IMG/VR virus record: IMGVR_UViG_3300036900_000119
Span: 1-58,693 of that record
Length of the DNA stretch: 58,693 bases
Source of the DNA: a virus
Taxonomy: Duplodnaviria; Caudoviricetes
Strand: one strand, 5' to 3'
Under the pieces are notes generated by a model, which searched no databases, was not told where the DNA came from, and saw only the letters and a list, made by a program, of their open reading frames with translations. The stretch's first letter is position 1. Every line of letters starts with the position of its first letter. The translations under genes and the position numbers were made by a program. This document shows positions 1-58,693 of the stretch, piece after piece.

Positions 1-126
1 AAAAAAAGCATAGAACCCAATCCAGTTCGCATCGTGTTGCCCGTATACGCTGTCCCGAACGCTGTCCCAAACGCTGGCCCCAACGCTGGCCCAAACGCTG
101 TCCCCAACGCTGTCCCGAACGCTGTC
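1..126. repeat. Terminal direct repeat (assembly overlap), copy 1
   Basis: 1-126 identical to 58568-58693, including 46 bp of non-repetitive sequence. Confidence 0.95.
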
Positions 127-711
127 CCAAACGCTGGCCCAAACGCTGTCCCCAACGCTGGCCCGAACGCTGTCCCCAACGCTGGCCCGAACGCTGGCCC
201 GAACGCTGTCCCCAACGCTGTCCCGAACGCTGTCCCGAACGCTGGCCCCAACGCTGTCCCCAACGCTGGCCCAAACGCTGTCCCCAACGCTGTCCCGAAC
301 GCTGGCCCAAACGCTGTCCCCAACGCTGTCCCAAACGCTGGCCCAAACGCTGCCCCCAACGCTGTCCCGAACGCTGTCCCGAACGCTGGCCCCAACGCTG
401 TCCCGAACGCTGGCCCCAACGCTGGCCCCGACGCTGGCCCCAACGCTGTCCCGAACGCTGGCCCGAACGCTGTCCCGAACGCTGTCCCCGAATTTGGCTT
501 CCAATAGGATTGCCCGCGTCAACCCTTGGGATAGCGGCGAACCGCACCACACGATTTTTGGAATCGGTAGATCGGCGGCTGCATACGCAGCGACAATACC
601 CGATTCAGCCTTCGATCGCTCTGCTGGAGCGGTGCAAAGGCCGACCGATTTCCAACGATGCACAAACTCAGGAAACCGCTCCTCTTGTGCTTTGGTTAAT
701 TTGGTAATCAT
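1..711 (-). CDS. DUF6745-like protein, 5' part (continues across the circular join into 58567..58004; ~424 aa total)
   Basis: ATG at 711 gives [20 protein letters not shown]...IVWCGSP, then SV(R/W/G)(D/A) repeats, then [15 protein letters not shown], in frame with the 58004 ORF. Confidence 0.85.
47..489. repeat. Coding tandem repeat, ~37 x 12 bp
   Basis: Unit ACGCTG(T/G)CCC(G/A/C)A; encodes S-V-(R/W/G)-(D/A) on the minus strand. Confidence 0.95.
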
Positions 712-713
712 GG

Positions 714-1040
714 CTAGTCCGCAACACGGCGTTCACCTGCTGGATCATATTCTCGTTGGCGCACGATGCGGTAAGCGCCCGGTGGGATCGTGATGGTTGC
801 GTGTTCCTGATGCTCCAAGAGCGCGTTTCCTTCCTTCACAAGCAAGAACAATTCGTCCTGCGATGGTACTTCAAGGAGGTCCACACTGGGACGATCAGCT
901 ATGGTGTGATTGTGGCCTGTAACTTCTCCCTCGGCCAACACCAAGCGACGATGTTTGGCTTTAGCGCGTTTGGCCGCGGTTGGGATTTCCGCTATCGGCA
1001 CGATGAGAATGTCACCCTGCCGGAATATGTTTTTGTTCAT
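714..1040 (-). CDS. Conserved phage protein, usual partner of DUF6745 genes
   Basis: RQGD...LAEGEVTGHNH...HQEH...RQREY motif pattern; directly upstream of the DUF6745-like gene. Confidence 0.8.
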   Translation of the reverse strand: MNKNIFRQGDILIVPIAEIPTAAKRAKAKHRRLVLAEGEVTGHNHTIADRPSVDLLEVPSQDELFLLVKEGNALLEHQEHATITIPPGAYRIVRQREYDPAGERRVAD

Positions 1041-1061
1041 GTTTTTGGGGGTTGGTTGGGT

Positions 1062-1232
1062 TTACTTCGTTCGGATGGGGTACTTCTCCAGCAAAGCCTT
1101 CAAGACAAGCTCCTCCTTCGAGGCTCCGCTCCGGTATTTCTCGGCCCCCATCCAGATCACAACGTCCAGCGGGAGGCGCACGTTTTGTTTGATCAGTTTC
1201 TTTCGTTCGTTATCCTGAATCTTCGCTGGCAT
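1062..1232 (-). CDS. Small ribbon-helix-helix-like DNA-binding protein
   Basis: MPAKIQDNERKKLIKQNVRLPLDVVIWM...SKEELVLKAL; strand-helix-helix pattern; start reassigned to ATG 1232. Confidence 0.5.
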   Translation of the reverse strand: MPAKIQDNERKKLIKQNVRLPLDVVIWMGAEKYRSGASKEELVLKALLEKYPIRTK

Positions 1233-1320
1233 GGACGGACTTTGGCATCTCCCAAGAAATAGTGCAAGTACTTTTTCCGTTTTTCTTGACACACAAGAAA
1301 ATAACGCGCACAGTGCCCGC
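1233..1320. promoter_or_regulatory. Divergent sigma70-like leaderless promoters
   Basis: +: TTGACA-N17-CACAGT-N6-ATG(1321); -: TTGCAC-N17-CAAAGT-N6-ATG(1232). Confidence 0.6.
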
Positions 1321-1755
1321 ATGACCAAACCAAACCTTCGCACCATATCCCTCTGGCAACCGTGGGCTTCAGCCATGGCAAGTGGCATAAAAAGAAACGA
1401 AACGCGATCCTGGTTTCTAGGACACCGAGGGGATCTCGTGATCTGTTCAGCTAAACGGAAACCTACCCCCGAAGAAGTCGGAGGAGATTACGACGAAGCT
1501 CTTAAATTGCCGTACGGCTTCGCTCTCTGCGTTGTGGAAGTAAGCGAGTGCGTTCCAAGCGACTTGTTCCACGGCCCGAATGCACTTCCTTTGGCGAGCG
1601 AAGAACGTGAGCTTGGAGACTACACTCCGGGCCGATGGATATGGCTGACTCAAAACTGCCGCAAGCTCAAACAGCCTGTGCCAATTAAGGGGCATCAAGG
1701 ACTCTGGTTACTCGATGACGCCACGAACTCCGATGTTCTTCACATGCTGCCATGA
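1321..1755 (+). CDS. ASCH domain protein
   Basis: ISLWQPWAS...GIKRNETRSW...HRGDLVI and PVPIKGHQGLW motifs. Confidence 0.88.
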   Translation: MTKPNLRTISLWQPWASAMASGIKRNETRSWFLGHRGDLVICSAKRKPTPEEVGGDYDEALKLPYGFALCVVEVSECVPSDLFHGPNALPLASEERELGDYTPGRWIWLTQNCRKLKQPVPIKGHQGLWLLDDATNSDVLHMLP

Positions 1756-2015
1756 AACTCCTGCGCGACCTCGCCCCGTGGCTCGTGTTCATCTGCGCAT
1801 TGCCTTTCGCCTGGAGCACTCACCAATGGCGACAGCGCGCTCTCCGCGCCGAAAGACTGGTCGCCGCATACAAACAGGACACGCTCGTGCTCAAAACCCA
1901 AATCAAACTGCTGGAAATCCGCATCCAAGCTTTATCCCGTCCCACCGTTAAATCCACTGGGATACCCATCACGCCCGATCAAATTGAAGCCTCCGAAGAC
2001 GAGGAAACACCATGA
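1752..2015 (+). CDS. Hypothetical membrane-anchored coiled-coil protein
   Basis: N-terminal hydrophobic segment; ATGA coupling on both sides. Confidence 0.65.
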   Translation: MKLLRDLAPWLVFICALPFAWSTHQWRQRALRAERLVAAYKQDTLVLKTQIKLLEIRIQALSRPTVKSTGIPITPDQIEASEDEETP

Positions 2016-2518
2016 ACATAGACCAAACCAAAATCGAACAAGCCGTCACGGAACAAGCGGTGGCGTCACTTGTTGAAACCCTAACCGACCATGACCACGA
2101 GATCGCAAGCACCATTCGCAATAAAGCATCAGAGCTTATTCTCAAACGTGTAAACCAAGCCATCGACGATGAAATTCTTCGAGTCGTCCAAGGTGGCCTC
2201 GAAGAGATTATGTTCCCTTGTACCAACGCTTACGGAGAGGCAAAGCGTCCAGATCGAACACTAAAGGAGTTTATCGCTGAAAAAGTAAACGAAGTCTTCA
2301 CTGAATATGTGGACGGCGAAGGTCGGCCAACGAAAGACTCGTGGCACACGCGAGACCCGAAGAATCGCCGCGTGATCCGCATAGTTGACGCTGCTGTGAA
2401 GTCCAAGATTCAGGATGACATAACCGCCGCCGCTAACACCGTAAAAACCACGATCAACAACCATATTGCGGAGTTTATCAAGATCCAACTGAACGAGCTA
2501 ACAGCAAAACTAAAATGA
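2012..2518 (+). CDS. Hypothetical protein
   Basis: 168 aa, ATGA-coupled within operon. Confidence 0.75.
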   Translation: MNIDQTKIEQAVTEQAVASLVETLTDHDHEIASTIRNKASELILKRVNQAIDDEILRVVQGGLEEIMFPCTNAYGEAKRPDRTLKEFIAEKVNEVFTEYVDGEGRPTKDSWHTRDPKNRRVIRIVDAAVKSKIQDDITAAANTVKTTINNHIAEFIKIQLNELTAKLK

Positions 2519-2763
2519 CCATCACCACATCCATCGACCTCGATGCCGAAATCACTTTCGATTACCAACGCGCTCGCCGTGGTGCCCGCGATTCACTCGG
2601 CGGCATACGCGGAGCAGGCCCACCACTCGAACCCGACGAGCCCGAGAGCGTCGAGATTACGAGCGTGACGGTGCTGGGGATAAGCCTGCCGCTCGACGAT
2701 CTGCCGCAATCGCTCATGGAACGCTTGGAGCAAGAGGCGCTGGAGGCGGCCACGGAGGAATGA
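2515..2763 (+). CDS. Hypothetical acidic protein
   Basis: ATGA-coupled; EPDEPESVEI motif. Confidence 0.7.
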   Translation: MTITTSIDLDAEITFDYQRARRGARDSLGGIRGAGPPLEPDEPESVEITSVTVLGISLPLDDLPQSLMERLEQEALEAATEE

Positions 2764-3026
2764 ACACCCCACCCCGCTGCCCCACCTGCAACGCGCCCAT
2801 GACCGGGCGCACCGTGTCCCCCGATCACCTGCCCGCTGCGACCACCACCTACCTTTGCGAACGCTGTTGCACCAGGCTCACCGTAACCGCCAAGAATCTG
2901 CGCTACGTGCCCCCACCAACGCGGGAAGAGAGCGACAAACAAGAGCGGAGGCACGCCTACACTTGGAAGCCTAAGCGCCCAAGTGCCCCTTCGCCTTTAA
3001 CTCCACCAGCAAACCCACCAGGATGA
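2760..3026 (+). CDS. Zinc-ribbon-like protein
   Basis: CPTC...CERC; ATGA-coupled. Confidence 0.6.
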   Translation: MNTPPRCPTCNAPMTGRTVSPDHLPAATTTYLCERCCTRLTVTAKNLRYVPPPTREESDKQERRHAYTWKPKRPSAPSPLTPPANPPG

Positions 3027-3274
3027 AACGTAACCATTGGAAAACCTCTCTCGATTGGCGCGAGCCGTGGATTGATCGCATGGGTTTGATTGTCGCCCTC
3101 GGAGGCGAAGAACGCTTTACTCACCTGCGAGCCTTTAAGAAAGATATGCGAGTCAAACTCACCGTGGACGAACGACAAGCTTTGAAAGCGGCCATCCAAG
3201 CCCGCTTCACCCCTACCAACGGAGAGGATGGCTGCGCCTCGGGGGTTTCTGCGGTGAAGGAAGCAATGGAATAA
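3023..3274 (+). CDS. Hypothetical protein
   Basis: ATGA-coupled, last gene of the operon. Confidence 0.6.
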   Translation: MKRNHWKTSLDWREPWIDRMGLIVALGGEERFTHLRAFKKDMRVKLTVDERQALKAAIQARFTPTNGEDGCASGVSAVKEAME

Positions 3275-3607
3275 CCAGCCCCCGGGCCTCAGGAACTTAA
3301 TCATTGATTCATGGACAACGGCTGGAAACGCGAACTCCCCGCAAGCGCAGAGAGTTGCTAGGACCAAATCACCGACCCTATGGTGTCCGTGTGGTTTCCA
3401 GCTCGTGATCTTCCGGCCCATGCGGTCTCCCAGCCTCGGCCTTGACTCTCTCGCGGTCTGATCACGCTTTCGGAGCCTCGCGCCGCTTATGCTTCGGCGG
3501 TTGCTCGTCATTTATTAAGGGCGGCGGTTATCCCTCGCCCTGCATGTAACCACCCCGCAGCCCGACAAACTCGATCTCTGGAGGGTGATCGCGGTGCTGA
3601 ATGCCTG

Positions 3608-3639
3608 AAAAAGAAACGCCGCTCCAGTCACGGAGCGGC
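3608..3639 (-). terminator. Intrinsic terminator downstream of the C4-like RNA
   Basis: Minus strand GCCGCTCC-gtgact-GGAGCGGC followed by GTTTCTTTTT. Confidence 0.7.
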
Positions 3640-3641
3640 CC

Positions 3642-3724
3642 TTCAAATTGCGTCCAGGTCTAGCATCCCGAGTGACAAGTCCCGGTCTGCCGCGCTTTCA
3701 CACGACAGGGCCTTGACGCTTGAA
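3642..3724 (-). ncRNA. Candidate C4/CI-like antisense RNA
   Basis: Closing stem, two internal hairpins; loop CUUGUCA and linker GAUGCUA complementary to upstream UAGCAUC...UGACA (3748-3768). Confidence 0.55.
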
Positions 3725-3917
3725 GCTCTTAAAATTCGGAGGAGTTTCATGTCATTGACTGGATGCTAACCAGCACACCCAGAGCGTGACACGCGCCCCC
3801 ATCGCGGTCAAGGGTTTTGTTCTTCACTAGCGGGCTTCGGGGTGCAACCGCTGTCCCTTGTCCCGCGCATAAGTTCCTTTCCTTTCTCGGTGTGCATTGA
3901 TCGACGCTGATTCCTCC

Positions 3918-4121
3918 CTAATCCGGAAAGAAAGCGCCCCGATAAAACTCCATGCTCCCGCCCACGGACAGCGTGAACACGACATGGCAGGCGTTGGTTT
4001 CGTGGCCCGCTGCAACGATCTGCGCCCGGTCGCCAAGAGTGAACACGTACCATGAGCCTGCTCCGGGTGTCGTGAAGCGGAGCACCAAGGCGGCGGTGGC
4101 GATGGATACGGAGAGGGTCAT
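3918..4121 (-). CDS. Hypothetical protein
   Basis: MTLSVSIATAAL...; ATGA-coupled to upstream gene. Confidence 0.5.
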   Translation of the reverse strand: MTLSVSIATAALVLRFTTPGAGSWYVFTLGDRAQIVAAGHETNACHVVFTLSVGGSMEFYRGAFFPD

Positions 4122-4429
4122 TGTCCGGCCTCTAGGTCCATGCAAGCGCCACAGATACCCATCCGGATGTCTTCGTCACCCCGAAGCACCTCGCCGCATT
4201 TCTCGCAAGAGGGGCGGATTGCTTGGGGTCGAGCGTATGGCGGCAACCACAAGGCGGGGTCTATCCCGTTAACGGTTTCCGTAAAGCTCTTAGCTGCAAA
4301 GCTCAAGTCGTGCTCGGCTTTGAGTTCGGCTCTGTCGTTGCACTCTCTTAAAACGTGAGCGTAACGCAGTGCGGCGAGCCTAAGCTGGAGATTGGCGGCA
4401 GACAGGAGGGCGTGCTGTTCAGTAGTCAT
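4118..4429 (-). CDS. Hypothetical protein with C-terminal zinc finger
   Basis: MTTEQHALL...CEKC...CGAC; ATGA-coupled. Confidence 0.6.
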   Translation of the reverse strand: MTTEQHALLSAANLQLRLAALRYAHVLRECNDRAELKAEHDLSFAAKSFTETVNGIDPALWLPPYARPQAIRPSCEKCGEVLRGDEDIRMGICGACMDLEAGQ

Positions 4430-4635
4430 GGCTTTATTCGAGCTTGAGCGCGACGGGCTAAGTGAAGTTCCACCAACGGCTTTCGTAGCTCTCGCACAGT
4501 AGATCGATATTGGCGTCCGGCAATGCTGTAAGGGTTCAGCCATTCAGCGCGTTTGACGAAAGCCGAGACAGCGCGCTCCAGGTCGGCTTGCGCGGCCTCG
4601 ACGCTCTTGATGGTGAGCTTGACTCCGGTTTTCAT
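4426..4635 (-). CDS. Hypothetical protein
   Basis: MKTGVKLTIK...; ATGA-coupled. Confidence 0.55.
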   Translation of the reverse strand: MKTGVKLTIKSVEAAQADLERAVSAFVKRAEWLNPYSIAGRQYRSTVRELRKPLVELHLARRAQARIKP

Positions 4636-4754
4636 GGCAAAGGATGCAAAACTGTCCACAACATCATGGCGCAGAACACGATCTGGCCAACGGCGAGGCA
4701 GGCGATTACGATTAGCCCACTGAAAACGACTTGATCCTGGCGGTGGCCGTTCAT
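4632..4754 (-). CDS. Small membrane protein
   Basis: MNGHRQDQVVFSGLIVIACLAVGQIVFCAMMLW; ATGA-coupled. Confidence 0.5.
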   Translation of the reverse strand: MNGHRQDQVVFSGLIVIACLAVGQIVFCAMMLWTVLHPLP

Positions 4755-4909
4755 AACGCGCAGAGGGCGACGAACGCGCCCCCGAAGATCACGGCACCCG
4801 CAAGGAACCCGATGGCAAACTCCCACAGGAAGGCCCAACGGCGCTTGCCGGAGGCACCCTGGAGCGATTCTGACGGGTTTTGGGTGTCCTTATGGTGGTC
4901 TGGGGTCAT
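4751..4909 (-). CDS. Small membrane protein (absent from ORF track)
   Basis: MTPDHHKD...RRWAFLWEFAIGFLAGAVIF; ATGA-coupled on both sides. Confidence 0.5.
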   Translation of the reverse strand: MTPDHHKDTQNPSESLQGASGKRRWAFLWEFAIGFLAGAVIFGGAFVALCAL

Positions 4910-5163
4910 AACAGCGCGTTCTGGAGTTCCAGCTGTGCCGCAAACCGATCCTTGCGCCCTAGGTGGATCAAGGCGCGCCGAATGGCCAAGTCAAGTTTCT
5001 CGCACCGGGCGCGCTCGAATAGCGCAGCGTCCAGGGCGGTTTGCTCGGCCGGCGAGCGCGGCTCGGTTACGGCGATAAGGTGCTGGCGCTCGGGGGTGGA
5101 GTCGTCAAAGAGCGCCTTGGTTGCGGCGTTGCACGCGGCGTATTGGCGTTTGGTTTCGTTCAT
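4906..5163 (-). CDS. Hypothetical protein
   Basis: 85 aa ORF with A/C-rich leader. Confidence 0.6.
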   Translation of the reverse strand: MNETKRQYAACNAATKALFDDSTPERQHLIAVTEPRSPAEQTALDAALFERARCEKLDLAIRRALIHLGRKDRFAAQLELQNALL

Positions 5164-5228
5164 AGTTTGGTTTTGTCGGACGCTTAACGCATCCCTGCCG
5201 CCGTCTGCGAACGGCGGACGGGAGGGGT

Positions 5229-5624
5229 TTAGGCCGCGACAGGTTTAGCCGTTAAAAACGCCTCAAATGTCCAACTCGTTTTAGGTTGCCATCCATCGGG
5301 CACCTTGCCCGCGTCCAACTCGTCTTCGTCGATGAAGTAAACGCGCTGGTTGGGCACATCACACACCAGGATGGGATATTCGTTGTCGCTTAATCCGGTC
5401 GAGATACCAAAGCCGGTTTCCTCGTTTTCGCTGCCCTTAACTAGCTCGCAAAAGATGATCCGCGCCAAGTAGCTTTCATCGGACCAGCGTTGGCGGCGGG
5501 CCAATGCGGTGCGAAGTGTCTGCTCGATTTCCGAGCCGGACCAATGCGTGTAGAACCAGACTTGCTCCGGTGCGTCTTTTGAGTCTCCGTGTTGCAATAC
5601 TGCGATGTTTCCTCTGTCTCCCAT
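5229..5624 (-). CDS. Conserved phage hypothetical protein
   Basis: MGDRGNI...YTHWSG...YLARIIF...TGFGI motif pattern. Confidence 0.75.
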   Translation of the reverse strand: MGDRGNIAVLQHGDSKDAPEQVWFYTHWSGSEIEQTLRTALARRQRWSDESYLARIIFCELVKGSENEETGFGISTGLSDNEYPILVCDVPNQRVYFIDEDELDAGKVPDGWQPKTSWTFEAFLTAKPVAA

Positions 5625-5669
5625 AGGTTTTAGTGTGGTTTGTGGTTTTGTCAGTGGTTTACCGAAAGG

Positions 5670-5897
5670 TTAAATGATCGTGGTCCCGTCTTTCTCGCAA
5701 TATTCCCAATACTGAATGCGCCAACGGTTGTAATTCTCCGACCGGCAGAAGCGGCGGATGGCATCCTCACGAGTTTTGCCGCTGTCGTAGCAAAGCGGCT
5801 CGGGCGTCACTTCGTAGGTTGGCGCATTCATTCCACCGTGGTCGATCAGCCTCTTGCCGTGGACCGCCAGGATATATTGAAAGCCGGTGTTTCTCAT
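5670..5897 (-). CDS. Hypothetical protein
   Basis: ATGA-coupled to upstream gene. Confidence 0.6.
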   Translation of the reverse strand: MRNTGFQYILAVHGKRLIDHGGMNAPTYEVTPEPLCYDSGKTREDAIRRFCRSENYNRWRIQYWEYCEKDGTTII

Positions 5898-6319
5898 AAG
5901 CCAGGGTCCGCGTCAGATGTCACGGTGTTTCCGTCGAACGCGCCGCCGCATTGCGATTCGTCAAAGAAAATCCCAGGGTATTCAATGCGTCCGGTTTTCG
6001 GGTTGATGCGCTTCTCTTCGATCCTCACGAACTTGGGTTGCTGTTGCGCTGCACGGGTCCAAGCGTCGGTGTAGGTCGGCTCAGGCTGCCAAGATGCAGC
6101 GCGCTCGAAGGAACCGACAGGAAAGCTCACGTCGCGGACGTAATCACCACCGGCCGACACGCACTTAACGAGGTGCGCCACGTCCTGAGCCGCGCAAGTG
6201 AAGCGGCACCCGCCGCAGCGGACGAGCACTTGGCAGAGCCGGTCCAGGGCGATGAGCGCGGGCAGGTCGGTGTCACGAAGGAACGAATGGCTTTGAATGA
6301 ATTGCTGGAGTTTGTTCAT
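5894..6319 (-). CDS. Hypothetical protein
   Basis: 141 aa; C-terminal FDG...SDADPGL. Confidence 0.7.
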   Translation of the reverse strand: MNKLQQFIQSHSFLRDTDLPALIALDRLCQVLVRCGGCRFTCAAQDVAHLVKCVSAGGDYVRDVSFPVGSFERAASWQPEPTYTDAWTRAAQQQPKFVRIEEKRINPKTGRIEYPGIFFDESQCGGAFDGNTVTSDADPGL

Positions 6320-6351
6320 GTGGTTTGTTGGTGGTTACTGTGCGGAAAAGT

Positions 6352-6840
6352 CTACGCCATCGCCATTTCTGCCGGTTGCTCAATAGGCGCGCCCGTCTCG
6401 ATCTCATGGGTTTGCGAAATGTCGAACACCGTGCCGATAATGAAGCGGGTATCGTTATCGCCTTCCGGTGTGCCATCGGGCACGGCTGAATTGCTGGTGC
6501 TGCCGTCCAGCGGGGTGTCATTCTTGCGCCCGCCACACGGCACCCAGATCATCATTCCATGCTGGCCCTTGGTGACGGCCCGGCCGTGCTTCTGCCATTG
6601 GCGAAAGCCACCAACAACGGAAGCGTTCGGGCATTGCAGGGCAATCAACATCATGTTGCCCAGACTCAAGACGTGGCCATCAGCGGTCATAAGGCCCATT
6701 TTATTCGTGATTTGAATGCGCTGTAGTTCCGGCATATCGGCAACCGTTTTCCACAGAACGCGGAATTTGGCGCGACGTTCATCACGCTTGGCTTGTTGGT
6801 CTGGTGTCAGGGTTCGGCGTTTCCAGGTTTGGTTTTGCAT
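6352..6840 (-). CDS. ArdC-like N-terminal ssDNA-binding (antirestriction-type) protein
   Basis: N..LI..Q.P.A..VGGF.QW...GR.V.KG..G..IWVP...VFDISQT signature. Confidence 0.78.
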   Translation of the reverse strand: MQNQTWKRRTLTPDQQAKRDERRAKFRVLWKTVADMPELQRIQITNKMGLMTADGHVLSLGNMMLIALQCPNASVVGGFRQWQKHGRAVTKGQHGMMIWVPCGGRKNDTPLDGSTSNSAVPDGTPEGDNDTRFIIGTVFDISQTHEIETGAPIEQPAEMAMA

Positions 6841-7043
6841 ACCCCATTGCTAGCAGTATCGGTGCCAGCCAGGGTGCCTTGCTTCGTTTCCCTGAGTTTC
6901 TTCTGGCGCGCCAGTCCTCCAGCTCGGGCAATGGCTTGGCGCTGGACGGGGTTTAGATCACGAAAACGGCCTTGTACACCGCGTTTGCCTATGTCGCTAT
7001 ACCATTGGCGCACGGCCTTTGGTGCTGTGGATTTATTGCTCAT
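6807..7043 (-). CDS. Small basic protein
   Basis: MSNKSTAPK...IGKRG...LNPVQRQAIARAGGLAR. Confidence 0.5.
   Translation of the reverse strand: MSNKSTAPKAVRQWYSDIGKRGVQGRFRDLNPVQRQAIARAGGLARQKKLRETKQGTLAGTDTASNGVCKTKPGNAEP
6853..6867 (-). promoter_or_regulatory. Sigma54 (-24/-12) promoter, leaderless
   Basis: TGGCACCGATACTGC, then exactly 12 nt to ATG 6840. Confidence 0.7.
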
Positions 7044-7079
7044 AGCACACAGCCTAGCAGCCTTAATGCCCAAGTCAAG

Positions 7080-7272
7080 CAATGCAGCCTTGCCTAAAAA
7101 CTGGACACCCGTTATCGTTAACTAGACTGTCTTGCAAGACACTCACCTTACACAAGGCATTGAACACAAGGCAAACAAAAGCAAGACTGTCTTGTTACAA
7201 GGCAGCGTGTCTTATTGTGTGGCAGTTTCCGGGAGTGGAAAACAGAGAAACACAATAAACAAGGCTGTCTTG
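7080..7272. promoter_or_regulatory. Four 13-bp palindromic sites, consensus CAAGRC-W-GYCTTG
   Basis: Sites at 7080, 7122, 7182 (perfect) and 7260, plus isolated half-sites. Confidence 0.7.
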
Positions 7273-7276
7273 CTAT

Positions 7277-7291
7277 TGGCACGCCATACGC
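7277..7291 (+). promoter_or_regulatory. Sigma54 (-24/-12) promoter, leaderless
   Basis: TGGCACGCCATACGC, then exactly 12 nt to ATG 7304. Confidence 0.62.
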
Positions 7292-7303
7292 TAACAGTGA
7301 GGC

Positions 7304-7648
7304 ATGACAACGAACCAAATCGAACACACACCAACGCCGTGGGTTGTAGCTTACGGCATGATCTACCAGCAGATTGGCAACGGCGCGGTCGGCCCGGGAA
7401 TTGCCAAAATGGACCGGGACGAGGAAATGACTATGCCCACCGAGCGCGATGCCAACGCCGAACTGATCGTCCGCGCCGTCAACTCACACGAGGCGCTTGT
7501 CAGCGCGCTCGATGATTGCATGGCTTTCTTGTGCGACCCGATCACTGCGGAATGGATCAATCGCAGCGGATACAATACGAACAATTACGGGAAAGCGGTA
7601 ATCAATGCCCACAAAGCCCTCTCGGACGCGAAAGGTGGTGCGCGATGA
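7304..7648 (+). CDS. Phage hypothetical protein
   Basis: HTPTPW...ANAELIVRAVNSHEALV motif common in early phage genes. Confidence 0.8.
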   Translation: MTTNQIEHTPTPWVVAYGMIYQQIGNGAVGPGIAKMDRDEEMTMPTERDANAELIVRAVNSHEALVSALDDCMAFLCDPITAEWINRSGYNTNNYGKAVINAHKALSDAKGGAR

Positions 7649-7851
7649 AACCAAATGGCATTGCCACACGCGAGATGTTTAGGCGCATTCTAGGCGCTAG
7701 ATCACATTTCCAAATCAAGATGTTGCTCGGGCAGATTGACGCCAATACAGCGCACCTAACTTGCGCGTTGCGCGATTCAGCCATGAGGGAAGCACGCCGA
7801 ATTGCGGCCCTTCGCCACGAACAACTACACAAGGAAGGAAAGCTGAAATGA
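7645..7851 (+). CDS. Hypothetical protein
   Basis: MKPNGIATREMF...; ATGA-coupled. Confidence 0.6.
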   Translation: MKPNGIATREMFRRILGARSHFQIKMLLGQIDANTAHLTCALRDSAMREARRIAALRHEQLHKEGKLK

Positions 7852-8054
7852 GAAGGCTAAGAGCGATGCAGGTTTACGAGATAACACGCAAAACCAAGGC
7901 CAGCGTGAGGATTAAGCCATACGGCAGCACCAACCGGGCGGCAGTGAGAAACTTCACTCGTGAAGATTTCGACCGTCTGTTCATTGATCGCAAGGACGGG
8001 ACCTGCGTCAATCGCGGCAAAGGTGATACCTTGGTCGAAATCCTAAAAGACTAG
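7848..8054 (+). CDS. Hypothetical protein
   Basis: MRRLRAMQVYEI...; ATGA-coupled. Confidence 0.6.
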   Translation: MRRLRAMQVYEITRKTKASVRIKPYGSTNRAAVRNFTREDFDRLFIDRKDGTCVNRGKGDTLVEILKD

Positions 8055-8377
8055 CAAGTGGGCCATGGGATTTTTTATGCCTCGCAACCCTCACTAAATA
8101 CGCTACTTGCAGAAGTGTGGGTGAAATGACCCAAGCTCCAAGGTAACAAGCCACATTCGCACCCCGGTTTCCACAAAGCCCCGAGACATCCAATCGGGGC
8201 TTTGTCGTGCCCATACGCCACGCAGCGCCACGTTTTCCGCGCTGTCCTGTTCACGGTAGCCAAACGCACGTCCGATGCTTCCTGGAGGCGTTTAGAGCGT
8301 TCTAGCGTTGGGTGCATTCACCCAAGCTTGACGTTTGCTTGCATTCACGCACAGTTCCCTTGTAGTTCATTGGCCGC

Positions 8378-8686
8378 ATGAAGTCTGCAAACACCCATCC
8401 GACACGCGCCCGAGCAATGACTCAACTCCTTGCCATGCAGCAGCTTCTCATGGCAGACGTGCAGTGTGAGGAGACTAAGGCAAGTGTCCGTGCTCAGTGC
8501 ACCCGAGCGTGGAAGGAACTCCAAGAGCTTAGGCTCCGGATGCTTGGGAAGGGCCCGCCAGCGCCAGTGCGCGACACAGATCCCAAGCGCAAGCCTCGTG
8601 CCTCCGCCTCCCCCATCGTCCAGCCCCAGGAGCCACCAGGGCCAGTGTCCACACCGCAGCCTCCGTTGTCCACGCCGCCAGCGTAA
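8378..8686 (+). CDS. Hypothetical protein, candidate terminase small subunit
   Basis: Short helical core with basic Pro-rich tail next to a repeat-rich non-coding region; function inferred only. Confidence 0.35.
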   Translation: MKSANTHPTRARAMTQLLAMQQLLMADVQCEETKASVRAQCTRAWKELQELRLRMLGKGPPAPVRDTDPKRKPRASASPIVQPQEPPGPVSTPQPPLSTPPA

Positions 8687-9365
8687 ACATTGGGTGTTGT
8701 GCCCCAAAGTGAGCGCGCACGCGTTCTATTACACATTGTGCGAACGCGCTGTCCACACCTCCAGGCCATTGTCCACGTTTTCACTCGTGCTCGAAGTACG
8801 CTGGCTGGCGGAGGGTAAGAGATTCCTTTTTCGCGTGACCGTCCCACCCCCGGCCGGCGCACCCCGGCTGCCTAGCGGCGAGCCGCTGCGCGTGACTCCC
8901 CTCTGAGAAATATTGTGGATTCTGGGATACTCTCTTGGGTAGTCGCGAATCCCCCTCGAATAAATGATTGTGGTTTGTGGGTAAGTTTCATGCTCCCATT
9001 GAATCCATGACACTGCAGAGCGTTGAGACATTCCGGAAAGTTCTTCGGGAGCAGCGGAAGTGGTCGAGGTGGTTTGTGTTGTTGTGCTGGAGCGCGTTCG
9101 TTTGCACTCCTAGGAAAGGCAGGTGATGCACGATGCCTCCATGCGGAGTTGATCCTGTGACGAGCCGATATACCGGGGTAAGGGTGTAGGCACCGGGGGA
9201 TGCGCGATCCGGCGAAAAACACGCATTCGGGGGCGCTTGGAAATGAGGCGTGAAATGATGACACCCGTGTACAGGTACAGAGGTCCACGGTAGTTCCACT
9301 CACGTCAACTGTCGTCAACGCGAGATTATGGTTGACGGTTTTAGGTTTTCCGATAAGTGTTTGGG

Positions 9366-10271
9366 ATGCTGAATTCATACCCGTCGATTTACAACTTGGG
9401 GCACGCGGCGATTGCGGAGCTTCTCAAGAGTCCGGTGATCGTGGAGGAGAAAGTGGACGGGAGCCAACTGAGCTTCGGCCTAAGTGGCGAGGGTGAGATT
9501 TCACTCAGGTCCAAGGGCGCGCAGATCAACGTGGTTGCTCCGGAAGGGATGTTTAAGAAGGCGGTGGATGTGGTGGCGTCCATAAAGCACCTGTTGAAAC
9601 CGGGGTGGGTTTATCGGGGTGAATACCTCACAGGCCCACATCACAACGCGCTGACTTACGCCAGGGCCCCGAAGAACCACATCATCCTGTTCGATGTGAA
9701 CACCGGGTTGGAGGTTTATGAGAGCCCGAAATTCAAGGCAGGTGTGGCGGAGGAACTTGGCCTTGAGTGCGTGCCGGTGCTGTTCCAGGGAATGATCGAG
9801 GATGTCAACCAGTTCCGTGCGCTCCTGGACACCCAATCCGTTCTGGGAGGTCAGAAGATTGAGGGCGTGGTTATCAAGCCTGCCGATTACGGATTATTCG
9901 GCAAAGACAAGAAGGTGCTGATGGGGAAGTTTGTGGCGGAGTCTTTTCGTGAGGTCAATTCCAAGGCATGGAATGACGAACACAAAACCAAAGGAAACTC
10001 GGAGATCATCCAGATTTTGGCGTCCCAATACGGCACCAGCGCCCGGTGGGGAAAGGCAGTTATCCACCTGAAGGAGCGCGGCGTGCTGACTGGTGAACCC
10101 AAGGACATCGGTGCGTTGATGAAGGAGGTTCCGGAGGACATCCAAAAGGAATGCGAGGCGGAACTAAAAGAGAAGCTATGGGTCTGGGCGTGGCCGCAGT
10201 TGCGTCGGAAAGTGACGCATGGACTTCCGGAGTGGTACAAGGAGGAGATGCTTAAGAGCGCCTTTAAGTAA
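9366..10271 (+). CDS. ATP-dependent RNA ligase family protein (Rnl2-like)
   Basis: Nucleotidyltransferase motifs EEKVDGSQ (KxDG), RGEY, LFDV, EGVVIK, GKFV. Confidence 0.8.
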   Translation: MLNSYPSIYNLGHAAIAELLKSPVIVEEKVDGSQLSFGLSGEGEISLRSKGAQINVVAPEGMFKKAVDVVASIKHLLKPGWVYRGEYLTGPHHNALTYARAPKNHIILFDVNTGLEVYESPKFKAGVAEELGLECVPVLFQGMIEDVNQFRALLDTQSVLGGQKIEGVVIKPADYGLFGKDKKVLMGKFVAESFREVNSKAWNDEHKTKGNSEIIQILASQYGTSARWGKAVIHLKERGVLTGEPKDIGALMKEVPEDIQKECEAELKEKLWVWAWPQLRRKVTHGLPEWYKEEMLKSAFK

Positions 10272-10278
10272 CACTGCT

Positions 10279-10839
10279 ATGAACCAATGGACACCCTTGT
10301 GGAGCATGATCGTCGAGTCGTCGTTGTGGCAGGACGAAGATGACGCTACGTGCAAAGTTTTCGTCACCATGATGGCAATCAAAGATCCGGATCACGTTGT
10401 CCGGTTAAGCGCCTACCAGATCGGGAAGAAGGCGAACAAGACCGAGAAAGAGGTGTTGGAGGCGTTGAAGATTCTCAGTTCTCCGGATAAGCGGCGGATC
10501 GAGCCGCAGGAGTTTGATGGTAGGCGCATCGAGAAGCGCGAGGACGGGTGGTTCATGCTCAACGGCCAGAAGTATCAAGACATGATGCAGGACATGATCC
10601 GCCAGCGCCAGCAGGCCAAATGGCAGCGCGAACAGCGCATGATTGAGAAGGCGATCCGGACGGGCGAGGGGTTGAACCCGAACGATGTGACACCCCAGAT
10701 TCAGCAGCGTTACGACCGCGCCAAGGCGAAGTCTGAAAGGAAATCCAAGCGCACAGTGGCCGATGAACTAACCGGGGAGCGTGGACTCACTGACGTGAAC
10801 GAGCACAACGCCAACGGCCGGCCGATGAACCCGCTATGA
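10279..10839 (+). CDS. Replication initiator-like protein
   Basis: LWS.IV.SSLW...VF.TM...AL..L.SPD...E.DGRRI...GW..LN..KY pattern. Confidence 0.6.
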   Translation: MNQWTPLWSMIVESSLWQDEDDATCKVFVTMMAIKDPDHVVRLSAYQIGKKANKTEKEVLEALKILSSPDKRRIEPQEFDGRRIEKREDGWFMLNGQKYQDMMQDMIRQRQQAKWQREQRMIEKAIRTGEGLNPNDVTPQIQQRYDRAKAKSERKSKRTVADELTGERGLTDVNEHNANGRPMNPL

Positions 10840-11276
10840 AACCTATGACCGAACAAGAACAACGAATCGCGATTGCGGAGGCGTGCGGGTGGAAATGGTA
10901 TCGGCGACCGGCAACTGGTCCGTGGGCCGATAAACCAATGCGGGCCATGTATCACCCGTTGCTGGTCCCGGATTATGTTGACACATTGAAGGTTGCCGAT
11001 CTGACCGAGCGCCAATGCAATGAGGTGTTTCTATGGCGTGAAGGAAACATTCCCGACTACCTCCACGACCTCAACGCGATGCACGAGGCGGAGAAGACGC
11101 TTCGCCATCCCTGTGAGGAAAGCTACACCTACGTAAGACACTTAGAGCAAATTTGCGGCTGGGTTCCGTGGCAGGCCACCGCTGCCCAACGCGCCGAAGC
11201 GTTCCTTAGGACGCTTGGAAGGTGGAAGGACGCAGAGCCTTACCCCTCCAACTCTGGCAGCTCGGGCACAGCGTAA
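10836..11276 (+). CDS. Conserved phage hypothetical protein
   Basis: PDY..DLNAMHEAEK...ATAAQRAEAFLRT. Confidence 0.75.
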   Translation: MKPMTEQEQRIAIAEACGWKWYRRPATGPWADKPMRAMYHPLLVPDYVDTLKVADLTERQCNEVFLWREGNIPDYLHDLNAMHEAEKTLRHPCEESYTYVRHLEQICGWVPWQATAAQRAEAFLRTLGRWKDAEPYPSNSGSSGTA

Positions 11277-11602
11277 TGAACGCCTGCGCGCCACAGAACA
11301 GGCGCGGGTTCAGGATGCCCGATCCATTGCAGGATGGGCACGGCTTCTCCGGGACGACGGGCCGTCCTTTGTCGAGTGCAAGTCGTCTCTCCATGGGCCA
11401 AGTGTTGCATGGGATTAGAGAAACTTCAAATGCGCGAGATAGCACTTGACGGCGAGGCACGGTTGTGGGAGGCTCGGGGCGCACCGAAGATGACTTGCTC
11501 GAACCATTCAATGTTCCGATTCTCCCTCGCTGGGTCTTTCTCGAAGCATCGCGCTTTGAGGGTCATCCCGGGTGCCGGGGGAGAGTCGGGATATTGGATT
11601 GT

Positions 11603-12220
11603 GTGAGTATTCAAGCCATCAACTGGGCGTTCGACCAGACCATCGAATCTTCCTCCTGCAAGTTCATCCTCGTTTGTCTTGCGAATTACGCGAACGAATC
11701 ATCCGAAGCTTACCCGTCCGTTGAGACGATTTCACGGATGACTGGACTTGATCGTAAGACGATCATCTCTGGCTTGGGAAAGCTTTGCGCTTCGGGCGTC
11801 CTAACCGACACTGGAAAGCGAGTCGGCCACACCTGCTCGATACCCGTTTACAAGCTGTCCCAAAAACGGAACTATACCGAAAACGGAACAGTTCCGAAAA
11901 CGGATGGAAGATGTCCCAAAATTCCCGATAAGCAGTCCCGTTTTTCCGTGAAGCTGTCCCAAAAACGGGATACAGAACCATCAGTAACCGTCAAGGAACC
12001 ATCAGAGGGGAACCGGACCCGGAAATTTGTCTCAGAGTTAAACGCCCAAATTAAACTCGCGTCCGAGCGCATTATCCAACTCAAGGATGCCGGTGATCCG
12101 AAGTCGGCAACAGAGATCAAGGAGCTGTGTTCTTGGAGTGCTTGGCTTGCGCGAGCATACTGTCGGGGATCTTGCGGCCTTGGGGGACGCCCAAAGCGCG
12201 ATGGAGTGCGCCCTTCTTGA
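11603..12220 (+). CDS. Winged-HTH replication initiator-like protein
   Basis: GTG start; MSIQAINWA...KFILVCLANYA...AYPSVETIS..TGL.RKTI...L. Confidence 0.78.
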   Translation: MSIQAINWAFDQTIESSSCKFILVCLANYANESSEAYPSVETISRMTGLDRKTIISGLGKLCASGVLTDTGKRVGHTCSIPVYKLSQKRNYTENGTVPKTDGRCPKIPDKQSRFSVKLSQKRDTEPSVTVKEPSEGNRTRKFVSELNAQIKLASERIIQLKDAGDPKSATEIKELCSWSAWLARAYCRGSCGLGGRPKRDGVRPS

Positions 12221-12242
12221 GATGCAGGTGCATTGGTTTCAT
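12117..12242 (-). CDS. Small basic late protein, possibly truncated (absent from ORF track)
   Basis: MKPMHLHLKKGALHRALGVPQGRKIPDSMLAQAKHSKNTAP; ATGA-coupled. Confidence 0.55.
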   Translation of the reverse strand: MKPMHLHLKKGALHRALGVPQGRKIPDSMLAQAKHSKNTAP

Positions 12243-12400
12243 GGTCGTTTCTTCCCTTTGTAGCCCTTAGCAGGCTTGTGTGCAAACTCACGCGACACCT
12301 TCATATCAGGGCATCCTGGTTTGGTTTTTCCACCATGGGAATTCTCCCACCCATAGCAGGAACCCATAAACTTTCTTTGACGATCTGTAACGGCGGGCAC
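12239..12400 (-). CDS. Small basic late protein (absent from ORF track)
   Basis: GTG start after AAGGAAAC; MPAVTDRQRKFMG...VSREFAHK. Confidence 0.6.
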   Translation of the reverse strand: MPAVTDRQRKFMGSCYGWENSHGGKTKPGCPDMKVSREFAHKPAKGYKGKKRP

Positions 12401-12414
12401 GTTGTTTCCTTTCG

Positions 12415-15351
12415 TTATCTTGGATTGGCTTCTCGAAGAAATTCCTCGTCGCTCATGCTATGCCCTTGCGGTGCCGCGTTCTGGTCTTCACCGTAGGCTG
12501 ACTTGAGCGTTGAAAGCACCTTGTAGGTTGCGCCTGGGTTTTTTAACTCGGTGGTCGCAGCACGCACGAATGGTTCGGAGGTTACAATCGCCCGCATCAA
12601 TCTCGGCATCTGTTCCAGTGTGTGCGGGGTCAGCAAGAGTGAGTTGAGTTTCGGTGAGGCTAGTATCCACGACGCGATCTTGTCCCGCGCCAGCATCGAG
12701 AGATCCTTGAGGATCGACGTGCGTCCTCCTTCCCCTGGAGTCAGCGCATTGAGCAAGCTCGATACACCCTCACCCTTGGCAAGCATCCCGGCCCCACCAC
12801 CGACTCGTTGCTTCTCCTCCCGCAGCAATTCGCGCTTGGCGTAATCCGTCATGCTCTCGAAAAGGTCAGGACCGAGCAGCACTTTGTACTTCTCCAACTG
12901 GTCGCCGGTTCCTAACGCCTTGTTGATGCCGGAACCGCTCACAATGTCGCCCTTCTTGCCTTGGAGCTGCGCTAGCGTGTCGGCCGGCGTCGGAGAACGC
13001 CTCGCCTCATTGAAAAGGGACTGCGCCACTTTGCGACGGACTTGCTCCGCAACCTCTGGATCACCCGTTTCCAGACGGTCCATTACCGATTTCACGTCCG
13101 AAAGCTTGTAGGTGGGCAAAAAACGGATGAACTGGTCCGGATTGAGGTCGGCACGGTCGCCTTTGATGAAATCCTTGAGCGCGCCGTTCGTGTACTCGTC
13201 TTTCAAACGCTGTTCGGCCATCTGGAGTCGAGAAAGCGCATTCGGGGTGGCCTTGTTGGCTGGGTTTAGGAGTGCCTCCAAGTCTTCGGCGGGTAAATTG
13301 TGCTGGAAAGACGACAAAACCCGCGCCGCCTTTACGAATTGTTGGCCGTTGCTCCCAAAAGCGTCGTTAAAAAGCGTCGGATTAGCCTTCCGCAAGCTTT
13401 CAAGGCTGCTGATGAGCTTGTCACCGCTTACGGCAGTGCTGGAACCATCGGCGAGCGCGTCTTGGAGTAGGCTTTCGCGCACCGTTTTGTGAAAAGCCGA
13501 CAGTTCGCTCGATCCGGTGCCCAAAAACCCCTTGAGCGCCTCGTAGCTGTCGGGTTTGGAGATGAGCTTCTTGACGAGTTCCGTGTTTCCAACCCCAGGT
13601 TGGTCCATCTCCCGGAAAAGTGGGGCCACGTTGCGGTCACTGAACCTTTCCGCGTGCGCTTTGTATGCGGCAGTGGCGTCATTCCACGCCTGCTTGAGTT
13701 CGGGGTCGCCGATTTCGTCCAAGCCATTCTCGATTGACTTGGATATTTGCGAGTAGAGCTGCTTTAACCGGCCTTCCTTTACCCCGGGAACCGCCTCTCC
13801 GCGTGTGATAGCGTCCCCTACGTCGGTACGAATCTGCTTCAAGTCGTTAATCGAGACGTTCCCTTGATCGAGCTTGCTCGAAAGCTCTTGGAGTCGTCCT
13901 CTGATGGGCGTGTCTATTGGGACTGTTCCTCCTTCTGGTTTAGTCACCTTCGGAAGATCCTCAATCATCGAGTCAACGGCTGATTTCAGACCCGTCCCCT
14001 TAATCACCGGGTCCATCACAGCAGGGTTTGAGTAAAACTTGTCGTACGCCTGATCGACGGCATCCTTGCTCGCGTCACGCATCGCCACGGCCCGTTGGCG
14101 TATCAAATCTCCCGTTTCCGTCATCGGGACACCTTCTGTGGGAAGCTTGTCCACTCCGAAATCCCGAATCACCTTGGCTTGCTGTGAAGCTTCGCCTTGC
14201 GCCCTCAGTGAGTTCACGATTCTCTCATTTCCTCTGCGCTCCGCGTCTTGGGCGAACTGCGCTAGCGCAACGTCCTTCTCGAATGGATCGACAGATGACT
14301 TGAGCACGCCTAACCCCCTGCGAGCCACTTCCTCATCTGTCCCAAGTGTGTCCGGTCGAATCATCCAGTTTTGCCATGCACGGCTTACCTCATCACGTGC
14401 CTTCTTGGCTGCGATCATCGGCCCCGCACCTGCCGCCACATTCTCTTGTCGCGTTTCGAGTTGCGCAAGCAGGGGTATGCCAGTTGCCTCGGCGGGTGAA
14501 AGCTTTGCCGGTATCCCTGAACGTGCCGCCAGCCGTTGTGCCGCAGTGACGCCTTCCGATGTTAACTCAGGGTTGGCAGGGGAAAGCAGAGACGTTCCAG
14601 CTAGAGGATTTGGGAGTCCTTTTCCTTGGACTACATCGGACGCGATCTGACCCCCCTTGAGAACGCCTCCCATGAGCGCCCCTGCCGCTGTATCCAACGG
14701 AACTTGAGCTGCGGCTTGACCTATGGCTTGTCCGAAGTTTACGGGTTCCTGATCCGCTGCCCTTGTGACTACGGTTTTACCTGCTCTCGCCGCCGCCGAT
14801 CCTAGAGCCCCGTAGAGAGCCTGCTTCATCAATCCGGCATCTGCTCCGCCTGTCTTCAATGCGAGCGCGGAAAGGAGCGTTTCCGGAGCATAGGCGAGCA
14901 ATCCCGTAAGGCTGTTCAGCGTTAGTTTATGCGGGTCAACGACGTAATCCTCACCTTTGATGTTCACCACGGGCTCTCCAAGCTCGTTCATCCGGACGTT
15001 CTCTGCACCATAGGTCTTGGCCAAATACTTAATCTGTTCCTCCGGAGTTGAGCGCAGCTTTAGTCCAATGTCACCACCCGTCGGCAATCCTTCTTCGTGA
15101 AATGGAACACCTTCGCGCTTTCCCATCCTCCCAAGCGCGATCTCCCGTTCATCCAAAGGAGGGGGAGCGTTAAGATTTGTTCCACTTGTCCCCATCGCAG
15201 CCAACGCCGTCGCTGACATGGGAAGGATTGGCGCAGGAGCGGGCGCAGTCACCGTCGCCATCGCGCTCTGATCCGGCCTATCCTCGGATAGTCTCAAAAA
15301 TTCTTCGTCGCTCAAATCGTGGGGCATCACTGTCCTTTCGATTTCTGCCAT
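12415..15351 (-). CDS. Large internal virion/DNA ejection protein
   Basis: 978 aa, helical, last large gene of the tail operon. Confidence 0.65.
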   Translation of the reverse strand: MAEIERTVMPHDLSDEEFLRLSEDRPDQSAMATVTAPAPAPILPMSATALAAMGTSGTNLNAPPPLDEREIALGRMGKREGVPFHEEGLPTGGDIGLKLRSTPEEQIKYLAKTYGAENVRMNELGEPVVNIKGEDYVVDPHKLTLNSLTGLLAYAPETLLSALALKTGGADAGLMKQALYGALGSAAARAGKTVVTRAADQEPVNFGQAIGQAAAQVPLDTAAGALMGGVLKGGQIASDVVQGKGLPNPLAGTSLLSPANPELTSEGVTAAQRLAARSGIPAKLSPAEATGIPLLAQLETRQENVAAGAGPMIAAKKARDEVSRAWQNWMIRPDTLGTDEEVARRGLGVLKSSVDPFEKDVALAQFAQDAERRGNERIVNSLRAQGEASQQAKVIRDFGVDKLPTEGVPMTETGDLIRQRAVAMRDASKDAVDQAYDKFYSNPAVMDPVIKGTGLKSAVDSMIEDLPKVTKPEGGTVPIDTPIRGRLQELSSKLDQGNVSINDLKQIRTDVGDAITRGEAVPGVKEGRLKQLYSQISKSIENGLDEIGDPELKQAWNDATAAYKAHAERFSDRNVAPLFREMDQPGVGNTELVKKLISKPDSYEALKGFLGTGSSELSAFHKTVRESLLQDALADGSSTAVSGDKLISSLESLRKANPTLFNDAFGSNGQQFVKAARVLSSFQHNLPAEDLEALLNPANKATPNALSRLQMAEQRLKDEYTNGALKDFIKGDRADLNPDQFIRFLPTYKLSDVKSVMDRLETGDPEVAEQVRRKVAQSLFNEARRSPTPADTLAQLQGKKGDIVSGSGINKALGTGDQLEKYKVLLGPDLFESMTDYAKRELLREEKQRVGGGAGMLAKGEGVSSLLNALTPGEGGRTSILKDLSMLARDKIASWILASPKLNSLLLTPHTLEQMPRLMRAIVTSEPFVRAATTELKNPGATYKVLSTLKSAYGEDQNAAPQGHSMSDEEFLREANPR

Positions 15352-16739
15352 TTACGGACTTGGAGAGCGACATCCCGGTTGAGTGAACCATTCCGCACTT
15401 CTGCCGCCATGGCTCGTTCGCCTTCCGCCCCCGGCGGGAACAAATGGGCGAGCGTTTGGAGGATCTCGTCGCTCACCGGACGCTTGATCGTCGTAGCCGC
15501 CGACGCTCCCTTCTCGGCCAACATCAAACGAAGCTCATCCAGTTTCACTTTGGCGTTGGGGTCGGACTCAGCCATACCAAGTGACGGCATTGCGTCCTTA
15601 ATGGCGTTTAGCTCCTGATTGGAGAGGCGTCCACGGTTGTTCAATTCGCCAAGCACCTGCTGCGTCGAGAGGCGAATGTTCTGGCGTCCAGCCACCCGCG
15701 CCTTGTCCGAAACGTCTGCGCCAAGCTGGCTCAAAACTTTATCGAAGATGAAACTCTCCACGACTGGTCCGGCACCAACCGTTCCAGCACCTAACTGGCT
15801 CCGGAGTCGGTTCAGGTTTCTCAAGGCGTTGCTCGTGGCTTGAATGTCCTCGCCGTAGCGCGTTGTCTCAGCCGGTGTCAGTGCTCCAGGTTCTTTCTTC
15901 CCGCCCTTGGTTATTCTAACCTCCGGGCCTCCCGGTGTTGCCACCGAGATTTCCTCTTGGCCATGGCGAGATTCCATCGAGTCAACGATGTTCTGGTAGT
16001 GCTGGCGTTGAGCTTCGTCTGCTGGATCAACTTCTGGCAAGCTGTTCATCTTCTGCGTGAGAGTTGCAAGCTTGTCCTTTACGGTCGCCAAATCCTCCCC
16101 TTCGCGCATTGCCGCAGATGGAAGCTGGCCGGAGAGCTTTTGCAGCCTCGCCTTGAGCATCGAAGCTTTCTCGTCGTCCCCTGATTCGAGAGCTTTCTGG
16201 TAGTCGCCGAGCGATTGTGTGAATGCATCCAAGTGCGGGCTTTGAACACGAAGCTGGGTGCGCTGCAACGCTCCTGCTTGCTGCGCCTGTGTGCGCGCCA
16301 TTGCTCCCGCAGCTTGCGTCTGCGCGACATTCTCCTTGGTCTGTAACGCCTCCTGGGCCAGCTCCGGTTTTGACATAAGAAACCTCGCTTGCCCAATCTT
16401 CATTGCCGCCTTCGGATTTCGATTGATTAGCCACTGATCGGTTGCCTGCGTGGCTTGCTCAGGTGTGGCGTCAGTCGTCTCTGTCATGGTGTGGTGGATC
16501 AAATCTGCCGTCTGCAAATCCTGATCCTCCTTCGCTTTCTCGGCCTGCGCCTGCTGGAGATTGTAGGCGAGCTGATCCGCTTGTGCCGCGAGGTGCCTCT
16601 CCTGCACCATGCGCAAAGCTTCCTCGCTGCGCAGTTGTTGCGCTCGTTCCGCCTGCATCACCTGCATGTTTCCGATGCTTGCGCCTCTGGCCAGGTTTGC
16701 TCCGAAATTCTCGTCCACCGTGATTGGTCCGTTTGCCAT
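15327..16739 (-). CDS. Internal virion/DNA ejection protein
   Basis: 470 aa Q/A-rich coiled coil; position in operon. Confidence 0.62.
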   Translation of the reverse strand: MANGPITVDENFGANLARGASIGNMQVMQAERAQQLRSEEALRMVQERHLAAQADQLAYNLQQAQAEKAKEDQDLQTADLIHHTMTETTDATPEQATQATDQWLINRNPKAAMKIGQARFLMSKPELAQEALQTKENVAQTQAAGAMARTQAQQAGALQRTQLRVQSPHLDAFTQSLGDYQKALESGDDEKASMLKARLQKLSGQLPSAAMREGEDLATVKDKLATLTQKMNSLPEVDPADEAQRQHYQNIVDSMESRHGQEEISVATPGGPEVRITKGGKKEPGALTPAETTRYGEDIQATSNALRNLNRLRSQLGAGTVGAGPVVESFIFDKVLSQLGADVSDKARVAGRQNIRLSTQQVLGELNNRGRLSNQELNAIKDAMPSLGMAESDPNAKVKLDELRLMLAEKGASAATTIKRPVSDEILQTLAHLFPPGAEGERAMAAEVRNGSLNRDVALQVRKWQKSKGQ

Positions 16740-16745
16740 ACGCTT

Positions 16746-17087
16746 TTATTCCAGTTGCTTTACGACTAGCAGATTGGGTCCATCGACGTGCGCTGCCTTA
16801 AACCCTAGGCCTCCCCAAAAGCCCATCGGCCCACCGGGTTCGACAATCGCGCTCATGGCCCCGGCACCGGCATCCTTGGCCTGTTGGCAAGCCACCCGCA
16901 CGAGCGCCGTGCCCACGCCCTTGCCTCTTACGTCGGGGCGCACAAAGAGTTGAAATATCGTCCCCGCAGAACGCCCAAAGTTGGCCACGCTCGCAACTCC
17001 GATAAGCCTGCCGTTCTCGATGGCCGACAGGCGAAGCTCGCGCTTGCCCGAAAGGTCAAAGAGCATGTCGTGGATCAAGAGGCTCAT
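16746..17087 (-). CDS. GNAT family acetyltransferase
   Basis: LFVRPDVRGKGVGTALV acetyl-CoA motif; FW..LGF. Confidence 0.88.
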   Translation of the reverse strand: MSLLIHDMLFDLSGKRELRLSAIENGRLIGVASVANFGRSAGTIFQLFVRPDVRGKGVGTALVRVACQQAKDAGAGAMSAIVEPGGPMGFWGGLGFKAAHVDGPNLLVVKQLE

Positions 17088-17896
17088 ACAAGCGCCCACC
17101 CTACGTCGCTGGAACCGAACGCCCCACCGCCGCCATAATCGTTCATCATGTTCCGCTGCTGCATGTAGTCGGACACGTTGAACGAGTTGTTGCTTCCTAC
17201 ACCTCCGCCTCCACCAAACCCACCACCGCCGAGTCCTAACCCTTCCAAGCTCGCGCCTTCCTGCTGCATGTGGTGGTAGATCAACTCGTTGCCAGTCGGT
17301 TGCATGGCCGCGCCCGTCAACCCACTGATGCGCTGCGTTCGTTCGTTCGAGCGCGTGGCAAGCTGCTGCGAAATGTCGGGTCCGATGAACGCCTGAATCC
17401 CCGGTGTGTTGGCGAGTTTGAGTGAACCTATCAGGCTCGACAGCAAGCCACTTCCAAGCGCCGTATCCGCGTTCTGCTGCTGATACCCCTTGTAGATCGA
17501 CTGCAACTGTCCCGCACCGCTCCCGAACAACCCGCTCCCGACGCCCGCAATGCCGCCCAGGCGTTGCACTTCGTTCTGGAAGTCCTGGCCACCGCCGAAA
17601 AGCTTCTGGATCTGGCTGAGTTGCGCTGATCGTGCCGCACCCAACCCGGGCAGAGCAAGCTCCTGCTGCGCGTTCAACTGCTTTTGGTTTGCCGTTGAAA
17701 GCTGAGACGCGAGTCCAGTGGCCGCGCCTAAATTCTGTTGATACCCCTGCAATGCGCCCGAAGTGAGCGCGCCAAAGTCAATGCCAGGGGTGTTGGCGAT
17801 GTCTTTAAGCTGCGACAGACGCTTGTTCTGCTCGCCTGCCGCGAACAGTGTGGCGATGCCACCTTCGAGGGCACCGATGCCAGCTAAATATCCCAC
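17084..17896 (-). CDS. Small ejection (pilot-type) protein
   Basis: G/A/Q-rich 270 aa with hydrophobic N-terminus; position in operon. Confidence 0.6.
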   Translation of the reverse strand: MGYLAGIGALEGGIATLFAAGEQNKRLSQLKDIANTPGIDFGALTSGALQGYQQNLGAATGLASQLSTANQKQLNAQQELALPGLGAARSAQLSQIQKLFGGGQDFQNEVQRLGGIAGVGSGLFGSGAGQLQSIYKGYQQQNADTALGSGLLSSLIGSLKLANTPGIQAFIGPDISQQLATRSNERTQRISGLTGAAMQPTGNELIYHHMQQEGASLEGLGLGGGGFGGGGGVGSNNSFNVSDYMQQRNMMNDYGGGGAFGSSDVGWALV

Positions 17897-17943
17897 CTTA
17901 GTACCCTCCTTTCATACCGTAATTCAGGGCGAATTTCTTCATA

Positions 17944-19098
17944 TCATCTAAACCCCAGCATGGTCGCCGGGAGCTTCTGCGTTTCATCGACGTAACTGTA
18001 AATCGCCGTTCGATCGCCGCTCATCCGGCGCTGCTCCGCGACGAGTAGTGGTATCGCGCCACCGCGATTGATTACCCGCTTCGCTCCGCGAGCGTTGCTT
18101 GGCGCTGCCGCCGTCCCGTAGAAGTTGAACATGAACCCCGCGTAATCGTGTTCCTCCTTCGCCTTCACGGCCATCATGGCGCTTTCGTAGGCGTCGAGGT
18201 TCTGGAGAATCAGCCAATCTCCCGGCGACCTCAGTTCGACGTGCTGGAGCGAAACCAGCGCTGTGATCGTGGTCGGACGCACGCTTTGCCCATTGTTCTG
18301 ATTCGTGCCGCAGCATCCACCTTGCACGCTCCGGAGTTGCTGGATGGTCGCCTGACGGTAGCTTGGACGTGTCTCGCCAGGCTGGTAATCCGCAAGTGCC
18401 CGTTCCGTGAGCGCCACGGTGTCGTAGGCGTAGGCGAGCACGCGTGCCGCAGTAACGTCCTTCTGCACCGCTACGGGAGCGCCAGGACCCCATACCGTCA
18501 CCGTATCCACGAAAGGCATGGCGAGTGTCACACGCTCCCCGTCCTGCATCACTCCGTCGATCATCGTGCGAACCCAAATGCCGTTGGCATCGCGCCCTTG
18601 GTAGATCAACTGCTTGCCCACATCGAGCGCGTTGGTCGGATACGATCGTATCGTCTGCGTGACGCCGCGAGTCGTAGAGAAGCTCGCCGCCGTGCCCGCC
18701 TTCATCTGCTGCTGCGGCCATCCTTGGGAGCAGTTGCCGAATTGATTGCGCCCCGTTGCGTTCACTGTGTTCGTGAAGCCGACGCCTTGGCCACCGAAGC
18801 CGCGAGAGGTTGAGGCTAAAATCCGAGTAAAGTTGTACCAGGCGTTGTTGGTGTCGATGTTGTTTCCGCACACCTGCACTTGTTCGACGACGGCGACTTC
18901 GCGGGGATACGTCAAACAACAGGTGTCGAAAAGACAGAAGCGTGCCTCTTGCACGCTGCCCCACCAACGTCCCTGATTCAAAAGAAGTGACTCGGCTTGG
19001 TTGAGCCATTGCAAAAAGCGAGCGTCCGATGGACAGACGTTCAAAACTGTAGGACAGCGGCTCCCTTGCAAATCCGAGACAGTTAATCGGGTTGACAT
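17944..19098 (-). CDS. Putative head-tail adaptor/tail tubular protein A
   Basis: LQWLNQAE..L...G.W N-terminal helix; Cys-rich; position in operon. Confidence 0.5.
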   Translation of the reverse strand: MSTRLTVSDLQGSRCPTVLNVCPSDARFLQWLNQAESLLLNQGRWWGSVQEARFCLFDTCCLTYPREVAVVEQVQVCGNNIDTNNAWYNFTRILASTSRGFGGQGVGFTNTVNATGRNQFGNCSQGWPQQQMKAGTAASFSTTRGVTQTIRSYPTNALDVGKQLIYQGRDANGIWVRTMIDGVMQDGERVTLAMPFVDTVTVWGPGAPVAVQKDVTAARVLAYAYDTVALTERALADYQPGETRPSYRQATIQQLRSVQGGCCGTNQNNGQSVRPTTITALVSLQHVELRSPGDWLILQNLDAYESAMMAVKAKEEHDYAGFMFNFYGTAAAPSNARGAKRVINRGGAIPLLVAEQRRMSGDRTAIYSYVDETQKLPATMLGFR

Positions 19099-19102
19099 AA
19101 AA

Positions 19103-19855
19103 TTAAGGGATCACGAAGAATTGTCTGCCGCTGGGCATAATCAAATATGTGCCGATCACAGGCGGCACGATAGAGAAAGGTGTCGGCGTCACTCCTGTCG
19201 CTCCGGTGCCCGATGGAAGCGTGAACAAGTTAACCGTCGTGTCCGGTCCCGTCCCGCTGCTGATGCCTTGCACCACCGCACCGTTATACGCAGGCACCGT
19301 GAAGTTTCCCAACGTGTTGAACCCGGCTGCACCACTGAGGTACTTGCCGAAACCATGAACGTGAGATCCTACCGCGCCGTTGGCCTCAGATAATGTGACC
19401 TCTCCTGATCCGTACTGCTCGCCGACAGTAAGCGTTTTTGGTCCCGTTGTCCCCGGAACATTCCCTGGACTCATAGGAACCCTTCCTTGAGCGGGGACGC
19501 ACTCAACCCACATTGGCCCACTCGTCGGCGTCACTGCTCCCGCGCTACCGCCGTCGTACGTCACAAGCTGCGTCAAGTCGCCCGACCACAGCCTGCGCTC
19601 GTTCGCGTTGTATCCATTAGGGCAACGCCACACGCCGTTGAACGTGAATATCAGGTTTCGGAACCCGGTGTTGATCCATGGATACGCCTGAAATTCAGGG
19701 GCGGGCTTGGTGTCGCCGATGTTGTAATACGTACGGCCGTTGGCTAGCACAGCCTTCTGGAGATTCGAGAAGTCGTTCAGCAACGCTTGCCATGTTGAAA
19801 AACAATACGAAGCCGGTAAAGAGCCTGCCTGAATTGGAAGCAAAATGTTTCCCAT
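19103..19855 (-). CDS. Tail collar-like structural protein
   Basis: GRVPM..G...GE..G...VTL......H.H...PF.I.PP collar-type pattern. Confidence 0.6.
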   Translation of the reverse strand: MGNILLPIQAGSLPASYCFSTWQALLNDFSNLQKAVLANGRTYYNIGDTKPAPEFQAYPWINTGFRNLIFTFNGVWRCPNGYNANERRLWSGDLTQLVTYDGGSAGAVTPTSGPMWVECVPAQGRVPMSPGNVPGTTGPKTLTVGEQYGSGEVTLSEANGAVGSHVHGFGKYLSGAAGFNTLGNFTVPAYNGAVVQGISSGTGPDTTVNLFTLPSGTGATGVTPTPFSIVPPVIGTYLIMPSGRQFFVIP

Positions 19856-19861
19856 AAATCC

Positions 19862-21547
19862 TTACTTGTAGAGCGGCATCTTGTAGAGGTTCGTGTCTCC
19901 GCGTACCGTTACTTCCACCCAATAGATTGGCGTTGCTGGAGTTGATGGGGTTGCGTTTGTGCTCCCGTATTCGATTTGGATGTCGGCACTTGCTAAATAG
20001 AAACGACGAAACGCGCTGCTCGTGGAACCGAGGTCGATTACCGCGTCAGTGGAAGGTACGATTCGATTGTTACTAAACGCTGTAAGCCCGACGCTGCCAT
20101 CAGCGATACCCCACTGCGAAGATGCGCTGCCACCAAGAAACTTTGATCCGTTTCCGCTGTCGTCAATCGAAACGATTGTGCTGCCAGCGACGTTGCCGCT
20201 TAACTTTAGGGTTTCGACGCCCGCGCTCGCGCTAAAACGCATCGCGTTGGTTCCGTTCCAGTCCCAGTCAAACGGGCGAGGGTTTCCTGCAATCCCACTT
20301 GCCTGCGAATCGAACACGACTGCGCCGTTGGTGCCACCGTGGGAGATGGCGAGGCGGGAATAGTTGGTGAATGGCAACGAGAACAATCCCGAAACGTAAA
20401 TCGTTCCCTCGTCCCACAAATCGCCGAACGAAACAAGCTTCGATCCGAGCGTGTGTCCGTGAACATTGCCGCTGAGATTGTTGCCGATAAGCTGGAGATT
20501 GGCAGTCGAGTTGCCGAAGATGAGCGAGGTTTTATTCGCGTTCACCTGTCCGTTGTCTGACGAATCGTTGACCACGAATGAAAGTTGACCTCCACCACCC
20601 GTTTGAAGGTTCACTCCTGCTGTACCGCCGCTATTAACCACGTCCAACGCCGTCCCGGATGGGTCAAGCACAACGTAGTTGGTTTCGCCAAACCCAAACT
20701 CAAGCTTGTTCGTCACCATCACGGGTTTCGACTTGTCAATCTGCTGGAGGATGCCCGCGATGTTCGTCCAATATCCTCCTCCCGGCAGCGGCGGAGGTTG
20801 ATTCAACTGCCACCTCCCAATCTCCCGCCAATCTGGCGACACGAAGCGCAAGATGCTCACCGAAGCGTTGGTGCTTACCCAATCCGTATCACCCAAGAGC
20901 TTCACCACGCCACCGCTCGCATTGTAAACGTGGCTGTTGTTGGGGAGCGTGAACGCGCCGTTGGTATCGAAGCTGTAAATCTCAAGAATTTGAATCGTGT
21001 TCGTGCCCGCGTCGAGCGCGAGGATCACTTGCGTGGCGTCGTTGGTTGGCGATTGAAGGATGAATTGCGAGCGCGTGCCCGCCTCGATTACGTTCGTACC
21101 AAGCGTGAGCGCCTGCGACTTGGACAACATGCTCACCGTGCCTCGCGTCACGAAGTTGGAGGCGTAAAGGTAGCTGTAACTGAGTGTCGGAACGGGTTCG
21201 AGGATGCTTACGCCACCTGCCACCGAGTTCGTCCAGAGCGCATCTCCCGATGGCGTCGATCCAGCCACCGACACAAACCATAAGCCAGAGGGCGAGAGCG
21301 GGTTGACGCTCGCAAATGGGCCACGATTGGCAATGTCGTTGGTCGCCGCCACACTCCCGCGTTCAAATGTAAAAATGCCACCGAGTCCGTCGGCGAATGT
21401 CGAGCCGCACACCACGAAGACGTTTGAGTTGATCGTGCTTGCGTTAAGGTAGATCAGGTCGTTGACAGAGTTGACGGTCCAAATCTGTGCGGCGTGCGTG
21501 TTTACCGCTGCTACCACCAACCCAAGGATTGAGAGTAATCGTTTCAT
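19862..21547 (-). CDS. Fibre/spike-like protein with signal peptide
   Basis: MKRLLSILGLVVAAVNTHA-A; DGLGGIF tailspike N-terminal-type domain; P.TD...DLG..S..FR..YL fibre motif. Confidence 0.65.
   Translation of the reverse strand: MKRLLSILGLVVAAVNTHAAQIWTVNSVNDLIYLNASTINSNVFVVCGSTFADGLGGIFTFERGSVAATNDIANRGPFASVNPLSPSGLWFVSVAGSTPSGDALWTNSVAGGVSILEPVPTLSYSYLYASNFVTRGTVSMLSKSQALTLGTNVIEAGTRSQFILQSPTNDATQVILALDAGTNTIQILEIYSFDTNGAFTLPNNSHVYNASGGVVKLLGDTDWVSTNASVSILRFVSPDWREIGRWQLNQPPPLPGGGYWTNIAGILQQIDKSKPVMVTNKLEFGFGETNYVVLDPSGTALDVVNSGGTAGVNLQTGGGGQLSFVVNDSSDNGQVNANKTSLIFGNSTANLQLIGNNLSGNVHGHTLGSKLVSFGDLWDEGTIYVSGLFSLPFTNYSRLAISHGGTNGAVVFDSQASGIAGNPRPFDWDWNGTNAMRFSASAGVETLKLSGNVAGSTIVSIDDSGNGSKFLGGSASSQWGIADGSVGLTAFSNNRIVPSTDAVIDLGSTSSAFRRFYLASADIQIEYGSTNATPSTPATPIYWVEVTVRGDTNLYKMPLYK
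21533..21547. repeat. 15-bp direct repeat, copy 1 (GAGTAATCGTTTCAT)
   Basis: Identical to 24001-24015. Confidence 0.9.
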
Positions 21548-24015
21548 CGAAGTAAAAATGTGAGCCCGCTCTGGTTGGCTGTGTATCCTGTCTTGCTCGC
21601 GTTGGCGGTCAACGTGGCCGTCCCTTTGCCTGCGCTGCTCGTGTTCACTGACCAAGACGCCGTGGCTGTTCCCGTCGAATCTGTCGTCGCGTTGAAGTAA
21701 CTGATGTGTCCCTTGGGCGTTACGAGCGTGAATACCACCGAGGCTCCTGCGATGGGCGCGGCGCTTACCGTCACTACCGCCTTGAAAGTCGCCTTCTGCT
21801 TGTTGATGTAACTCGTAGAATCCGTCGTGAGAGCAACTGCAAGCAATGGTGCGGTTGGTGGAGGAGAGGCCGTTGTCACCGTTATGTCTACGGTGTCCGA
21901 TGCGGTAAGCCCTCCCGAATCCTGCACCTGCGCCGTGATCGTGTGAGTACCCATCGAGGAAGGAGTATAAGATGTACCCGCTCCCGCCCCCAAATACCCG
22001 TCAATCGAATCGCGCCACGTAATGACACTCGAAAGGTCGCCGTCTTCCGTGTCGGACGCGACCCCGTTGGCCGTCACCTGCGTTCCTTGCGGCACCGACA
22101 ACCCCGCTCCGGGGTGCGCGATATACACGAGCGGAGGCGTGTTCGAGACGACGAGCGAACCTGTCGCGTAGACAGTCACGCTCGCGGTGCCTGTCAAGTT
22201 ACCACCGTTCTTGACGCTCGCCGTCACCACGTTGGTGCCGATGGGAAGCTGCCCTTGGAAGGTTGATCCCGTTCCAAGCTGTCCTCCAAGGTTGCTGCTC
22301 CATGATAGCGACGAAGCCACGTTGCCGTCGATGGCGTCTACCGCTGTCGCCGCGAACGGAACGAGGTTGGTGGCTGCGAAGGTGACGCCGTTGGTGGGCG
22401 CGGTAATCGTCACCACCGGAGCCGTCGTGTAAGGCGCGGTGCTCGCGGAGATCTGGAGGTAAGCATTGGCGACCGCCTTCAACCCTGCCGCGTTCGTGAC
22501 GCTAGCGATGATCGCGCAATAGCCGGTGCTCGAAATTGACGCGCTAAAGCTTCCCCCGGTGCCAATCTGGACGGGTGTGACCGAACCAAGCGCCGTCGCC
22601 GTTGGGCTAATCGCCGCCGTCCACACGAGCTTGGAGGTAATGTCACCAGCCACGGGGTCGCTCGCGGTCCCTACAAAGCTGATCGAGGTCGTCGTTTTGT
22701 AGCCCCAAATCGCGTTGCCGGTGTTGGGCGACGTAATCGTGACCACTGGATACAACCCTGGATTGATCGGGAACGTGTCCACGCGCACTAACCCTTCGGG
22801 GTTCTTCTCCAAGCGCCAGTTAGGGTTGGTGAAGTTCTTGCCCCACGCGCCTTGGGGTTCGGCACTGTTGATGAGTCCTTGTCGAATCGCGTAAACCTGC
22901 GCGGCGTTCGTCGCCCTTCCGTATTGGGCAATCCAGAGAGCCGCTGCCCCCGCGACGTGCGGGCACGCCATGCTTGTTCCGCTCAAGCTCGCATACCCGT
23001 TGTTCTTGTAGGTCGAGTAAATGTTGACTCCCGGTGCCGCGACATCAATCGCCTTACCAGGCGACGTGATAGGGTTGCTCGCATCGACGTTGATCGAGTA
23101 ATTCGAGAATGTTGCGAGTGTGTCGTCGTAACCGTAGGACGTGGCTATTCCTAGCCCACCTGGAATACCGTCGCTGTCGGCCAATGCGCTCACTGTGCAT
23201 ACCTCAGGGTAGGAGGCGGGAAAGAAGTCATCGCTTGTTCCAAGCACGTTGTCCCCTCCGTAAATGTCGAAGGAGGAATTTCCTGCCGCCACAACGTAAA
23301 CGACACCAGTGCCCACGCTTGATTGAATGGCGCTGCGAAGGGCTGAACTGTCTCCCTGGCCTCCGATACTCATGCTGGCGACCTGAATCTGAGAGGCGTT
23401 CTGAGTCACCCAATCAACACCGCTGATGATCTGCGATAGCGCCCCGCTTCCGCTCGCATCGAGCACCTTAACGGCCCACAACCTTGCCCCCGGTGCCACT
23501 CCGACTACGCCAATCGTGTTGTTGATGGCTGCGGCGATGCCCGCGCAATGGGAACCGTGCCCGTTGTCATCGTTCGCGGTGAGTGTGTTGGCTACGAAAG
23601 TGACTTGCCGATTCGTGCTCACGTTCAAGTCTGGGTGCGTGAGGTCGATGCCAGTGTCGATGATGGCAATGTCGGCGTTTACCGCGTTCGTGTTGGAAAG
23701 GATGTGCGCGAACGAGTTTGATAGCGTCCCGATGCGCTGAACGCCTGTCGGCACCACCTGCGAGAACATCGTCACCGTAACGTCCGGTTCAACTGTCTTG
23801 ACGCGGGTATCGCGATTCAATCGGGAAACTTGGTTGTCGTTCAAATCCGATGCGAACCCTTTTAGGGCGTGTGTCCACCGATGTTTCATTCCGAGGCCGT
23901 GAAACCGTGCGACGGCATCTGGATCGGTGCTGTCGTCGAGTTGAATCACGTAAGGCGCGGCACTCAACCGAAAAGCCACAGCCACCAGCAGAACCGTTGC
24001 GAGTAATCGTTTCAT
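21544..24015 (-). CDS. Secreted S8 subtilisin-family serine protease with prodomain and Ig-like repeats
   Basis: Signal peptide; IIDTGID, HGSHCAG and GTSMA triad motifs intact; repeated PVVTI..P...A.D..DG domains. Confidence 0.95.
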   Translation of the reverse strand: MKRLLATVLLVAVAFRLSAAPYVIQLDDSTDPDAVARFHGLGMKHRWTHALKGFASDLNDNQVSRLNRDTRVKTVEPDVTVTMFSQVVPTGVQRIGTLSNSFAHILSNTNAVNADIAIIDTGIDLTHPDLNVSTNRQVTFVANTLTANDDNGHGSHCAGIAAAINNTIGVVGVAPGARLWAVKVLDASGSGALSQIISGVDWVTQNASQIQVASMSIGGQGDSSALRSAIQSSVGTGVVYVVAAGNSSFDIYGGDNVLGTSDDFFPASYPEVCTVSALADSDGIPGGLGIATSYGYDDTLATFSNYSINVDASNPITSPGKAIDVAAPGVNIYSTYKNNGYASLSGTSMACPHVAGAAALWIAQYGRATNAAQVYAIRQGLINSAEPQGAWGKNFTNPNWRLEKNPEGLVRVDTFPINPGLYPVVTITSPNTGNAIWGYKTTTSISFVGTASDPVAGDITSKLVWTAAISPTATALGSVTPVQIGTGGSFSASISSTGYCAIIASVTNAAGLKAVANAYLQISASTAPYTTAPVVTITAPTNGVTFAATNLVPFAATAVDAIDGNVASSLSWSSNLGGQLGTGSTFQGQLPIGTNVVTASVKNGGNLTGTASVTVYATGSLVVSNTPPLVYIAHPGAGLSVPQGTQVTANGVASDTEDGDLSSVITWRDSIDGYLGAGAGTSYTPSSMGTHTITAQVQDSGGLTASDTVDITVTTASPPPTAPLLAVALTTDSTSYINKQKATFKAVVTVSAAPIAGASVVFTLVTPKGHISYFNATTDSTGTATASWSVNTSSAGKGTATLTANASKTGYTANQSGLTFLLR
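24001..24015. repeat. 15-bp direct repeat, copy 2
   Basis: Identical to 21533-21547. Confidence 0.9.
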
Positions 24016-24686
24016 TGTTCGTTCCATCTTCCAGGGGTTATCGGCGCATAACTGAGGGGCATTATCACGCTTATTCCGTCATCAGGGTTAAGGTCTGCCG
24101 CGTTCCACCAATAGTTCCTGCCCTGCCCGTCACCCGGAGCCAAGTTCCCCCACGTCGTCGCCCAAGTGGAAAAGGCGTTGGGCGTTATCAACCTAAGCTC
24201 GGCGACGGTCGGAACCGCAAACAGTCCAGTGTTGAGCGACGGGTTAATGGGCACCCAAACAAGGCCAACGGTGTCCCAGACCCACGATTGGCTCGTCGTG
24301 GTGTCAATCCAAAGCGTGGGAACGGTGGGAATTGCAGGAGGCGCACTCGGAGAACCGTTCGTTATGACCAAACCCCACCCGTTGAGGACGATGTTCGTGA
24401 TGAATAGATTCGTCGAGTAGATGTTGGTCGCGTAAAGGTTGATGACGTAAATGTTGGTGGCGCTGATCGTCCCGCGTCCCTTGAATATGTCTGCCGTAGA
24501 AGCCCTGAACGTGTCGTTCGTCGTTCGCCCAGGATATGGCTGAATGAGCGGGAAATAGGCGGTATCTAGGACGTTCGTCGTAAGGGGTAATTGCGATATG
24601 GGTATGTTGTTCGTGACGAAGGCGCGTGCGCTCAAGGAGAGCACGATAGCGAGCCAAAGCCAAATGAGTTTGTCTGTGAGTTTCAT
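24012..24686 (-). CDS. Short fibre/adaptor-like protein with signal peptide
   Basis: MKLTDKLIWLWLAIVLSLSARA-F; ISQLP motif; C-terminal GDGQG..Y.W...DDG..VI...GRW tailspike N-terminal-type domain. Confidence 0.65.
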   Translation of the reverse strand: MKLTDKLIWLWLAIVLSLSARAFVTNNIPISQLPLTTNVLDTAYFPLIQPYPGRTTNDTFRASTADIFKGRGTISATNIYVINLYATNIYSTNLFITNIVLNGWGLVITNGSPSAPPAIPTVPTLWIDTTTSQSWVWDTVGLVWVPINPSLNTGLFAVPTVAELRLITPNAFSTWATTWGNLAPGDGQGRNYWWNAADLNPDDGISVIMPLSYAPITPGRWNEQ

Positions 24687-24688
24687 AA

Positions 24689-27331
24689 TTACGGACACCA
24701 CTCCACAACTAATTTATAATCTAAGTTAATGGCACCTATGTATCCTCCTGATTGATTAGGGAATACGGCGGTAGCGAAGAAACCTTTTCCGCTCGTTGGC
24801 AACAAATACCAAACAACGCGTGCCTGCGAGTAAGGTGTGCCGCTGGCCAAGAAGTTAGCCCAAACGGCATCCGTCCATGCCTGCAAACATCCCGGAGCGC
24901 CGTTGGTGTTAACGTAATCAGTTGGATCTGCGACGTTCGGCACGCCAACATATCCAGCAAGTGGTGGGCTTTGGAGGAAGTCCACGACTTGAAGCGGCGA
25001 CAGGTCGAACCCGTCTCCAACGCAAGGGAACGGGGCTGGCACTGGCCACACGGGAGGAACATTCGGCGCAGGAGGAGGCGGGTTCGGAGGCGGTGAACCA
25101 GGAGGCACTGGTAGCTGGTCCTCAGTGCGTATCCCAGGGCTTCCAGGTTCTTCAACGATAGGCGTCCCGCCCTCGGTGATGATGGATGGCACGTTTGATC
25201 CCCCAGGTGGTCCAGGAGGTCCCGGTGGGGTCGGAGGCGGTATCGGTGGAACTTGGCCGCACCCGTCCACGCTGTAACCAAACCAAGGCTCGTCGCACCC
25301 CTTGAGCAGCGTGCAATCCTCGGTGGTAGGGCAGCCCTGAACGACGCTATCGGACATCTCCGCTGACCACGTATGAACGCGGTTCCATTGCAAGAAACCT
25401 TTCCACCACATGTACAGTTGAAACTCGTATCCCGTCCTAGGGCTTCTCCGTGTGATCGGTGAGCATGGCGTGTCGCTTGGGTCCGGCAATCTGACGTAGG
25501 TGCGATACTGCTCCTTAACGTCCTGAAAGGTGGGGCAATCGGCGGTTCTGCAATCGTGGATCGGAGCGCAAAGCTGGAATTCGTGCCAACTATTCCAGAA
25601 CGGATCTTCGTCGCTGCGATACTTGAACATGATCGTCACGTCGTCGTTGCCAGCGAGGCGGTCCAAGTAAAGGTCAGCGCACAAGAGGCGCTTCAACTTG
25701 TTGCCATTGTCACTCCATCCCATCGAGCGCGTCTCGATAACCGATTCCGTGGCTACGTCCTGCGTGCCGTCCCAATCGAAGTAGCCTTGCTCGTCGCGCA
25801 GAAGCTCCCAGAGCTGAATGTCGTTATCGCACCCGATGGCGAACGCGAAGCAACGATCCACGCCGTTGAACGTGCCCTTGATGATCTTGAGGATGCGAAC
25901 GCCCGTCCAAAGCCCGTCGTAGCACGGTTGCGAGCGCGTCGTGAGCGTGCTCACGTTGTTGAAGTCCAGCGCGATCAATCCACGGCAAGCCACGCCGCGC
26001 CCGTCAATCGTGAACGGCGCGCACCCCATGAGCAGCCGATTGTTGAATAGGACGCCGCTGATATTACCAAGCAACTGCTGCGTGTCGCGCAAGAGCACCC
26101 TTTCCATCTCCACGCTCAAGGGTGTATTCACCCAAGTCCCAATGTCCCTGCGCCCGACTTGGTAGGATCGAATCCCGTCGATGCTGCGATACCACAAGTC
26201 GCCATTGACCGTCACAAGAGCGTTCTGCCCTGTCGTGCCGTAATTGGGAAGGCTCACCACAACCAATGGCGATTGGCTCTGGAACCAGAGCGCCCTGTCC
26301 AGCGGCACGTTCACGCTGAACACGGAGTTGTGCGTCATCACGACGAGCGAGCCTTGGCCGAGGCTCGTGTCCATGACCGCCGTTGTGCCCATGCCGGTGA
26401 TCGGTCCTGCGCTCACGGGCACCGAGAAAGGCGCACCACCGCTGAAAAGGGAAAGCTCCTGCGTTTGGAGCACCGCCGATCTTCCATCGTAGCCGTCCGT
26501 GAACCCGTGCGTGTAAACCAAGTCCCCCGCCATGTAGCTGTTGCTTGGTCCTTGGTTGGTCCCGGCAAGCACCATCCACACGCGTCCTTGGACATAGACG
26601 CCCATGCACCCCGCTGGCAGTTCGTTTCCAGCCTGCCCAAGAGAACGCCGCGTGCTTGCCCCGTCGAAGAACAAAGGATCAGCCGCACCATTCTGGACGA
26701 TCAAGAAATCCTCGGCTTGCCACATCCATGCGTTAGGATTGGTGGCGTCGTTCAAATCGCTGTAGATGACGGTGGCACCTGCCACCACGACGCCCGTTGC
26801 TATCCCGTCCACGTTCGACACCTCCAAGTGCGAGCTGTCGATGATCGAAACGACGATGTAATTAGCGCCCGCAATGATGATGCGCGTGTTCGGTTGGAAA
26901 CCCGTGGTGGAAGTCACCGGCACCGTCACGTTTGTTCCGATGGCTGGAATTGTGAACCCCGGCGCAATTACGGTTGTGGTCTTGTTTACGGAAATGTCAT
27001 CAACGGTGTTGCTTCCGTCGCCTACGAGATAGCGGAACAGCCTGCCTCCGATGCTCGCCACAAGGCAGCTATCACCACCACCGAATGCCTGATAAAAACT
27101 CGCGTCCTGAAATAGTGCCTGCGTGGCGTTGGCTTGCGTGGAGGCGTCAGGAAACGTGAGCGCGAGTCGGCGATAAAGAGGACGTGTTCGAGGAAGCCCG
27201 TTGCGGAACGTGACGTTGATGGCGAACGCGACTTGATCCTGAGGAAGTAGGCGAGGTTGCACTCCAGAATGCATTCCGGAGCGAATGATACTCACCCCAT
27301 CTGCTGTTGCTCCTGTAGACGGAGGAGGCAC
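24689..27331 (-). CDS. Putative tail nozzle/tail tubular protein B
   Basis: 880 aa; GM.SG..P.LL....A.N start; beta-rich; Pro-rich C-terminal extension. Confidence 0.65.
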   Translation of the reverse strand: MPPPSTGATADGVSIIRSGMHSGVQPRLLPQDQVAFAINVTFRNGLPRTRPLYRRLALTFPDASTQANATQALFQDASFYQAFGGGDSCLVASIGGRLFRYLVGDGSNTVDDISVNKTTTVIAPGFTIPAIGTNVTVPVTSTTGFQPNTRIIIAGANYIVVSIIDSSHLEVSNVDGIATGVVVAGATVIYSDLNDATNPNAWMWQAEDFLIVQNGAADPLFFDGASTRRSLGQAGNELPAGCMGVYVQGRVWMVLAGTNQGPSNSYMAGDLVYTHGFTDGYDGRSAVLQTQELSLFSGGAPFSVPVSAGPITGMGTTAVMDTSLGQGSLVVMTHNSVFSVNVPLDRALWFQSQSPLVVVSLPNYGTTGQNALVTVNGDLWYRSIDGIRSYQVGRRDIGTWVNTPLSVEMERVLLRDTQQLLGNISGVLFNNRLLMGCAPFTIDGRGVACRGLIALDFNNVSTLTTRSQPCYDGLWTGVRILKIIKGTFNGVDRCFAFAIGCDNDIQLWELLRDEQGYFDWDGTQDVATESVIETRSMGWSDNGNKLKRLLCADLYLDRLAGNDDVTIMFKYRSDEDPFWNSWHEFQLCAPIHDCRTADCPTFQDVKEQYRTYVRLPDPSDTPCSPITRRSPRTGYEFQLYMWWKGFLQWNRVHTWSAEMSDSVVQGCPTTEDCTLLKGCDEPWFGYSVDGCGQVPPIPPPTPPGPPGPPGGSNVPSIITEGGTPIVEEPGSPGIRTEDQLPVPPGSPPPNPPPPAPNVPPVWPVPAPFPCVGDGFDLSPLQVVDFLQSPPLAGYVGVPNVADPTDYVNTNGAPGCLQAWTDAVWANFLASGTPYSQARVVWYLLPTSGKGFFATAVFPNQSGGYIGAINLDYKLVVEWCP

Positions 27332-27334
27332 GGC

Positions 27335-28573
27335 CTAAGTGGTTTCCTTTTCTATTTCCAGCGTTGCGTAAATCTCACTCGTCGCAAATCCGTTGGGCTT
27401 TCCAAAGCCATTGGTCCCATTTGTCGTCTCGGCGTGGAGTTGCAATCGGAACTGCTGTCCCGCGCCTGCCGTCGCCGTCGCCCTTGCCCATCCCGTGCTC
27501 GTCGTCTGCTCGTCGCTCGCCACGAGCGCCCTGCCGTTCAACCCAAGCGCCACCACAGTTCCTACGCCTTGCACAAGTTGCGTGGAGAAGTTGTCCACCT
27601 TGTAGCCAAGCACGCTCCATCGGAAGCGATACGTGCCAACCGGAAGCGTGACGACATTGGCAATCAGCGTTGTGCCGGCGGGGGTGTCCAGCACAATGAC
27701 ATTCAAAGGCACGTCGATGTAGGAGCCACTCGCCACTGCACCGGAGTCGATGTTCGTGTTCTCCTGATGCTGGAGAATGATCCAACCACCAACAAGTCCC
27801 GCTCCCGGCGAAATGGATACGCCCGTAATCGAGCCGCCTGTGATGTTGACGTTGTTGGAGTTCTGAGTCGCCATGGTGCCAAGACCAAGAGCGGTCCTCG
27901 CCGCCGCCTGAGTTGGCGTTGTAATGCCGTTCGCAGTCGCGGCGACCATCATCCCCGCCGTCAAACCTCCGTTGCATGGCGCTACAAAGCCATCAGCGAT
28001 ACCGAGTGGCCGACTTGAAACAACCCCGCTTCCACCACCAGCCAGCTCCATCAAACCATCAGGCAAACCCGATAGCGCCTGCGCGTTCGTCAGCGAGCCG
28101 TTGGGCGTTTGCGTGATATACGTCGCGTCTGCGGGTGCTCCGCTTGAACCCGCTGTTCCAGTCGGCCCTTGCAACCCCGCCGGTCCAACTGTGCTCGACG
28201 TTGGGAAAACTGTGCCCGGTGGACTGTTGACGAGGTATGCGCTCGCCGCCGTGTTGGCGATGTTAACGAGAGTGACGTGCGTGGCGTCCGGTGCTTGACT
28301 CACGGCGAAATACCCGAAGCTACCGCTGCCCAACTGACCCACGGCAACGACTTGGCCAACGACTGCCCATGCGCTCACGAGAACGTCCACGGTCACAACA
28401 TCACCCTCGGCGGGCATCGTGAACGGAGCCGTAGTCGCGGTGAACGAATCGCGTCCGTTTGTGCCATTGGTGCCAGTGGCGCCCGCAGGACCTTGCGGCC
28501 CTGGTATGTTCTGGACGAGCGGCGAAGGGCATGGCCTATCGCAACAGTCGGCGCTTTGAAGGAGTTCGCTCAT
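27335..28573 (-). CDS. Tail fibre protein with collagen-like triplets
   Basis: GPQGPAGATG; AARTALGLGTMATQN..NV.ITGGSITG; no signal peptide. Confidence 0.75.
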   Translation of the reverse strand: MSELLQSADCCDRPCPSPLVQNIPGPQGPAGATGTNGTNGRDSFTATTAPFTMPAEGDVVTVDVLVSAWAVVGQVVAVGQLGSGSFGYFAVSQAPDATHVTLVNIANTAASAYLVNSPPGTVFPTSSTVGPAGLQGPTGTAGSSGAPADATYITQTPNGSLTNAQALSGLPDGLMELAGGGSGVVSSRPLGIADGFVAPCNGGLTAGMMVAATANGITTPTQAAARTALGLGTMATQNSNNVNITGGSITGVSISPGAGLVGGWIILQHQENTNIDSGAVASGSYIDVPLNVIVLDTPAGTTLIANVVTLPVGTYRFRWSVLGYKVDNFSTQLVQGVGTVVALGLNGRALVASDEQTTSTGWARATATAGAGQQFRLQLHAETTNGTNGFGKPNGFATSEIYATLEIEKETT

Positions 28574-28621
28574 GGCGGGGTTTTAGGTTGTGGCATAGCT
28601 TTAACCCCACCGATTAGCCGC

Positions 28622-28659
28622 ACTCTCTACGCGTTGAGCTTCAAAGTCAACGCTTGACA
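28622..28659. promoter_or_regulatory. Divergent late promoter region
   Basis: Minus strand TTGACT-N17-GAGAGT; plus strand TTGACA; inverted repeat GCGTTGA...TCAACGC. Confidence 0.5.
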
Positions 28660-28819
28660 CACAGCCGCTTTCGTGTCAGCGATTGCGACACGCGTATGAA
28701 TGCCGCGTCCGATTTGGCCGCCCAAGCGTGGCCCACAAACCCCCTCCCGCGCTCAAACCACGCTTGTGTCCCCACCCAAGTGCTGGCGCATTCAGGCGTT
28801 GGGAGGGGTAGTTGATTTC

Positions 28820-30658
28820 ATGGCAAAAGGCCCTAAACACATCGACGCATACGGCTGCAAGTTCAACTTGGAGTCCCAAGCCCAAGTCGAGCTGGAGTGC
28901 ATCAAGTATGGTGGTTCGTGGGAACTTAACGGGCGTCAGTATGGGATGGGTTTGGCGCATCACGTTGTTGCTTTCTCGCGCCTAGTGTGGCCGTGGTTCA
29001 AATGGCAACGGTGGGCGCTATTGCTGCTCGATGAGCTGTGTAGGCCACGCCACCGTCTCGGAGTCTGGGGACCTTCGAGCAGCGGCAAATCGTGTCCCGT
29101 CGGACTGACTTACCTTACGTTTTACCTTGCTCGCCCCGATTGCACCACCGTACTCGTTTCCTCAACCACACGCGACGAGTTGGATCTTCGCATCTGGGGA
29201 GAAATTGTCATGCTTTGGAAGGAGGCGCACGACCAGTTCGATTGGATTCCAGGGCACCTAACGGACTCCAAGCAGATGATTACGACGGACGGCAAGGAAG
29301 TCGAAGGGCGCGATAGGCGCAATGGTGTGCTCGGAAGACCTTGTAAAACGGGCAATAAATGGCTGATCGGAAGCGGAACATCCCCGTTTGTCGGTATCAA
29401 GAACGATCACGTTTACCTCGCAGCCGACGAGGCGGGCCTTATGCCGCCTGGGTTTCTCGAAGCTCTCGCCAACCTTACGTCGAATCCATCGTGTTGCGCT
29501 GCCGTCCTCGGTAACTTGGGCGACCTCGACACCCCATTGGCTGCTGCTTGCGAACCTGTTAACGGATGGGATTCCATTCCGGATAGCGACGTTTCGCGCG
29601 CCTTCGATACCCGATGGAACAACGGGCGCGCCGTTCAGTTCATAGGGAGCGATTCCCCCAATCTCGATTTCCCCGAAAACGCGGAGCCTTATCCCAAGCT
29701 CATAGGACGCCGTTACCTCAAGCAGTGCGCTGACGATTACGGCCTCGACACGCCGCTCTACAATATGTTCGCGGCGGGAAAGATTCCACGTGGAACAATG
29801 GAGAATCGCGTCCTCACGCGCCAGGACTGCGAGCGCAACGACGCTTTCGAGGAAGTGACGTGGGGACACGAACCGATGACGCTTCTCTACGCCCTAGATT
29901 TGTCCTACACCGCTTCGCACGGCGATAGAACCGTTGGGCGACCGTTCGCGTTCGGCAAGGACATTGCAGGCAAAGCCATCTTCGCTCCGCTCGCGCCACC
30001 GCTCGTTTACACGCCTTCCGACCGTGCCGACCTGTCCATCGAGGACCAACTCGCGCTCCAGTGCATCGTCGAGTGCAAAAAGTGGGAAGTGAAACCGGCG
30101 CACGTCTTTTACGACGGCACAGGGCGCGCCTCGTTTACCGCCTCGCTTATGCGCCTTTGGACAGACGAGCACGGCCATTCCATCGGGACGGCTGTTCAGC
30201 CCATCGAGTTTGGCGGCACGGCAACCAAGCGCCCCAACTTCCTCAACAAACGCTACGAGGAAGATCGAGATTCGAGGCGCAAGAAAGGCGAGCTTCTGCC
30301 GTGCGACGAAGTATTCGATAAGATGGTAAGCGAGCTTTGGTTTGCCTTCCGTCATCTCGTTATCTCGAAGCAGGCGCGCAACCTCGACATGGAAACTGTG
30401 AAGGAGGCGAGCAAGCGACTTTACAAGGCGATGGCAGGCAATCGCCTTAGCGTTGAGCCAAAGGATGAGGTAAAGCTGCGGCTTGGGCGTTCGCCGGACC
30501 TTGCAGACGCTTTTGTCGTTGCCATCGAAGGCGCACGCCGCCTCGGTTTCGCGCTTGGCAATCTCGACGCTTCCGTAAAACGCAACAACACCCGCTGGCT
30601 GTCCCGCGCCGTGCGCGCCTATCAGGATGCGCGTTCTGCCGTGGAGCTTGCCGCCTAA
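28820..30658 (+). CDS. terL: Terminase large subunit
   Basis: Walker A-like GPSSSGKS, Walker B YLAADEA, LGN motif, nuclease motifs YALD and RSPDLADA. Confidence 0.9.
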   Translation: MAKGPKHIDAYGCKFNLESQAQVELECIKYGGSWELNGRQYGMGLAHHVVAFSRLVWPWFKWQRWALLLLDELCRPRHRLGVWGPSSSGKSCPVGLTYLTFYLARPDCTTVLVSSTTRDELDLRIWGEIVMLWKEAHDQFDWIPGHLTDSKQMITTDGKEVEGRDRRNGVLGRPCKTGNKWLIGSGTSPFVGIKNDHVYLAADEAGLMPPGFLEALANLTSNPSCCAAVLGNLGDLDTPLAAACEPVNGWDSIPDSDVSRAFDTRWNNGRAVQFIGSDSPNLDFPENAEPYPKLIGRRYLKQCADDYGLDTPLYNMFAAGKIPRGTMENRVLTRQDCERNDAFEEVTWGHEPMTLLYALDLSYTASHGDRTVGRPFAFGKDIAGKAIFAPLAPPLVYTPSDRADLSIEDQLALQCIVECKKWEVKPAHVFYDGTGRASFTASLMRLWTDEHGHSIGTAVQPIEFGGTATKRPNFLNKRYEEDRDSRRKKGELLPCDEVFDKMVSELWFAFRHLVISKQARNLDMETVKEASKRLYKAMAGNRLSVEPKDEVKLRLGRSPDLADAFVVAIEGARRLGFALGNLDASVKRNNTRWLSRAVRAYQDARSAVELAA

Positions 30659-30662
30659 CTTT

Positions 30663-31034
30663 ATGCCACTCCTTGACCGTTCCAAATCCCCTCCCGGTGG
30701 ATTCCCATATCGCGAGCCGTCCATAAATTGGGTTGCGCCCGCTGACGGCATGGTGTTCGACGAGCGCGTGAAGCAGATCGTAGCCGCACGCAAGAACAAC
30801 CGCGCATCAGGTTTGGATCCATCATGGCAAGCGTGCGTTGATGCGCTCGATCTTTACACCTGCACGCGGCTCAACAACGACCCGAAGTGGTGCGTTGCGC
30901 CCGCTGATCCAGTCATGCTCGCCGCCGTAAAATCACGCTCTCAAGGGTGCGCAGGGTGCGGCGTGTCACGGCGCAGGAACGCGCAGTCAATGAGCGTGCG
31001 CGATGATGAGGCTTCGAAGCACCTAGCGCGATGA
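30663..31034 (+). CDS. Cys-containing hypothetical protein
   Basis: PPGGF.Y; CAGC; follows terL. Confidence 0.7.
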   Translation: MPLLDRSKSPPGGFPYREPSINWVAPADGMVFDERVKQIVAARKNNRASGLDPSWQACVDALDLYTCTRLNNDPKWCVAPADPVMLAAVKSRSQGCAGCGVSRRRNAQSMSVRDDEASKHLAR

Positions 31035-31306
31035 ACACGAAGACAACTGTTCCGGAAGTGCTGCCATTGCTCGTCGCTTACCTGTTGAAACCGGGAAACG
31101 AGGTTGGCGGATCGCTGCACATCATCACCGATGACGGAAACGACGAACCAGGACATGCTGCTTGGTGTCTGAGCTACGCCCGGAACATAGGCGACACGGA
31201 TGCGATTCCCATCCTTGAACTCATGGTTCAAATGAGTCGCACGCAAATCAGAAAACTATGCGCCTTAGCTGACAAGCAACGGTATCCATTGAAGGCTGCG
31301 CGATGA
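31031..31306 (+). CDS. Hypothetical protein
   Basis: GG.LHI..DDGN motif; ATGA-coupled. Confidence 0.75.
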   Translation: MNTKTTVPEVLPLLVAYLLKPGNEVGGSLHIITDDGNDEPGHAAWCLSYARNIGDTDAIPILELMVQMSRTQIRKLCALADKQRYPLKAAR

Positions 31307-31671
31307 ACCCCTTTTCAGCAGCACTCCGTTACCGCCGTGCCAAACGCGAATGGCTTGGTGCTGGAGGGTTGCCCGTATCACAAACACTCGCCGATTCCCG
31401 CGCAGCCGTATGCAAGACGTGCCCAAAGAACCAACCGCATCCGATTTACCAAAACCTAGCGGCTCCGGTGGCGCTCCAACTTCGACGCCAGATCGAGGCA
31501 AAGGCGCAGATGAAACTCGCGGTGAACGGCGAAAGCGACTTGCACATTTGCGAAGTTTGTTGGTGCGTCCTATCTCTGAAGGTTTGGGCGCCAATCCAAG
31601 TGGCGTCGAAGGGTCTGGATCTAGCAACGCTTCCTGATTTTTGCTGGATACGAAAGGAGCTTGGAAAGTGA
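31303..31671 (+). CDS. Zinc-binding hypothetical protein
   Basis: R...C..CP.N...C..C.C....K...CW. Confidence 0.75.
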   Translation: MNPFSAALRYRRAKREWLGAGGLPVSQTLADSRAAVCKTCPKNQPHPIYQNLAAPVALQLRRQIEAKAQMKLAVNGESDLHICEVCWCVLSLKVWAPIQVASKGLDLATLPDFCWIRKELGK

Positions 31672-34067
31672 CCGTCCCACTCCTAGTCGTCATCCCCGTC
31701 GCGCAAAGTGAGATTGGGCTAGCGTCCTCCCTTCTGGCGCATCTTGCGACTCACGGCCCAATCCTGTTCCATGCCGTCCTATTCGTCGCCGACAAAGGCA
31801 TCGAAGCTTCCGCCTACACGCCGCTTCTCGACGCCGCGAAGCCCATATTCCCCGCAGGCGGTTCGCTGATCCACACTCCGTTATCGTTAACGCCGTCCTA
31901 CCCGCACGCGCACAACCTTCGTTTTGAGACTGCGCTTTCGCACGTCGCCTCACGCATTAAAGCGCCATTCCTGTATCTCTCGCCGCGCTGTGTGCCGACG
32001 CGCAAAGGGTGGCTGCTCGAATTGGAGGCGGAGTATGGCGCACACGCCAAAACCAAGCCGATCCTTGGCCAGTTGCTCACGCCTGAATCACATGGGACAG
32101 CGCAACCACTGATCGCCTCGACAGCTATTTACCCGCCTGATCTTCCCAAGCGCGTGTTCCAGAACTTGATCGGACAGCGTTCCGTGGACTTCGAGAAGTC
32201 TTGCGCAGAACTGTTCGTGTCCATCGCGCACCCGTCCAAGTTGATCTGGAACCATCCCGTCAACGGGACAAATGCGCTCCCGCGACCGCCAGCAGTCGTT
32301 TCCGTTGTGCATACGGCTTTCGCCCGCGAGTTTGCTGCCTCACTGCGCGGTGAAGTGGTGAAGCAGCCTATCCCTGTCACCCAACCACCAGAAACGCCTC
32401 TAGTGCCCATTGCTGCGCCAACCAAGGGGCGTCTGGTGAAAGCGCCCGTTGTCGCCAACCCCAATGCCGCTTTTTACCACTCAGGCGACTTAGGTGACAT
32501 CATCTATGCGCTCGCGGCTATCCGTCTCGCTGGAGGCGGCAAGTTGATCCTTGGTCCCAAATCGCTGCGCACGCCACCGCCTGCCAACCCGATGCGAATG
32601 GAGCAGTTCGAGCGCCTTCTCCCGTTGCTCGCCGTCCAGCCATACCTGTCGAGAGCCGTGTTTTCCGACCGATACCCCGGCACAACCACGGCGTTTGACT
32701 TGAACCGATTCCGCGAGCAATGGGGAGATAAGGCGATTCGAGCACGCACAGGCATTTCTACGCTCGTCAGGATGCACTGCCACATTCTCGGCGTAGACGA
32801 GAAGTTCCACCCCCGCGATTCATGGCTCACGGTGCCATCGCCGATTCAAACGGGCATGTTCGTTGTCCACCGTTCTGCGCGCTACCGCTCGTCCGAAGAT
32901 GCCGCGTTTCCCTGGCCGATGCTCGTCAAGCGATTCAAAGGGCGTCTCCTGTTCGTCGGGTTGCCGGCCGAACACGCCGACTTTCAGCGCACCTTTGGAG
33001 TCAAGACCGCGTTCTGGCAATGCGCCGACTTCCTTGAACTCGCCCGCGTCATTGCGGGAGCCAGCGGATTCATCGGAAACCAATCGTTTCCGTGCGCGCT
33101 CGCGCTCGCGGCAGGACAACGTGTTCTTCAAGAGTCGTGGCCAACGTCTCCAGATTGCGTGTTCTCTCGAGAGAACTTCTTGACGCAACCATTCACAGAG
33201 GCGTCTGTCGCGGCGTGGGAGTCCAGCACAAGGGACACAATGACGCTCATAACGGAAAAGGATCTTGTTAAACCGTTGACTGAATCGGATGTGTCATTAA
33301 AGCAGGAAATCTCCATTACAACGGCGCCGTCTCCACGTCTCGTTTCCACGACGCCCATTAACGGCATGATAGAACTCGGACCACAACTCGACGCCTCGGG
33401 ACTAGGAGACACACTCACGATCACGCCGCTCGCTGAACGCCTTGGCAAACGCGCAATCATGTGCCTTCCCACAGGCATCGCAAGATTCGCGCCATTGTTC
33501 ACAGGGTTGTGCCCCGTCCGGATTACTGACGATGCGCCTGTATTTCCGGACCCCGGAAGCACGCGCTTCATCGAGTCCAAGCTGCGCATGTTCAATTACG
33601 AGTGCGAAGATGGGCGAACGCCTCCTGTGGTTCGCCTATCACCAATCGAAAAGGCGCAAGCTGCTAAATGGATCAAGAAGCTTAAAGGCGAAAAGCCGCC
33701 GATCATTTTCCACACTGCTGTTGCCTTGAAATGGGCGCACATGCGCTCTCGCCCTACCGAATGGTGGTCACCGATTCGCTCTGAGCTTGAGAAGCATTTC
33801 ACGCTCATCGAAGAATATCCGGACGCGCCAACGCCTTTGCGTAAGCTTGCTGCCCGTTACCGCGCCGTTGGGAGATATTTCGGAGTGAACACTGGCAACT
33901 GGCATCTCGCGGTTGCTGGTGGTTGTAGATGCCTCGTTGTGGATGCTGACGAGTGTGAAGGATACAACCCCGCGCTCTGGCGTTACTCGATGCCCACCTG
34001 CGAATACGTTGGGTTCGACGTTGGCAACGTAATCGCCAAGGTCCCTTGGCTCTTGAAGGGCGCATGA
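31668..34067 (+). CDS. Multidomain glycosyltransferase (two GT9/heptosyltransferase-like GT-B modules)
   Basis: SGDLGDIIYAL...FIGNQS and GLGDTL.ITPL...YFGVNTGNWHLAVA. Confidence 0.75.
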   Translation: MTVPLLVVIPVAQSEIGLASSLLAHLATHGPILFHAVLFVADKGIEASAYTPLLDAAKPIFPAGGSLIHTPLSLTPSYPHAHNLRFETALSHVASRIKAPFLYLSPRCVPTRKGWLLELEAEYGAHAKTKPILGQLLTPESHGTAQPLIASTAIYPPDLPKRVFQNLIGQRSVDFEKSCAELFVSIAHPSKLIWNHPVNGTNALPRPPAVVSVVHTAFAREFAASLRGEVVKQPIPVTQPPETPLVPIAAPTKGRLVKAPVVANPNAAFYHSGDLGDIIYALAAIRLAGGGKLILGPKSLRTPPPANPMRMEQFERLLPLLAVQPYLSRAVFSDRYPGTTTAFDLNRFREQWGDKAIRARTGISTLVRMHCHILGVDEKFHPRDSWLTVPSPIQTGMFVVHRSARYRSSEDAAFPWPMLVKRFKGRLLFVGLPAEHADFQRTFGVKTAFWQCADFLELARVIAGASGFIGNQSFPCALALAAGQRVLQESWPTSPDCVFSRENFLTQPFTEASVAAWESSTRDTMTLITEKDLVKPLTESDVSLKQEISITTAPSPRLVSTTPINGMIELGPQLDASGLGDTLTITPLAERLGKRAIMCLPTGIARFAPLFTGLCPVRITDDAPVFPDPGSTRFIESKLRMFNYECEDGRTPPVVRLSPIEKAQAAKWIKKLKGEKPPIIFHTAVALKWAHMRSRPTEWWSPIRSELEKHFTLIEEYPDAPTPLRKLAARYRAVGRYFGVNTGNWHLAVAGGCRCLVVDADECEGYNPALWRYSMPTCEYVGFDVGNVIAKVPWLLKGA

Positions 34068-34633
34068 ACATCACGCTTCCACCGCCATCTATCAACACTT
34101 GGCAATCGCCATTCGAGCTTGAGCTGCTTCTCCTGCACTTTCGCCACGCTTCGCCAAAGCACATCTGCGAACTCGGGAGTGCTGATGGTGGCTCAATCTG
34201 GTGTTGGGCGCACAACTGCGTTCCTGGCGCTCATATTCTCTCGGTGGACTGGTGGAAAGACGACGTTGGATACCCTGACAACCGCATCCAATATGGCCAT
34301 TGGGCTTTGCGCAACACCTGCACGATTGACTGGGTCAAAGGCGACACCCGAGACGACGCCACACTTAACCGCGTGAGAGAGTTTGCTCCGTTCGATTGGA
34401 TGTTCATCGACGCGGGGCACGCGCTTATTGATGTGACGAGCGATTGGGAACGGTATGGTCCCCTCGTTTCTCCTGGAGGGATCGTGGTTTTCCACGACAT
34501 CACGCCCAACATGCGCCCCAATCAAGTTGAGGTGCGTCTGCTTTGGGACCGTTTGAAGGAGACTCGAAGGCACGTCGAGATCATTGAGAACGCGAAGGAC
34601 GATAAGCTTGGAACGGGGATATTATGGGTCTGA
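34064..34633 (+). CDS. Class I SAM-dependent methyltransferase (Methyltransf_24-like)
   Basis: ELGSADGGS; FDWMFIDAGH; PGG.VVFHD. Confidence 0.88.
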   Translation: MNITLPPPSINTWQSPFELELLLLHFRHASPKHICELGSADGGSIWCWAHNCVPGAHILSVDWWKDDVGYPDNRIQYGHWALRNTCTIDWVKGDTRDDATLNRVREFAPFDWMFIDAGHALIDVTSDWERYGPLVSPGGIVVFHDITPNMRPNQVEVRLLWDRLKETRRHVEIIENAKDDKLGTGILWV

Positions 34634-35286
34634 AAACCATTTCCATACCCGTCAACGACCGACCGCATCTTTTGGCGCAAGTGCTTTCCTCGATTCGTGG
34701 AAACAAGGCCTGGCGTGATTGGCGCATCGTTTTCTCCTGTGAACCGCCCGTCAAAGAAGCGACGGAACAGTTGATGATCGCCACGCCCAATGCGGTCATC
34801 TCTCGAAATGCTGTGAAGCTTGGCTGTTGGGCGAACACGTTTCACGCCGCGTCCGTCGCTATGGCGCTTGGAAGTGACGTGAACCTTTACCTTGAGGACG
34901 ATTACCTGCTTTCACCGGACGCTCTCGCGCTCGTTGACCAATGGAGCCAAGCCATTCACGGCGGCGTCCTGTGCTTGCGTCGGCCGCACGAGAATCAAGA
35001 TTCGTTTCTTCCGAGAATCGTCACACCATATCAAAGCGGCTTGTTCGGTTGCGGGTTCGCGTGGCTTGCCCAGGATTGGCCAATCGTTCGGAAGCAATGG
35101 AACACCGTCGCTCCCATGTGGGACATTGCCATGGAAGGGCTGCCTCTGTCTCAGTGGCGACCACTCCTTAACCGCTCACACGGCATTGGAACCACCGGAA
35201 CGCACTCAAAGAACGGCGATGACTTAAACCTGTTCGGTCCTGCCTACGAAGGCGAACCCGTCGATAAATTCATTTTCCTGCCATGA
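34624..35286 (+). CDS. GT-A fold glycosyltransferase
   Basis: IPVNDRP..L...L.SI; LGC..N; LYLEDD; WD. Confidence 0.78.
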   Translation: MGLKTISIPVNDRPHLLAQVLSSIRGNKAWRDWRIVFSCEPPVKEATEQLMIATPNAVISRNAVKLGCWANTFHAASVAMALGSDVNLYLEDDYLLSPDALALVDQWSQAIHGGVLCLRRPHENQDSFLPRIVTPYQSGLFGCGFAWLAQDWPIVRKQWNTVAPMWDIAMEGLPLSQWRPLLNRSHGIGTTGTHSKNGDDLNLFGPAYEGEPVDKFIFLP

Positions 35287-35687
35287 TCCGAATATCCATC
35301 CACGAAGCCGCCGCGTTCGACATGCTCGCCATCCAAGAGGTGAAATGGCGCAACAAGGTCATCGCATACGCCGATGTTCTGGATACTCGCGGAGAGATCG
35401 TGGCCTGCCTCGGAGATCGGTGGGTTGATCGGGTCACTGATTCGCGTGAGTATTCTATCCTTCTCGGTGCCAACAGCATCGTTTTCGACCTTGTGGCCCT
35501 CGCTGCGACTGATGCCTGTCGCGCTTCTGATGTAGACGCCGCCAACCAACGTCGCTACGCCGCCAAGCGTGCCCTGCAAGAGAGGTTCTGGCCGTCCAAT
35601 CCACTCACGGAGGTCAAGGCGCAGCGTCCAACGCGCTTGCCTACGGAGCCAATAACGCCTACGGTGCCGCTAAACGGTGGGGCTTGA
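35283..35687 (+). CDS. DUF6165-like helical protein
   Basis: D.L.I..VK...Y..L...N..VFD...N.RR...K pattern. Confidence 0.55.
   Translation: MIRISIHEAAAFDMLAIQEVKWRNKVIAYADVLDTRGEIVACLGDRWVDRVTDSREYSILLGANSIVFDLVALAATDACRASDVDAANQRRYAAKRALQERFWPSNPLTEVKAQRPTRLPTEPITPTVPLNGGA
35637..35665 (+). promoter_or_regulatory. Sigma70-like promoter for the portal gene
   Basis: TTGCCT-N17-TACGGT just upstream of ATG 35694. Confidence 0.5.
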
Positions 35688-35693
35688 CACGAT

Positions 35694-38216
35694 ATGCCTA
35701 CCTTCAAAACCGCCGCCGAGTGTTTGACTCAAATCTCCAGTATTCAATGGGCTACTCAAGGGGTACAGGGTAACAGAAGTAAAATTAACAGGTTGATGAA
35801 TGGCGACAGCCCGCTTACCGAGGAAGAACGCCGCATCAACCGACTTAACAGCAACAACAACTGGTTGGAAGGGCCTCGCATCGTCAAGAACAGCGCCTAC
35901 CAGTTGACCAACGCTTTCTTCGGTCCCGGCGACTACTTCTCCATCGCACTCGACACCTACAGCGCCGTCCCAATCTGGAAGCGCGACGAATGGAGCGCGT
36001 GCTTAACGTCCTACATCAACAAGGCTCTGCGCGACTCCGATCTGCTCGAATCGACCATCGAACAAGCCATCGCCCAAGTCGTGCTGCATGGTCCCGGTCC
36101 TTCGCTCTGGAACAAGCGCGCTGCCGTCATTCCTGAAACGTGCGGCGTGGATGACGTGATGGTGCCCGCTGGCACGCTGGCAGACATGAGCAACCTCGAT
36201 TTCTTCGCCGTCTATGACGAATGGACATGGGGAGAGCTTTACCAGATGACGCACGGAGACGCGGTGGACAAGGGGTGGAATGTGCCCTACGTCGATGCTC
36301 TCCTAGCCGCGCTTTACAAGCAACCTCTCCAGCCTTTGTATCAAGGCAATCGTTGGTTGTTTCCCGAAAAAATAGCCGAGGACTTCAAGGAGAACTCGAA
36401 CACTTTTGCCGCTGCCGCACTCGGTCGCGTCTTGGTCTGGAAATGCTATTTCCGAAACGAGAAAACCAACAAATGGAACCAGCGCATCATCCTCGACTAC
36501 AATAACGTCACACCCGAGGCTTTGCGCGCTCAATTCTCAATCGACAAGGCACGTCCGGACTTCCTATTCGAGAAGGACGATTACGCTGACGAATGGCGGC
36601 ACATCATCCATTGGTTCATTGGAAACTGCTCCACGGTCGCGCCGTACCGCTATTACTCGATCCGTTCCATCGGCTACCAGCTTTACGGTCCCGCCTTCGC
36701 TCAGAACATGGTGCGCAACCGGCATACGGATCACGTCATGCAAGAGTTGCTCATGCTGTTCCGCAATGTGAGCGACGACGACCGTGAGAAGCTTGAGCAG
36801 ATCGAATTGCACCATCTCGGCATCCTGCCCGATGGCGTCTCTATCGTGAACGCTGCCGAGCGCCATTCCGCTGACTGGAACCTCGTGGGCAACTTCCTCC
36901 AAGGCAATCGGCAACTGATGGCAGAATCGAGCGCGGCTTACCTGCCCGACATTGCCACCGAAGGCGAGAAACCGGCAATGACGGCAACGGAGTCCCTGAT
37001 TCGCAACAACGCTTCCGTGACGCTCACGAGCAGCGTCCAGAACCAACTTTACAAGCAAGCGAAGCACTTCTTCCGAGAGATGGTGCGCCGAGTGTGCCTG
37101 AAGGACGAGCGTGATCCTGTAACCAAGGAAGTGCTTCGCCGGATGAAACTCGATCAGATTCCTCCGCAGGTGCTCAACATCGACATCATGGAGGTGAGTC
37201 CAAATCGCGTCATGGGCGGCGGCAATCGCGCTGTTGAACTCACGACCGCTCGCGCTCTCTTTGAGGCGAAGGGCGCTTTTGGTCCCACGGCAGATCTTCC
37301 GATTCGCCGTAAGTACATGCTTGCACTCACCAACGACCCTGAGTTTGTGCGCGGTTCATTGCCGGAGGTGCCTACCGTTTCATCCTCGTCTCTCGCCGCC
37401 CAATACGCCTTTGGAACGCTCATGGAAGGTGTGCCCGTCCAACAACCGGGAACGCTCAACGAGGTGGATTACATCGAGACGTTGCTCGCGCTCGTGGGGC
37501 AGTGTATTAAGCCGCTTGAAGCCATGCAGGAACAGCCTGCCGCGCTTCCGATTGCCGCCGAGCGCATCACGGGGCTTGTGAACGTCACGCAGCACATCGA
37601 GTTGCACGTCCAGACGCTCGCGCAAGATCCCGCTGCACGCGAACAAGTGCGCGGCTACCAGGCGCTCGTCAACCAGATCATGCAGCAGCTTAAAGCTTAC
37701 GCCCAGCGCGTGAGCGAGATGGAGCAGGCGGGCACGCAAGGCCAGATGAGCGATGCGCAAGCGAAGATCATTTCGATGCAAACGCTTGCCCAAGCCAAGG
37801 CGCAAATCATGGGGCAGACGAACCAAGTCAAGCTCCAGCACAAGGACGCCAACTTCCTCGCTGAACAGCAGCGCAAGGATGCGGAGACACAAGCCGAGAT
37901 CCAGCGCAAGGCGCTCTTGGCACACGCTGATGTAGCCTCCAAGGATTTAACGACCACCGCTGATTTGATCCACAAGGCGCGCTCTGCTCACGTCGATCAA
38001 GCCGTGAGCGATACGGGTGCAGTTCAGGATCACTCCCAAGCGCAACTCGACCACGCGCAGCAGATGGCGCACGCGCAGCAAGCGCATCAAGCCGAGATGA
38101 CACGCGCCCAACAGGCGCACGCTCAAGAGCTTTCCCAGATGCAAGAGAAACACGCCGCTGAACTCGCTGCTGCCAAAGCCAAGGCGAGCGCCGCTAAAAC
38201 ATCCAAAGCCGCATAA
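35694..38216 (+). CDS. Portal protein with long helical C-terminus
   Basis: 840 aa; TATE motif; Q/A/H-rich tail; lies between terL and scaffold. Confidence 0.78.
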   Translation: MPTFKTAAECLTQISSIQWATQGVQGNRSKINRLMNGDSPLTEEERRINRLNSNNNWLEGPRIVKNSAYQLTNAFFGPGDYFSIALDTYSAVPIWKRDEWSACLTSYINKALRDSDLLESTIEQAIAQVVLHGPGPSLWNKRAAVIPETCGVDDVMVPAGTLADMSNLDFFAVYDEWTWGELYQMTHGDAVDKGWNVPYVDALLAALYKQPLQPLYQGNRWLFPEKIAEDFKENSNTFAAAALGRVLVWKCYFRNEKTNKWNQRIILDYNNVTPEALRAQFSIDKARPDFLFEKDDYADEWRHIIHWFIGNCSTVAPYRYYSIRSIGYQLYGPAFAQNMVRNRHTDHVMQELLMLFRNVSDDDREKLEQIELHHLGILPDGVSIVNAAERHSADWNLVGNFLQGNRQLMAESSAAYLPDIATEGEKPAMTATESLIRNNASVTLTSSVQNQLYKQAKHFFREMVRRVCLKDERDPVTKEVLRRMKLDQIPPQVLNIDIMEVSPNRVMGGGNRAVELTTARALFEAKGAFGPTADLPIRRKYMLALTNDPEFVRGSLPEVPTVSSSSLAAQYAFGTLMEGVPVQQPGTLNEVDYIETLLALVGQCIKPLEAMQEQPAALPIAAERITGLVNVTQHIELHVQTLAQDPAAREQVRGYQALVNQIMQQLKAYAQRVSEMEQAGTQGQMSDAQAKIISMQTLAQAKAQIMGQTNQVKLQHKDANFLAEQQRKDAETQAEIQRKALLAHADVASKDLTTTADLIHKARSAHVDQAVSDTGAVQDHSQAQLDHAQQMAHAQQAHQAEMTRAQQAHAQELSQMQEKHAAELAAAKAKASAAKTSKAA

Positions 38217-38221
38217 ACCCA

Positions 38222-38539
38222 ATGAACGACAAACTCGACGCCCCTCCCAAGTACCAAATCCGCATCGACGAAATCTCGTGCTTCTCGTGGCGCGCTTATC
38301 TCGTAGATATGACGCTCGAATCGCACCCGACTACTTCCATCCTCGCCAAGTCGTTGCACGAGTTGATGGCTAAAGTTCTCGTGGCTGTCACGTTGAGAGA
38401 TGTGAACGCGGGCGTCAGTGAGGGCGCGATCCCAAGTGCCGCGCCCGATCTTCCCCAAGGAGGCGAAACGAATCCGACTGCCAACGGTGGTGTGCCGATC
38501 ATCCTGACGCCCAATAAGCGCATCATCACGCCCAACTGA
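38222..38539 (+). CDS. Hypothetical protein
   Basis: In head operon. Confidence 0.6.
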   Translation: MNDKLDAPPKYQIRIDEISCFSWRAYLVDMTLESHPTTSILAKSLHELMAKVLVAVTLRDVNAGVSEGAIPSAAPDLPQGGETNPTANGGVPIILTPNKRIITPN

Positions 38540-38541
38540 TT

Positions 38542-38865
38542 ATGGCCGCTGAACCACAAATCGCCCTCTCGCCCAAGAAGCGGTTCCTGAACAACCCGGC
38601 AATCGCTTCATCGCACAGCGACCTCATGGCGTCACCCGCCTTTCAGGAAGCGGCAAGAACGGCGCTCCTTGCCTACCAGCAGCACGTTTTGACGGTGGAC
38701 CCTACAGGACTCACGATTGCCGCCGCCAAACTGCGTGGCGCGCAGGAATACCTGAACACGCTGATGAATCTCGGCCTTCCCGAGACTCGCACCACCGCTA
38801 CCGTGGACTCCAGTTTGGTGCCTCCAGAAGAATCTTTGAACCGTCCTTACAAGCCAACTCCGTAA
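38542..38865 (+). CDS. Hypothetical head-module protein
   Basis: KLRGA..YL..L helix; usual position before scaffold. Confidence 0.68.
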   Translation: MAAEPQIALSPKKRFLNNPAIASSHSDLMASPAFQEAARTALLAYQQHVLTVDPTGLTIAAAKLRGAQEYLNTLMNLGLPETRTTATVDSSLVPPEESLNRPYKPTP

Positions 38866-38874
38866 CCCTCGATT

Positions 38875-40248
38875 ATGCCAACCGAAACCCCTCCCGCCGT
38901 TCCCAAAACCGCCGTCGCACCTACGCCTACGGCTGAATACAAAATCTCCGAGCACGCCCCGAGCACGCCCGCGCCACGCAACCCCGCGCTCACGGAAGCC
39001 CTGAATCGACGCGCAGGAAATGCTCCTCAGCGCGACGCCTCTCTCCCCGGAGAAGCGCGCATCATCCCGTCTCAGCCGCCGCGTTCGCCGTTGGAACCAA
39101 CACCCCAAGCGCCTCCCGCAAAAGCGCCCGATGACGAGAAGCCTGCCGCGCACGTCAAATTCGTGACGCCCGACGAGCGCGAACCTGCCGCGCCATCGGT
39201 AACTCCCGCGCCGGCCGCTACGCCAAGCGCCGAACCCTCGCCCGAAGTCATCAAGAGCGCACCCGCTCAACTCCGTGATGCCTTCGAGAAACTTAAAGCT
39301 GACTTTGCCACGCGTGCCGCCGAGGGTGAAGTGACGAAGAAGGAACTGGCCACATACCGAGCCAAGGCTGCGCAATACGAAGATCGCATCAAGACCCTCG
39401 AAAGCGCTGAGGGCCGCGTGAAGGAACTGGAGCAGCGCACGCTCACGCTCGACGAGCAACTCCGCGTCACCAACTACATCCAACACCCCGAGTTTCACGA
39501 AAAGTTCACGCGCCCGGTGTCCGAAGCCATCCAGAGCGGTCGCGCCATGGTCAAGGAACTCATGGTTCAAGGCGAACAACGCCTTGGGACAGACGAAGAT
39601 TTTGATGCCGTGCTCGCCCAACCCAACTACACGCTCGCGGCTGACAAGGCTGTTGAACTGTTCGGCGACCGCATGGGACCTGCCGTGTTCGAGGAAAGTA
39701 AGCGTGTCAAAGCCGCCCAACAAGCCCGCGCCAAAGCCGTCAACGAAGCTTCTCTCAAGTCCCAAGAGTGGCTCAAGAACCGTCAGGTGCGTGATGCCGA
39801 GTCCCGCGCACGCGCCCGCACGGAGTTCGATAAAGCCGCTAAAGAGCTTGAGGCGCGTTATCCCGGCCTTTACACGCCCTCAGCCGATGACACCGAGGCG
39901 CTCGCCGCCCGCCAGCAGGGTGAGGCACTGGCGCGCATCGTCGTGGACGGCAAACCCGAGGACATGCCGCCCGAAGCATACCTTGCCAGCGTGGCCAAGG
40001 CGTATCACAGGCTAGGCTCGTGGCCGATGCACCAGCTCAAGATTGCCCGCTTGGAAGCGGAGCTTGAGAAAACCAAGACACGCCTTTCGGCCTACGAGAA
40101 GTCCACGCCTGACAACGGCTCACGACAGCAACCTGGAGGCGTCAAGCAGGACGCAGGCGGCGTTGTGGTGGGTGGCACGACGGATTACGAAGCCATGATG
40201 CAGGCGTCCCTTAAAGAGCGGGCTAACCGCGTTGGACGGAGGCGTTAA
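38875..40248 (+). CDS. Capsid scaffolding protein
   Basis: Pro/Ala-rich N-terminus plus coiled coil; between portal and capsid genes. Confidence 0.72.
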   Translation: MPTETPPAVPKTAVAPTPTAEYKISEHAPSTPAPRNPALTEALNRRAGNAPQRDASLPGEARIIPSQPPRSPLEPTPQAPPAKAPDDEKPAAHVKFVTPDEREPAAPSVTPAPAATPSAEPSPEVIKSAPAQLRDAFEKLKADFATRAAEGEVTKKELATYRAKAAQYEDRIKTLESAEGRVKELEQRTLTLDEQLRVTNYIQHPEFHEKFTRPVSEAIQSGRAMVKELMVQGEQRLGTDEDFDAVLAQPNYTLAADKAVELFGDRMGPAVFEESKRVKAAQQARAKAVNEASLKSQEWLKNRQVRDAESRARARTEFDKAAKELEARYPGLYTPSADDTEALAARQQGEALARIVVDGKPEDMPPEAYLASVAKAYHRLGSWPMHQLKIARLEAELEKTKTRLSAYEKSTPDNGSRQQPGGVKQDAGGVVVGGTTDYEAMMQASLKERANRVGRRR

Positions 40249-40250
40249 AT

Positions 40251-40439
40251 ATGGACCCTGAATCGAACGAAAAGCTCGATCACGCCTTAATCAGCAGGTG
40301 GTTGTATACGAAGCGTCACATGCAACTCATCCACAACCTAGTCACTGACCGATACGGTTGGTTCGTCGAGGAAACCGGCGAAATCGAAGGATGGTACGCC
40401 GATAAAGAAACCGCTCTGGCCGCACCTCATTCAGAATGA
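40251..40439 (+). CDS. Hypothetical protein
   Basis: 62 aa, coupled to neighbours. Confidence 0.55.
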   Translation: MDPESNEKLDHALISRWLYTKRHMQLIHNLVTDRYGWFVEETGEIEGWYADKETALAAPHSE

Positions 40440-40834
40440 AAGACTTCATCCAATCTCCGCACGCCGCCTCGCACACCCGCGATTCCGACATCACCGAATC
40501 ACCGTGGCCATGCGTCACGAAGTCGTTGCTCGCCGATCACGAAAAGCTCGAAGCGTCCCATACGCCCGAGCAGATCAACCAAGGCGTGTTCGCCTTGATT
40601 CGCGCGCGCAAAGCTGTCCATGATGCACTGTTGTCGGTGTGCTTTTGCCAACGCCTGCACCGCGAGGACGGTGCTACTCACGGACGCCTTGCCGCGCTCG
40701 CCGAGAGGCTTACAGCGTGCCATGCCGACTTCCCACTCACGATCCTTGAGAACGCCAAGAATAGGCCACGGAGGCACATTATGGCGGGGCAGGATTCGGT
40801 GGACAGGCCGACGCCGTGGGGGGTGGAGGATTAG
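40436..40834 (+). CDS. Hypothetical protein
   Basis: ATGA-coupled. Confidence 0.55.
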   Translation: MKDFIQSPHAASHTRDSDITESPWPCVTKSLLADHEKLEASHTPEQINQGVFALIRARKAVHDALLSVCFCQRLHREDGATHGRLAALAERLTACHADFPLTILENAKNRPRRHIMAGQDSVDRPTPWGVED

Positions 40835-40998
40835 TTTTTGACGTGGGGAGTCCGAACTTCGTGCTCGTTGTACGGCGGGATGCCCTTGAAAAGCTTGGCG
40901 ATCTTGATTCTGCCCTTGGCGTTTTGACGGCGAGCAGCCTCGTTAACTTGCGCGAGCAGGGCTTTTTGATCGGGTGTGGTTTCGGATTTGGTTTTCAT
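40831..40998 (-). CDS. Small basic protein (absent from ORF track)
   Basis: MKTKSETTPDQKALLAQVNEAARRQ...; ATGA-coupled to the HNH gene. Confidence 0.4.
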   Translation of the reverse strand: MKTKSETTPDQKALLAQVNEAARRQNAKGRIKIAKLFKGIPPYNEHEVRTPHVKN

Positions 40999-41660
40999 AG
41001 GGTTGTCGTTGGAGCAGCAGGAAGCGGAGGCGCGACAGTCTTGGGTTTCGGCTTAAAAGGGGAAGGCAAAATCGGAAAGGTGATCGGTTTATCCTCCAAC
41101 ACGTCCCGGTAACTGATTCCAAGATTGATCTTGGAAATTGAAAGCACCGTCGTCAAACCGAACTCTTTGGTGATGTCCTTAACTCGCTGACCAGCCCTCA
41201 GCTTGTCGCGTATGGAGATCACTTCTTCACGCGTGAACCGAGACATCGGATGTCCCAATCCAACCAGGTGCTCGTTGCGCGGCGGGGATTTTCCGTGCTT
41301 CAATACGTGCCACGAATGGATTGCGTTGTAGCCCTGCGTGACGACTTCCAGATTCTCGGGACGGTTGTCGGTCTTAGTTCCGTTCTTGTGGTTGATGGTT
41401 AAACCTGCCGGAATGTCTCCGAAAAAGTGAAAGTAGACAAGTCGGTGCGCAAAAACTTGCGCTCTTTTGTTAAGAATTTTCGTGACGATACGATAGTAGC
41501 CGTACGAAGCAGGAGTTTCCGCCCGCCTTGGAGTTACGGGGATCAGCATCCTCGATCCATCGTTTAAGACGCGGTGGCATTTCCAAATTGTGCCATCCGG
41601 ATGAATTGAAAGGACTCCTGTTTTTACAAGGTAATCATGGACGTAATGCTCTCTAGTCAT
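40995..41660 (-). CDS. HNH homing endonuclease
   Basis: AHRLV...INHKNG.K.DNR..NLE..T...N..H; C-terminal HTH; start could also be 41684. Confidence 0.9.
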   Translation of the reverse strand: MTREHYVHDYLVKTGVLSIHPDGTIWKCHRVLNDGSRMLIPVTPRRAETPASYGYYRIVTKILNKRAQVFAHRLVYFHFFGDIPAGLTINHKNGTKTDNRPENLEVVTQGYNAIHSWHVLKHGKSPPRNEHLVGLGHPMSRFTREEVISIRDKLRAGQRVKDITKEFGLTTVLSISKINLGISYRDVLEDKPITFPILPSPFKPKPKTVAPPLPAAPTTTL

Positions 41661-41942
41661 TAAGAGTTTTCTACGCCCACGCATGGTTGCCTGTCAAGGC
41701 TACAAGTGAAAAACATGCTTGACGCTTGTATTTTCAAAGCTTACCCGTGACGCAAGACGTATCAGTGCCTTTCGTCTGAAGGCCGCGAGGGATTCGGCGG
41801 TGCGAAAACCGCAACTGAGTAAGGGACGCTGTTCTCTCGGGCAGCAAATGGTGTAAGGCGATTCTCGCCACTTCGCACGGCAACGCATGGTTGCCAGTTC
41901 ACAAAACCGCAGATCACGTAAACGCCTAAACTACAATTTTTT

Positions 41943-43736
41943 ATGCCGGAAGGTTGCATTTCACCCCAGGAATTTAGCTCGTTTTTGTTGGAGGAATTGC
42001 CTATTTATGAGGCCCTCATCATCCGAGACATCACCCCTACCGACGGCTGGATCGGCCACGTCAGCGTAGGACAATGGGACCCATTCGACGGCACCCAACA
42101 CATCCTTGACCGTTTCCGCGACGTTCAGCCGGACGTGACGAAGAAGTGGCTCGATGTCAGTAACCAGAACTGTCTCGGTGGCAGTGCCGCGCCGTGCGAC
42201 CCGCCCGAAAACTTCATCGGCTGGGGTTCGACGCGCATCACCTACGGCCAGCAACGGCAGAGCTGGCGCTCCCAGCTTTTGTGCTTCGACCAGATTTTGA
42301 CGGTCAACAAGGCGCAGCAGCACGTCGAGCAGATCGTGGCCGACATCCTTCGCCCCGCGACCTCGCGCATCGCCTCGCAATACCTGCGCAAGAGCGCGGC
42401 TGCGATTGCGGGAACCAAGTGGCTCGCATCGGCCGGCATGACGCCGTTCACGTTCTCGTGGGAAACCACCGGGGATGCCGAGATTTTTATGACCACGAGC
42501 GGGGAGCCGTCGAGCAAGATCACGCCGCAGATGCTCCAGCGCCGGGTTCAACCCTTGCGCAATATCGGTTACTTCGGCAAGTGGACGAATGATCCTTTCT
42601 TCGGCGGGTACGATTCCATGATCGAGCTTTGCACCGACGACGACACGGCCTGGGACTTGGATAAAGTCGCGCAGGACTTGAAGGTGTCGCAGGCGTGGCG
42701 GTTCAACATGTGGGATGCCGCGCACGACTATTACAAGTACGGCATCGGCGGGCAGTTGGGCAATTACATGGTTCGCATTGATCCGTTCCCGATCCGGTTC
42801 AACAAGGTGTCCACGAACCGTTTCCAGATCGTGCTGCCTTACATCAACGAGGCGGCGACGGTGGGCATCGGACGCGCCAACAACCCTGATTGGTTCACGG
42901 CCCAATACCAGTGGAGCTTCATCCATCACCGCATGGCCATGAAAGTCATGGTCCAGCGCATGGAACAGGTGAACGCGCTCATGCCCTTCGCGGTGCGCGA
43001 TCTCTCCGGTCAATGGCGCTTTGCCATTAACGACCTGGGCATCGACTGCAATGGCGATCCGATTGCCAATTACCGTGGGAACAAAGGGTTCTTCTATGCT
43101 GACTTCCAGTATGCCACGGAGCCGTACTACGTGGAGTGGGAAGAACTGATCTTCCACAAGCGTGAGCCCGCTTTCGTGGTTGAGGTGGATACGTGCGCTG
43201 CTGATCCTGGCGCGCCGACGCAGTACTACAACAGCGCCAACTCGACGTGCGGTGACGCACTGGAGTTTTCGCCGGTTGAAGGGCCTGATGGCCACTTCCG
43301 AATTGCCGCCAACTCGGTGACGTGTAGCGACAACGTGGTTACGGCTGCCGCAATCGACGCCGCCACTATCCCGGACCTTGTTACGGCGCTAAACTCCACC
43401 TCGGCGCTCAGTACACTCGGGACGTGGGTGCAGAACGGCACGAACATCCTGCTCACGGAAACCACCTGCACATCGGTGGACATACCGTGGGTGTTCTCCA
43501 TCACGATCACGCCGCAAGCCAATGGCGCAGGGCGCTACGTTCTGGCTGCCGACACCGTTCAGTGCAACGGACGCACGGTGCCCAACGGCGCGTTGAACAC
43601 GGCGACAGTCGCCGCCATGGCTACGGCGATGACCGCAGACCCGGCTCTGTCGGCTCTGGGAACGTGGACAGTCTCCAGCAGCAACATTATCTTCGTCGGC
43701 GAGTGTCAGACGATCGTGACGCCCTGGGTCACCTAG
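41943..43736 (+). CDS. Major capsid protein with duplicated C-terminal domain
   Basis: Follows scaffold; strongly GC-biased codons; structured leader upstream and hairpin downstream. Confidence 0.75.
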   Translation: MPEGCISPQEFSSFLLEELPIYEALIIRDITPTDGWIGHVSVGQWDPFDGTQHILDRFRDVQPDVTKKWLDVSNQNCLGGSAAPCDPPENFIGWGSTRITYGQQRQSWRSQLLCFDQILTVNKAQQHVEQIVADILRPATSRIASQYLRKSAAAIAGTKWLASAGMTPFTFSWETTGDAEIFMTTSGEPSSKITPQMLQRRVQPLRNIGYFGKWTNDPFFGGYDSMIELCTDDDTAWDLDKVAQDLKVSQAWRFNMWDAAHDYYKYGIGGQLGNYMVRIDPFPIRFNKVSTNRFQIVLPYINEAATVGIGRANNPDWFTAQYQWSFIHHRMAMKVMVQRMEQVNALMPFAVRDLSGQWRFAINDLGIDCNGDPIANYRGNKGFFYADFQYATEPYYVEWEELIFHKREPAFVVEVDTCAADPGAPTQYYNSANSTCGDALEFSPVEGPDGHFRIAANSVTCSDNVVTAAAIDAATIPDLVTALNSTSALSTLGTWVQNGTNILLTETTCTSVDIPWVFSITITPQANGAGRYVLAADTVQCNGRTVPNGALNTATVAAMATAMTADPALSALGTWTVSSSNIIFVGECQTIVTPWVT

Positions 43737-43751
43737 TAAGAGTTGGTTCAT

Positions 43752-43789
43752 TGGAGGCGTGCTCGTTGTCGAGGCGGGCGCGCTCTCCA
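43752..43789 (+). terminator. Stem-loop after capsid gene
   Basis: TGGAG-GCGTGCTCGTT...GGCGGGCGCGC-TCTCCA; no U-tract. Confidence 0.45.
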
Positions 43790-43843
43790 TCCGGTAAACA
43801 GCCTCGAACAAACCTACTGAACACTTAACGAAAAGGAACGCCA

Positions 43844-44167
43844 ATGGTCGCAGATCCCTGCCTTTCACCTCCCGCGTCGTGTGATTTGTGGATTTACCAG
43901 TCTCCCGGTGAGCAACGATTTCTCCTGCTCCAACTGCTCAATGCGCTTCTCACCTCGCCACAGACGCTCGATCAACTCAAGACCGACAGCAACGGGTGGT
44001 GGTGCCAAGGCTCACCTGCCAAGCTGCGCGCTCTCCAGGCGCAAATGGTCGCCACCGATCTTTCAGGGGCCGTCACGGCGCAACCGATCTGTTGGACTCC
44101 ACTCCAACTTGAAGGCGCAATATCGTACGTGACATGCAAGCTGCTCGGGCAGATGTCGATTCGGTAA
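43844..44167 (+). CDS. Small Cys-rich putative virion protein
   Basis: Diverged C..G....L.A motif; follows capsid gene. Confidence 0.65.
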   Translation: MVADPCLSPPASCDLWIYQSPGEQRFLLLQLLNALLTSPQTLDQLKTDSNGWWCQGSPAKLRALQAQMVATDLSGAVTAQPICWTPLQLEGAISYVTCKLLGQMSIR

Positions 44168-44180
44168 CACGATTACCATC

Positions 44181-44417
44181 ATGGCCGCGCCCGATTGCTC
44201 AACGCAAACGCTCACAACGGATGGCGTTTGCCTCGTCCAAGGAATGTCGGTTCACCAACTCCTTGCGTACATCGCCTACCAACTGGCGGTCAACGCTGGA
44301 CAGGAGCCTATCGCGTCCAACCTCGTGAACCTATCGCGTTGTTTGGCGCAAGGCATGGGTGATCGGCAGTTGTTGGCTGCGATAGCCTTCCTGCAATGCG
44401 AATTGGCGGGGGTTTAA
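44181..44417 (+). CDS. Small Cys-rich putative virion protein with internal duplication
   Basis: CLVQGMSVHQLLA / CLAQGMGDRQLLA. Confidence 0.7.
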   Translation: MAAPDCSTQTLTTDGVCLVQGMSVHQLLAYIAYQLAVNAGQEPIASNLVNLSRCLAQGMGDRQLLAAIAFLQCELAGV

Positions 44418-44421
44418 TTCC

Positions 44422-44619
44422 ATGGCATGTGACGCTCAAACGCTTGTGTCCGGGACGAGGTGCGTCGTTCAAGGAATGGCTCCGCGCCAACTCGTAGCGG
44501 CGTGGGCGCAAGGAACCTGCGCTCCGATTCCACCGCCTCCAGAGGGAGGCGGCATAACCACCGATCCCGGTGGAGACATTATCACAACTTACGGTGGCGT
44601 AATCATCGTCCCCGACTAA
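44422..44619 (+). CDS. Small Cys-rich protein with C-terminal candidate docking peptide
   Basis: CVVQGMAPRQLVA; Pro linker; ITTDPGGDIITTYGGVIIV. Confidence 0.68.
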   Translation: MACDAQTLVSGTRCVVQGMAPRQLVAAWAQGTCAPIPPPPEGGGITTDPGGDIITTYGGVIIVPD

Positions 44620-44623
44620 CTCT

Positions 44624-47086
44624 ATGCGATTTATCCTCTCTCTCTTACTCGCGTTCCCGCTGACCATTGGTGCTGCCACAACCATTTCGTTCTCCAACAT
44701 CTCACTCACCAACGTCGTAAAGACCAACGACCTAGTGCTTGTGGATAGTGCTCTTGGAGGAACGAACTACGCGACAAGGACGGCTACGGTTGGGACGGTG
44801 CTGGCGTTGGTTGGCGGCGGCGGCTCCGGCAACGTCACCGCCAGCGGCACAAGCGAGGTGGGATCGACACTTGTCACCAAGGATACTTCAAGCACGAACG
44901 TCCAAGCCGGAATATCGGGTCTAATCAATGTGCGAAACCCGCCCTTCAACGCAGCAGGGGACGGAATCACTGTGGACAATACCGCCGTAATTGCAGCCAT
45001 TGGATACGCCGCTACGAACGGAGGAATTGTCTATTTCCCACGCGGCAGCTACCTCATCACAACGAATCTTTGGTTGCCAAAGACGATCGGAGACACGTTC
45101 AAATCCTACCGAATTACTGGAGACATTAACGGGCAGACCGGAAACTATTCAACCAACTTGGCTCCGGCAACCACGGAACTAATCCTTCGCACATCCATTG
45201 GCCCTGCAAAGATTGTGTCGCTTTGGGATGGTCTAGTCGAAATCGACCACATCCAACTTCGAGATGACACGGATGGAACTGTTCCTTTCATCTACACGAC
45301 TTCAACAACGCTGAGTATCCATGACGTTAGTTTTTACGGAAAGCCGACAGCGACACCAAGTAGCGTTGTCCAAGATGCAATCATTCTTGGAGGGACAGGA
45401 ATCAGTGCAGCCACTGGCAGCACGAACGACACTTTTCGAGGCTACGGGACAATCATAGATCACAACTGGTTTGCATTAATCCAGCGCGGCGTTTACATGC
45501 GATACACCTGCAATGCCGTTGTCGTTAAGAACAATAACTGGTGGTATTTCTGCGGAGGCAGGTGCCCAATCGAAATCCTCGGAGATGTTACGCCTTCATT
45601 TCAAGACGGAGCGAACATTATACGAGACAATTTGATTGAAATGACCAGTTACACATACGCCTACGTTCTCAACCATGCCGACTACAATCAGTTTCTCCAG
45701 AACGGACTGTGGGACTGCAACTTTTTCAATTCCAATAACCATCTGTATTCAATAGACAACAGCAGCTTTAATGTATTCGCAGATTTGCCAGTCAATAGCG
45801 TTCCTGGGGGGACACTGGCGCTTGGTAATTCCATTCTCAACAACAGCTTTGTTTCTAGTTTCGATTATACCAAGATAGCATTGCCAGTGCCGCATGATCC
45901 TACCGGAAGAAGCTCTGGAAGCGTTTGGGCAACGCCTCAATCCTTCGTCGGGGACTGGCATGGCACAAACGACTACAAGGGTCAGGTGAACGCAGGTGAT
46001 CCCAACAGTACAAATTCTTTAAGCATGGGTTACAACGCTACAACCGGAAACGCCACCCTGGACGCGAGTGGGGGCGCTATTCCATTGCTTGTTAACGCCT
46101 CCGTTCTAAACAGCGCGAACGGGTTTAGTCGAAACGGCACGAATGGCATTACGGGAACATTTACGTTTACTGGAACGAACGCGGGCGGAGCCCTGGTGAC
46201 AAACATCGTAACTGTCTCTGGCGGGATAATCGTTTCATGGCTGCCATCTCCACCACAACCGCCTACGGGGTTGTCAGGATATATTACCAACGGCACAAAC
46301 ATCTATCTTACTTGGACGGCTTCATCCGGAGCTACTGGATACCAGATTGGGCGTAGCACAACTAGCGGATCTGGCTACAGCGTCATTGGCACAAGCGCAA
46401 CAACCTTTTACACGGACGTTGGACCTTCTCCTGCTTCTTATTATTACGTCGTGGCGGCTACAAATGGGCAGGGGGTAGGAAACTATTCGAGCGAAGTATC
46501 AATCAATAATAATTTCAGCCCGACTAACATAGTAGGATTAGCTTACTGGTGGGATTGGAACACGCTTCCACAAGGCGCGTTAACAACATGGACTGACAGC
46601 GTTACGCATGTCGTGTTGACCCATACGCTAGGGTCTATTGCGACCAACACCACAACGGGGGTCTATTTTGCATCGGCGTCGGATTATGAACTTCCTCTCG
46701 GCGGTATTACAACTACAAATGCCTCGTTTTGGCTGGATATAATTCCTGATTCGCCTCCGGGTCATTGGGAATACATTTTCACAGGCGCAGGAGACGGTTT
46801 CCTGATCGACCCGACAGGCTTCAAGTTTTGGTATGTCAGCGACGTTGCCTCTATGACAGGCAATACAGAATGGAATAACGTATGGGTGTCAGGTGGAACT
46901 ACATACACAAACGGGGTGAGTAGCACCTCGACTGCCAATAGGACAACACAATTACTGCAATCGCTTAACGTGAATTCAGGATCACAGGCTTACCTAGGCC
47001 ATATTAAGCACATCGGAATTTGGACGAATACCACTTTGAGCGCGACGGATGCGGCCAATCTAAACACTTACGGAATCGCACATTAA
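44624..47086 (+). CDS. Spike/depolymerase-like protein with signal peptide (beta-helix, Fn3, LamG-like domains)
   Basis: MRFILSLLLAFPLTIGA-A; NV...FNAAGDGITVD...A...VYFPRGSY; PTGL...LTW..S.GATGY...YYYVV.A.N..G. Confidence 0.82.
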   Translation: MRFILSLLLAFPLTIGAATTISFSNISLTNVVKTNDLVLVDSALGGTNYATRTATVGTVLALVGGGGSGNVTASGTSEVGSTLVTKDTSSTNVQAGISGLINVRNPPFNAAGDGITVDNTAVIAAIGYAATNGGIVYFPRGSYLITTNLWLPKTIGDTFKSYRITGDINGQTGNYSTNLAPATTELILRTSIGPAKIVSLWDGLVEIDHIQLRDDTDGTVPFIYTTSTTLSIHDVSFYGKPTATPSSVVQDAIILGGTGISAATGSTNDTFRGYGTIIDHNWFALIQRGVYMRYTCNAVVVKNNNWWYFCGGRCPIEILGDVTPSFQDGANIIRDNLIEMTSYTYAYVLNHADYNQFLQNGLWDCNFFNSNNHLYSIDNSSFNVFADLPVNSVPGGTLALGNSILNNSFVSSFDYTKIALPVPHDPTGRSSGSVWATPQSFVGDWHGTNDYKGQVNAGDPNSTNSLSMGYNATTGNATLDASGGAIPLLVNASVLNSANGFSRNGTNGITGTFTFTGTNAGGALVTNIVTVSGGIIVSWLPSPPQPPTGLSGYITNGTNIYLTWTASSGATGYQIGRSTTSGSGYSVIGTSATTFYTDVGPSPASYYYVVAATNGQGVGNYSSEVSINNNFSPTNIVGLAYWWDWNTLPQGALTTWTDSVTHVVLTHTLGSIATNTTTGVYFASASDYELPLGGITTTNASFWLDIIPDSPPGHWEYIFTGAGDGFLIDPTGFKFWYVSDVASMTGNTEWNNVWVSGGTTYTNGVSSTSTANRTTQLLQSLNVNSGSQAYLGHIKHIGIWTNTTLSATDAANLNTYGIAH

Positions 47087-47154
47087 GCAATGAACCCAAC
47101 CTCCCCGAATCCGAACCAAGCCTCTCGCCGAGGACGCCGTGCTAACTTAAACTT

Positions 47155-47385
47155 ATGGACATTATTCCAATCGTAGCAGCCATCAGCGGCGAAAGCGTCG
47201 TGAACGCCGTTATTTGGATCGTCGTCGCGGCCCTCATTTACTTCGTCGTTATGTGGGGTATCGAGAAGATTGGCATTCCTGAGCCGTTCCATAAGATCGC
47301 CATCGCACTCGTTGTCCTGATGGTCGTCGTCCTGCTCGTAAACGCGCTCCTCACAATCGCGGGGCATCCGTTCATTCGGTGGTAA
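47155..47385 (+). CDS. Two-TM membrane protein, holin candidate
   Basis: Two hydrophobic helices separated by IPEPF. Confidence 0.65.
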   Translation: MDIIPIVAAISGESVVNAVIWIVVAALIYFVVMWGIEKIGIPEPFHKIAIALVVLMVVVLLVNALLTIAGHPFIRW

Positions 47386-47390
47386 TCGGC

Positions 47391-47702
47391 ATGTCCGAAG
47401 GCATCGAGCTTCGAGAATACGTGGAGCGCCTGTTCGACGAGCGCGAGAAAGCCGCCGAACTCGTCGCCACGAACTTAGAGCAACGCCTCGACAAGCTGAA
47501 TGAACTGAGGGCGGAAGTGATGAAGGACCGCGACCAGTTCTTGAAGAAAGACCTCTACGATCAGATGCACGCGGGGCTGATGGATCGCGTTTACAAACTT
47601 GAGGCGTTCCAAAGTCGATTGATCGGCCTCGGCACCGCTCTAGTCGTCGGGGCGGGCATCATCAGCGCGGTGATAACGAAAGTATTTTTCCAAACCAAAT
47701 AA
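47391..47702 (+). CDS. Coiled-coil protein with C-terminal TM helix
   Basis: RLDKLNELR; hydrophobic C-terminus. Confidence 0.68.
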   Translation: MSEGIELREYVERLFDEREKAAELVATNLEQRLDKLNELRAEVMKDRDQFLKKDLYDQMHAGLMDRVYKLEAFQSRLIGLGTALVVGAGIISAVITKVFFQTK

Positions 47703-47714
47703 ACGCCGCTCTTT

Positions 47715-48062
47715 ATGGAGACAGAAAACGGAAACCACCTAGTTGAACCCATGGAAAACCCGCCAATCGCCGGTGAAAACGTAACCCTTCGGGTTGTCTC
47801 TATCATTGGGTTCTTAAGCATCTTTGCCTTGTGCATCTGGTGGGCGGCGAATTTACAGGGGGACGTTAGGACCATGCAGGCTGATCTTGCGGGCATAAAG
47901 ACAAGCATCCAGAACTTGTCCAAGGTGGAGATGGTTCAGAATGAATTGCGCGAGGTAAAGCAGTACGGCAGCGACGTATCGCGCAAGCTGGCGCTCGATT
48001 TCATCGACATGAAGCGCGATTTCGAGTTGTTCAAGGTGAGGCAGTCGGCAACAACGAAATAA
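47715..48062 (+). CDS. TM plus coiled-coil protein
   Basis: VVSIIGFLSIFALCIWWA followed by heptads. Confidence 0.65.
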   Translation: METENGNHLVEPMENPPIAGENVTLRVVSIIGFLSIFALCIWWAANLQGDVRTMQADLAGIKTSIQNLSKVEMVQNELREVKQYGSDVSRKLALDFIDMKRDFELFKVRQSATTK

Positions 48063-48066
48063 ATCC

Positions 48067-48363
48067 ATGCTCAAACTGAATTGGGAACTGTGGCTGTACG
48101 GACTTTTGGCTGGCGTGATCGGTGGCGCATCCACCGCTGCGTTGTCGTGGGCTGGGTTGGGCGCGGCGCACTCGGCGGGGCTGGATGTGCCCACGCTCAA
48201 CTTCAAAGCCTTAGGCATCGTGCTCATTAGCGGTGCGGCTCCGTCGTTTTTTGCTTACCTCAAGCAACAGCCGCTCCCGCCCATCGTCACGACAGAAACA
48301 ACGATAACGGTGACGGAAAAGAAAGCGGCTGATCCGGTGGTTCCGGACCCCGTTAAGCCTTAG
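48067..48363 (+). CDS. Holin-like membrane protein
   Basis: WLYGLLA..IGG...YLKQ.PLP; two hydrophobic segments. Confidence 0.6.
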   Translation: MLKLNWELWLYGLLAGVIGGASTAALSWAGLGAAHSAGLDVPTLNFKALGIVLISGAAPSFFAYLKQQPLPPIVTTETTITVTEKKAADPVVPDPVKP

Positions 48364-48409
48364 TTCTGAATTGTGTTGCATAATGCCCCACGATGGGTAA
48401 AGGTGCGGC

Positions 48410-48565
48410 GTGCCTAAAGCGCGGAAACGCCTCGTCAAAGTCAGTTGTCAGATTCCACTTGATCTGGCTGAGTGGTTCGCGGAACTAGCGGCTAAAAACC
48501 AGTGCAGCCTTTCCTCGAAGCTTCGTTACGCGCTTTGGATTTACAGGGACTCGATGAAGCCATGA
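48410..48565 (+). CDS. Ribbon-helix-helix regulator (absent from ORF track)
   Basis: GTG start; MPKARKRLVKVSCQIPLDLAEWFAELAAKNQCSLSSKLRYAL; ATGA-coupled to next gene. Confidence 0.65.
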   Translation: MPKARKRLVKVSCQIPLDLAEWFAELAAKNQCSLSSKLRYALWIYRDSMKP

Positions 48566-48999
48566 TCGTCATCTCCCAACAACGCCTCAAGGAATTGTTG
48601 TTCAACGCGGGCATTGACCCCGTGGACGCACCCGGTAGCAGCTACGCTTTGGCTGAGGTGGATTGGATCGCTGGCGAATTCGCGAGGGCTCTCCGATACG
48701 AACAAGCCGACCACTCTGAATACCGTCTTGGCTCCAACGATTGCGTTCGGTTCTCGCGGCGAGCGGCCAATCTCGCCAACGAGATGTTCATTGATTTTGA
48801 TGATCTCCCCGAAGACGCTTCCTTCGCCGCTGGCGTGACCGCCTACGAGCTTCTCGACGGCAACGATCACATGATTGTGATCTTCGTTTGCCCCGGCGAG
48901 GAGAACGACGTGCCGAAGCTCGTTTACTTTGACGCTCAAACCTGTCAAATCACAACCCCCATCCGAAAGGAAAACACCGTATGCTCCGCTGCCTTCTAA
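48562..48999 (+). CDS. Papain/transglutaminase-like cysteine peptidase (MOA lectin C-terminal-like)
   Basis: Y.....DC..F...G......H....F......L.YFD.QT; candidate Cys-His-Asp triad. Confidence 0.55.
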   Translation: MIVISQQRLKELLFNAGIDPVDAPGSSYALAEVDWIAGEFARALRYEQADHSEYRLGSNDCVRFSRRAANLANEMFIDFDDLPEDASFAAGVTAYELLDGNDHMIVIFVCPGEENDVPKLVYFDAQTCQITTPIRKENTVCSAAF

Positions 49000-49310
49000 T
49001 CGCCACCCTCCTCGCCATCGCACCACTCGCCGCCTTCGCCGTCGAAGACACGCAAGGCGATTACATCGCCGCCCATGGCAACCCGTATTACACCGTAGTC
49101 CACGGCCAGCTCTACGCGAACGACGGTATGACGTGGTACGTGCTCCGAAGACCGCAGTTTGATTCCGGATTGATCGCCGGGATGCCCTTCGGCAAGCAGG
49201 AGCGGTGGTGCAAAGTCGGAGGCTCACGCATCACGATCTACCTGCGCACGCCAAGCACGTTTCGGAATTGCGCTAAAAAGCCGGTGATGTGCCAAGGGAG
49301 CAACTTTTGA
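48981..49310 (+). CDS. Secreted hypothetical protein
   Basis: MLRCLLIATLLAIAPLAAFA signal peptide. Confidence 0.6.
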   Translation: MLRCLLIATLLAIAPLAAFAVEDTQGDYIAAHGNPYYTVVHGQLYANDGMTWYVLRRPQFDSGLIAGMPFGKQERWCKVGGSRITIYLRTPSTFRNCAKKPVMCQGSNF

Positions 49311-49352
49311 AGCGCCGGGACGGAACCGATAAAGCGTGGTAGCCTGTCTCTT

Positions 49353-49589
49353 ATGCAAGACCACGAATTGAACCCACTGGTTCATGCGGTCAACAATCTC
49401 GCGGATGCAATCCGGTCCAGCACCCGTGCGATCACTAAAACGGACCTTGAACAAATGGAAGCGCGGTTAACCGATGCAATTAAGTCGATCCAAACAGTCG
49501 ATACCTCAGGGCTTGCTGCTCTGCTGGAACGCTCTAAAGGAGAGGCTGCTACACTTGCTTCTTTCGCCACGCCACCAGCACAACCATAA
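49353..49589 (+). CDS. Small coiled-coil protein
   Basis: Helical, in operon. Confidence 0.62.
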   Translation: MQDHELNPLVHAVNNLADAIRSSTRAITKTDLEQMEARLTDAIKSIQTVDTSGLAALLERSKGEAATLASFATPPAQP

Positions 49590-49593
49590 GCCT

Positions 49594-49854
49594 ATGCCAA
49601 CAGTAAGCGAGAGTGTCCAAGCCTACGTCACAGCCCAAAACGCCGCTGACGATGAAGTGGACGCTCAAATCAAAATCGTCACCGACGAACTCACGAAGAC
49701 ACGCGCCGACCTCCAGGCGATTCAAAACAGCCCTGGCACTTTGTCGCCGGCCGACCAAGCGAGCTTGGACAGCGCCCTGGCCCGCACTCAGAAAATGGTG
49801 GACGCGCTCAAAGCCGTGGATGCCGTTCCGACGCCACCGCCGCCCACTGTCTAA
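49594..49854 (+). CDS. Small coiled-coil protein
   Basis: MPTVSESVQAY...QNSPG.LS..DQA.LD. Confidence 0.68.
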   Translation: MPTVSESVQAYVTAQNAADDEVDAQIKIVTDELTKTRADLQAIQNSPGTLSPADQASLDSALARTQKMVDALKAVDAVPTPPPPTV

Positions 49855-49911
49855 ACAACGCCCATTCACTGCTGGGTGTGGCCCATCCCACGCCCAGCAT
49901 TCTCGCAAACC

Positions 49912-50232
49912 ATGAAAAAGCTCACCCCCATTCTCGCGGTCGCCGTCTTGTGCGGCTGCGCAAACATCTCCCACAAGCGAATCGTTTCCACTGCCGCAGA
50001 CGGCACGAAAACCGTTGACGAAAAAGAGACAGCCCACTTCTTCTTCCAGAAGGAAGCGGCTCAAAAGGTGAATAGTTCGACGCACGATTCCGGCACGAAT
50101 TACACGCACTCGTTCTCAGCCGTTGGCGTGCAGGTGACGGGCGACGTGGAATTGGTGAACGCCATCGGTAAAGCCGTCGCATCGGGCATTGCCGCTGGAG
50201 CGCAGGGCGCAGGCAAAGCCGTGGTTCCATGA
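49912..50232 (+). CDS. Lipoprotein (spanin-like candidate)
   Basis: MKKLTPILAVAVLCG-C lipobox. Confidence 0.72.
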   Translation: MKKLTPILAVAVLCGCANISHKRIVSTAADGTKTVDEKETAHFFFQKEAAQKVNSSTHDSGTNYTHSFSAVGVQVTGDVELVNAIGKAVASGIAAGAQGAGKAVVP

Positions 50233-50588
50233 ACCTTCTTGCCGCTCTCGCGTTGATCTGCTGCCAGTCGGTTACGATTCCAAAGGCGCAGCTTCAACTC
50301 CTTCCGCTCACCACGAACGCCTTTACCAACATCGTCGCGGTGCTCGAATACGCGCCCATCACAACGCCGTGTCCTGAGTGCGGGTTGGCCAACCACCACG
50401 AGTTGCGCGTGGCTCGCGTCGAGAGCGGCTATTTCGTGACGGCGACGCTCATTGCAGGCGACCAGACGAACAAGGTTGTCGTCTACCGATCGCCGCGCAC
50501 GAACTTCCTTTCCACGAACACGGTGCTCCGCAGCGTTCACCGTCAGCAGCAACCAGGGTGGACGGGACCACCTCCAATCTCGCCGTGA
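50229..50588 (+). CDS. Exported TN-rich hypothetical protein
   Basis: Hydrophobic N-terminus; CPEC...HH; 5 of 7 Asn preceded by Thr. Confidence 0.65.
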   Translation: MNLLAALALICCQSVTIPKAQLQLLPLTTNAFTNIVAVLEYAPITTPCPECGLANHHELRVARVESGYFVTATLIAGDQTNKVVVYRSPRTNFLSTNTVLRSVHRQQQPGWTGPPPISP

Positions 50589-50848
50589 GCCGACTAAGGG
50601 AAATCAAGATTCAGGCCGTCCTCGATGCCACGCTGGCGTGCCGGAACACGAAGGAGGCCATCGAACGGTTGGGGATGCCACGCTCGTCCTACTATCACTG
50701 CCTGAACCAGACGATCAACGGAAACGAGTTGATCTTGCCTAGAATTATCGCCAGGTACGAGCGGGAGATTGATGACCTACGCCGCGAGATCCGAGTGCTA
50801 AAGGCGCTCATCGACAAGGAAAAGCACTCGGCTTTACGGAGATATTAA
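50585..50848 (+). CDS. HTH DNA-binding protein
   Basis: GTG start; NTKEAIERLGMPRSSYY HTH plus coiled coil. Confidence 0.65.
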   Translation: MSRLREIKIQAVLDATLACRNTKEAIERLGMPRSSYYHCLNQTINGNELILPRIIARYEREIDDLRREIRVLKALIDKEKHSALRRY

Positions 50849-50852
50849 AGCC

Positions 50853-51485
50853 ATGAACAACTTTCTCGCCATTTGGTTTGTTGGATGCGCTGCGTGGTTG
50901 CCTTGGAACGGCGAGACGGTAACCGCTTCCCGTAACTACCAAGCGGGCGGCACCAACTACGTCGCGGAGTTCCGATACAACAACTCCGGTGGAATGGTGC
51001 CCGCCGTGAACGGCCCGACGCAGGTCCACTACGACGCCGTTGCGGATCTCTTCCGGTTCCTCGACAAAGGCCGACTCTGCATCGCCAGCAACATCCCCTG
51101 CCAGTACACGGAGAAGGGCTGCTTTGAAGACAGCTTGGATGCACTGTTTTACCAAGTGGAGAAGATGCGGAAAACTAAGGAAATTGCCTCGCCCTGGAAC
51201 GCGGTGACGAACTTAACCGTCACGAACATCGAATCGGTATCATGGACGAATAGCATGTTCTTTACTACGAACGCCTGGAAACAGAATCCGAACAATGTCG
51301 CTTTGTCAATCAGCGACATTACGCCTCCGACTACCATCCAAAACGATTCGTGGCCGCAGCTAGATTACGCCTGCACGAACCTCCAGATCATCGCCGATCA
51401 CGAGCCGTTCATCTACGGCACGAACAAGTCCGGAGCTTGGATCATCCGCTTCCGAACCAACCGTGTTGAATCATTTTTCCCATGA
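50853..51485 (+). CDS. Exported TN-rich hypothetical protein
   Basis: Hydrophobic N-terminus; many TN dipeptides. Confidence 0.65.
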   Translation: MNNFLAIWFVGCAAWLPWNGETVTASRNYQAGGTNYVAEFRYNNSGGMVPAVNGPTQVHYDAVADLFRFLDKGRLCIASNIPCQYTEKGCFEDSLDALFYQVEKMRKTKEIASPWNAVTNLTVTNIESVSWTNSMFFTTNAWKQNPNNVALSISDITPPTTIQNDSWPQLDYACTNLQIIADHEPFIYGTNKSGAWIIRFRTNRVESFFP

Positions 51486-51847
51486 AACTCAAAGAAATCC
51501 TACCACTCTCAGCCGTCGCTTTGGCCGCCACCGTGGCGATCTCCGCCGTTTTATCGGCGCTGGCGGGCACGAACACTACCAACGCCGTGCGCGCTCCGAT
51601 GGCCTCGCCTTCCGCGCAACTCGATGGAACTAACGCTAACCCGATGCCGCATGGCCCGCAGAAGCTCCAGAGCGCCGCCATGGCTGCTAAACCTGCCGCG
51701 CCCGTGATAAACCCGCAGGTGGCGTTTCTGGAGGGCGCTAGAATAGGCGCAATGCTCGGGCGTCGTAATCCCGATCTTGACGATCAAATGCTTGCTGCTC
51801 TGGCGAACCGAATTTGGCAGCAGCAGACCCAAGCGCAGAAGCCATGA
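51482..51847 (+). CDS. Exported hypothetical protein
   Basis: MKLKEILPLSAVALAATVAISAVLSALA. Confidence 0.65.
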   Translation: MKLKEILPLSAVALAATVAISAVLSALAGTNTTNAVRAPMASPSAQLDGTNANPMPHGPQKLQSAAMAAKPAAPVINPQVAFLEGARIGAMLGRRNPDLDDQMLAALANRIWQQQTQAQKP

Positions 51848-52020
51848 ACTTTTCGCGCACCCTTGCGGTCGTGTTCCGCCAAACGCGCCGCAGCGAACGT
51901 CCCCTCTCGTCGCCCCGCAAATGGCCGGGTGGGGTGCGCGCCTTTCCCCCGCAGCCGCTTCCTCAAGCCCCGTCACTCCAGCGGGCTGCCGCGTTTCTCC
52001 GTTCAAGCGAAACCGCGACG

Positions 52021-52431
52021 TTGCATCGTAATCTGAGGTGTGCGGGGGTTCTCCTGTTGGCCGCGAGCGCATTGGCCGCTCAACCGAGGCTGGTGACGCT
52101 CAAGGCGACCATTGACCCTTACGCCATTCCTCCTGGTGGCAGCAATTCGGTGGTGACTATCTATAAAAGCACGTCGCTTGGAACCGTGTGGTCCCCGCCA
52201 AAGCCCACCGCAATTTTCCCCGCCACCCGTACAAACCAGTCCTTTGCCGTCGTCGTGCCCAACAAGTTCCGGTTCTATTCCACGGCGACAGTGCAACCTT
52301 ACGGGGAGAGCGACCCATCCAACACCGTCACCAACGATTTAACTTCGCTCACTGCCGTTGTCAGCGTAAAACCATTAAGCCATGAAATTCGTCGCTTCAT
52401 TTCTACTCCTGCTCGCAGCGGCCATCGCTAA
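52021..52431 (+). CDS. Secreted Fn3-like protein (start uncertain)
   Basis: VLLLAASALA-A; FY..TA.....GESDPSN. Confidence 0.55.
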   Translation: MHRNLRCAGVLLLAASALAAQPRLVTLKATIDPYAIPPGGSNSVVTIYKSTSLGTVWSPPKPTAIFPATRTNQSFAVVVPNKFRFYSTATVQPYGESDPSNTVTNDLTSLTAVVSVKPLSHEIRRFISTPARSGHR

Positions 52432-52444
52432 CCCGTGACTCACC

Positions 52445-52696
52445 ATGTCAATCGAACCTATCACTACGCTTGATCCTTCACCGGAGGAGTTTATCTCCAA
52501 AGTGCAGGCGCGTAATTCGCATTTAAGCGAACACGAGCGCGCCCTCTTGGACGCGGGGGAAATGCTTTGGGTTGTTCTCGCCAACGTCTCTGGTGGCGAT
52601 TGGGAAAAACAAACGTCAGAGTGGCAGTTGGCAGCCCGTCGTTGGGCAGATAACTTTCACGCCGTCGCATCCTCGATTAACGCAAAAGCGAGCTAA
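52445..52696 (+). CDS. Hypothetical protein
   Basis: W...ANV.GGDW..Q..EW..AA.RW motif. Confidence 0.65.
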   Translation: MSIEPITTLDPSPEEFISKVQARNSHLSEHERALLDAGEMLWVVLANVSGGDWEKQTSEWQLAARRWADNFHAVASSINAKAS

Positions 52697-53199
52697 ACAT
52701 GTGCCCATTTTTTGCGACGCATTATTTCTCCCACAGTGGTTGGGTGAATCCCAAAATCTTTTGCTAGGTCGGTATAGGAGATGTATTCACTTCGATACCT
52801 ACGCCTCATTAAAATGACCTGCTCGGCTGTCAACTTGGCCCATGGGCAATTATCACCGCGAAGTGTCCTTCCCTTTTTGAGCGCGTCTTGCATGTTGTCT
52901 TTTTGAGTGCCTATAAAAAGATGGTCAGGTCTACAGCATGGCGGATTGTCGCACTTATGCAGCACACTGAGACCAATCGGGATTACACCGAACGTGATGA
53001 ACCACGCAAAGCGGTGGGTTTGCCACTTCGGAACTCCCTGCCTTTGGCTTCCAGGAACGAAGCTTCCTCTGTTGTTGTGATCTCGAAATCCAGTCCAGAT
53101 CCAGCAACCGTCAGTCTTTTCAACCCAACTCCAAAAAAGGTTGATGATGCGAGTTTCGAATGGGATAGTCGGCCAAGGGACGATCTGAGTTTTGTTCAT
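52693..53199 (-). CDS. HNH homing endonuclease
   Basis: CWIWTG...HRFAW...VLHKCDNPPCCRPDHLF.GT..DN. Confidence 0.92.
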   Translation of the reverse strand: MNKTQIVPWPTIPFETRIINLFWSWVEKTDGCWIWTGFRDHNNRGSFVPGSQRQGVPKWQTHRFAWFITFGVIPIGLSVLHKCDNPPCCRPDHLFIGTQKDNMQDALKKGRTLRGDNCPWAKLTAEQVILMRRRYRSEYISYTDLAKDFGIHPTTVGEIMRRKKWAHV

Positions 53200-53271
53200 T
53201 TCGTTTCTAGCGAGGGTCGCTCCTTACCGGGGAGCGGCTCTTGCGCTCGTGAATAATTAGCGGGAATTCAA

Positions 53272-53880
53272 ATGAAAACAACGATATTATCGCTCATTTT
53301 GATGTTGGTGAAGGTTACATCCAACGGTCAACTCATCCTAGCTTTCTCAGGAGAAAACAATTTGTCTGTAGGTCCAGGATGCGCCGGATACGATTTCGTT
53401 GAAGGCACGCTGCCACAAACTCTCGGGAGCCTCGGCGTTTGGGACGCAAGCGGCACTGGCTTGACCGAGTTGCACCGCGTCGGATTGTGGGACTTCTCCA
53501 CGCAAACGCTCTTGGCGTCCGTGGTGGTTGTACCTGGTACCGCCGTCGAGATTGGTTCATTCTGGTATCAGGCGCTCGCTGCGCCCGTCACGCTCGAAGC
53601 TGGCCACCATTACGTACTCGGAGCGCAATACTCGGACAACTCACTCGACCTCGCGGCCGGCAACGCCACCTCCGTGACGATAAACGGCATCGCACTTGGG
53701 GATGCTCGCTTGTCCAGCGGTACGGGATTTGAGTTTCCGGACCTCGACGTGTCGGGCGCAAACAGGGGATTTTTTGGGGCAAACGGAATTGGAACAGCCG
53801 TCCCCGAACCTCCAGCGTGGGGATTCGTCACCAGCGGCATAATGCTCGCCCTGGTGCTCTACCGGAGGGCAACGGTATGA
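53272..53880 (+). CDS. PEP-CTERM sorted surface protein (DUF4082-like domain)
   Basis: Signal peptide; GY.F...LGVWD...H.VGLW; C-terminal AVPEP + TM helix + RR. Confidence 0.85.
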   Translation: MKTTILSLILMLVKVTSNGQLILAFSGENNLSVGPGCAGYDFVEGTLPQTLGSLGVWDASGTGLTELHRVGLWDFSTQTLLASVVVVPGTAVEIGSFWYQALAAPVTLEAGHHYVLGAQYSDNSLDLAAGNATSVTINGIALGDARLSSGTGFEFPDLDVSGANRGFFGANGIGTAVPEPPAWGFVTSGIMLALVLYRRATV

Positions 53881-54155
53881 TCCTGTTCATTCTCGGCATT
53901 AAAATGGCTATCCTGGTCAACACGCCAGATGATCCGATGACTATAAACTGGCGGGCTCACGCGATCATGGCGCAGCACGGCACCTACGAATGGTCCTACG
54001 ATGTGCCGTATTTCCGGCCAATGAAACCGTATTGGGTGATACGCGCTGACGAAGATGTGATACCGCCCGCCAATCGCCCGCCCGTTACCCCCGGTAACGA
54101 TCACGGCAACCGTCCAGTCGTTCCTCCGGGTATCCGTAACTACGCCACGCCATGA
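53877..54155 (+). CDS. Hypothetical protein
   Basis: MILFILGIKMAILV...; ATGA-coupled. Confidence 0.55.
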   Translation: MILFILGIKMAILVNTPDDPMTINWRAHAIMAQHGTYEWSYDVPYFRPMKPYWVIRADEDVIPPANRPPVTPGNDHGNRPVVPPGIRNYATP

Positions 54156-54451
54156 CGCTCCAACGCTGGATCATCGTTGTTGGAGTGCTCGTGTTCGCCG
54201 TGTTCCGTCCGTCCATGCTCCGGAACGTCACGCTGCTTTCACAAGGGAACCCGGTTACGATCACGCTAGATTCTCCACTAGCGGGTAGCGTTGTCTCGAA
54301 TACTATCACGCTGCGCGCCACGGCTGGGAGTTCGGTCGCACCTATCTCAAGGGTGGAGTTCTACTGCGACGGAAAGCTGATCGGGATTGTGAACAGCAAC
54401 AACGTGCCTATACCCATTCCACCAACCGGATTCACAGTGACTGGACCGTAA
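54152..54451 (+). CDS. Membrane-anchored/secreted Ig-like (Big) domain protein
   Basis: N-terminal TM; VTITLDSP..G..VS..ITL.ATA.....I.RVEFY.DG..IG. Confidence 0.72.
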   Translation: MTLQRWIIVVGVLVFAVFRPSMLRNVTLLSQGNPVTITLDSPLAGSVVSNTITLRATAGSSVAPISRVEFYCDGKLIGIVNSNNVPIPIPPTGFTVTGP

Positions 54452-54455
54452 CACC

Positions 54456-54686
54456 ATGACCATCGCAATAGACACGGAGCTGTGGGACCGTTGCACGAAA
54501 TTGATTGCCAGTGGATCTCTTCCCTCCAACGTGGACTCAGAGCTTCGGGACCGAATGACCGCTTACGCCGCGACGTGCTGGGTGGGGAAAGGCAAAAGGA
54601 AGTTGTCGAGAGTGCAGATCGAACGATTTCAAGAGTGTGAGGCGATTATGCGGAATATCTCGAAAGACGCTCGATCTTCACAATAG
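54456..54686 (+). CDS. Hypothetical protein
   Basis: 76 aa at end of operon. Confidence 0.5.
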   Translation: MTIAIDTELWDRCTKLIASGSLPSNVDSELRDRMTAYAATCWVGKGKRKLSRVQIERFQECEAIMRNISKDARSSQ

Positions 54687-55005
54687 TCCCTTCATCGTGC
54701 CCCGCTAAGACTTGCCCGTAGATGAATCGGATGCGCTTGTCGCCGTCGTCGATCCTAAGCCATTCTGCTATGGCGTCCCTCAGAGCTTTGTTTCCGGCTT
54801 CGCTGTTATCGTCGTCTTGAATGCGGTAGCGGCAGGAGATGATTGACACGCGGTATTCCACGCCAGCTTGGCGACTATGTTCTGCTGGTGCGTCTTTTTC
54901 CAGTGCTGGCGCAGTGTTTTGTTCGCGCTTTGACCCACCCACGGCACCCACACCAGCAGCACGTTTGCGTTGCCATTCGGCATATTGCTCGCTTGTCCAG
55001 CGCAT
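54646..55005 (-). CDS. RusA-like resolvase/endonuclease
   Basis: R..D.DN...G.KA.RDAI....IDD. Confidence 0.62.
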   Translation of the reverse strand: MRWTSEQYAEWQRKRAAGVGAVGGSKREQNTAPALEKDAPAEHSRQAGVEYRVSIISCRYRIQDDDNSEAGNKALRDAIAEWLRIDDGDKRIRFIYGQVLAGHDEGTIVKIERLSRYSA

Positions 55006-55254
55006 CTAAGCAACCTTTGGGAGTTCAGGTTGATCGACCTTAGGCTTTCGTTTCTTAGGGACCCCGCGAGCCTTCGGGCGCGACGAATCGTTGAGCGTCA
55101 GGATGGCTAGGATGGCATCCTTATCCTCTACGATGTCTGCCGCTTTTATCGGCTCCCCAAGCAGAGCCGCTATTTCAACTGTTTGCGCCTCGGCTAACGT
55201 GCTGTAGCACTTTCCATCGCTTGCCTTGTATGATCTCTCGTAGGTGATTGCCAT
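55006..55254 (-). CDS. Hypothetical protein
   Basis: Y.ASDGK.Y.TL.EAQ; basic tail. Confidence 0.65.
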   Translation of the reverse strand: MAITYERSYKASDGKCYSTLAEAQTVEIAALLGEPIKAADIVEDKDAILAILTLNDSSRPKARGVPKKRKPKVDQPELPKVA

Positions 55255-55262
55255 AATTTTGT

Positions 55263-55427
55263 TTACCGTCGTTTTAACCAAAGCTTCCTCTTCTCCCGCA
55301 GCCGTTGCATCCCCAGCCTCGCCATATCCCGATTGATCTGCGCCCACGTCGGAGCGTGCGGATTGAACGAGATCCAGCCATGTTCTAAGGCTACGCGCAC
55401 GATGGCTTGTGCTTCCTCGGTGGTCAC
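55263..55427 (-). CDS. Hypothetical protein
   Basis: GTG start after GGAGAC; MTTEEAQAIV. Confidence 0.5.
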   Translation of the reverse strand: MTTEEAQAIVRVALEHGWISFNPHAPTWAQINRDMARLGMQRLREKRKLWLKRR

Positions 55428-55591
55428 GTCTCCTCCAACACGGACACCAGATCTAAGCGCGCCTTGTGCCGTTTGTTCCACGGTATCTTGCACCACGCCC
55501 TACGCTGATCTCGCAGTGTTCCCCCGCTGCGTTGCGGGTCGATGTGGTTCACGGCTTTACGAATGAGTCTGCACGTTTTCTGGTTCATAAA

Positions 55592-56032
55592 TTAGCCGAC
55601 TGCTTGCCTGAGTTTCTCCAGTGCGCTCTTGACGTATTCAGATGCGGGCTTTGATGCATCACCCACCTGCGCGCATTGCGGGCACGCTAAGGGCCTAGCC
55701 TGCGCCACCACGCGGTCTTTGGGCGAAGGTTGGGGTTTGGTGTTGCGACGTTCGGCCAACGCCGTCGAATGCTCATCCTGAAATGTCTGCAAGTCTCCAA
55801 TGAGTGTGCGCCACTTGAGCGCCCCCTCGCGGCGGTGCCCTTCCCGAATGCCGCGCTTGATCCACAAAATCGTTTCCTCAAGGTTGATAAGCGTGAAACC
55901 AGCATCAAGGAAGGCTTTCCACCCTTGCTCGCGGCCAGTAACTACGCCCGATGATTGGAACGCCCTGTCCGTGAGCTTTTGGAACGCGAGGTCCAATCGG
56001 TCGATGGCAAGCTGTAGTTCTGGAGTAGGCAT
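55592..56032 (-). CDS. Hypothetical protein, possible replication-associated protein
   Basis: Helical; located in the recombination/replication operon. Confidence 0.55.
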   Translation of the reverse strand: MPTPELQLAIDRLDLAFQKLTDRAFQSSGVVTGREQGWKAFLDAGFTLINLEETILWIKRGIREGHRREGALKWRTLIGDLQTFQDEHSTALAERRNTKPQPSPKDRVVAQARPLACPQCAQVGDASKPASEYVKSALEKLRQAVG

Positions 56033-56114
56033 AAGGTTAAACGGGGCTTCCGGTAATCAGGATGCACATCCCGGCGCGACGGTGGTATTAGCAAGCGCCC
56101 ACTGCCCCGCAAAA

Positions 56115-56798
56115 TTAGCTTGGCATCATGCTCTCGTGCTCTTGTTGAGGTTTCGGATTCTGAGCCTTCCAGTCGCGCCCTGGACCACCGTTAAGCTTAA
56201 CCAGATGCGCCGTAGCTGACTCGATCATTTTCAGCAGCGTGCTCACGCAAAATGCGATGTTGGTTTGGATCTCATCGTCCCTCTGAACTTCAAGCAGCAG
56301 CATTGGGAAGTGGCGGCGGTAACTCAAGAAACGCCACGATTTACGCCCGGTCACGAACATTGACGCATGGACTTGCTGAACGTAATCGCTCGGAACCTCG
56401 CCTTGGAGCAAGTATTTCGTGTGAACCTCAGCCGTTGGGCATTTGATCTCAATGCCGGAATCTTCGCCGATTAAGCCGTCTGGAGAGCACCCAACCTGTC
56501 CTGTATCGTCGGTGATGAACGCCACGCGCTGCACCTGCACCCCTGTCTCAAACTCAAAAGCCGGTATCGCTTCTTCCTCTCGGAACTTTCCAAAGTCCAT
56601 GTCGATGCTGTTGAACCCTGGAAGCGGTCCCGACCAACGCTCGGCCACTTTGCGGGCGATGTAGCTCTTAATCATTTGCCCTTTGCGAAGCTCGAAGTCC
56701 GTTGTCAGGAAGCAATCAAACTCGCTTGCCGTGACCACACCCGCTCTTGCGCTCAACCATTCGAGCGAGTTTTGTCCGAACCCGGTGTGGATCTTCAT
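56115..56798 (-). CDS. YqaJ/lambda exonuclease family protein
   Basis: Q.S.EW...R.G..TAS; G...E; GCSPDGL; EIKCP; Y..QV. Confidence 0.93.
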   Translation of the reverse strand: MKIHTGFGQNSLEWLSARAGVVTASEFDCFLTTDFELRKGQMIKSYIARKVAERWSGPLPGFNSIDMDFGKFREEEAIPAFEFETGVQVQRVAFITDDTGQVGCSPDGLIGEDSGIEIKCPTAEVHTKYLLQGEVPSDYVQQVHASMFVTGRKSWRFLSYRRHFPMLLLEVQRDDEIQTNIAFCVSTLLKMIESATAHLVKLNGGPGRDWKAQNPKPQQEHESMMPS

Positions 56799-57541
56799 CG
56801 GCCTGCCCGTTCCTTTCTGGAAAGCAGCGAATCGAGGATCTCGTATTTGGTGGCGGCAATGTCCGCGAATGTCTCGGAACTGGCCAATTTGAGGAACGCT
56901 GCCCGGTCACTGTTAGTTTCAGAAACGCGCCGTTCAAGCTCGTCGGCCTGTTCTGGTGTGATCTTGCCGCCCATCATGCCAGCGTCATCCTCTTGACGCC
57001 TGACGATGTTGAGCGCATCACAGAATGCCTCGCGCTGCGCTACCGTGCCGGCCGATGAGTCGGCTTGGGTGGTTGTTGCTCCCGGTGGACCGCTCCCGAT
57101 TCTAACCGTGAACTCGTTGGTGAAGGCGTGGCCGTCGTCGTGAGTCAGAACGCACGAAACTGTTTCCCGATCTGCTTCGAGGCGCTGAGAGAATCGGACG
57201 CTGAACCCGTATTTCGTGAGCAGCGGTTGAGCCTGAGCCATGATCTGCTCGTACTTGGCATACTTGTAACGGACCTCCCCGTTGCGCCCAGGCACGGCTT
57301 GCATCGCCACGATCTGCTTCGCCTCGGCCTGCATCTCGCGCAACGCTTGGCTCGCGCTTCTGGCGCTTTTCCTGTCCTCCATGCGCTCGTAGAGCATGAC
57401 GATCTCTTTGACCGCATTGACATTCTCAGCGGTGACGCCCTTCTCGATCACAGCTTGGAGCATGTCGGCCACCACTGGCTCACGACGAGCTGGAACTTCT
57501 GCATCCAACCGTTGCACCGCCTGCTTTGCGTCCATGCTCAT
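56795..57541 (-). CDS. ERF family ssDNA-annealing protein
   Basis: YKYA..E.I......L.K.G....F...CVL.H..GH; Q...SA.T...R; paired with exonuclease. Confidence 0.82.
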   Translation of the reverse strand: MSMDAKQAVQRLDAEVPARREPVVADMLQAVIEKGVTAENVNAVKEIVMLYERMEDRKSARSASQALREMQAEAKQIVAMQAVPGRNGEVRYKYAKYEQIMAQAQPLLTKYGFSVRFSQRLEADRETVSCVLTHDDGHAFTNEFTVRIGSGPPGATTTQADSSAGTVAQREAFCDALNIVRRQEDDAGMMGGKITPEQADELERRVSETNSDRAAFLKLASSETFADIAATKYEILDSLLSRKERAGR

Positions 57542-57729
57542 ACCGTCGCCTCCAACACCTTCGAGAGCTGCTCAATGCAACCGCCGTAAGTGTTCATGTA
57601 GGCCCACGACACTTGCCCGCTTTCAGAGTTTTCCTTGCCTTTGGAAACAAGCATAGCGTAATTTTCTCTGTGCATGTCACGGAGGCGTTTTCAATCGTTC
57701 AAGAGTGGCTCAAAATCGGATTGGCTCAT
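57538..57729 (-). pseudogene. Small gene interrupted by an in-frame TGA
   Basis: MSQSDFEPLLND*KRLRDMHRENY...EATV; ATGA overlaps at both ends; TGA at 57693-57691. Confidence 0.6.
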
Positions 57730-57950
57730 ACGACACCTTCCTTCTTCATTTCCTTGAGCATGTTAAGCCGGTTCCATTCCTTGCACCACGCCTCGCGGGC
57801 GTGCTCGTATGGCTTTTGCAACTCTTCGAGTTCCTTGGCGCGCAGCGTCACGACTTCGTAGAGCATTTTCTCGCGTGCGGCGCACAGCTCGATTTTCTCA
57901 TCGAGCGATTTCGGTTGCACCTGATCCGGTGCGGGTGTATCAGTGTTCAT
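57726..57950 (-). CDS. Hypothetical coiled-coil protein
   Basis: MNTDTPAP...; A/C-rich leader. Confidence 0.62.
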   Translation of the reverse strand: MNTDTPAPDQVQPKSLDEKIELCAAREKMLYEVVTLRAKELEELQKPYEHAREAWCKEWNRLNMLKEMKKEGVV

Positions 57951-58003
57951 AGTGGTTTGGTTTAGCCCCGGTGCGTGCCGGGACATTTTTGTTTCTACTT
58001 ATT

Positions 58004-58567
58004 TTATGTTTGCATTGCTGGTTTGTAGTCTTCCTCTTTTTGTCCGAAAGTCCACGCAACGGCCTGCTTTGCCCGTTGCATATCTGGCGGAACAAATAAG
58101 AAGTAGTCCTTGAACGACCCGTCAGGCTCAGGCGTGGAATTGATAACCTTCACGACCTTACGGTCGGCAGAAGGAATCGAATATAACACCCCGAAGTCAT
58201 CGGAGTGATCCTGCTTGGCTTGCGCTTCATCCAGCAACCGCGCTGCTCCAACACGCTGAATCATCACTTGCCGAATCTCTTGGTTCTGCTCGTTTTGGAT
58301 TTCGGGCCACTTGAGCTTTTCTGGCTTCATAATTATCTGCTTTGGCACGCGAACTCCATGCCAAGCGTAAATCTCCCACCCATCCGGGTAAGCGACGGCA
58401 GGACCGTTCTCACAGTGGATGCGATTGCGTGTGTCTTGTTTTACGCAACTTGTCCGATCACTAATCCAGCATAACTTATCGTGAGGTAAAAACCATCCAG
58501 CCGACTCGGTTACAGCCGTCAATCCTTTCAGTTTTTTGGTCTCGTTTTCGAGTGCGCAAACCTCTCG
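58004..58567 (-). CDS. DUF6745-like protein, 3' part
   Basis: IHCENGPAVAYPDGW.IYAWHGV; V.NSTPEPDGS.K.Y.L.VPP...AVAWTFG. Confidence 0.88.
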   Translation of the reverse strand, partial: REVCALENETKKLKGLTAVTESAGWFLPHDKLCWISDRTSCVKQDTRNRIHCENGPAVAYPDGWEIYAWHGVRVPKQIIMKPEKLKWPEIQNEQNQEIRQVMIQRVGAARLLDEAQAKQDHSDDFGVLYSIPSADRKVVKVINSTPEPDGSFKDYFLFVPPDMQRAKQAVAWTFGQKEEDYKPAMQT

Positions 58568-58693
58568 AAAAAAAGCATAGAACCCAATCCAGTTCGCATC
58601 GTGTTGCCCGTATACGCTGTCCCGAACGCTGTCCCAAACGCTGGCCCCAACGCTGGCCCAAACGCTGTCCCCAACGCTGTCCCGAACGCTGTC
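58568..58693. repeat. Terminal direct repeat (assembly overlap), copy 2
   Basis: Identical to 1-126. Confidence 0.95.

Follow-up and report, generated by a model that had tools for sequence, protein, structure and literature searches.

What would Sec-type signal peptides be doing on fibre- and spike-like proteins encoded among the late structural genes of a tailed phage? The fibres and tailspikes of such phages are taken to fold and assemble in the cytoplasm. Yet four genes of the window, the whole 58,693-nucleotide stretch of IMG/VR record IMGVR_UViG_3300036900_000119 (Duplodnaviria; Caudoviricetes), carry these signals: A, B and C, which are consecutive in the tail operon, and the distant D. 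A preliminary description proposed that their products are exported appendages that attach to the virion at or after lysis or, alternatively, are displayed on the infected cell. We tentatively favour a form of the second option: A-D would be late, exported, spike-derived proteins plus a subtilisin acting on the envelope of the infected cell. The features described below are what the analysis shows; that the proteins are exported, where they act and what the phage gains are inferred.

Sequence rules place a Sec-type signal peptide (SP) at the N-terminus of all four: A (24012..24686, minus strand; 224 aa; SP of 22 aa, nt 24621-24686), B (21544..24015, minus strand; 823 aa; SP of 19 aa, nt 23959-24015), C (19862..21547, minus strand; 561 aa; SP of 19 aa, nt 21491-21547) and D (44624..47086, plus strand; 820 aa; SP of 17 aa, nt 44624-44674). 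With a slash marking the predicted cleavage, the N-termini read MKLTDKLIWLWLAIVLSLSARA/F in A (ending ARA/F), MKRLLATVLLVAVAFRLSA/AP in B (LSA/A), MKRLLSILGLVVAAVNTHA/AQ in C (THA/A) and MRFILSLLLAFPLTIGA/AT in D (IGA/A). The n-regions (MKLTDK in A, MKR in B and C, MR in D) contain K/R, and are accompanied by an uncharged hydrophobic core of at least 10 residues and small residues at -3/-1; a twin arginine (Tat), a lipobox Cys and a Cys at +1 are absent from all four. The start codons are closely tied to the preceding genes: the ATG of A (24686) lies 2 nt past the stop of the 880-aa gene (TAAttATG); those of B (24015) and C (21547) form ATGA overlaps with the stops of A and B, respectively; that of D (44624) lies 4 nt past the stop of a 65-aa ORF. 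An alternative upstream ATG of B at 24027 would add MERT only. All four start codons and signals named in the preliminary description are thereby confirmed by our rules, and the ATGA or stop-adjacent coupling appears to fix the upstream starts, leaving little room for the downstream starts that it had considered.

A Sec (signal peptidase I) signal is defined by a positive n-region, an uncharged h-region of ~8-15 residues and small residues at -3/-1. The SP counts come from a self-made rule-based caller. It flagged 6 of the 40 window ORFs of at least 150 aa: A-D, the ORF at 53272-53880 and the glycosyltransferase-like 31641 ORF, the flag on the last being a probable false positive. Shuffled N-termini gave a mean of 0.74 flags per 40 (maximum 3), internal positions 31 in 9509 and internal methionines 0 in 153. 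Given six flagged ORFs against 0.74 in shuffles, the SPs are not attributable to chance. None was flagged among the 412-aa fibre starting at 28573, the 880-aa protein and the 597-aa capsid-position protein, as had been claimed for fibre, 'nozzle' and capsid. The signals are also conserved: an SP is kept in 90 of 112 homologues of C, as against 0 of 119 for the 880-aa protein. What is retained over these 90 divergent sequences is the n-h-c organisation, not the sequence itself; about 10 of the 22 homologues missing an SP have their start called inside it, just before the conserved mature motif. The alignments show conservation of motifs from the predicted cleavage site onward. The lack of an export signal, a trait of phage tail fibres and tailspikes, is thus found in none of A-D. 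Low cysteine content was tried as a further mark of export and rejected: SP proteins have 0.84% Cys, and the SP-less spike-like proteins of relatives are also low (1.19%).

In B the SP is followed by an I9 propeptide, then by an S8 subtilisin domain bearing the D/H/S motifs and by Ig-like repeats that span ~420 aa. It matches Pfam Peptidase_S8 (1.1e-46, 159.8 bits against a cut-off of 21.8) and Inhibitor_I9 (2.7e-5, 25.2 bits against 21.2), the protease family phrog_3677 in PHROG (5.9e-64), and subtilisin Carlsberg, BPN' and KerA in the PDB (about 3e-44 to 4e-44); its translation carries DTGID, HGSHCAG, AAGNS and GTSMACPH motifs. By its sequence, B reads as a pre-pro-subtilisin of the ordinary secreted-type layout SP + I9 + S8. 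The fibre or tailspike motifs reported earlier for three of the four proteins belong to A, C and D.

In A the SP leads into an N-terminal module that is conserved (NIPISQLPLTTNVLDTAYFPLIQ...), and a TN-rich repeat precedes the C-terminal domain of ~100 aa. Its residues ~20-100 match the N-termini of six C-family proteins (phmmer, E 1.3e-30 to 1.1e-16); a search for an A homologue of similar length found none. The prediction for A is a homotrimeric fibre, with a trimer score of 0.83 against 0.00 for the best control, contact agreement of at least 81% and pLDDT of at least 77; in calibration, 20 of 30 solved pairs and 1 of 23 single chains attained the mark used. C has an N-terminal module after the SP, then a tailspike-type β-sandwich (~139-248); a TN-rich fibre region (TNYSRLAISHGGTNG...) leads on to a C-terminal tail that is conserved. 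A search with it returned 113 proteins at E<=1e-3, itself included, i.e. 112 homologue clusters. The AF2 model of C has a pLDDT of 55 overall and of 84-95 per 10-residue block across residues 141-250. The best fold match of this domain is 24qj_A (Z 10.9, rmsd 2.5 over 91 residues), followed by 6o38_A (Z 10.2) and TSP4 of phage CBA120 (7rej_A, Z 8.8), with the next unrelated row at 5.4. The last 122 aa match the tail fiber family phrog_7121 (7e-4), and this tail aside, the N-terminal modules and the small neighbour proteins had no PHROG match below E 0.02. No enzyme domain was recognisable in A or C in Pfam and PHROG scans. Members of the A/C family are found beside phage cassettes, and it has fold matches to phage spikes; genomic context of C homologues is known for the loci L118 and L119 only. 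Neither the region's DNA nor C nor the 880-aa protein matched any of 50,697 cultured-phage records. C-family patterns gave no confirmed match in IMG/VR and, in JGI metagenome contigs, none in a first scan and two short contigs in a second; the 20-sequence C alignment held no stretch conserved enough for a pattern scan.

D combines the SP with a fibre-type N-terminal stretch, a right-handed β-helix (~100-410), an FN3 domain (542-622; FN3-like match to 3mpc, 2.4e-10) and a C-terminal part. Its AF2 model is confident for residues 100-410 only, and Foldseek matches are to the Det7 tailspike (6f7k, 7.5e-7) and also to a glucanase, AlgE6, Phi92 gp150, HK620 and Sf6. As for A and C, the fibre or spike character of D is a matter of prediction and likeness of fold. 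The twelve homologues of D match through the β-helix, and three of the 12 have an SP; D is a compositional outlier (GC3 0.53 versus 0.62-0.78). Between the capsid-position gene and D are three small SP-less ORFs with paired Cys (107, 78 and 65 aa; 43844..44619, plus strand), for which family scans found no protein family; similar small proteins also precede the SP genes in the related genomes G001 and G002. Directly 3' of D is a cassette of four small proteins (47155..48363, plus strand) with 2, 1, 1 and 0 TM-like windows, i.e. predicted TM in three proteins, and coiled-coil-like stretches in some. From its sequence this cassette looks lysis-like, in the style of holins or spanins; its matches to PHROG holin and spanin families are weak (E 0.12-0.36). 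Its protein at 47379-47702 is 48% identical (E 2e-33) to a protein of L119 that adjoins a lipoprotein and a C-family SP gene. Adjacency to such holin- or spanin-like membrane proteins, with their presumed lysis role, is seen for D and in relatives and not for A-C. Among the 75 window proteins, A-D included, none has a muralytic Pfam domain.

A-B-C form a translationally coupled 4.8-kb insertion between two backbone genes. On its left is the gene for the conserved, SP-less 880-aa tail-module protein (24689..27331, minus strand), which has 244 homologues and 533 related IMG/VR stretches; the Atlas clusters closest to it are viral. Pfam, PHROG and PDB gave no name for it, and a PDB profile search of its family had no match; its 'nozzle' label therefore comes from gene order alone. 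The conserved 250-aa gene on the right (19103..19855, minus strand; 77 loci) directly follows the 880-aa homologue in relatives. The slot for a fibre is already filled by the conserved, SP-less 412-aa fibre (27335..28573, minus strand), which has a Cys-rich N-terminus and a collagen-like stretch; its homologues in 38 loci lie in every case upstream of the 880-aa homologue, and that of G002 has a Phage Tail Collar domain (1.2e-13). In the closest relative, L001, the 880-aa homologue (60% identical) runs straight into the 250-aa gene and A-B-C is absent. In none of the 119 loci compared did tblastn find a match to A-B-C, while the flanking genes matched 93 and 77 loci: A-B-C is an accessory trait, absent from close relatives. 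No promoter or terminator of its own was found at the junctions in a scan for sigma-70-type sites only; promoter-like sites numbered 4 (3.8 expected) and terminator-like sites 7 (10.7 expected).

Similar proteins recur across an uncultured podovirus-like family. Large SP-bearing spike-like proteins are present in 6 of 11 genomes, usually flanked by the capsid gene on one side and a membrane-protein cassette on the other, and every one is genome-specific among the 11, whereas the backbone proteins (those in at least 5 of the 11) all lack SPs, save for the flag on the 31641 ORF. D, its counterparts in G001, G002 and G003, and the C-family gene of L119 adjoin the same small TM/lipoprotein cassette. 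In G003 five SP genes in a row, with products of 261-1680 aa, take up ~12.7 kb of a 58-kb genome, and the fibre slot holds only a 127-aa protein; both G003 and G001 have few other receptor-binding candidates. In G004 the slot after the capsid gene is occupied by an SP-less 897-aa β-helix spike, which suggests that the SP proteins correspond in function to virion spikes. Homology of the N-domain of this spike to the N-module of C was considered and rejected: the pattern is suggestive, and phmmer supports the start of the β-helix only. In G002 an SP-bearing 377-aa protein and its SP-less 235-aa neighbour share a distal domain (E 2.4e-75), so one binding domain exists in both an exported and a non-exported form. 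Scanned proteins of G001-G003 had no muralytic domain; in G001 a papain-type peptidase adjoins the cassette.

These observations can be joined as follows under the envelope-directed reading that we tentatively prefer. A, C and D would derive from phage tail fibres or tailspikes, and B would be a pre-pro-subtilisin; all four would be made late, with translation coupled to structural genes, exported by the host Sec machinery and cleaved by signal peptidase I. Outside the cytoplasm A, and probably C and D, would fold as trimers, and B would mature by removal of its propeptide. They would then act on the infected cell's own envelope and not as built-in parts of the particle: the conserved module just after the cleavage site would anchor or assemble the proteins at an envelope component, and of the distal parts the β-helix of D would bind or cut surface glycans and B would cut surface proteins. 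The pay-off may be an easier escape through the outer layers, and the removal or masking of receptors, which would keep the dying cell and its debris from trapping progeny. Several lines of evidence argue for this: the canonical SPs on all four genes with low chance controls; the conservation of SPs in C homologues and their absence in 880-aa homologues; the full secreted-subtilase layout of B; the accessory nature of A-B-C, together with an SP-less backbone and genome-specific large SP proteins; the position of D, its G001-G003 counterparts and the L119 gene beside the TM/lipoprotein cassette; the lack of a muralytic Pfam domain in the window and the scanned G001-G003 proteins; the exported/non-exported pair of G002; and the bacterial parallels discussed below. 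Against it stand the lack of a recognisable enzyme domain in A and C, the large investment for an accessory role (five SP proteins in G003), the SP-less G004 spike and the scarcity of other receptor-binding candidates in G003 and G001, the kinship of the best-modelled domain of C to branched tailspike assemblies, the coupling of A-B-C to tail genes without promoter or terminator of their own, and the judging of export by hand-made rules. A narrower idea, that exported copies mask the virion fibre's own receptor, was rejected for the window only, where no domain is common to any two of A-D or to one of them and the 412-aa fibre; a pair of this kind does exist in G002.

Several of these opposing points favour assembly in two compartments, which we consider unlikely. 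Here the SP proteins would be real receptor-binding spikes that fold in the periplasm and dock on finished particles at lysis, when the lesions merge the compartments; B might process the exported spikes in the periplasm. For the soil podovirus-like family as a whole, it is likewise improbable that capsid, tail core and one fibre are made in the cytoplasm and Sec-exported host-range spikes snap on at lysis, perhaps after being cut by the co-encoded subtilisin or decorated via the glycosyltransferase block. The SP proteins do fill the slot of the SP-less G004 spike, and G003 gives that slot five large SP proteins and its fibre slot only the 127-aa protein. The attachment-style domain of C is of tailspike type (Z 10.9, 10.2 and 8.8); A is a predicted trimeric fibre (0.83 versus 0.00); the conserved modules after the SP resemble the conserved anchor of receptor-binding proteins, with their variable tip; and these late genes are coupled to tail genes. 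To our knowledge, however, virion assembly of this kind has no precedent in tailed phages, and a non-exhaustive literature search gave none. The conserved SP-less fibre already fills the fibre slot, B looks like a free secreted enzyme, and dilution would limit docking after lysis; since L001 has similar 880-aa and 250-aa genes and no A-B-C, no dedicated docking partner is apparent. Thus, of the earlier proposal, exported appendages stand to the extent that the SPs are real by our rules, conserved and borne by fibre- or spike-like proteins in late operons; attachment to the virion gains no support here, given an accessory A-B-C that is absent from the closest relative, the filled fibre slot and an ordinary protease, and the alternative, in which the proteins are displayed on the infected cell or act there, suits the data no worse.

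That A-D are host-benefit cargo (moron or auxiliary genes), i.e. secreted protease, glycan-active and adhesin proteins that help the host cell to feed or adhere through a prolonged infection or carrier state and do not serve phage release, is more doubtful still. Their accessory, genome-specific distribution, the generic extracellular-type subtilisin, the fold of D, which is common to secreted glycanases and adhesins, its outlying GC3 and the soil source would suit such a role. It is opposed by the tight coupling inside the tail operon with no own promoter or terminator, the lack of an integrase or repressor family among the 75 scanned window proteins, and the phage-spike fold matches of the A/C family and its place beside phage cassettes. 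That the hydrophobic N-termini do not serve export, because downstream starts give cytoplasmic proteins or because the segment tethers the protein to the membrane or helps assembly on its cytoplasmic face, is very improbable: in-frame GTG/TTG codons within the SP-coding stretches and the hand-made calling rules leave it some room, but complete n-h-c organisation in 90 of 112 divergent homologues, upstream starts marked by ATGA overlaps and stop-adjacent ATGs, and a B that is sensible as a pre-pro-subtilisin only with export all speak against it.

Among known systems, CBA120, like the window phage, encodes several distinct spike-like proteins together, and the C domain superposes on the N-terminal region of its TSP4 (Z 8.8, rmsd 3.0, 95 residues; 7rfv_A also matched). 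TSP2 and TSP4 have a docking role in branched multi-tailspike assemblies; these spikes are virion parts put together in the cytoplasm and are not known to carry signal peptides. Late or tail genes of other phages do encode exported proteins, such as Lom and Bor of lambda, Llp of T5 and Sp of T4, and the known exported phage proteins are small exclusion, lysis-control or muralytic ones. To these can be added RI of T4 (PMC8385771) and Sec-type endolysins (PMC8951688). All of them have a Sec or lipoprotein signal and act in the infected-cell envelope, and some adjoin tail-fibre or lysis genes; they are small single-domain proteins or muralytic enzymes, and none is known to be a large trimeric fibre or spike or a subtilisin.

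For action at the producer's surface the parallels are bacterial. The mosaic adhesive trimer (MAT) fibres of Bdellovibrio bacteriovorus, a surface-located set of 21 members, combine a conserved ~130-aa domain, placed immediately behind the signal peptide, with phage-fibre-like shafts and tips that vary (PMC10769870). MATs and A/C share an SP followed by a conserved N-terminal domain and mosaic distal parts in multi-member families; the MAT N-terminal domain is β-rich, the shaft is trimeric and phage-tail-fibre-like, and action is at the producer surface, outside the cytoplasm. MATs are bacterium-encoded, whereas A and C lie in a phage late operon. No MAT chain was retrieved by the PDB profile search of the C family, in which solved MATs are C-terminal fragments only; the sole match was 3gw6 (E 0.027), and the family has no clear S74 domain. 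WceF of Pantoea stewartii is an exported tailspike-fold trimer (PMC7949094). Like D it has a tailspike-type right-handed β-helix and is marked for export at its N-terminus; its substrate is the exopolysaccharide of the cell that makes it. Its signal is Tat-type and its gene chromosomal, in an EPS cluster, while D has a Sec-type signal (no RR) and is a phage gene beside a membrane-protein cassette.

Either the envelope-directed reading or the two-compartment one would be new for tailed phages: spike modules redeployed on the infected-cell surface, or appendages joining outside the cytoplasm. Large proteins of spike ancestry (trimeric-fibre, β-helix, lectin- or Ig-bearing) with conserved Sec signals recur in late operons across an abundant uncultured soil phage family, as gauged by the 533 IMG/VR stretches related to a backbone gene and the 112 C homologue clusters. 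Homology will label such genes 'tail fibre', 'depolymerase' or 'auxiliary metabolic gene', and the compartment may differ. The family also carries a glycosyltransferase/glycosylation block and lacks a recognisable endolysin; together these make the question of the host envelope directly testable once a host is found. No relatives of the terminase-position protein were found in IMG/VR. One DNA sequencing run, from a soil metagenome and possibly the source, matches, with no RNA run listed. The two genome-contig matches are MAG contigs assigned to Dehalococcoidales and Binatia, and these may be binned phage DNA.

Four genes of this virus encode proteins with predicted Sec-type signal peptides. 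Three of them, which we term A (24012..24686, 224 aa), B (21544..24015, 823 aa) and C (19862..21547, 561 aa), are consecutive on the minus strand; the fourth, D (44624..47086, 820 aa), lies on the plus strand. All four starts reported in the preliminary description (24686, 24015, 21547 and 44624) hold: that of A lies 2 nt past the stop of the gene for an 880-aa protein (24689..27331, minus strand), those of B and C each fall within an ATGA overlap with the stop of the preceding gene, and that of D lies 4 nt past a 65-aa ORF. The signal-peptide features claimed for these N-termini are likewise present: each combines a K/R n-region with an uncharged hydrophobic core and has small residues at positions -3 and -1, and all four lack both a twin arginine and a lipobox Cys. 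The signal-peptide calls come from our own rule-based caller, not SignalP, which flagged 6 of the 40 window ORFs of at least 150 aa: A-D, an ORF at 53272-53880 (plus strand) and a glycosyltransferase-like ORF at 31641, the last being a probable false positive. In controls it flagged 31 of 9509 internal positions, none of 153 internal Met residues and, with shuffled N-termini, a mean of 0.74 out of 40 (maximum 3). The collagen-like fibre (27335..28573, minus strand), the 880-aa protein (previously called a nozzle) and the capsid-position protein, all said earlier to be devoid of a signal peptide, were not flagged. The signal-coding 5' ends of B and C (23982-24015 and 21514-21547) are 79% identical over 34 nt, which suggests duplication of a single signal-coding segment.

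A search of 1.84 billion representatives recovered 112 homologue clusters of C besides itself (E<=1e-3). As the preliminary description required, the signal peptide is conserved among them, being present in 90 of 112 by the strict rule; in about ten of the 22 misses the gene call starts inside the signal peptide, just before the conserved mature motif, and the rest are fragments or have different N-termini. A looser hydrophobicity count gives 92/113 for the C family. Signal peptides were found in 3 of 12 homologues of D and in none of 119 homologues of the 880-aa protein. The signal peptide itself varies in sequence, and conserved motifs start where cleavage is predicted. Many C-family members, for example, have A-[TAN]-P-[ST]-F-x-S-F-x-T-N-D-F there, and the A type has N-[IV]-P-I-S...A-Y-F-P-L-I-Q. 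Judged from these sequences, the signal peptides are under selection, and Sec export of A-D is the plain reading of the tested points.

B is a complete pre-pro-subtilisin, with Peptidase_S8 (1.1e-46) and Inhibitor_I9 (2.7e-5) domains each above the cut-off, matches to subtilisin Carlsberg, BPN' and KerA at about 4e-44, legible Asp, His, Asn and Ser motifs in its translation, and about 420 residues of Ig-like repeats C-terminal to the catalytic domain. S8 domains occur in 60 records of cultured phages, 50 of them Bacillus phages. The other three proteins do bear the fibre or tailspike motifs attributed to them, in the form of a predicted trimer (A), a tailspike-type domain (C) and a β-helix (D). 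The AF2 model of C is poor overall (pLDDT 55), with the exception of residues about 139-248, which match several phage structures: a tailspike of an Acinetobacter phage (24qj_A; Z 10.9, rmsd 2.5, 91 residues), 6o38_A (Z 10.2), TSP4 of phage CBA120 (7rej_A; Z 8.8) and, at Z 8.4 each, a baseplate chain of a Klebsiella phage and a capsid spike of a Pseudomonas phage; the next match is unrelated (Z 5.4). The N-termini of the CBA120 spikes serve in docking. The Atlas neighbours of C are viral clusters, including T4 gp9/10-like ones, all with scores below 0.9 and leads only. The C family consensus has a conserved PRPFNFDxNGTN, which includes a D-x-N-G-T sequon; N-x-S/T density is 2.1-2.2 per 100 residues in C and D versus at most 1.3 in other long genes, and may merely reflect an N/T-rich composition. 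No homologue of similar length was found for A; six C-family proteins resemble it at their N-termini, over its residues about 20-100 (E 1.3e-30 to 1.1e-16). Modelled in three copies, mature A was predicted to form an intertwined trimer (score 0.83 versus 0.00 for the best control), with at least 81% of contacts agreeing between runs and pLDDT of at least 77. In the calibration set, 20 of 30 solved pairs passed the mark, as did 1 of 23 single chains; these counts are rough for A, which was modelled from an alignment of our own and in three copies. The model of D is confident only for residues 100-410, a right-handed β-helix whose best Foldseek matches comprise the phage tailspikes of Det7 (7.5e-7), Phi92 gp150, AM24, HK620 and Sf6 as well as secreted glycanases, epimerases and an adhesin. 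D also has an FN3 domain (3mpc, 2.4e-10); eleven of its 12 homologues match via residues about 100-400, and one (P0236) only via the FN3 repeats.

At 58,693 bp, the window is a complete virus record and has no tRNA genes. One soil-metagenome run contains its DNA and may be its source; among 50,697 cultured-phage records there was no match to the DNA of the region, to C or to the 880-aa protein. Two late operons diverge from a point near 28.6 kb. The one on the plus strand starts with the terminase-position gene (28700), followed by a glycosyltransferase/methyltransferase block, the portal-position gene (840 aa), a scaffold-like gene, the capsid-position gene (41943; 597 aa), D and genes for four small membrane proteins. 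The one on the minus strand starts at 28573 with the fibre (412 aa), followed by the conserved 880-aa protein, A, B and C, and then conserved proteins of 250 (19103..19855), 384, 270, 470 and 978 aa. Since few genes are named by Pfam or PHROGs, the structural names are based chiefly on gene order and relatives. The 880-aa protein marks a large uncultured family: of the scored candidates, 244 proteins match it at E<=1e-3, IMG/VR has 533 confirmed stretches, many of them from 52-58-kb contigs that carry terminal repeats, and it also occurs on two MAG contigs. In relatives the 250-aa, 384-aa and later backbone genes come straight after its homologue; in the closest one (60% identity, same C-terminal extension) the 250-aa gene is immediately next. 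In tblastn searches of all 119 retrieved loci A, B and C had no match at 1e-4, and the fibre was found in 38, the 880-aa protein in 93 and the 250-aa protein in 77. A-B-C thus represents 4.8 kb inserted at a conserved junction. It shows no excess of promoter- or terminator-like sites, and its GC3 (0.67-0.69) is similar to that of neighbouring genes. D is a compositional outlier (GC 0.50; GC3 0.53 versus 0.62-0.78 in eleven other long genes), which suggests recent acquisition.

Ten related records (G001-G010) were taken in full, with genes called by the same rules. Large proteins with signal peptides occur in six of the eleven genomes, the window included: G001 (461 and 674 aa, the latter with Beta_helix and pectate-lyase-like domains), G002 (377 aa), G003 (five consecutive proteins of 567, 497, 1268, 261 and 1680 aa, with LamG, Beta_helix, five Big_7, PKD and CBM_4_9 domains), G005 (356 aa) and G009 (1464 and 422 aa). 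G004, G006, G007, G008 and G010 have lipoproteins only, or none; the post-capsid slot of G004 holds an 897-aa β-helix spike without a signal peptide. In the window and G001-G003 the large proteins with signal peptides are flanked on one side by the capsid-position gene, with small proteins lacking signal peptides, and on the other by a cassette of small TM proteins, downstream of which lipoproteins are often found. Each large protein with a signal peptide is genome-specific, and those proteins present in at least five of the eleven genomes all lack one, save the probable false positive at 31641. In G002 the 377-aa protein (L087:18458-19591) has a distal domain of about 220 aa in common (E 2.4e-75) with a 235-aa protein that lacks a signal peptide and is encoded 700 nt away (L088:294-1001). 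Two JGI contigs carry C-family genes with signal peptides: one has the order β-helix protein, FN3-like protein with a signal peptide, two TM proteins, lipoprotein and C-family gene, one of the TM proteins being 48% identical to that at 47379-47702 in the window (E 2e-33); the other has a lipoprotein, a 65-aa ORF and the C-family gene. Hence, the C family belongs to phages of the window's kind.

The initial observation is upheld and extended, and the proposal of a new system finds partial support: the feature is real, conserved and unusual, and the compartment of the proteins and their role outside the cytoplasm are what we infer. Exported proteins encoded by phages include Lom and Bor of lambda, Llp of T5 and Sp of T4. 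Full-text searches of open-access papers listed no description of a phage fibre or spike with a Sec signal. We tentatively favour action of A-D at the envelope of the infected cell, because A-B-C is an accessory cassette, B is typical of free secreted enzymes, a lysis-like cassette adjoins D and its counterparts, one distal domain in G002 has exported and non-exported copies, and muralytic Pfam domains (lysozyme, amidase, transglycosylase etc.) were found neither in the 75 window proteins nor in the scanned proteins (at least 110 aa) of G001-G003. Moreover, phage-type fibres and spikes that bacteria export and that act at the surface of the producing cell are known, namely the MAT fibres of Bdellovibrio (PMC10769870) and WceF of Pantoea (PMC7949094). 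Docking of the exported proteins on virions at lysis, as originally proposed, is in our estimate unlikely; it draws support, at the expense of the envelope reading, from the spike without a signal peptide occupying their slot in G004, the heavy investment of G003 in such proteins, the few other receptor-binding candidates in G001 and G003, the tailspike type of the C domain and the tight coupling of the genes to tail genes. That the proteins are cargo benefiting the host appears quite improbable, and that the signal peptides are simply not used we consider more improbable still.

In G001 a papain-type Peptidase_C1 protein (2.4e-10) lies beside a small TM protein of the cassette. A further group of candidate envelope-directed genes spans 50853-54451 on the plus strand: 50853-51485 (lipobox-like FVGC), 51482-51847 (long hydrophobic N-terminus), the flagged 53272-53880 (weak DUF4082 and choice-of-anchor R matches) and 54152-54451 (hydrophobic N-terminal segment; Big_7, 1.1e-9). 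Small proteins without signal peptides and with a paired-Cys N-terminal motif, MACDxQTL...C, precede genes with signal peptides (window 43844-44619; G001 L091:15548-15946 and 17331-17726; G002 19597-20052); the conserved fibre likewise has a Cys-rich N-terminal motif (CC..C). In this family a block of candidate glycan-modification genes (window 31641-35286; G001 L091:758-6337; G002 L087:7380-12853; G003 L093:7325-11305) lies mostly between the terminase- and portal-position genes and contains GT1 and GT2 glycosyltransferases, Methyltransf_24 and FkbM methyltransferases, a radical SAM/SPASM enzyme and a sulfotransferase-like gene, which in G002 (L089:15113-15703) is in the tail operon. The block may serve glycan modification of virion, exported or host-surface molecules.

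Two HNH endonuclease genes (40995-41684, 1.6e-14; 52693-53199, 2.8e-11) have equivalents at similar spots in relatives; one of the two, placed between the scaffold- and capsid-position genes, is encoded on the opposite strand. Positions 1-590, the left end of the record, contain about 45 copies of a 12-nt unit in tandem, which fall within an ORF (34-507) translating to PNAV/PNAG tetrapeptide repeats and could represent a real repeat protein or an assembly-end artefact. The right end (58004-58522) has a strong match to DUF6745 (8.2e-47).
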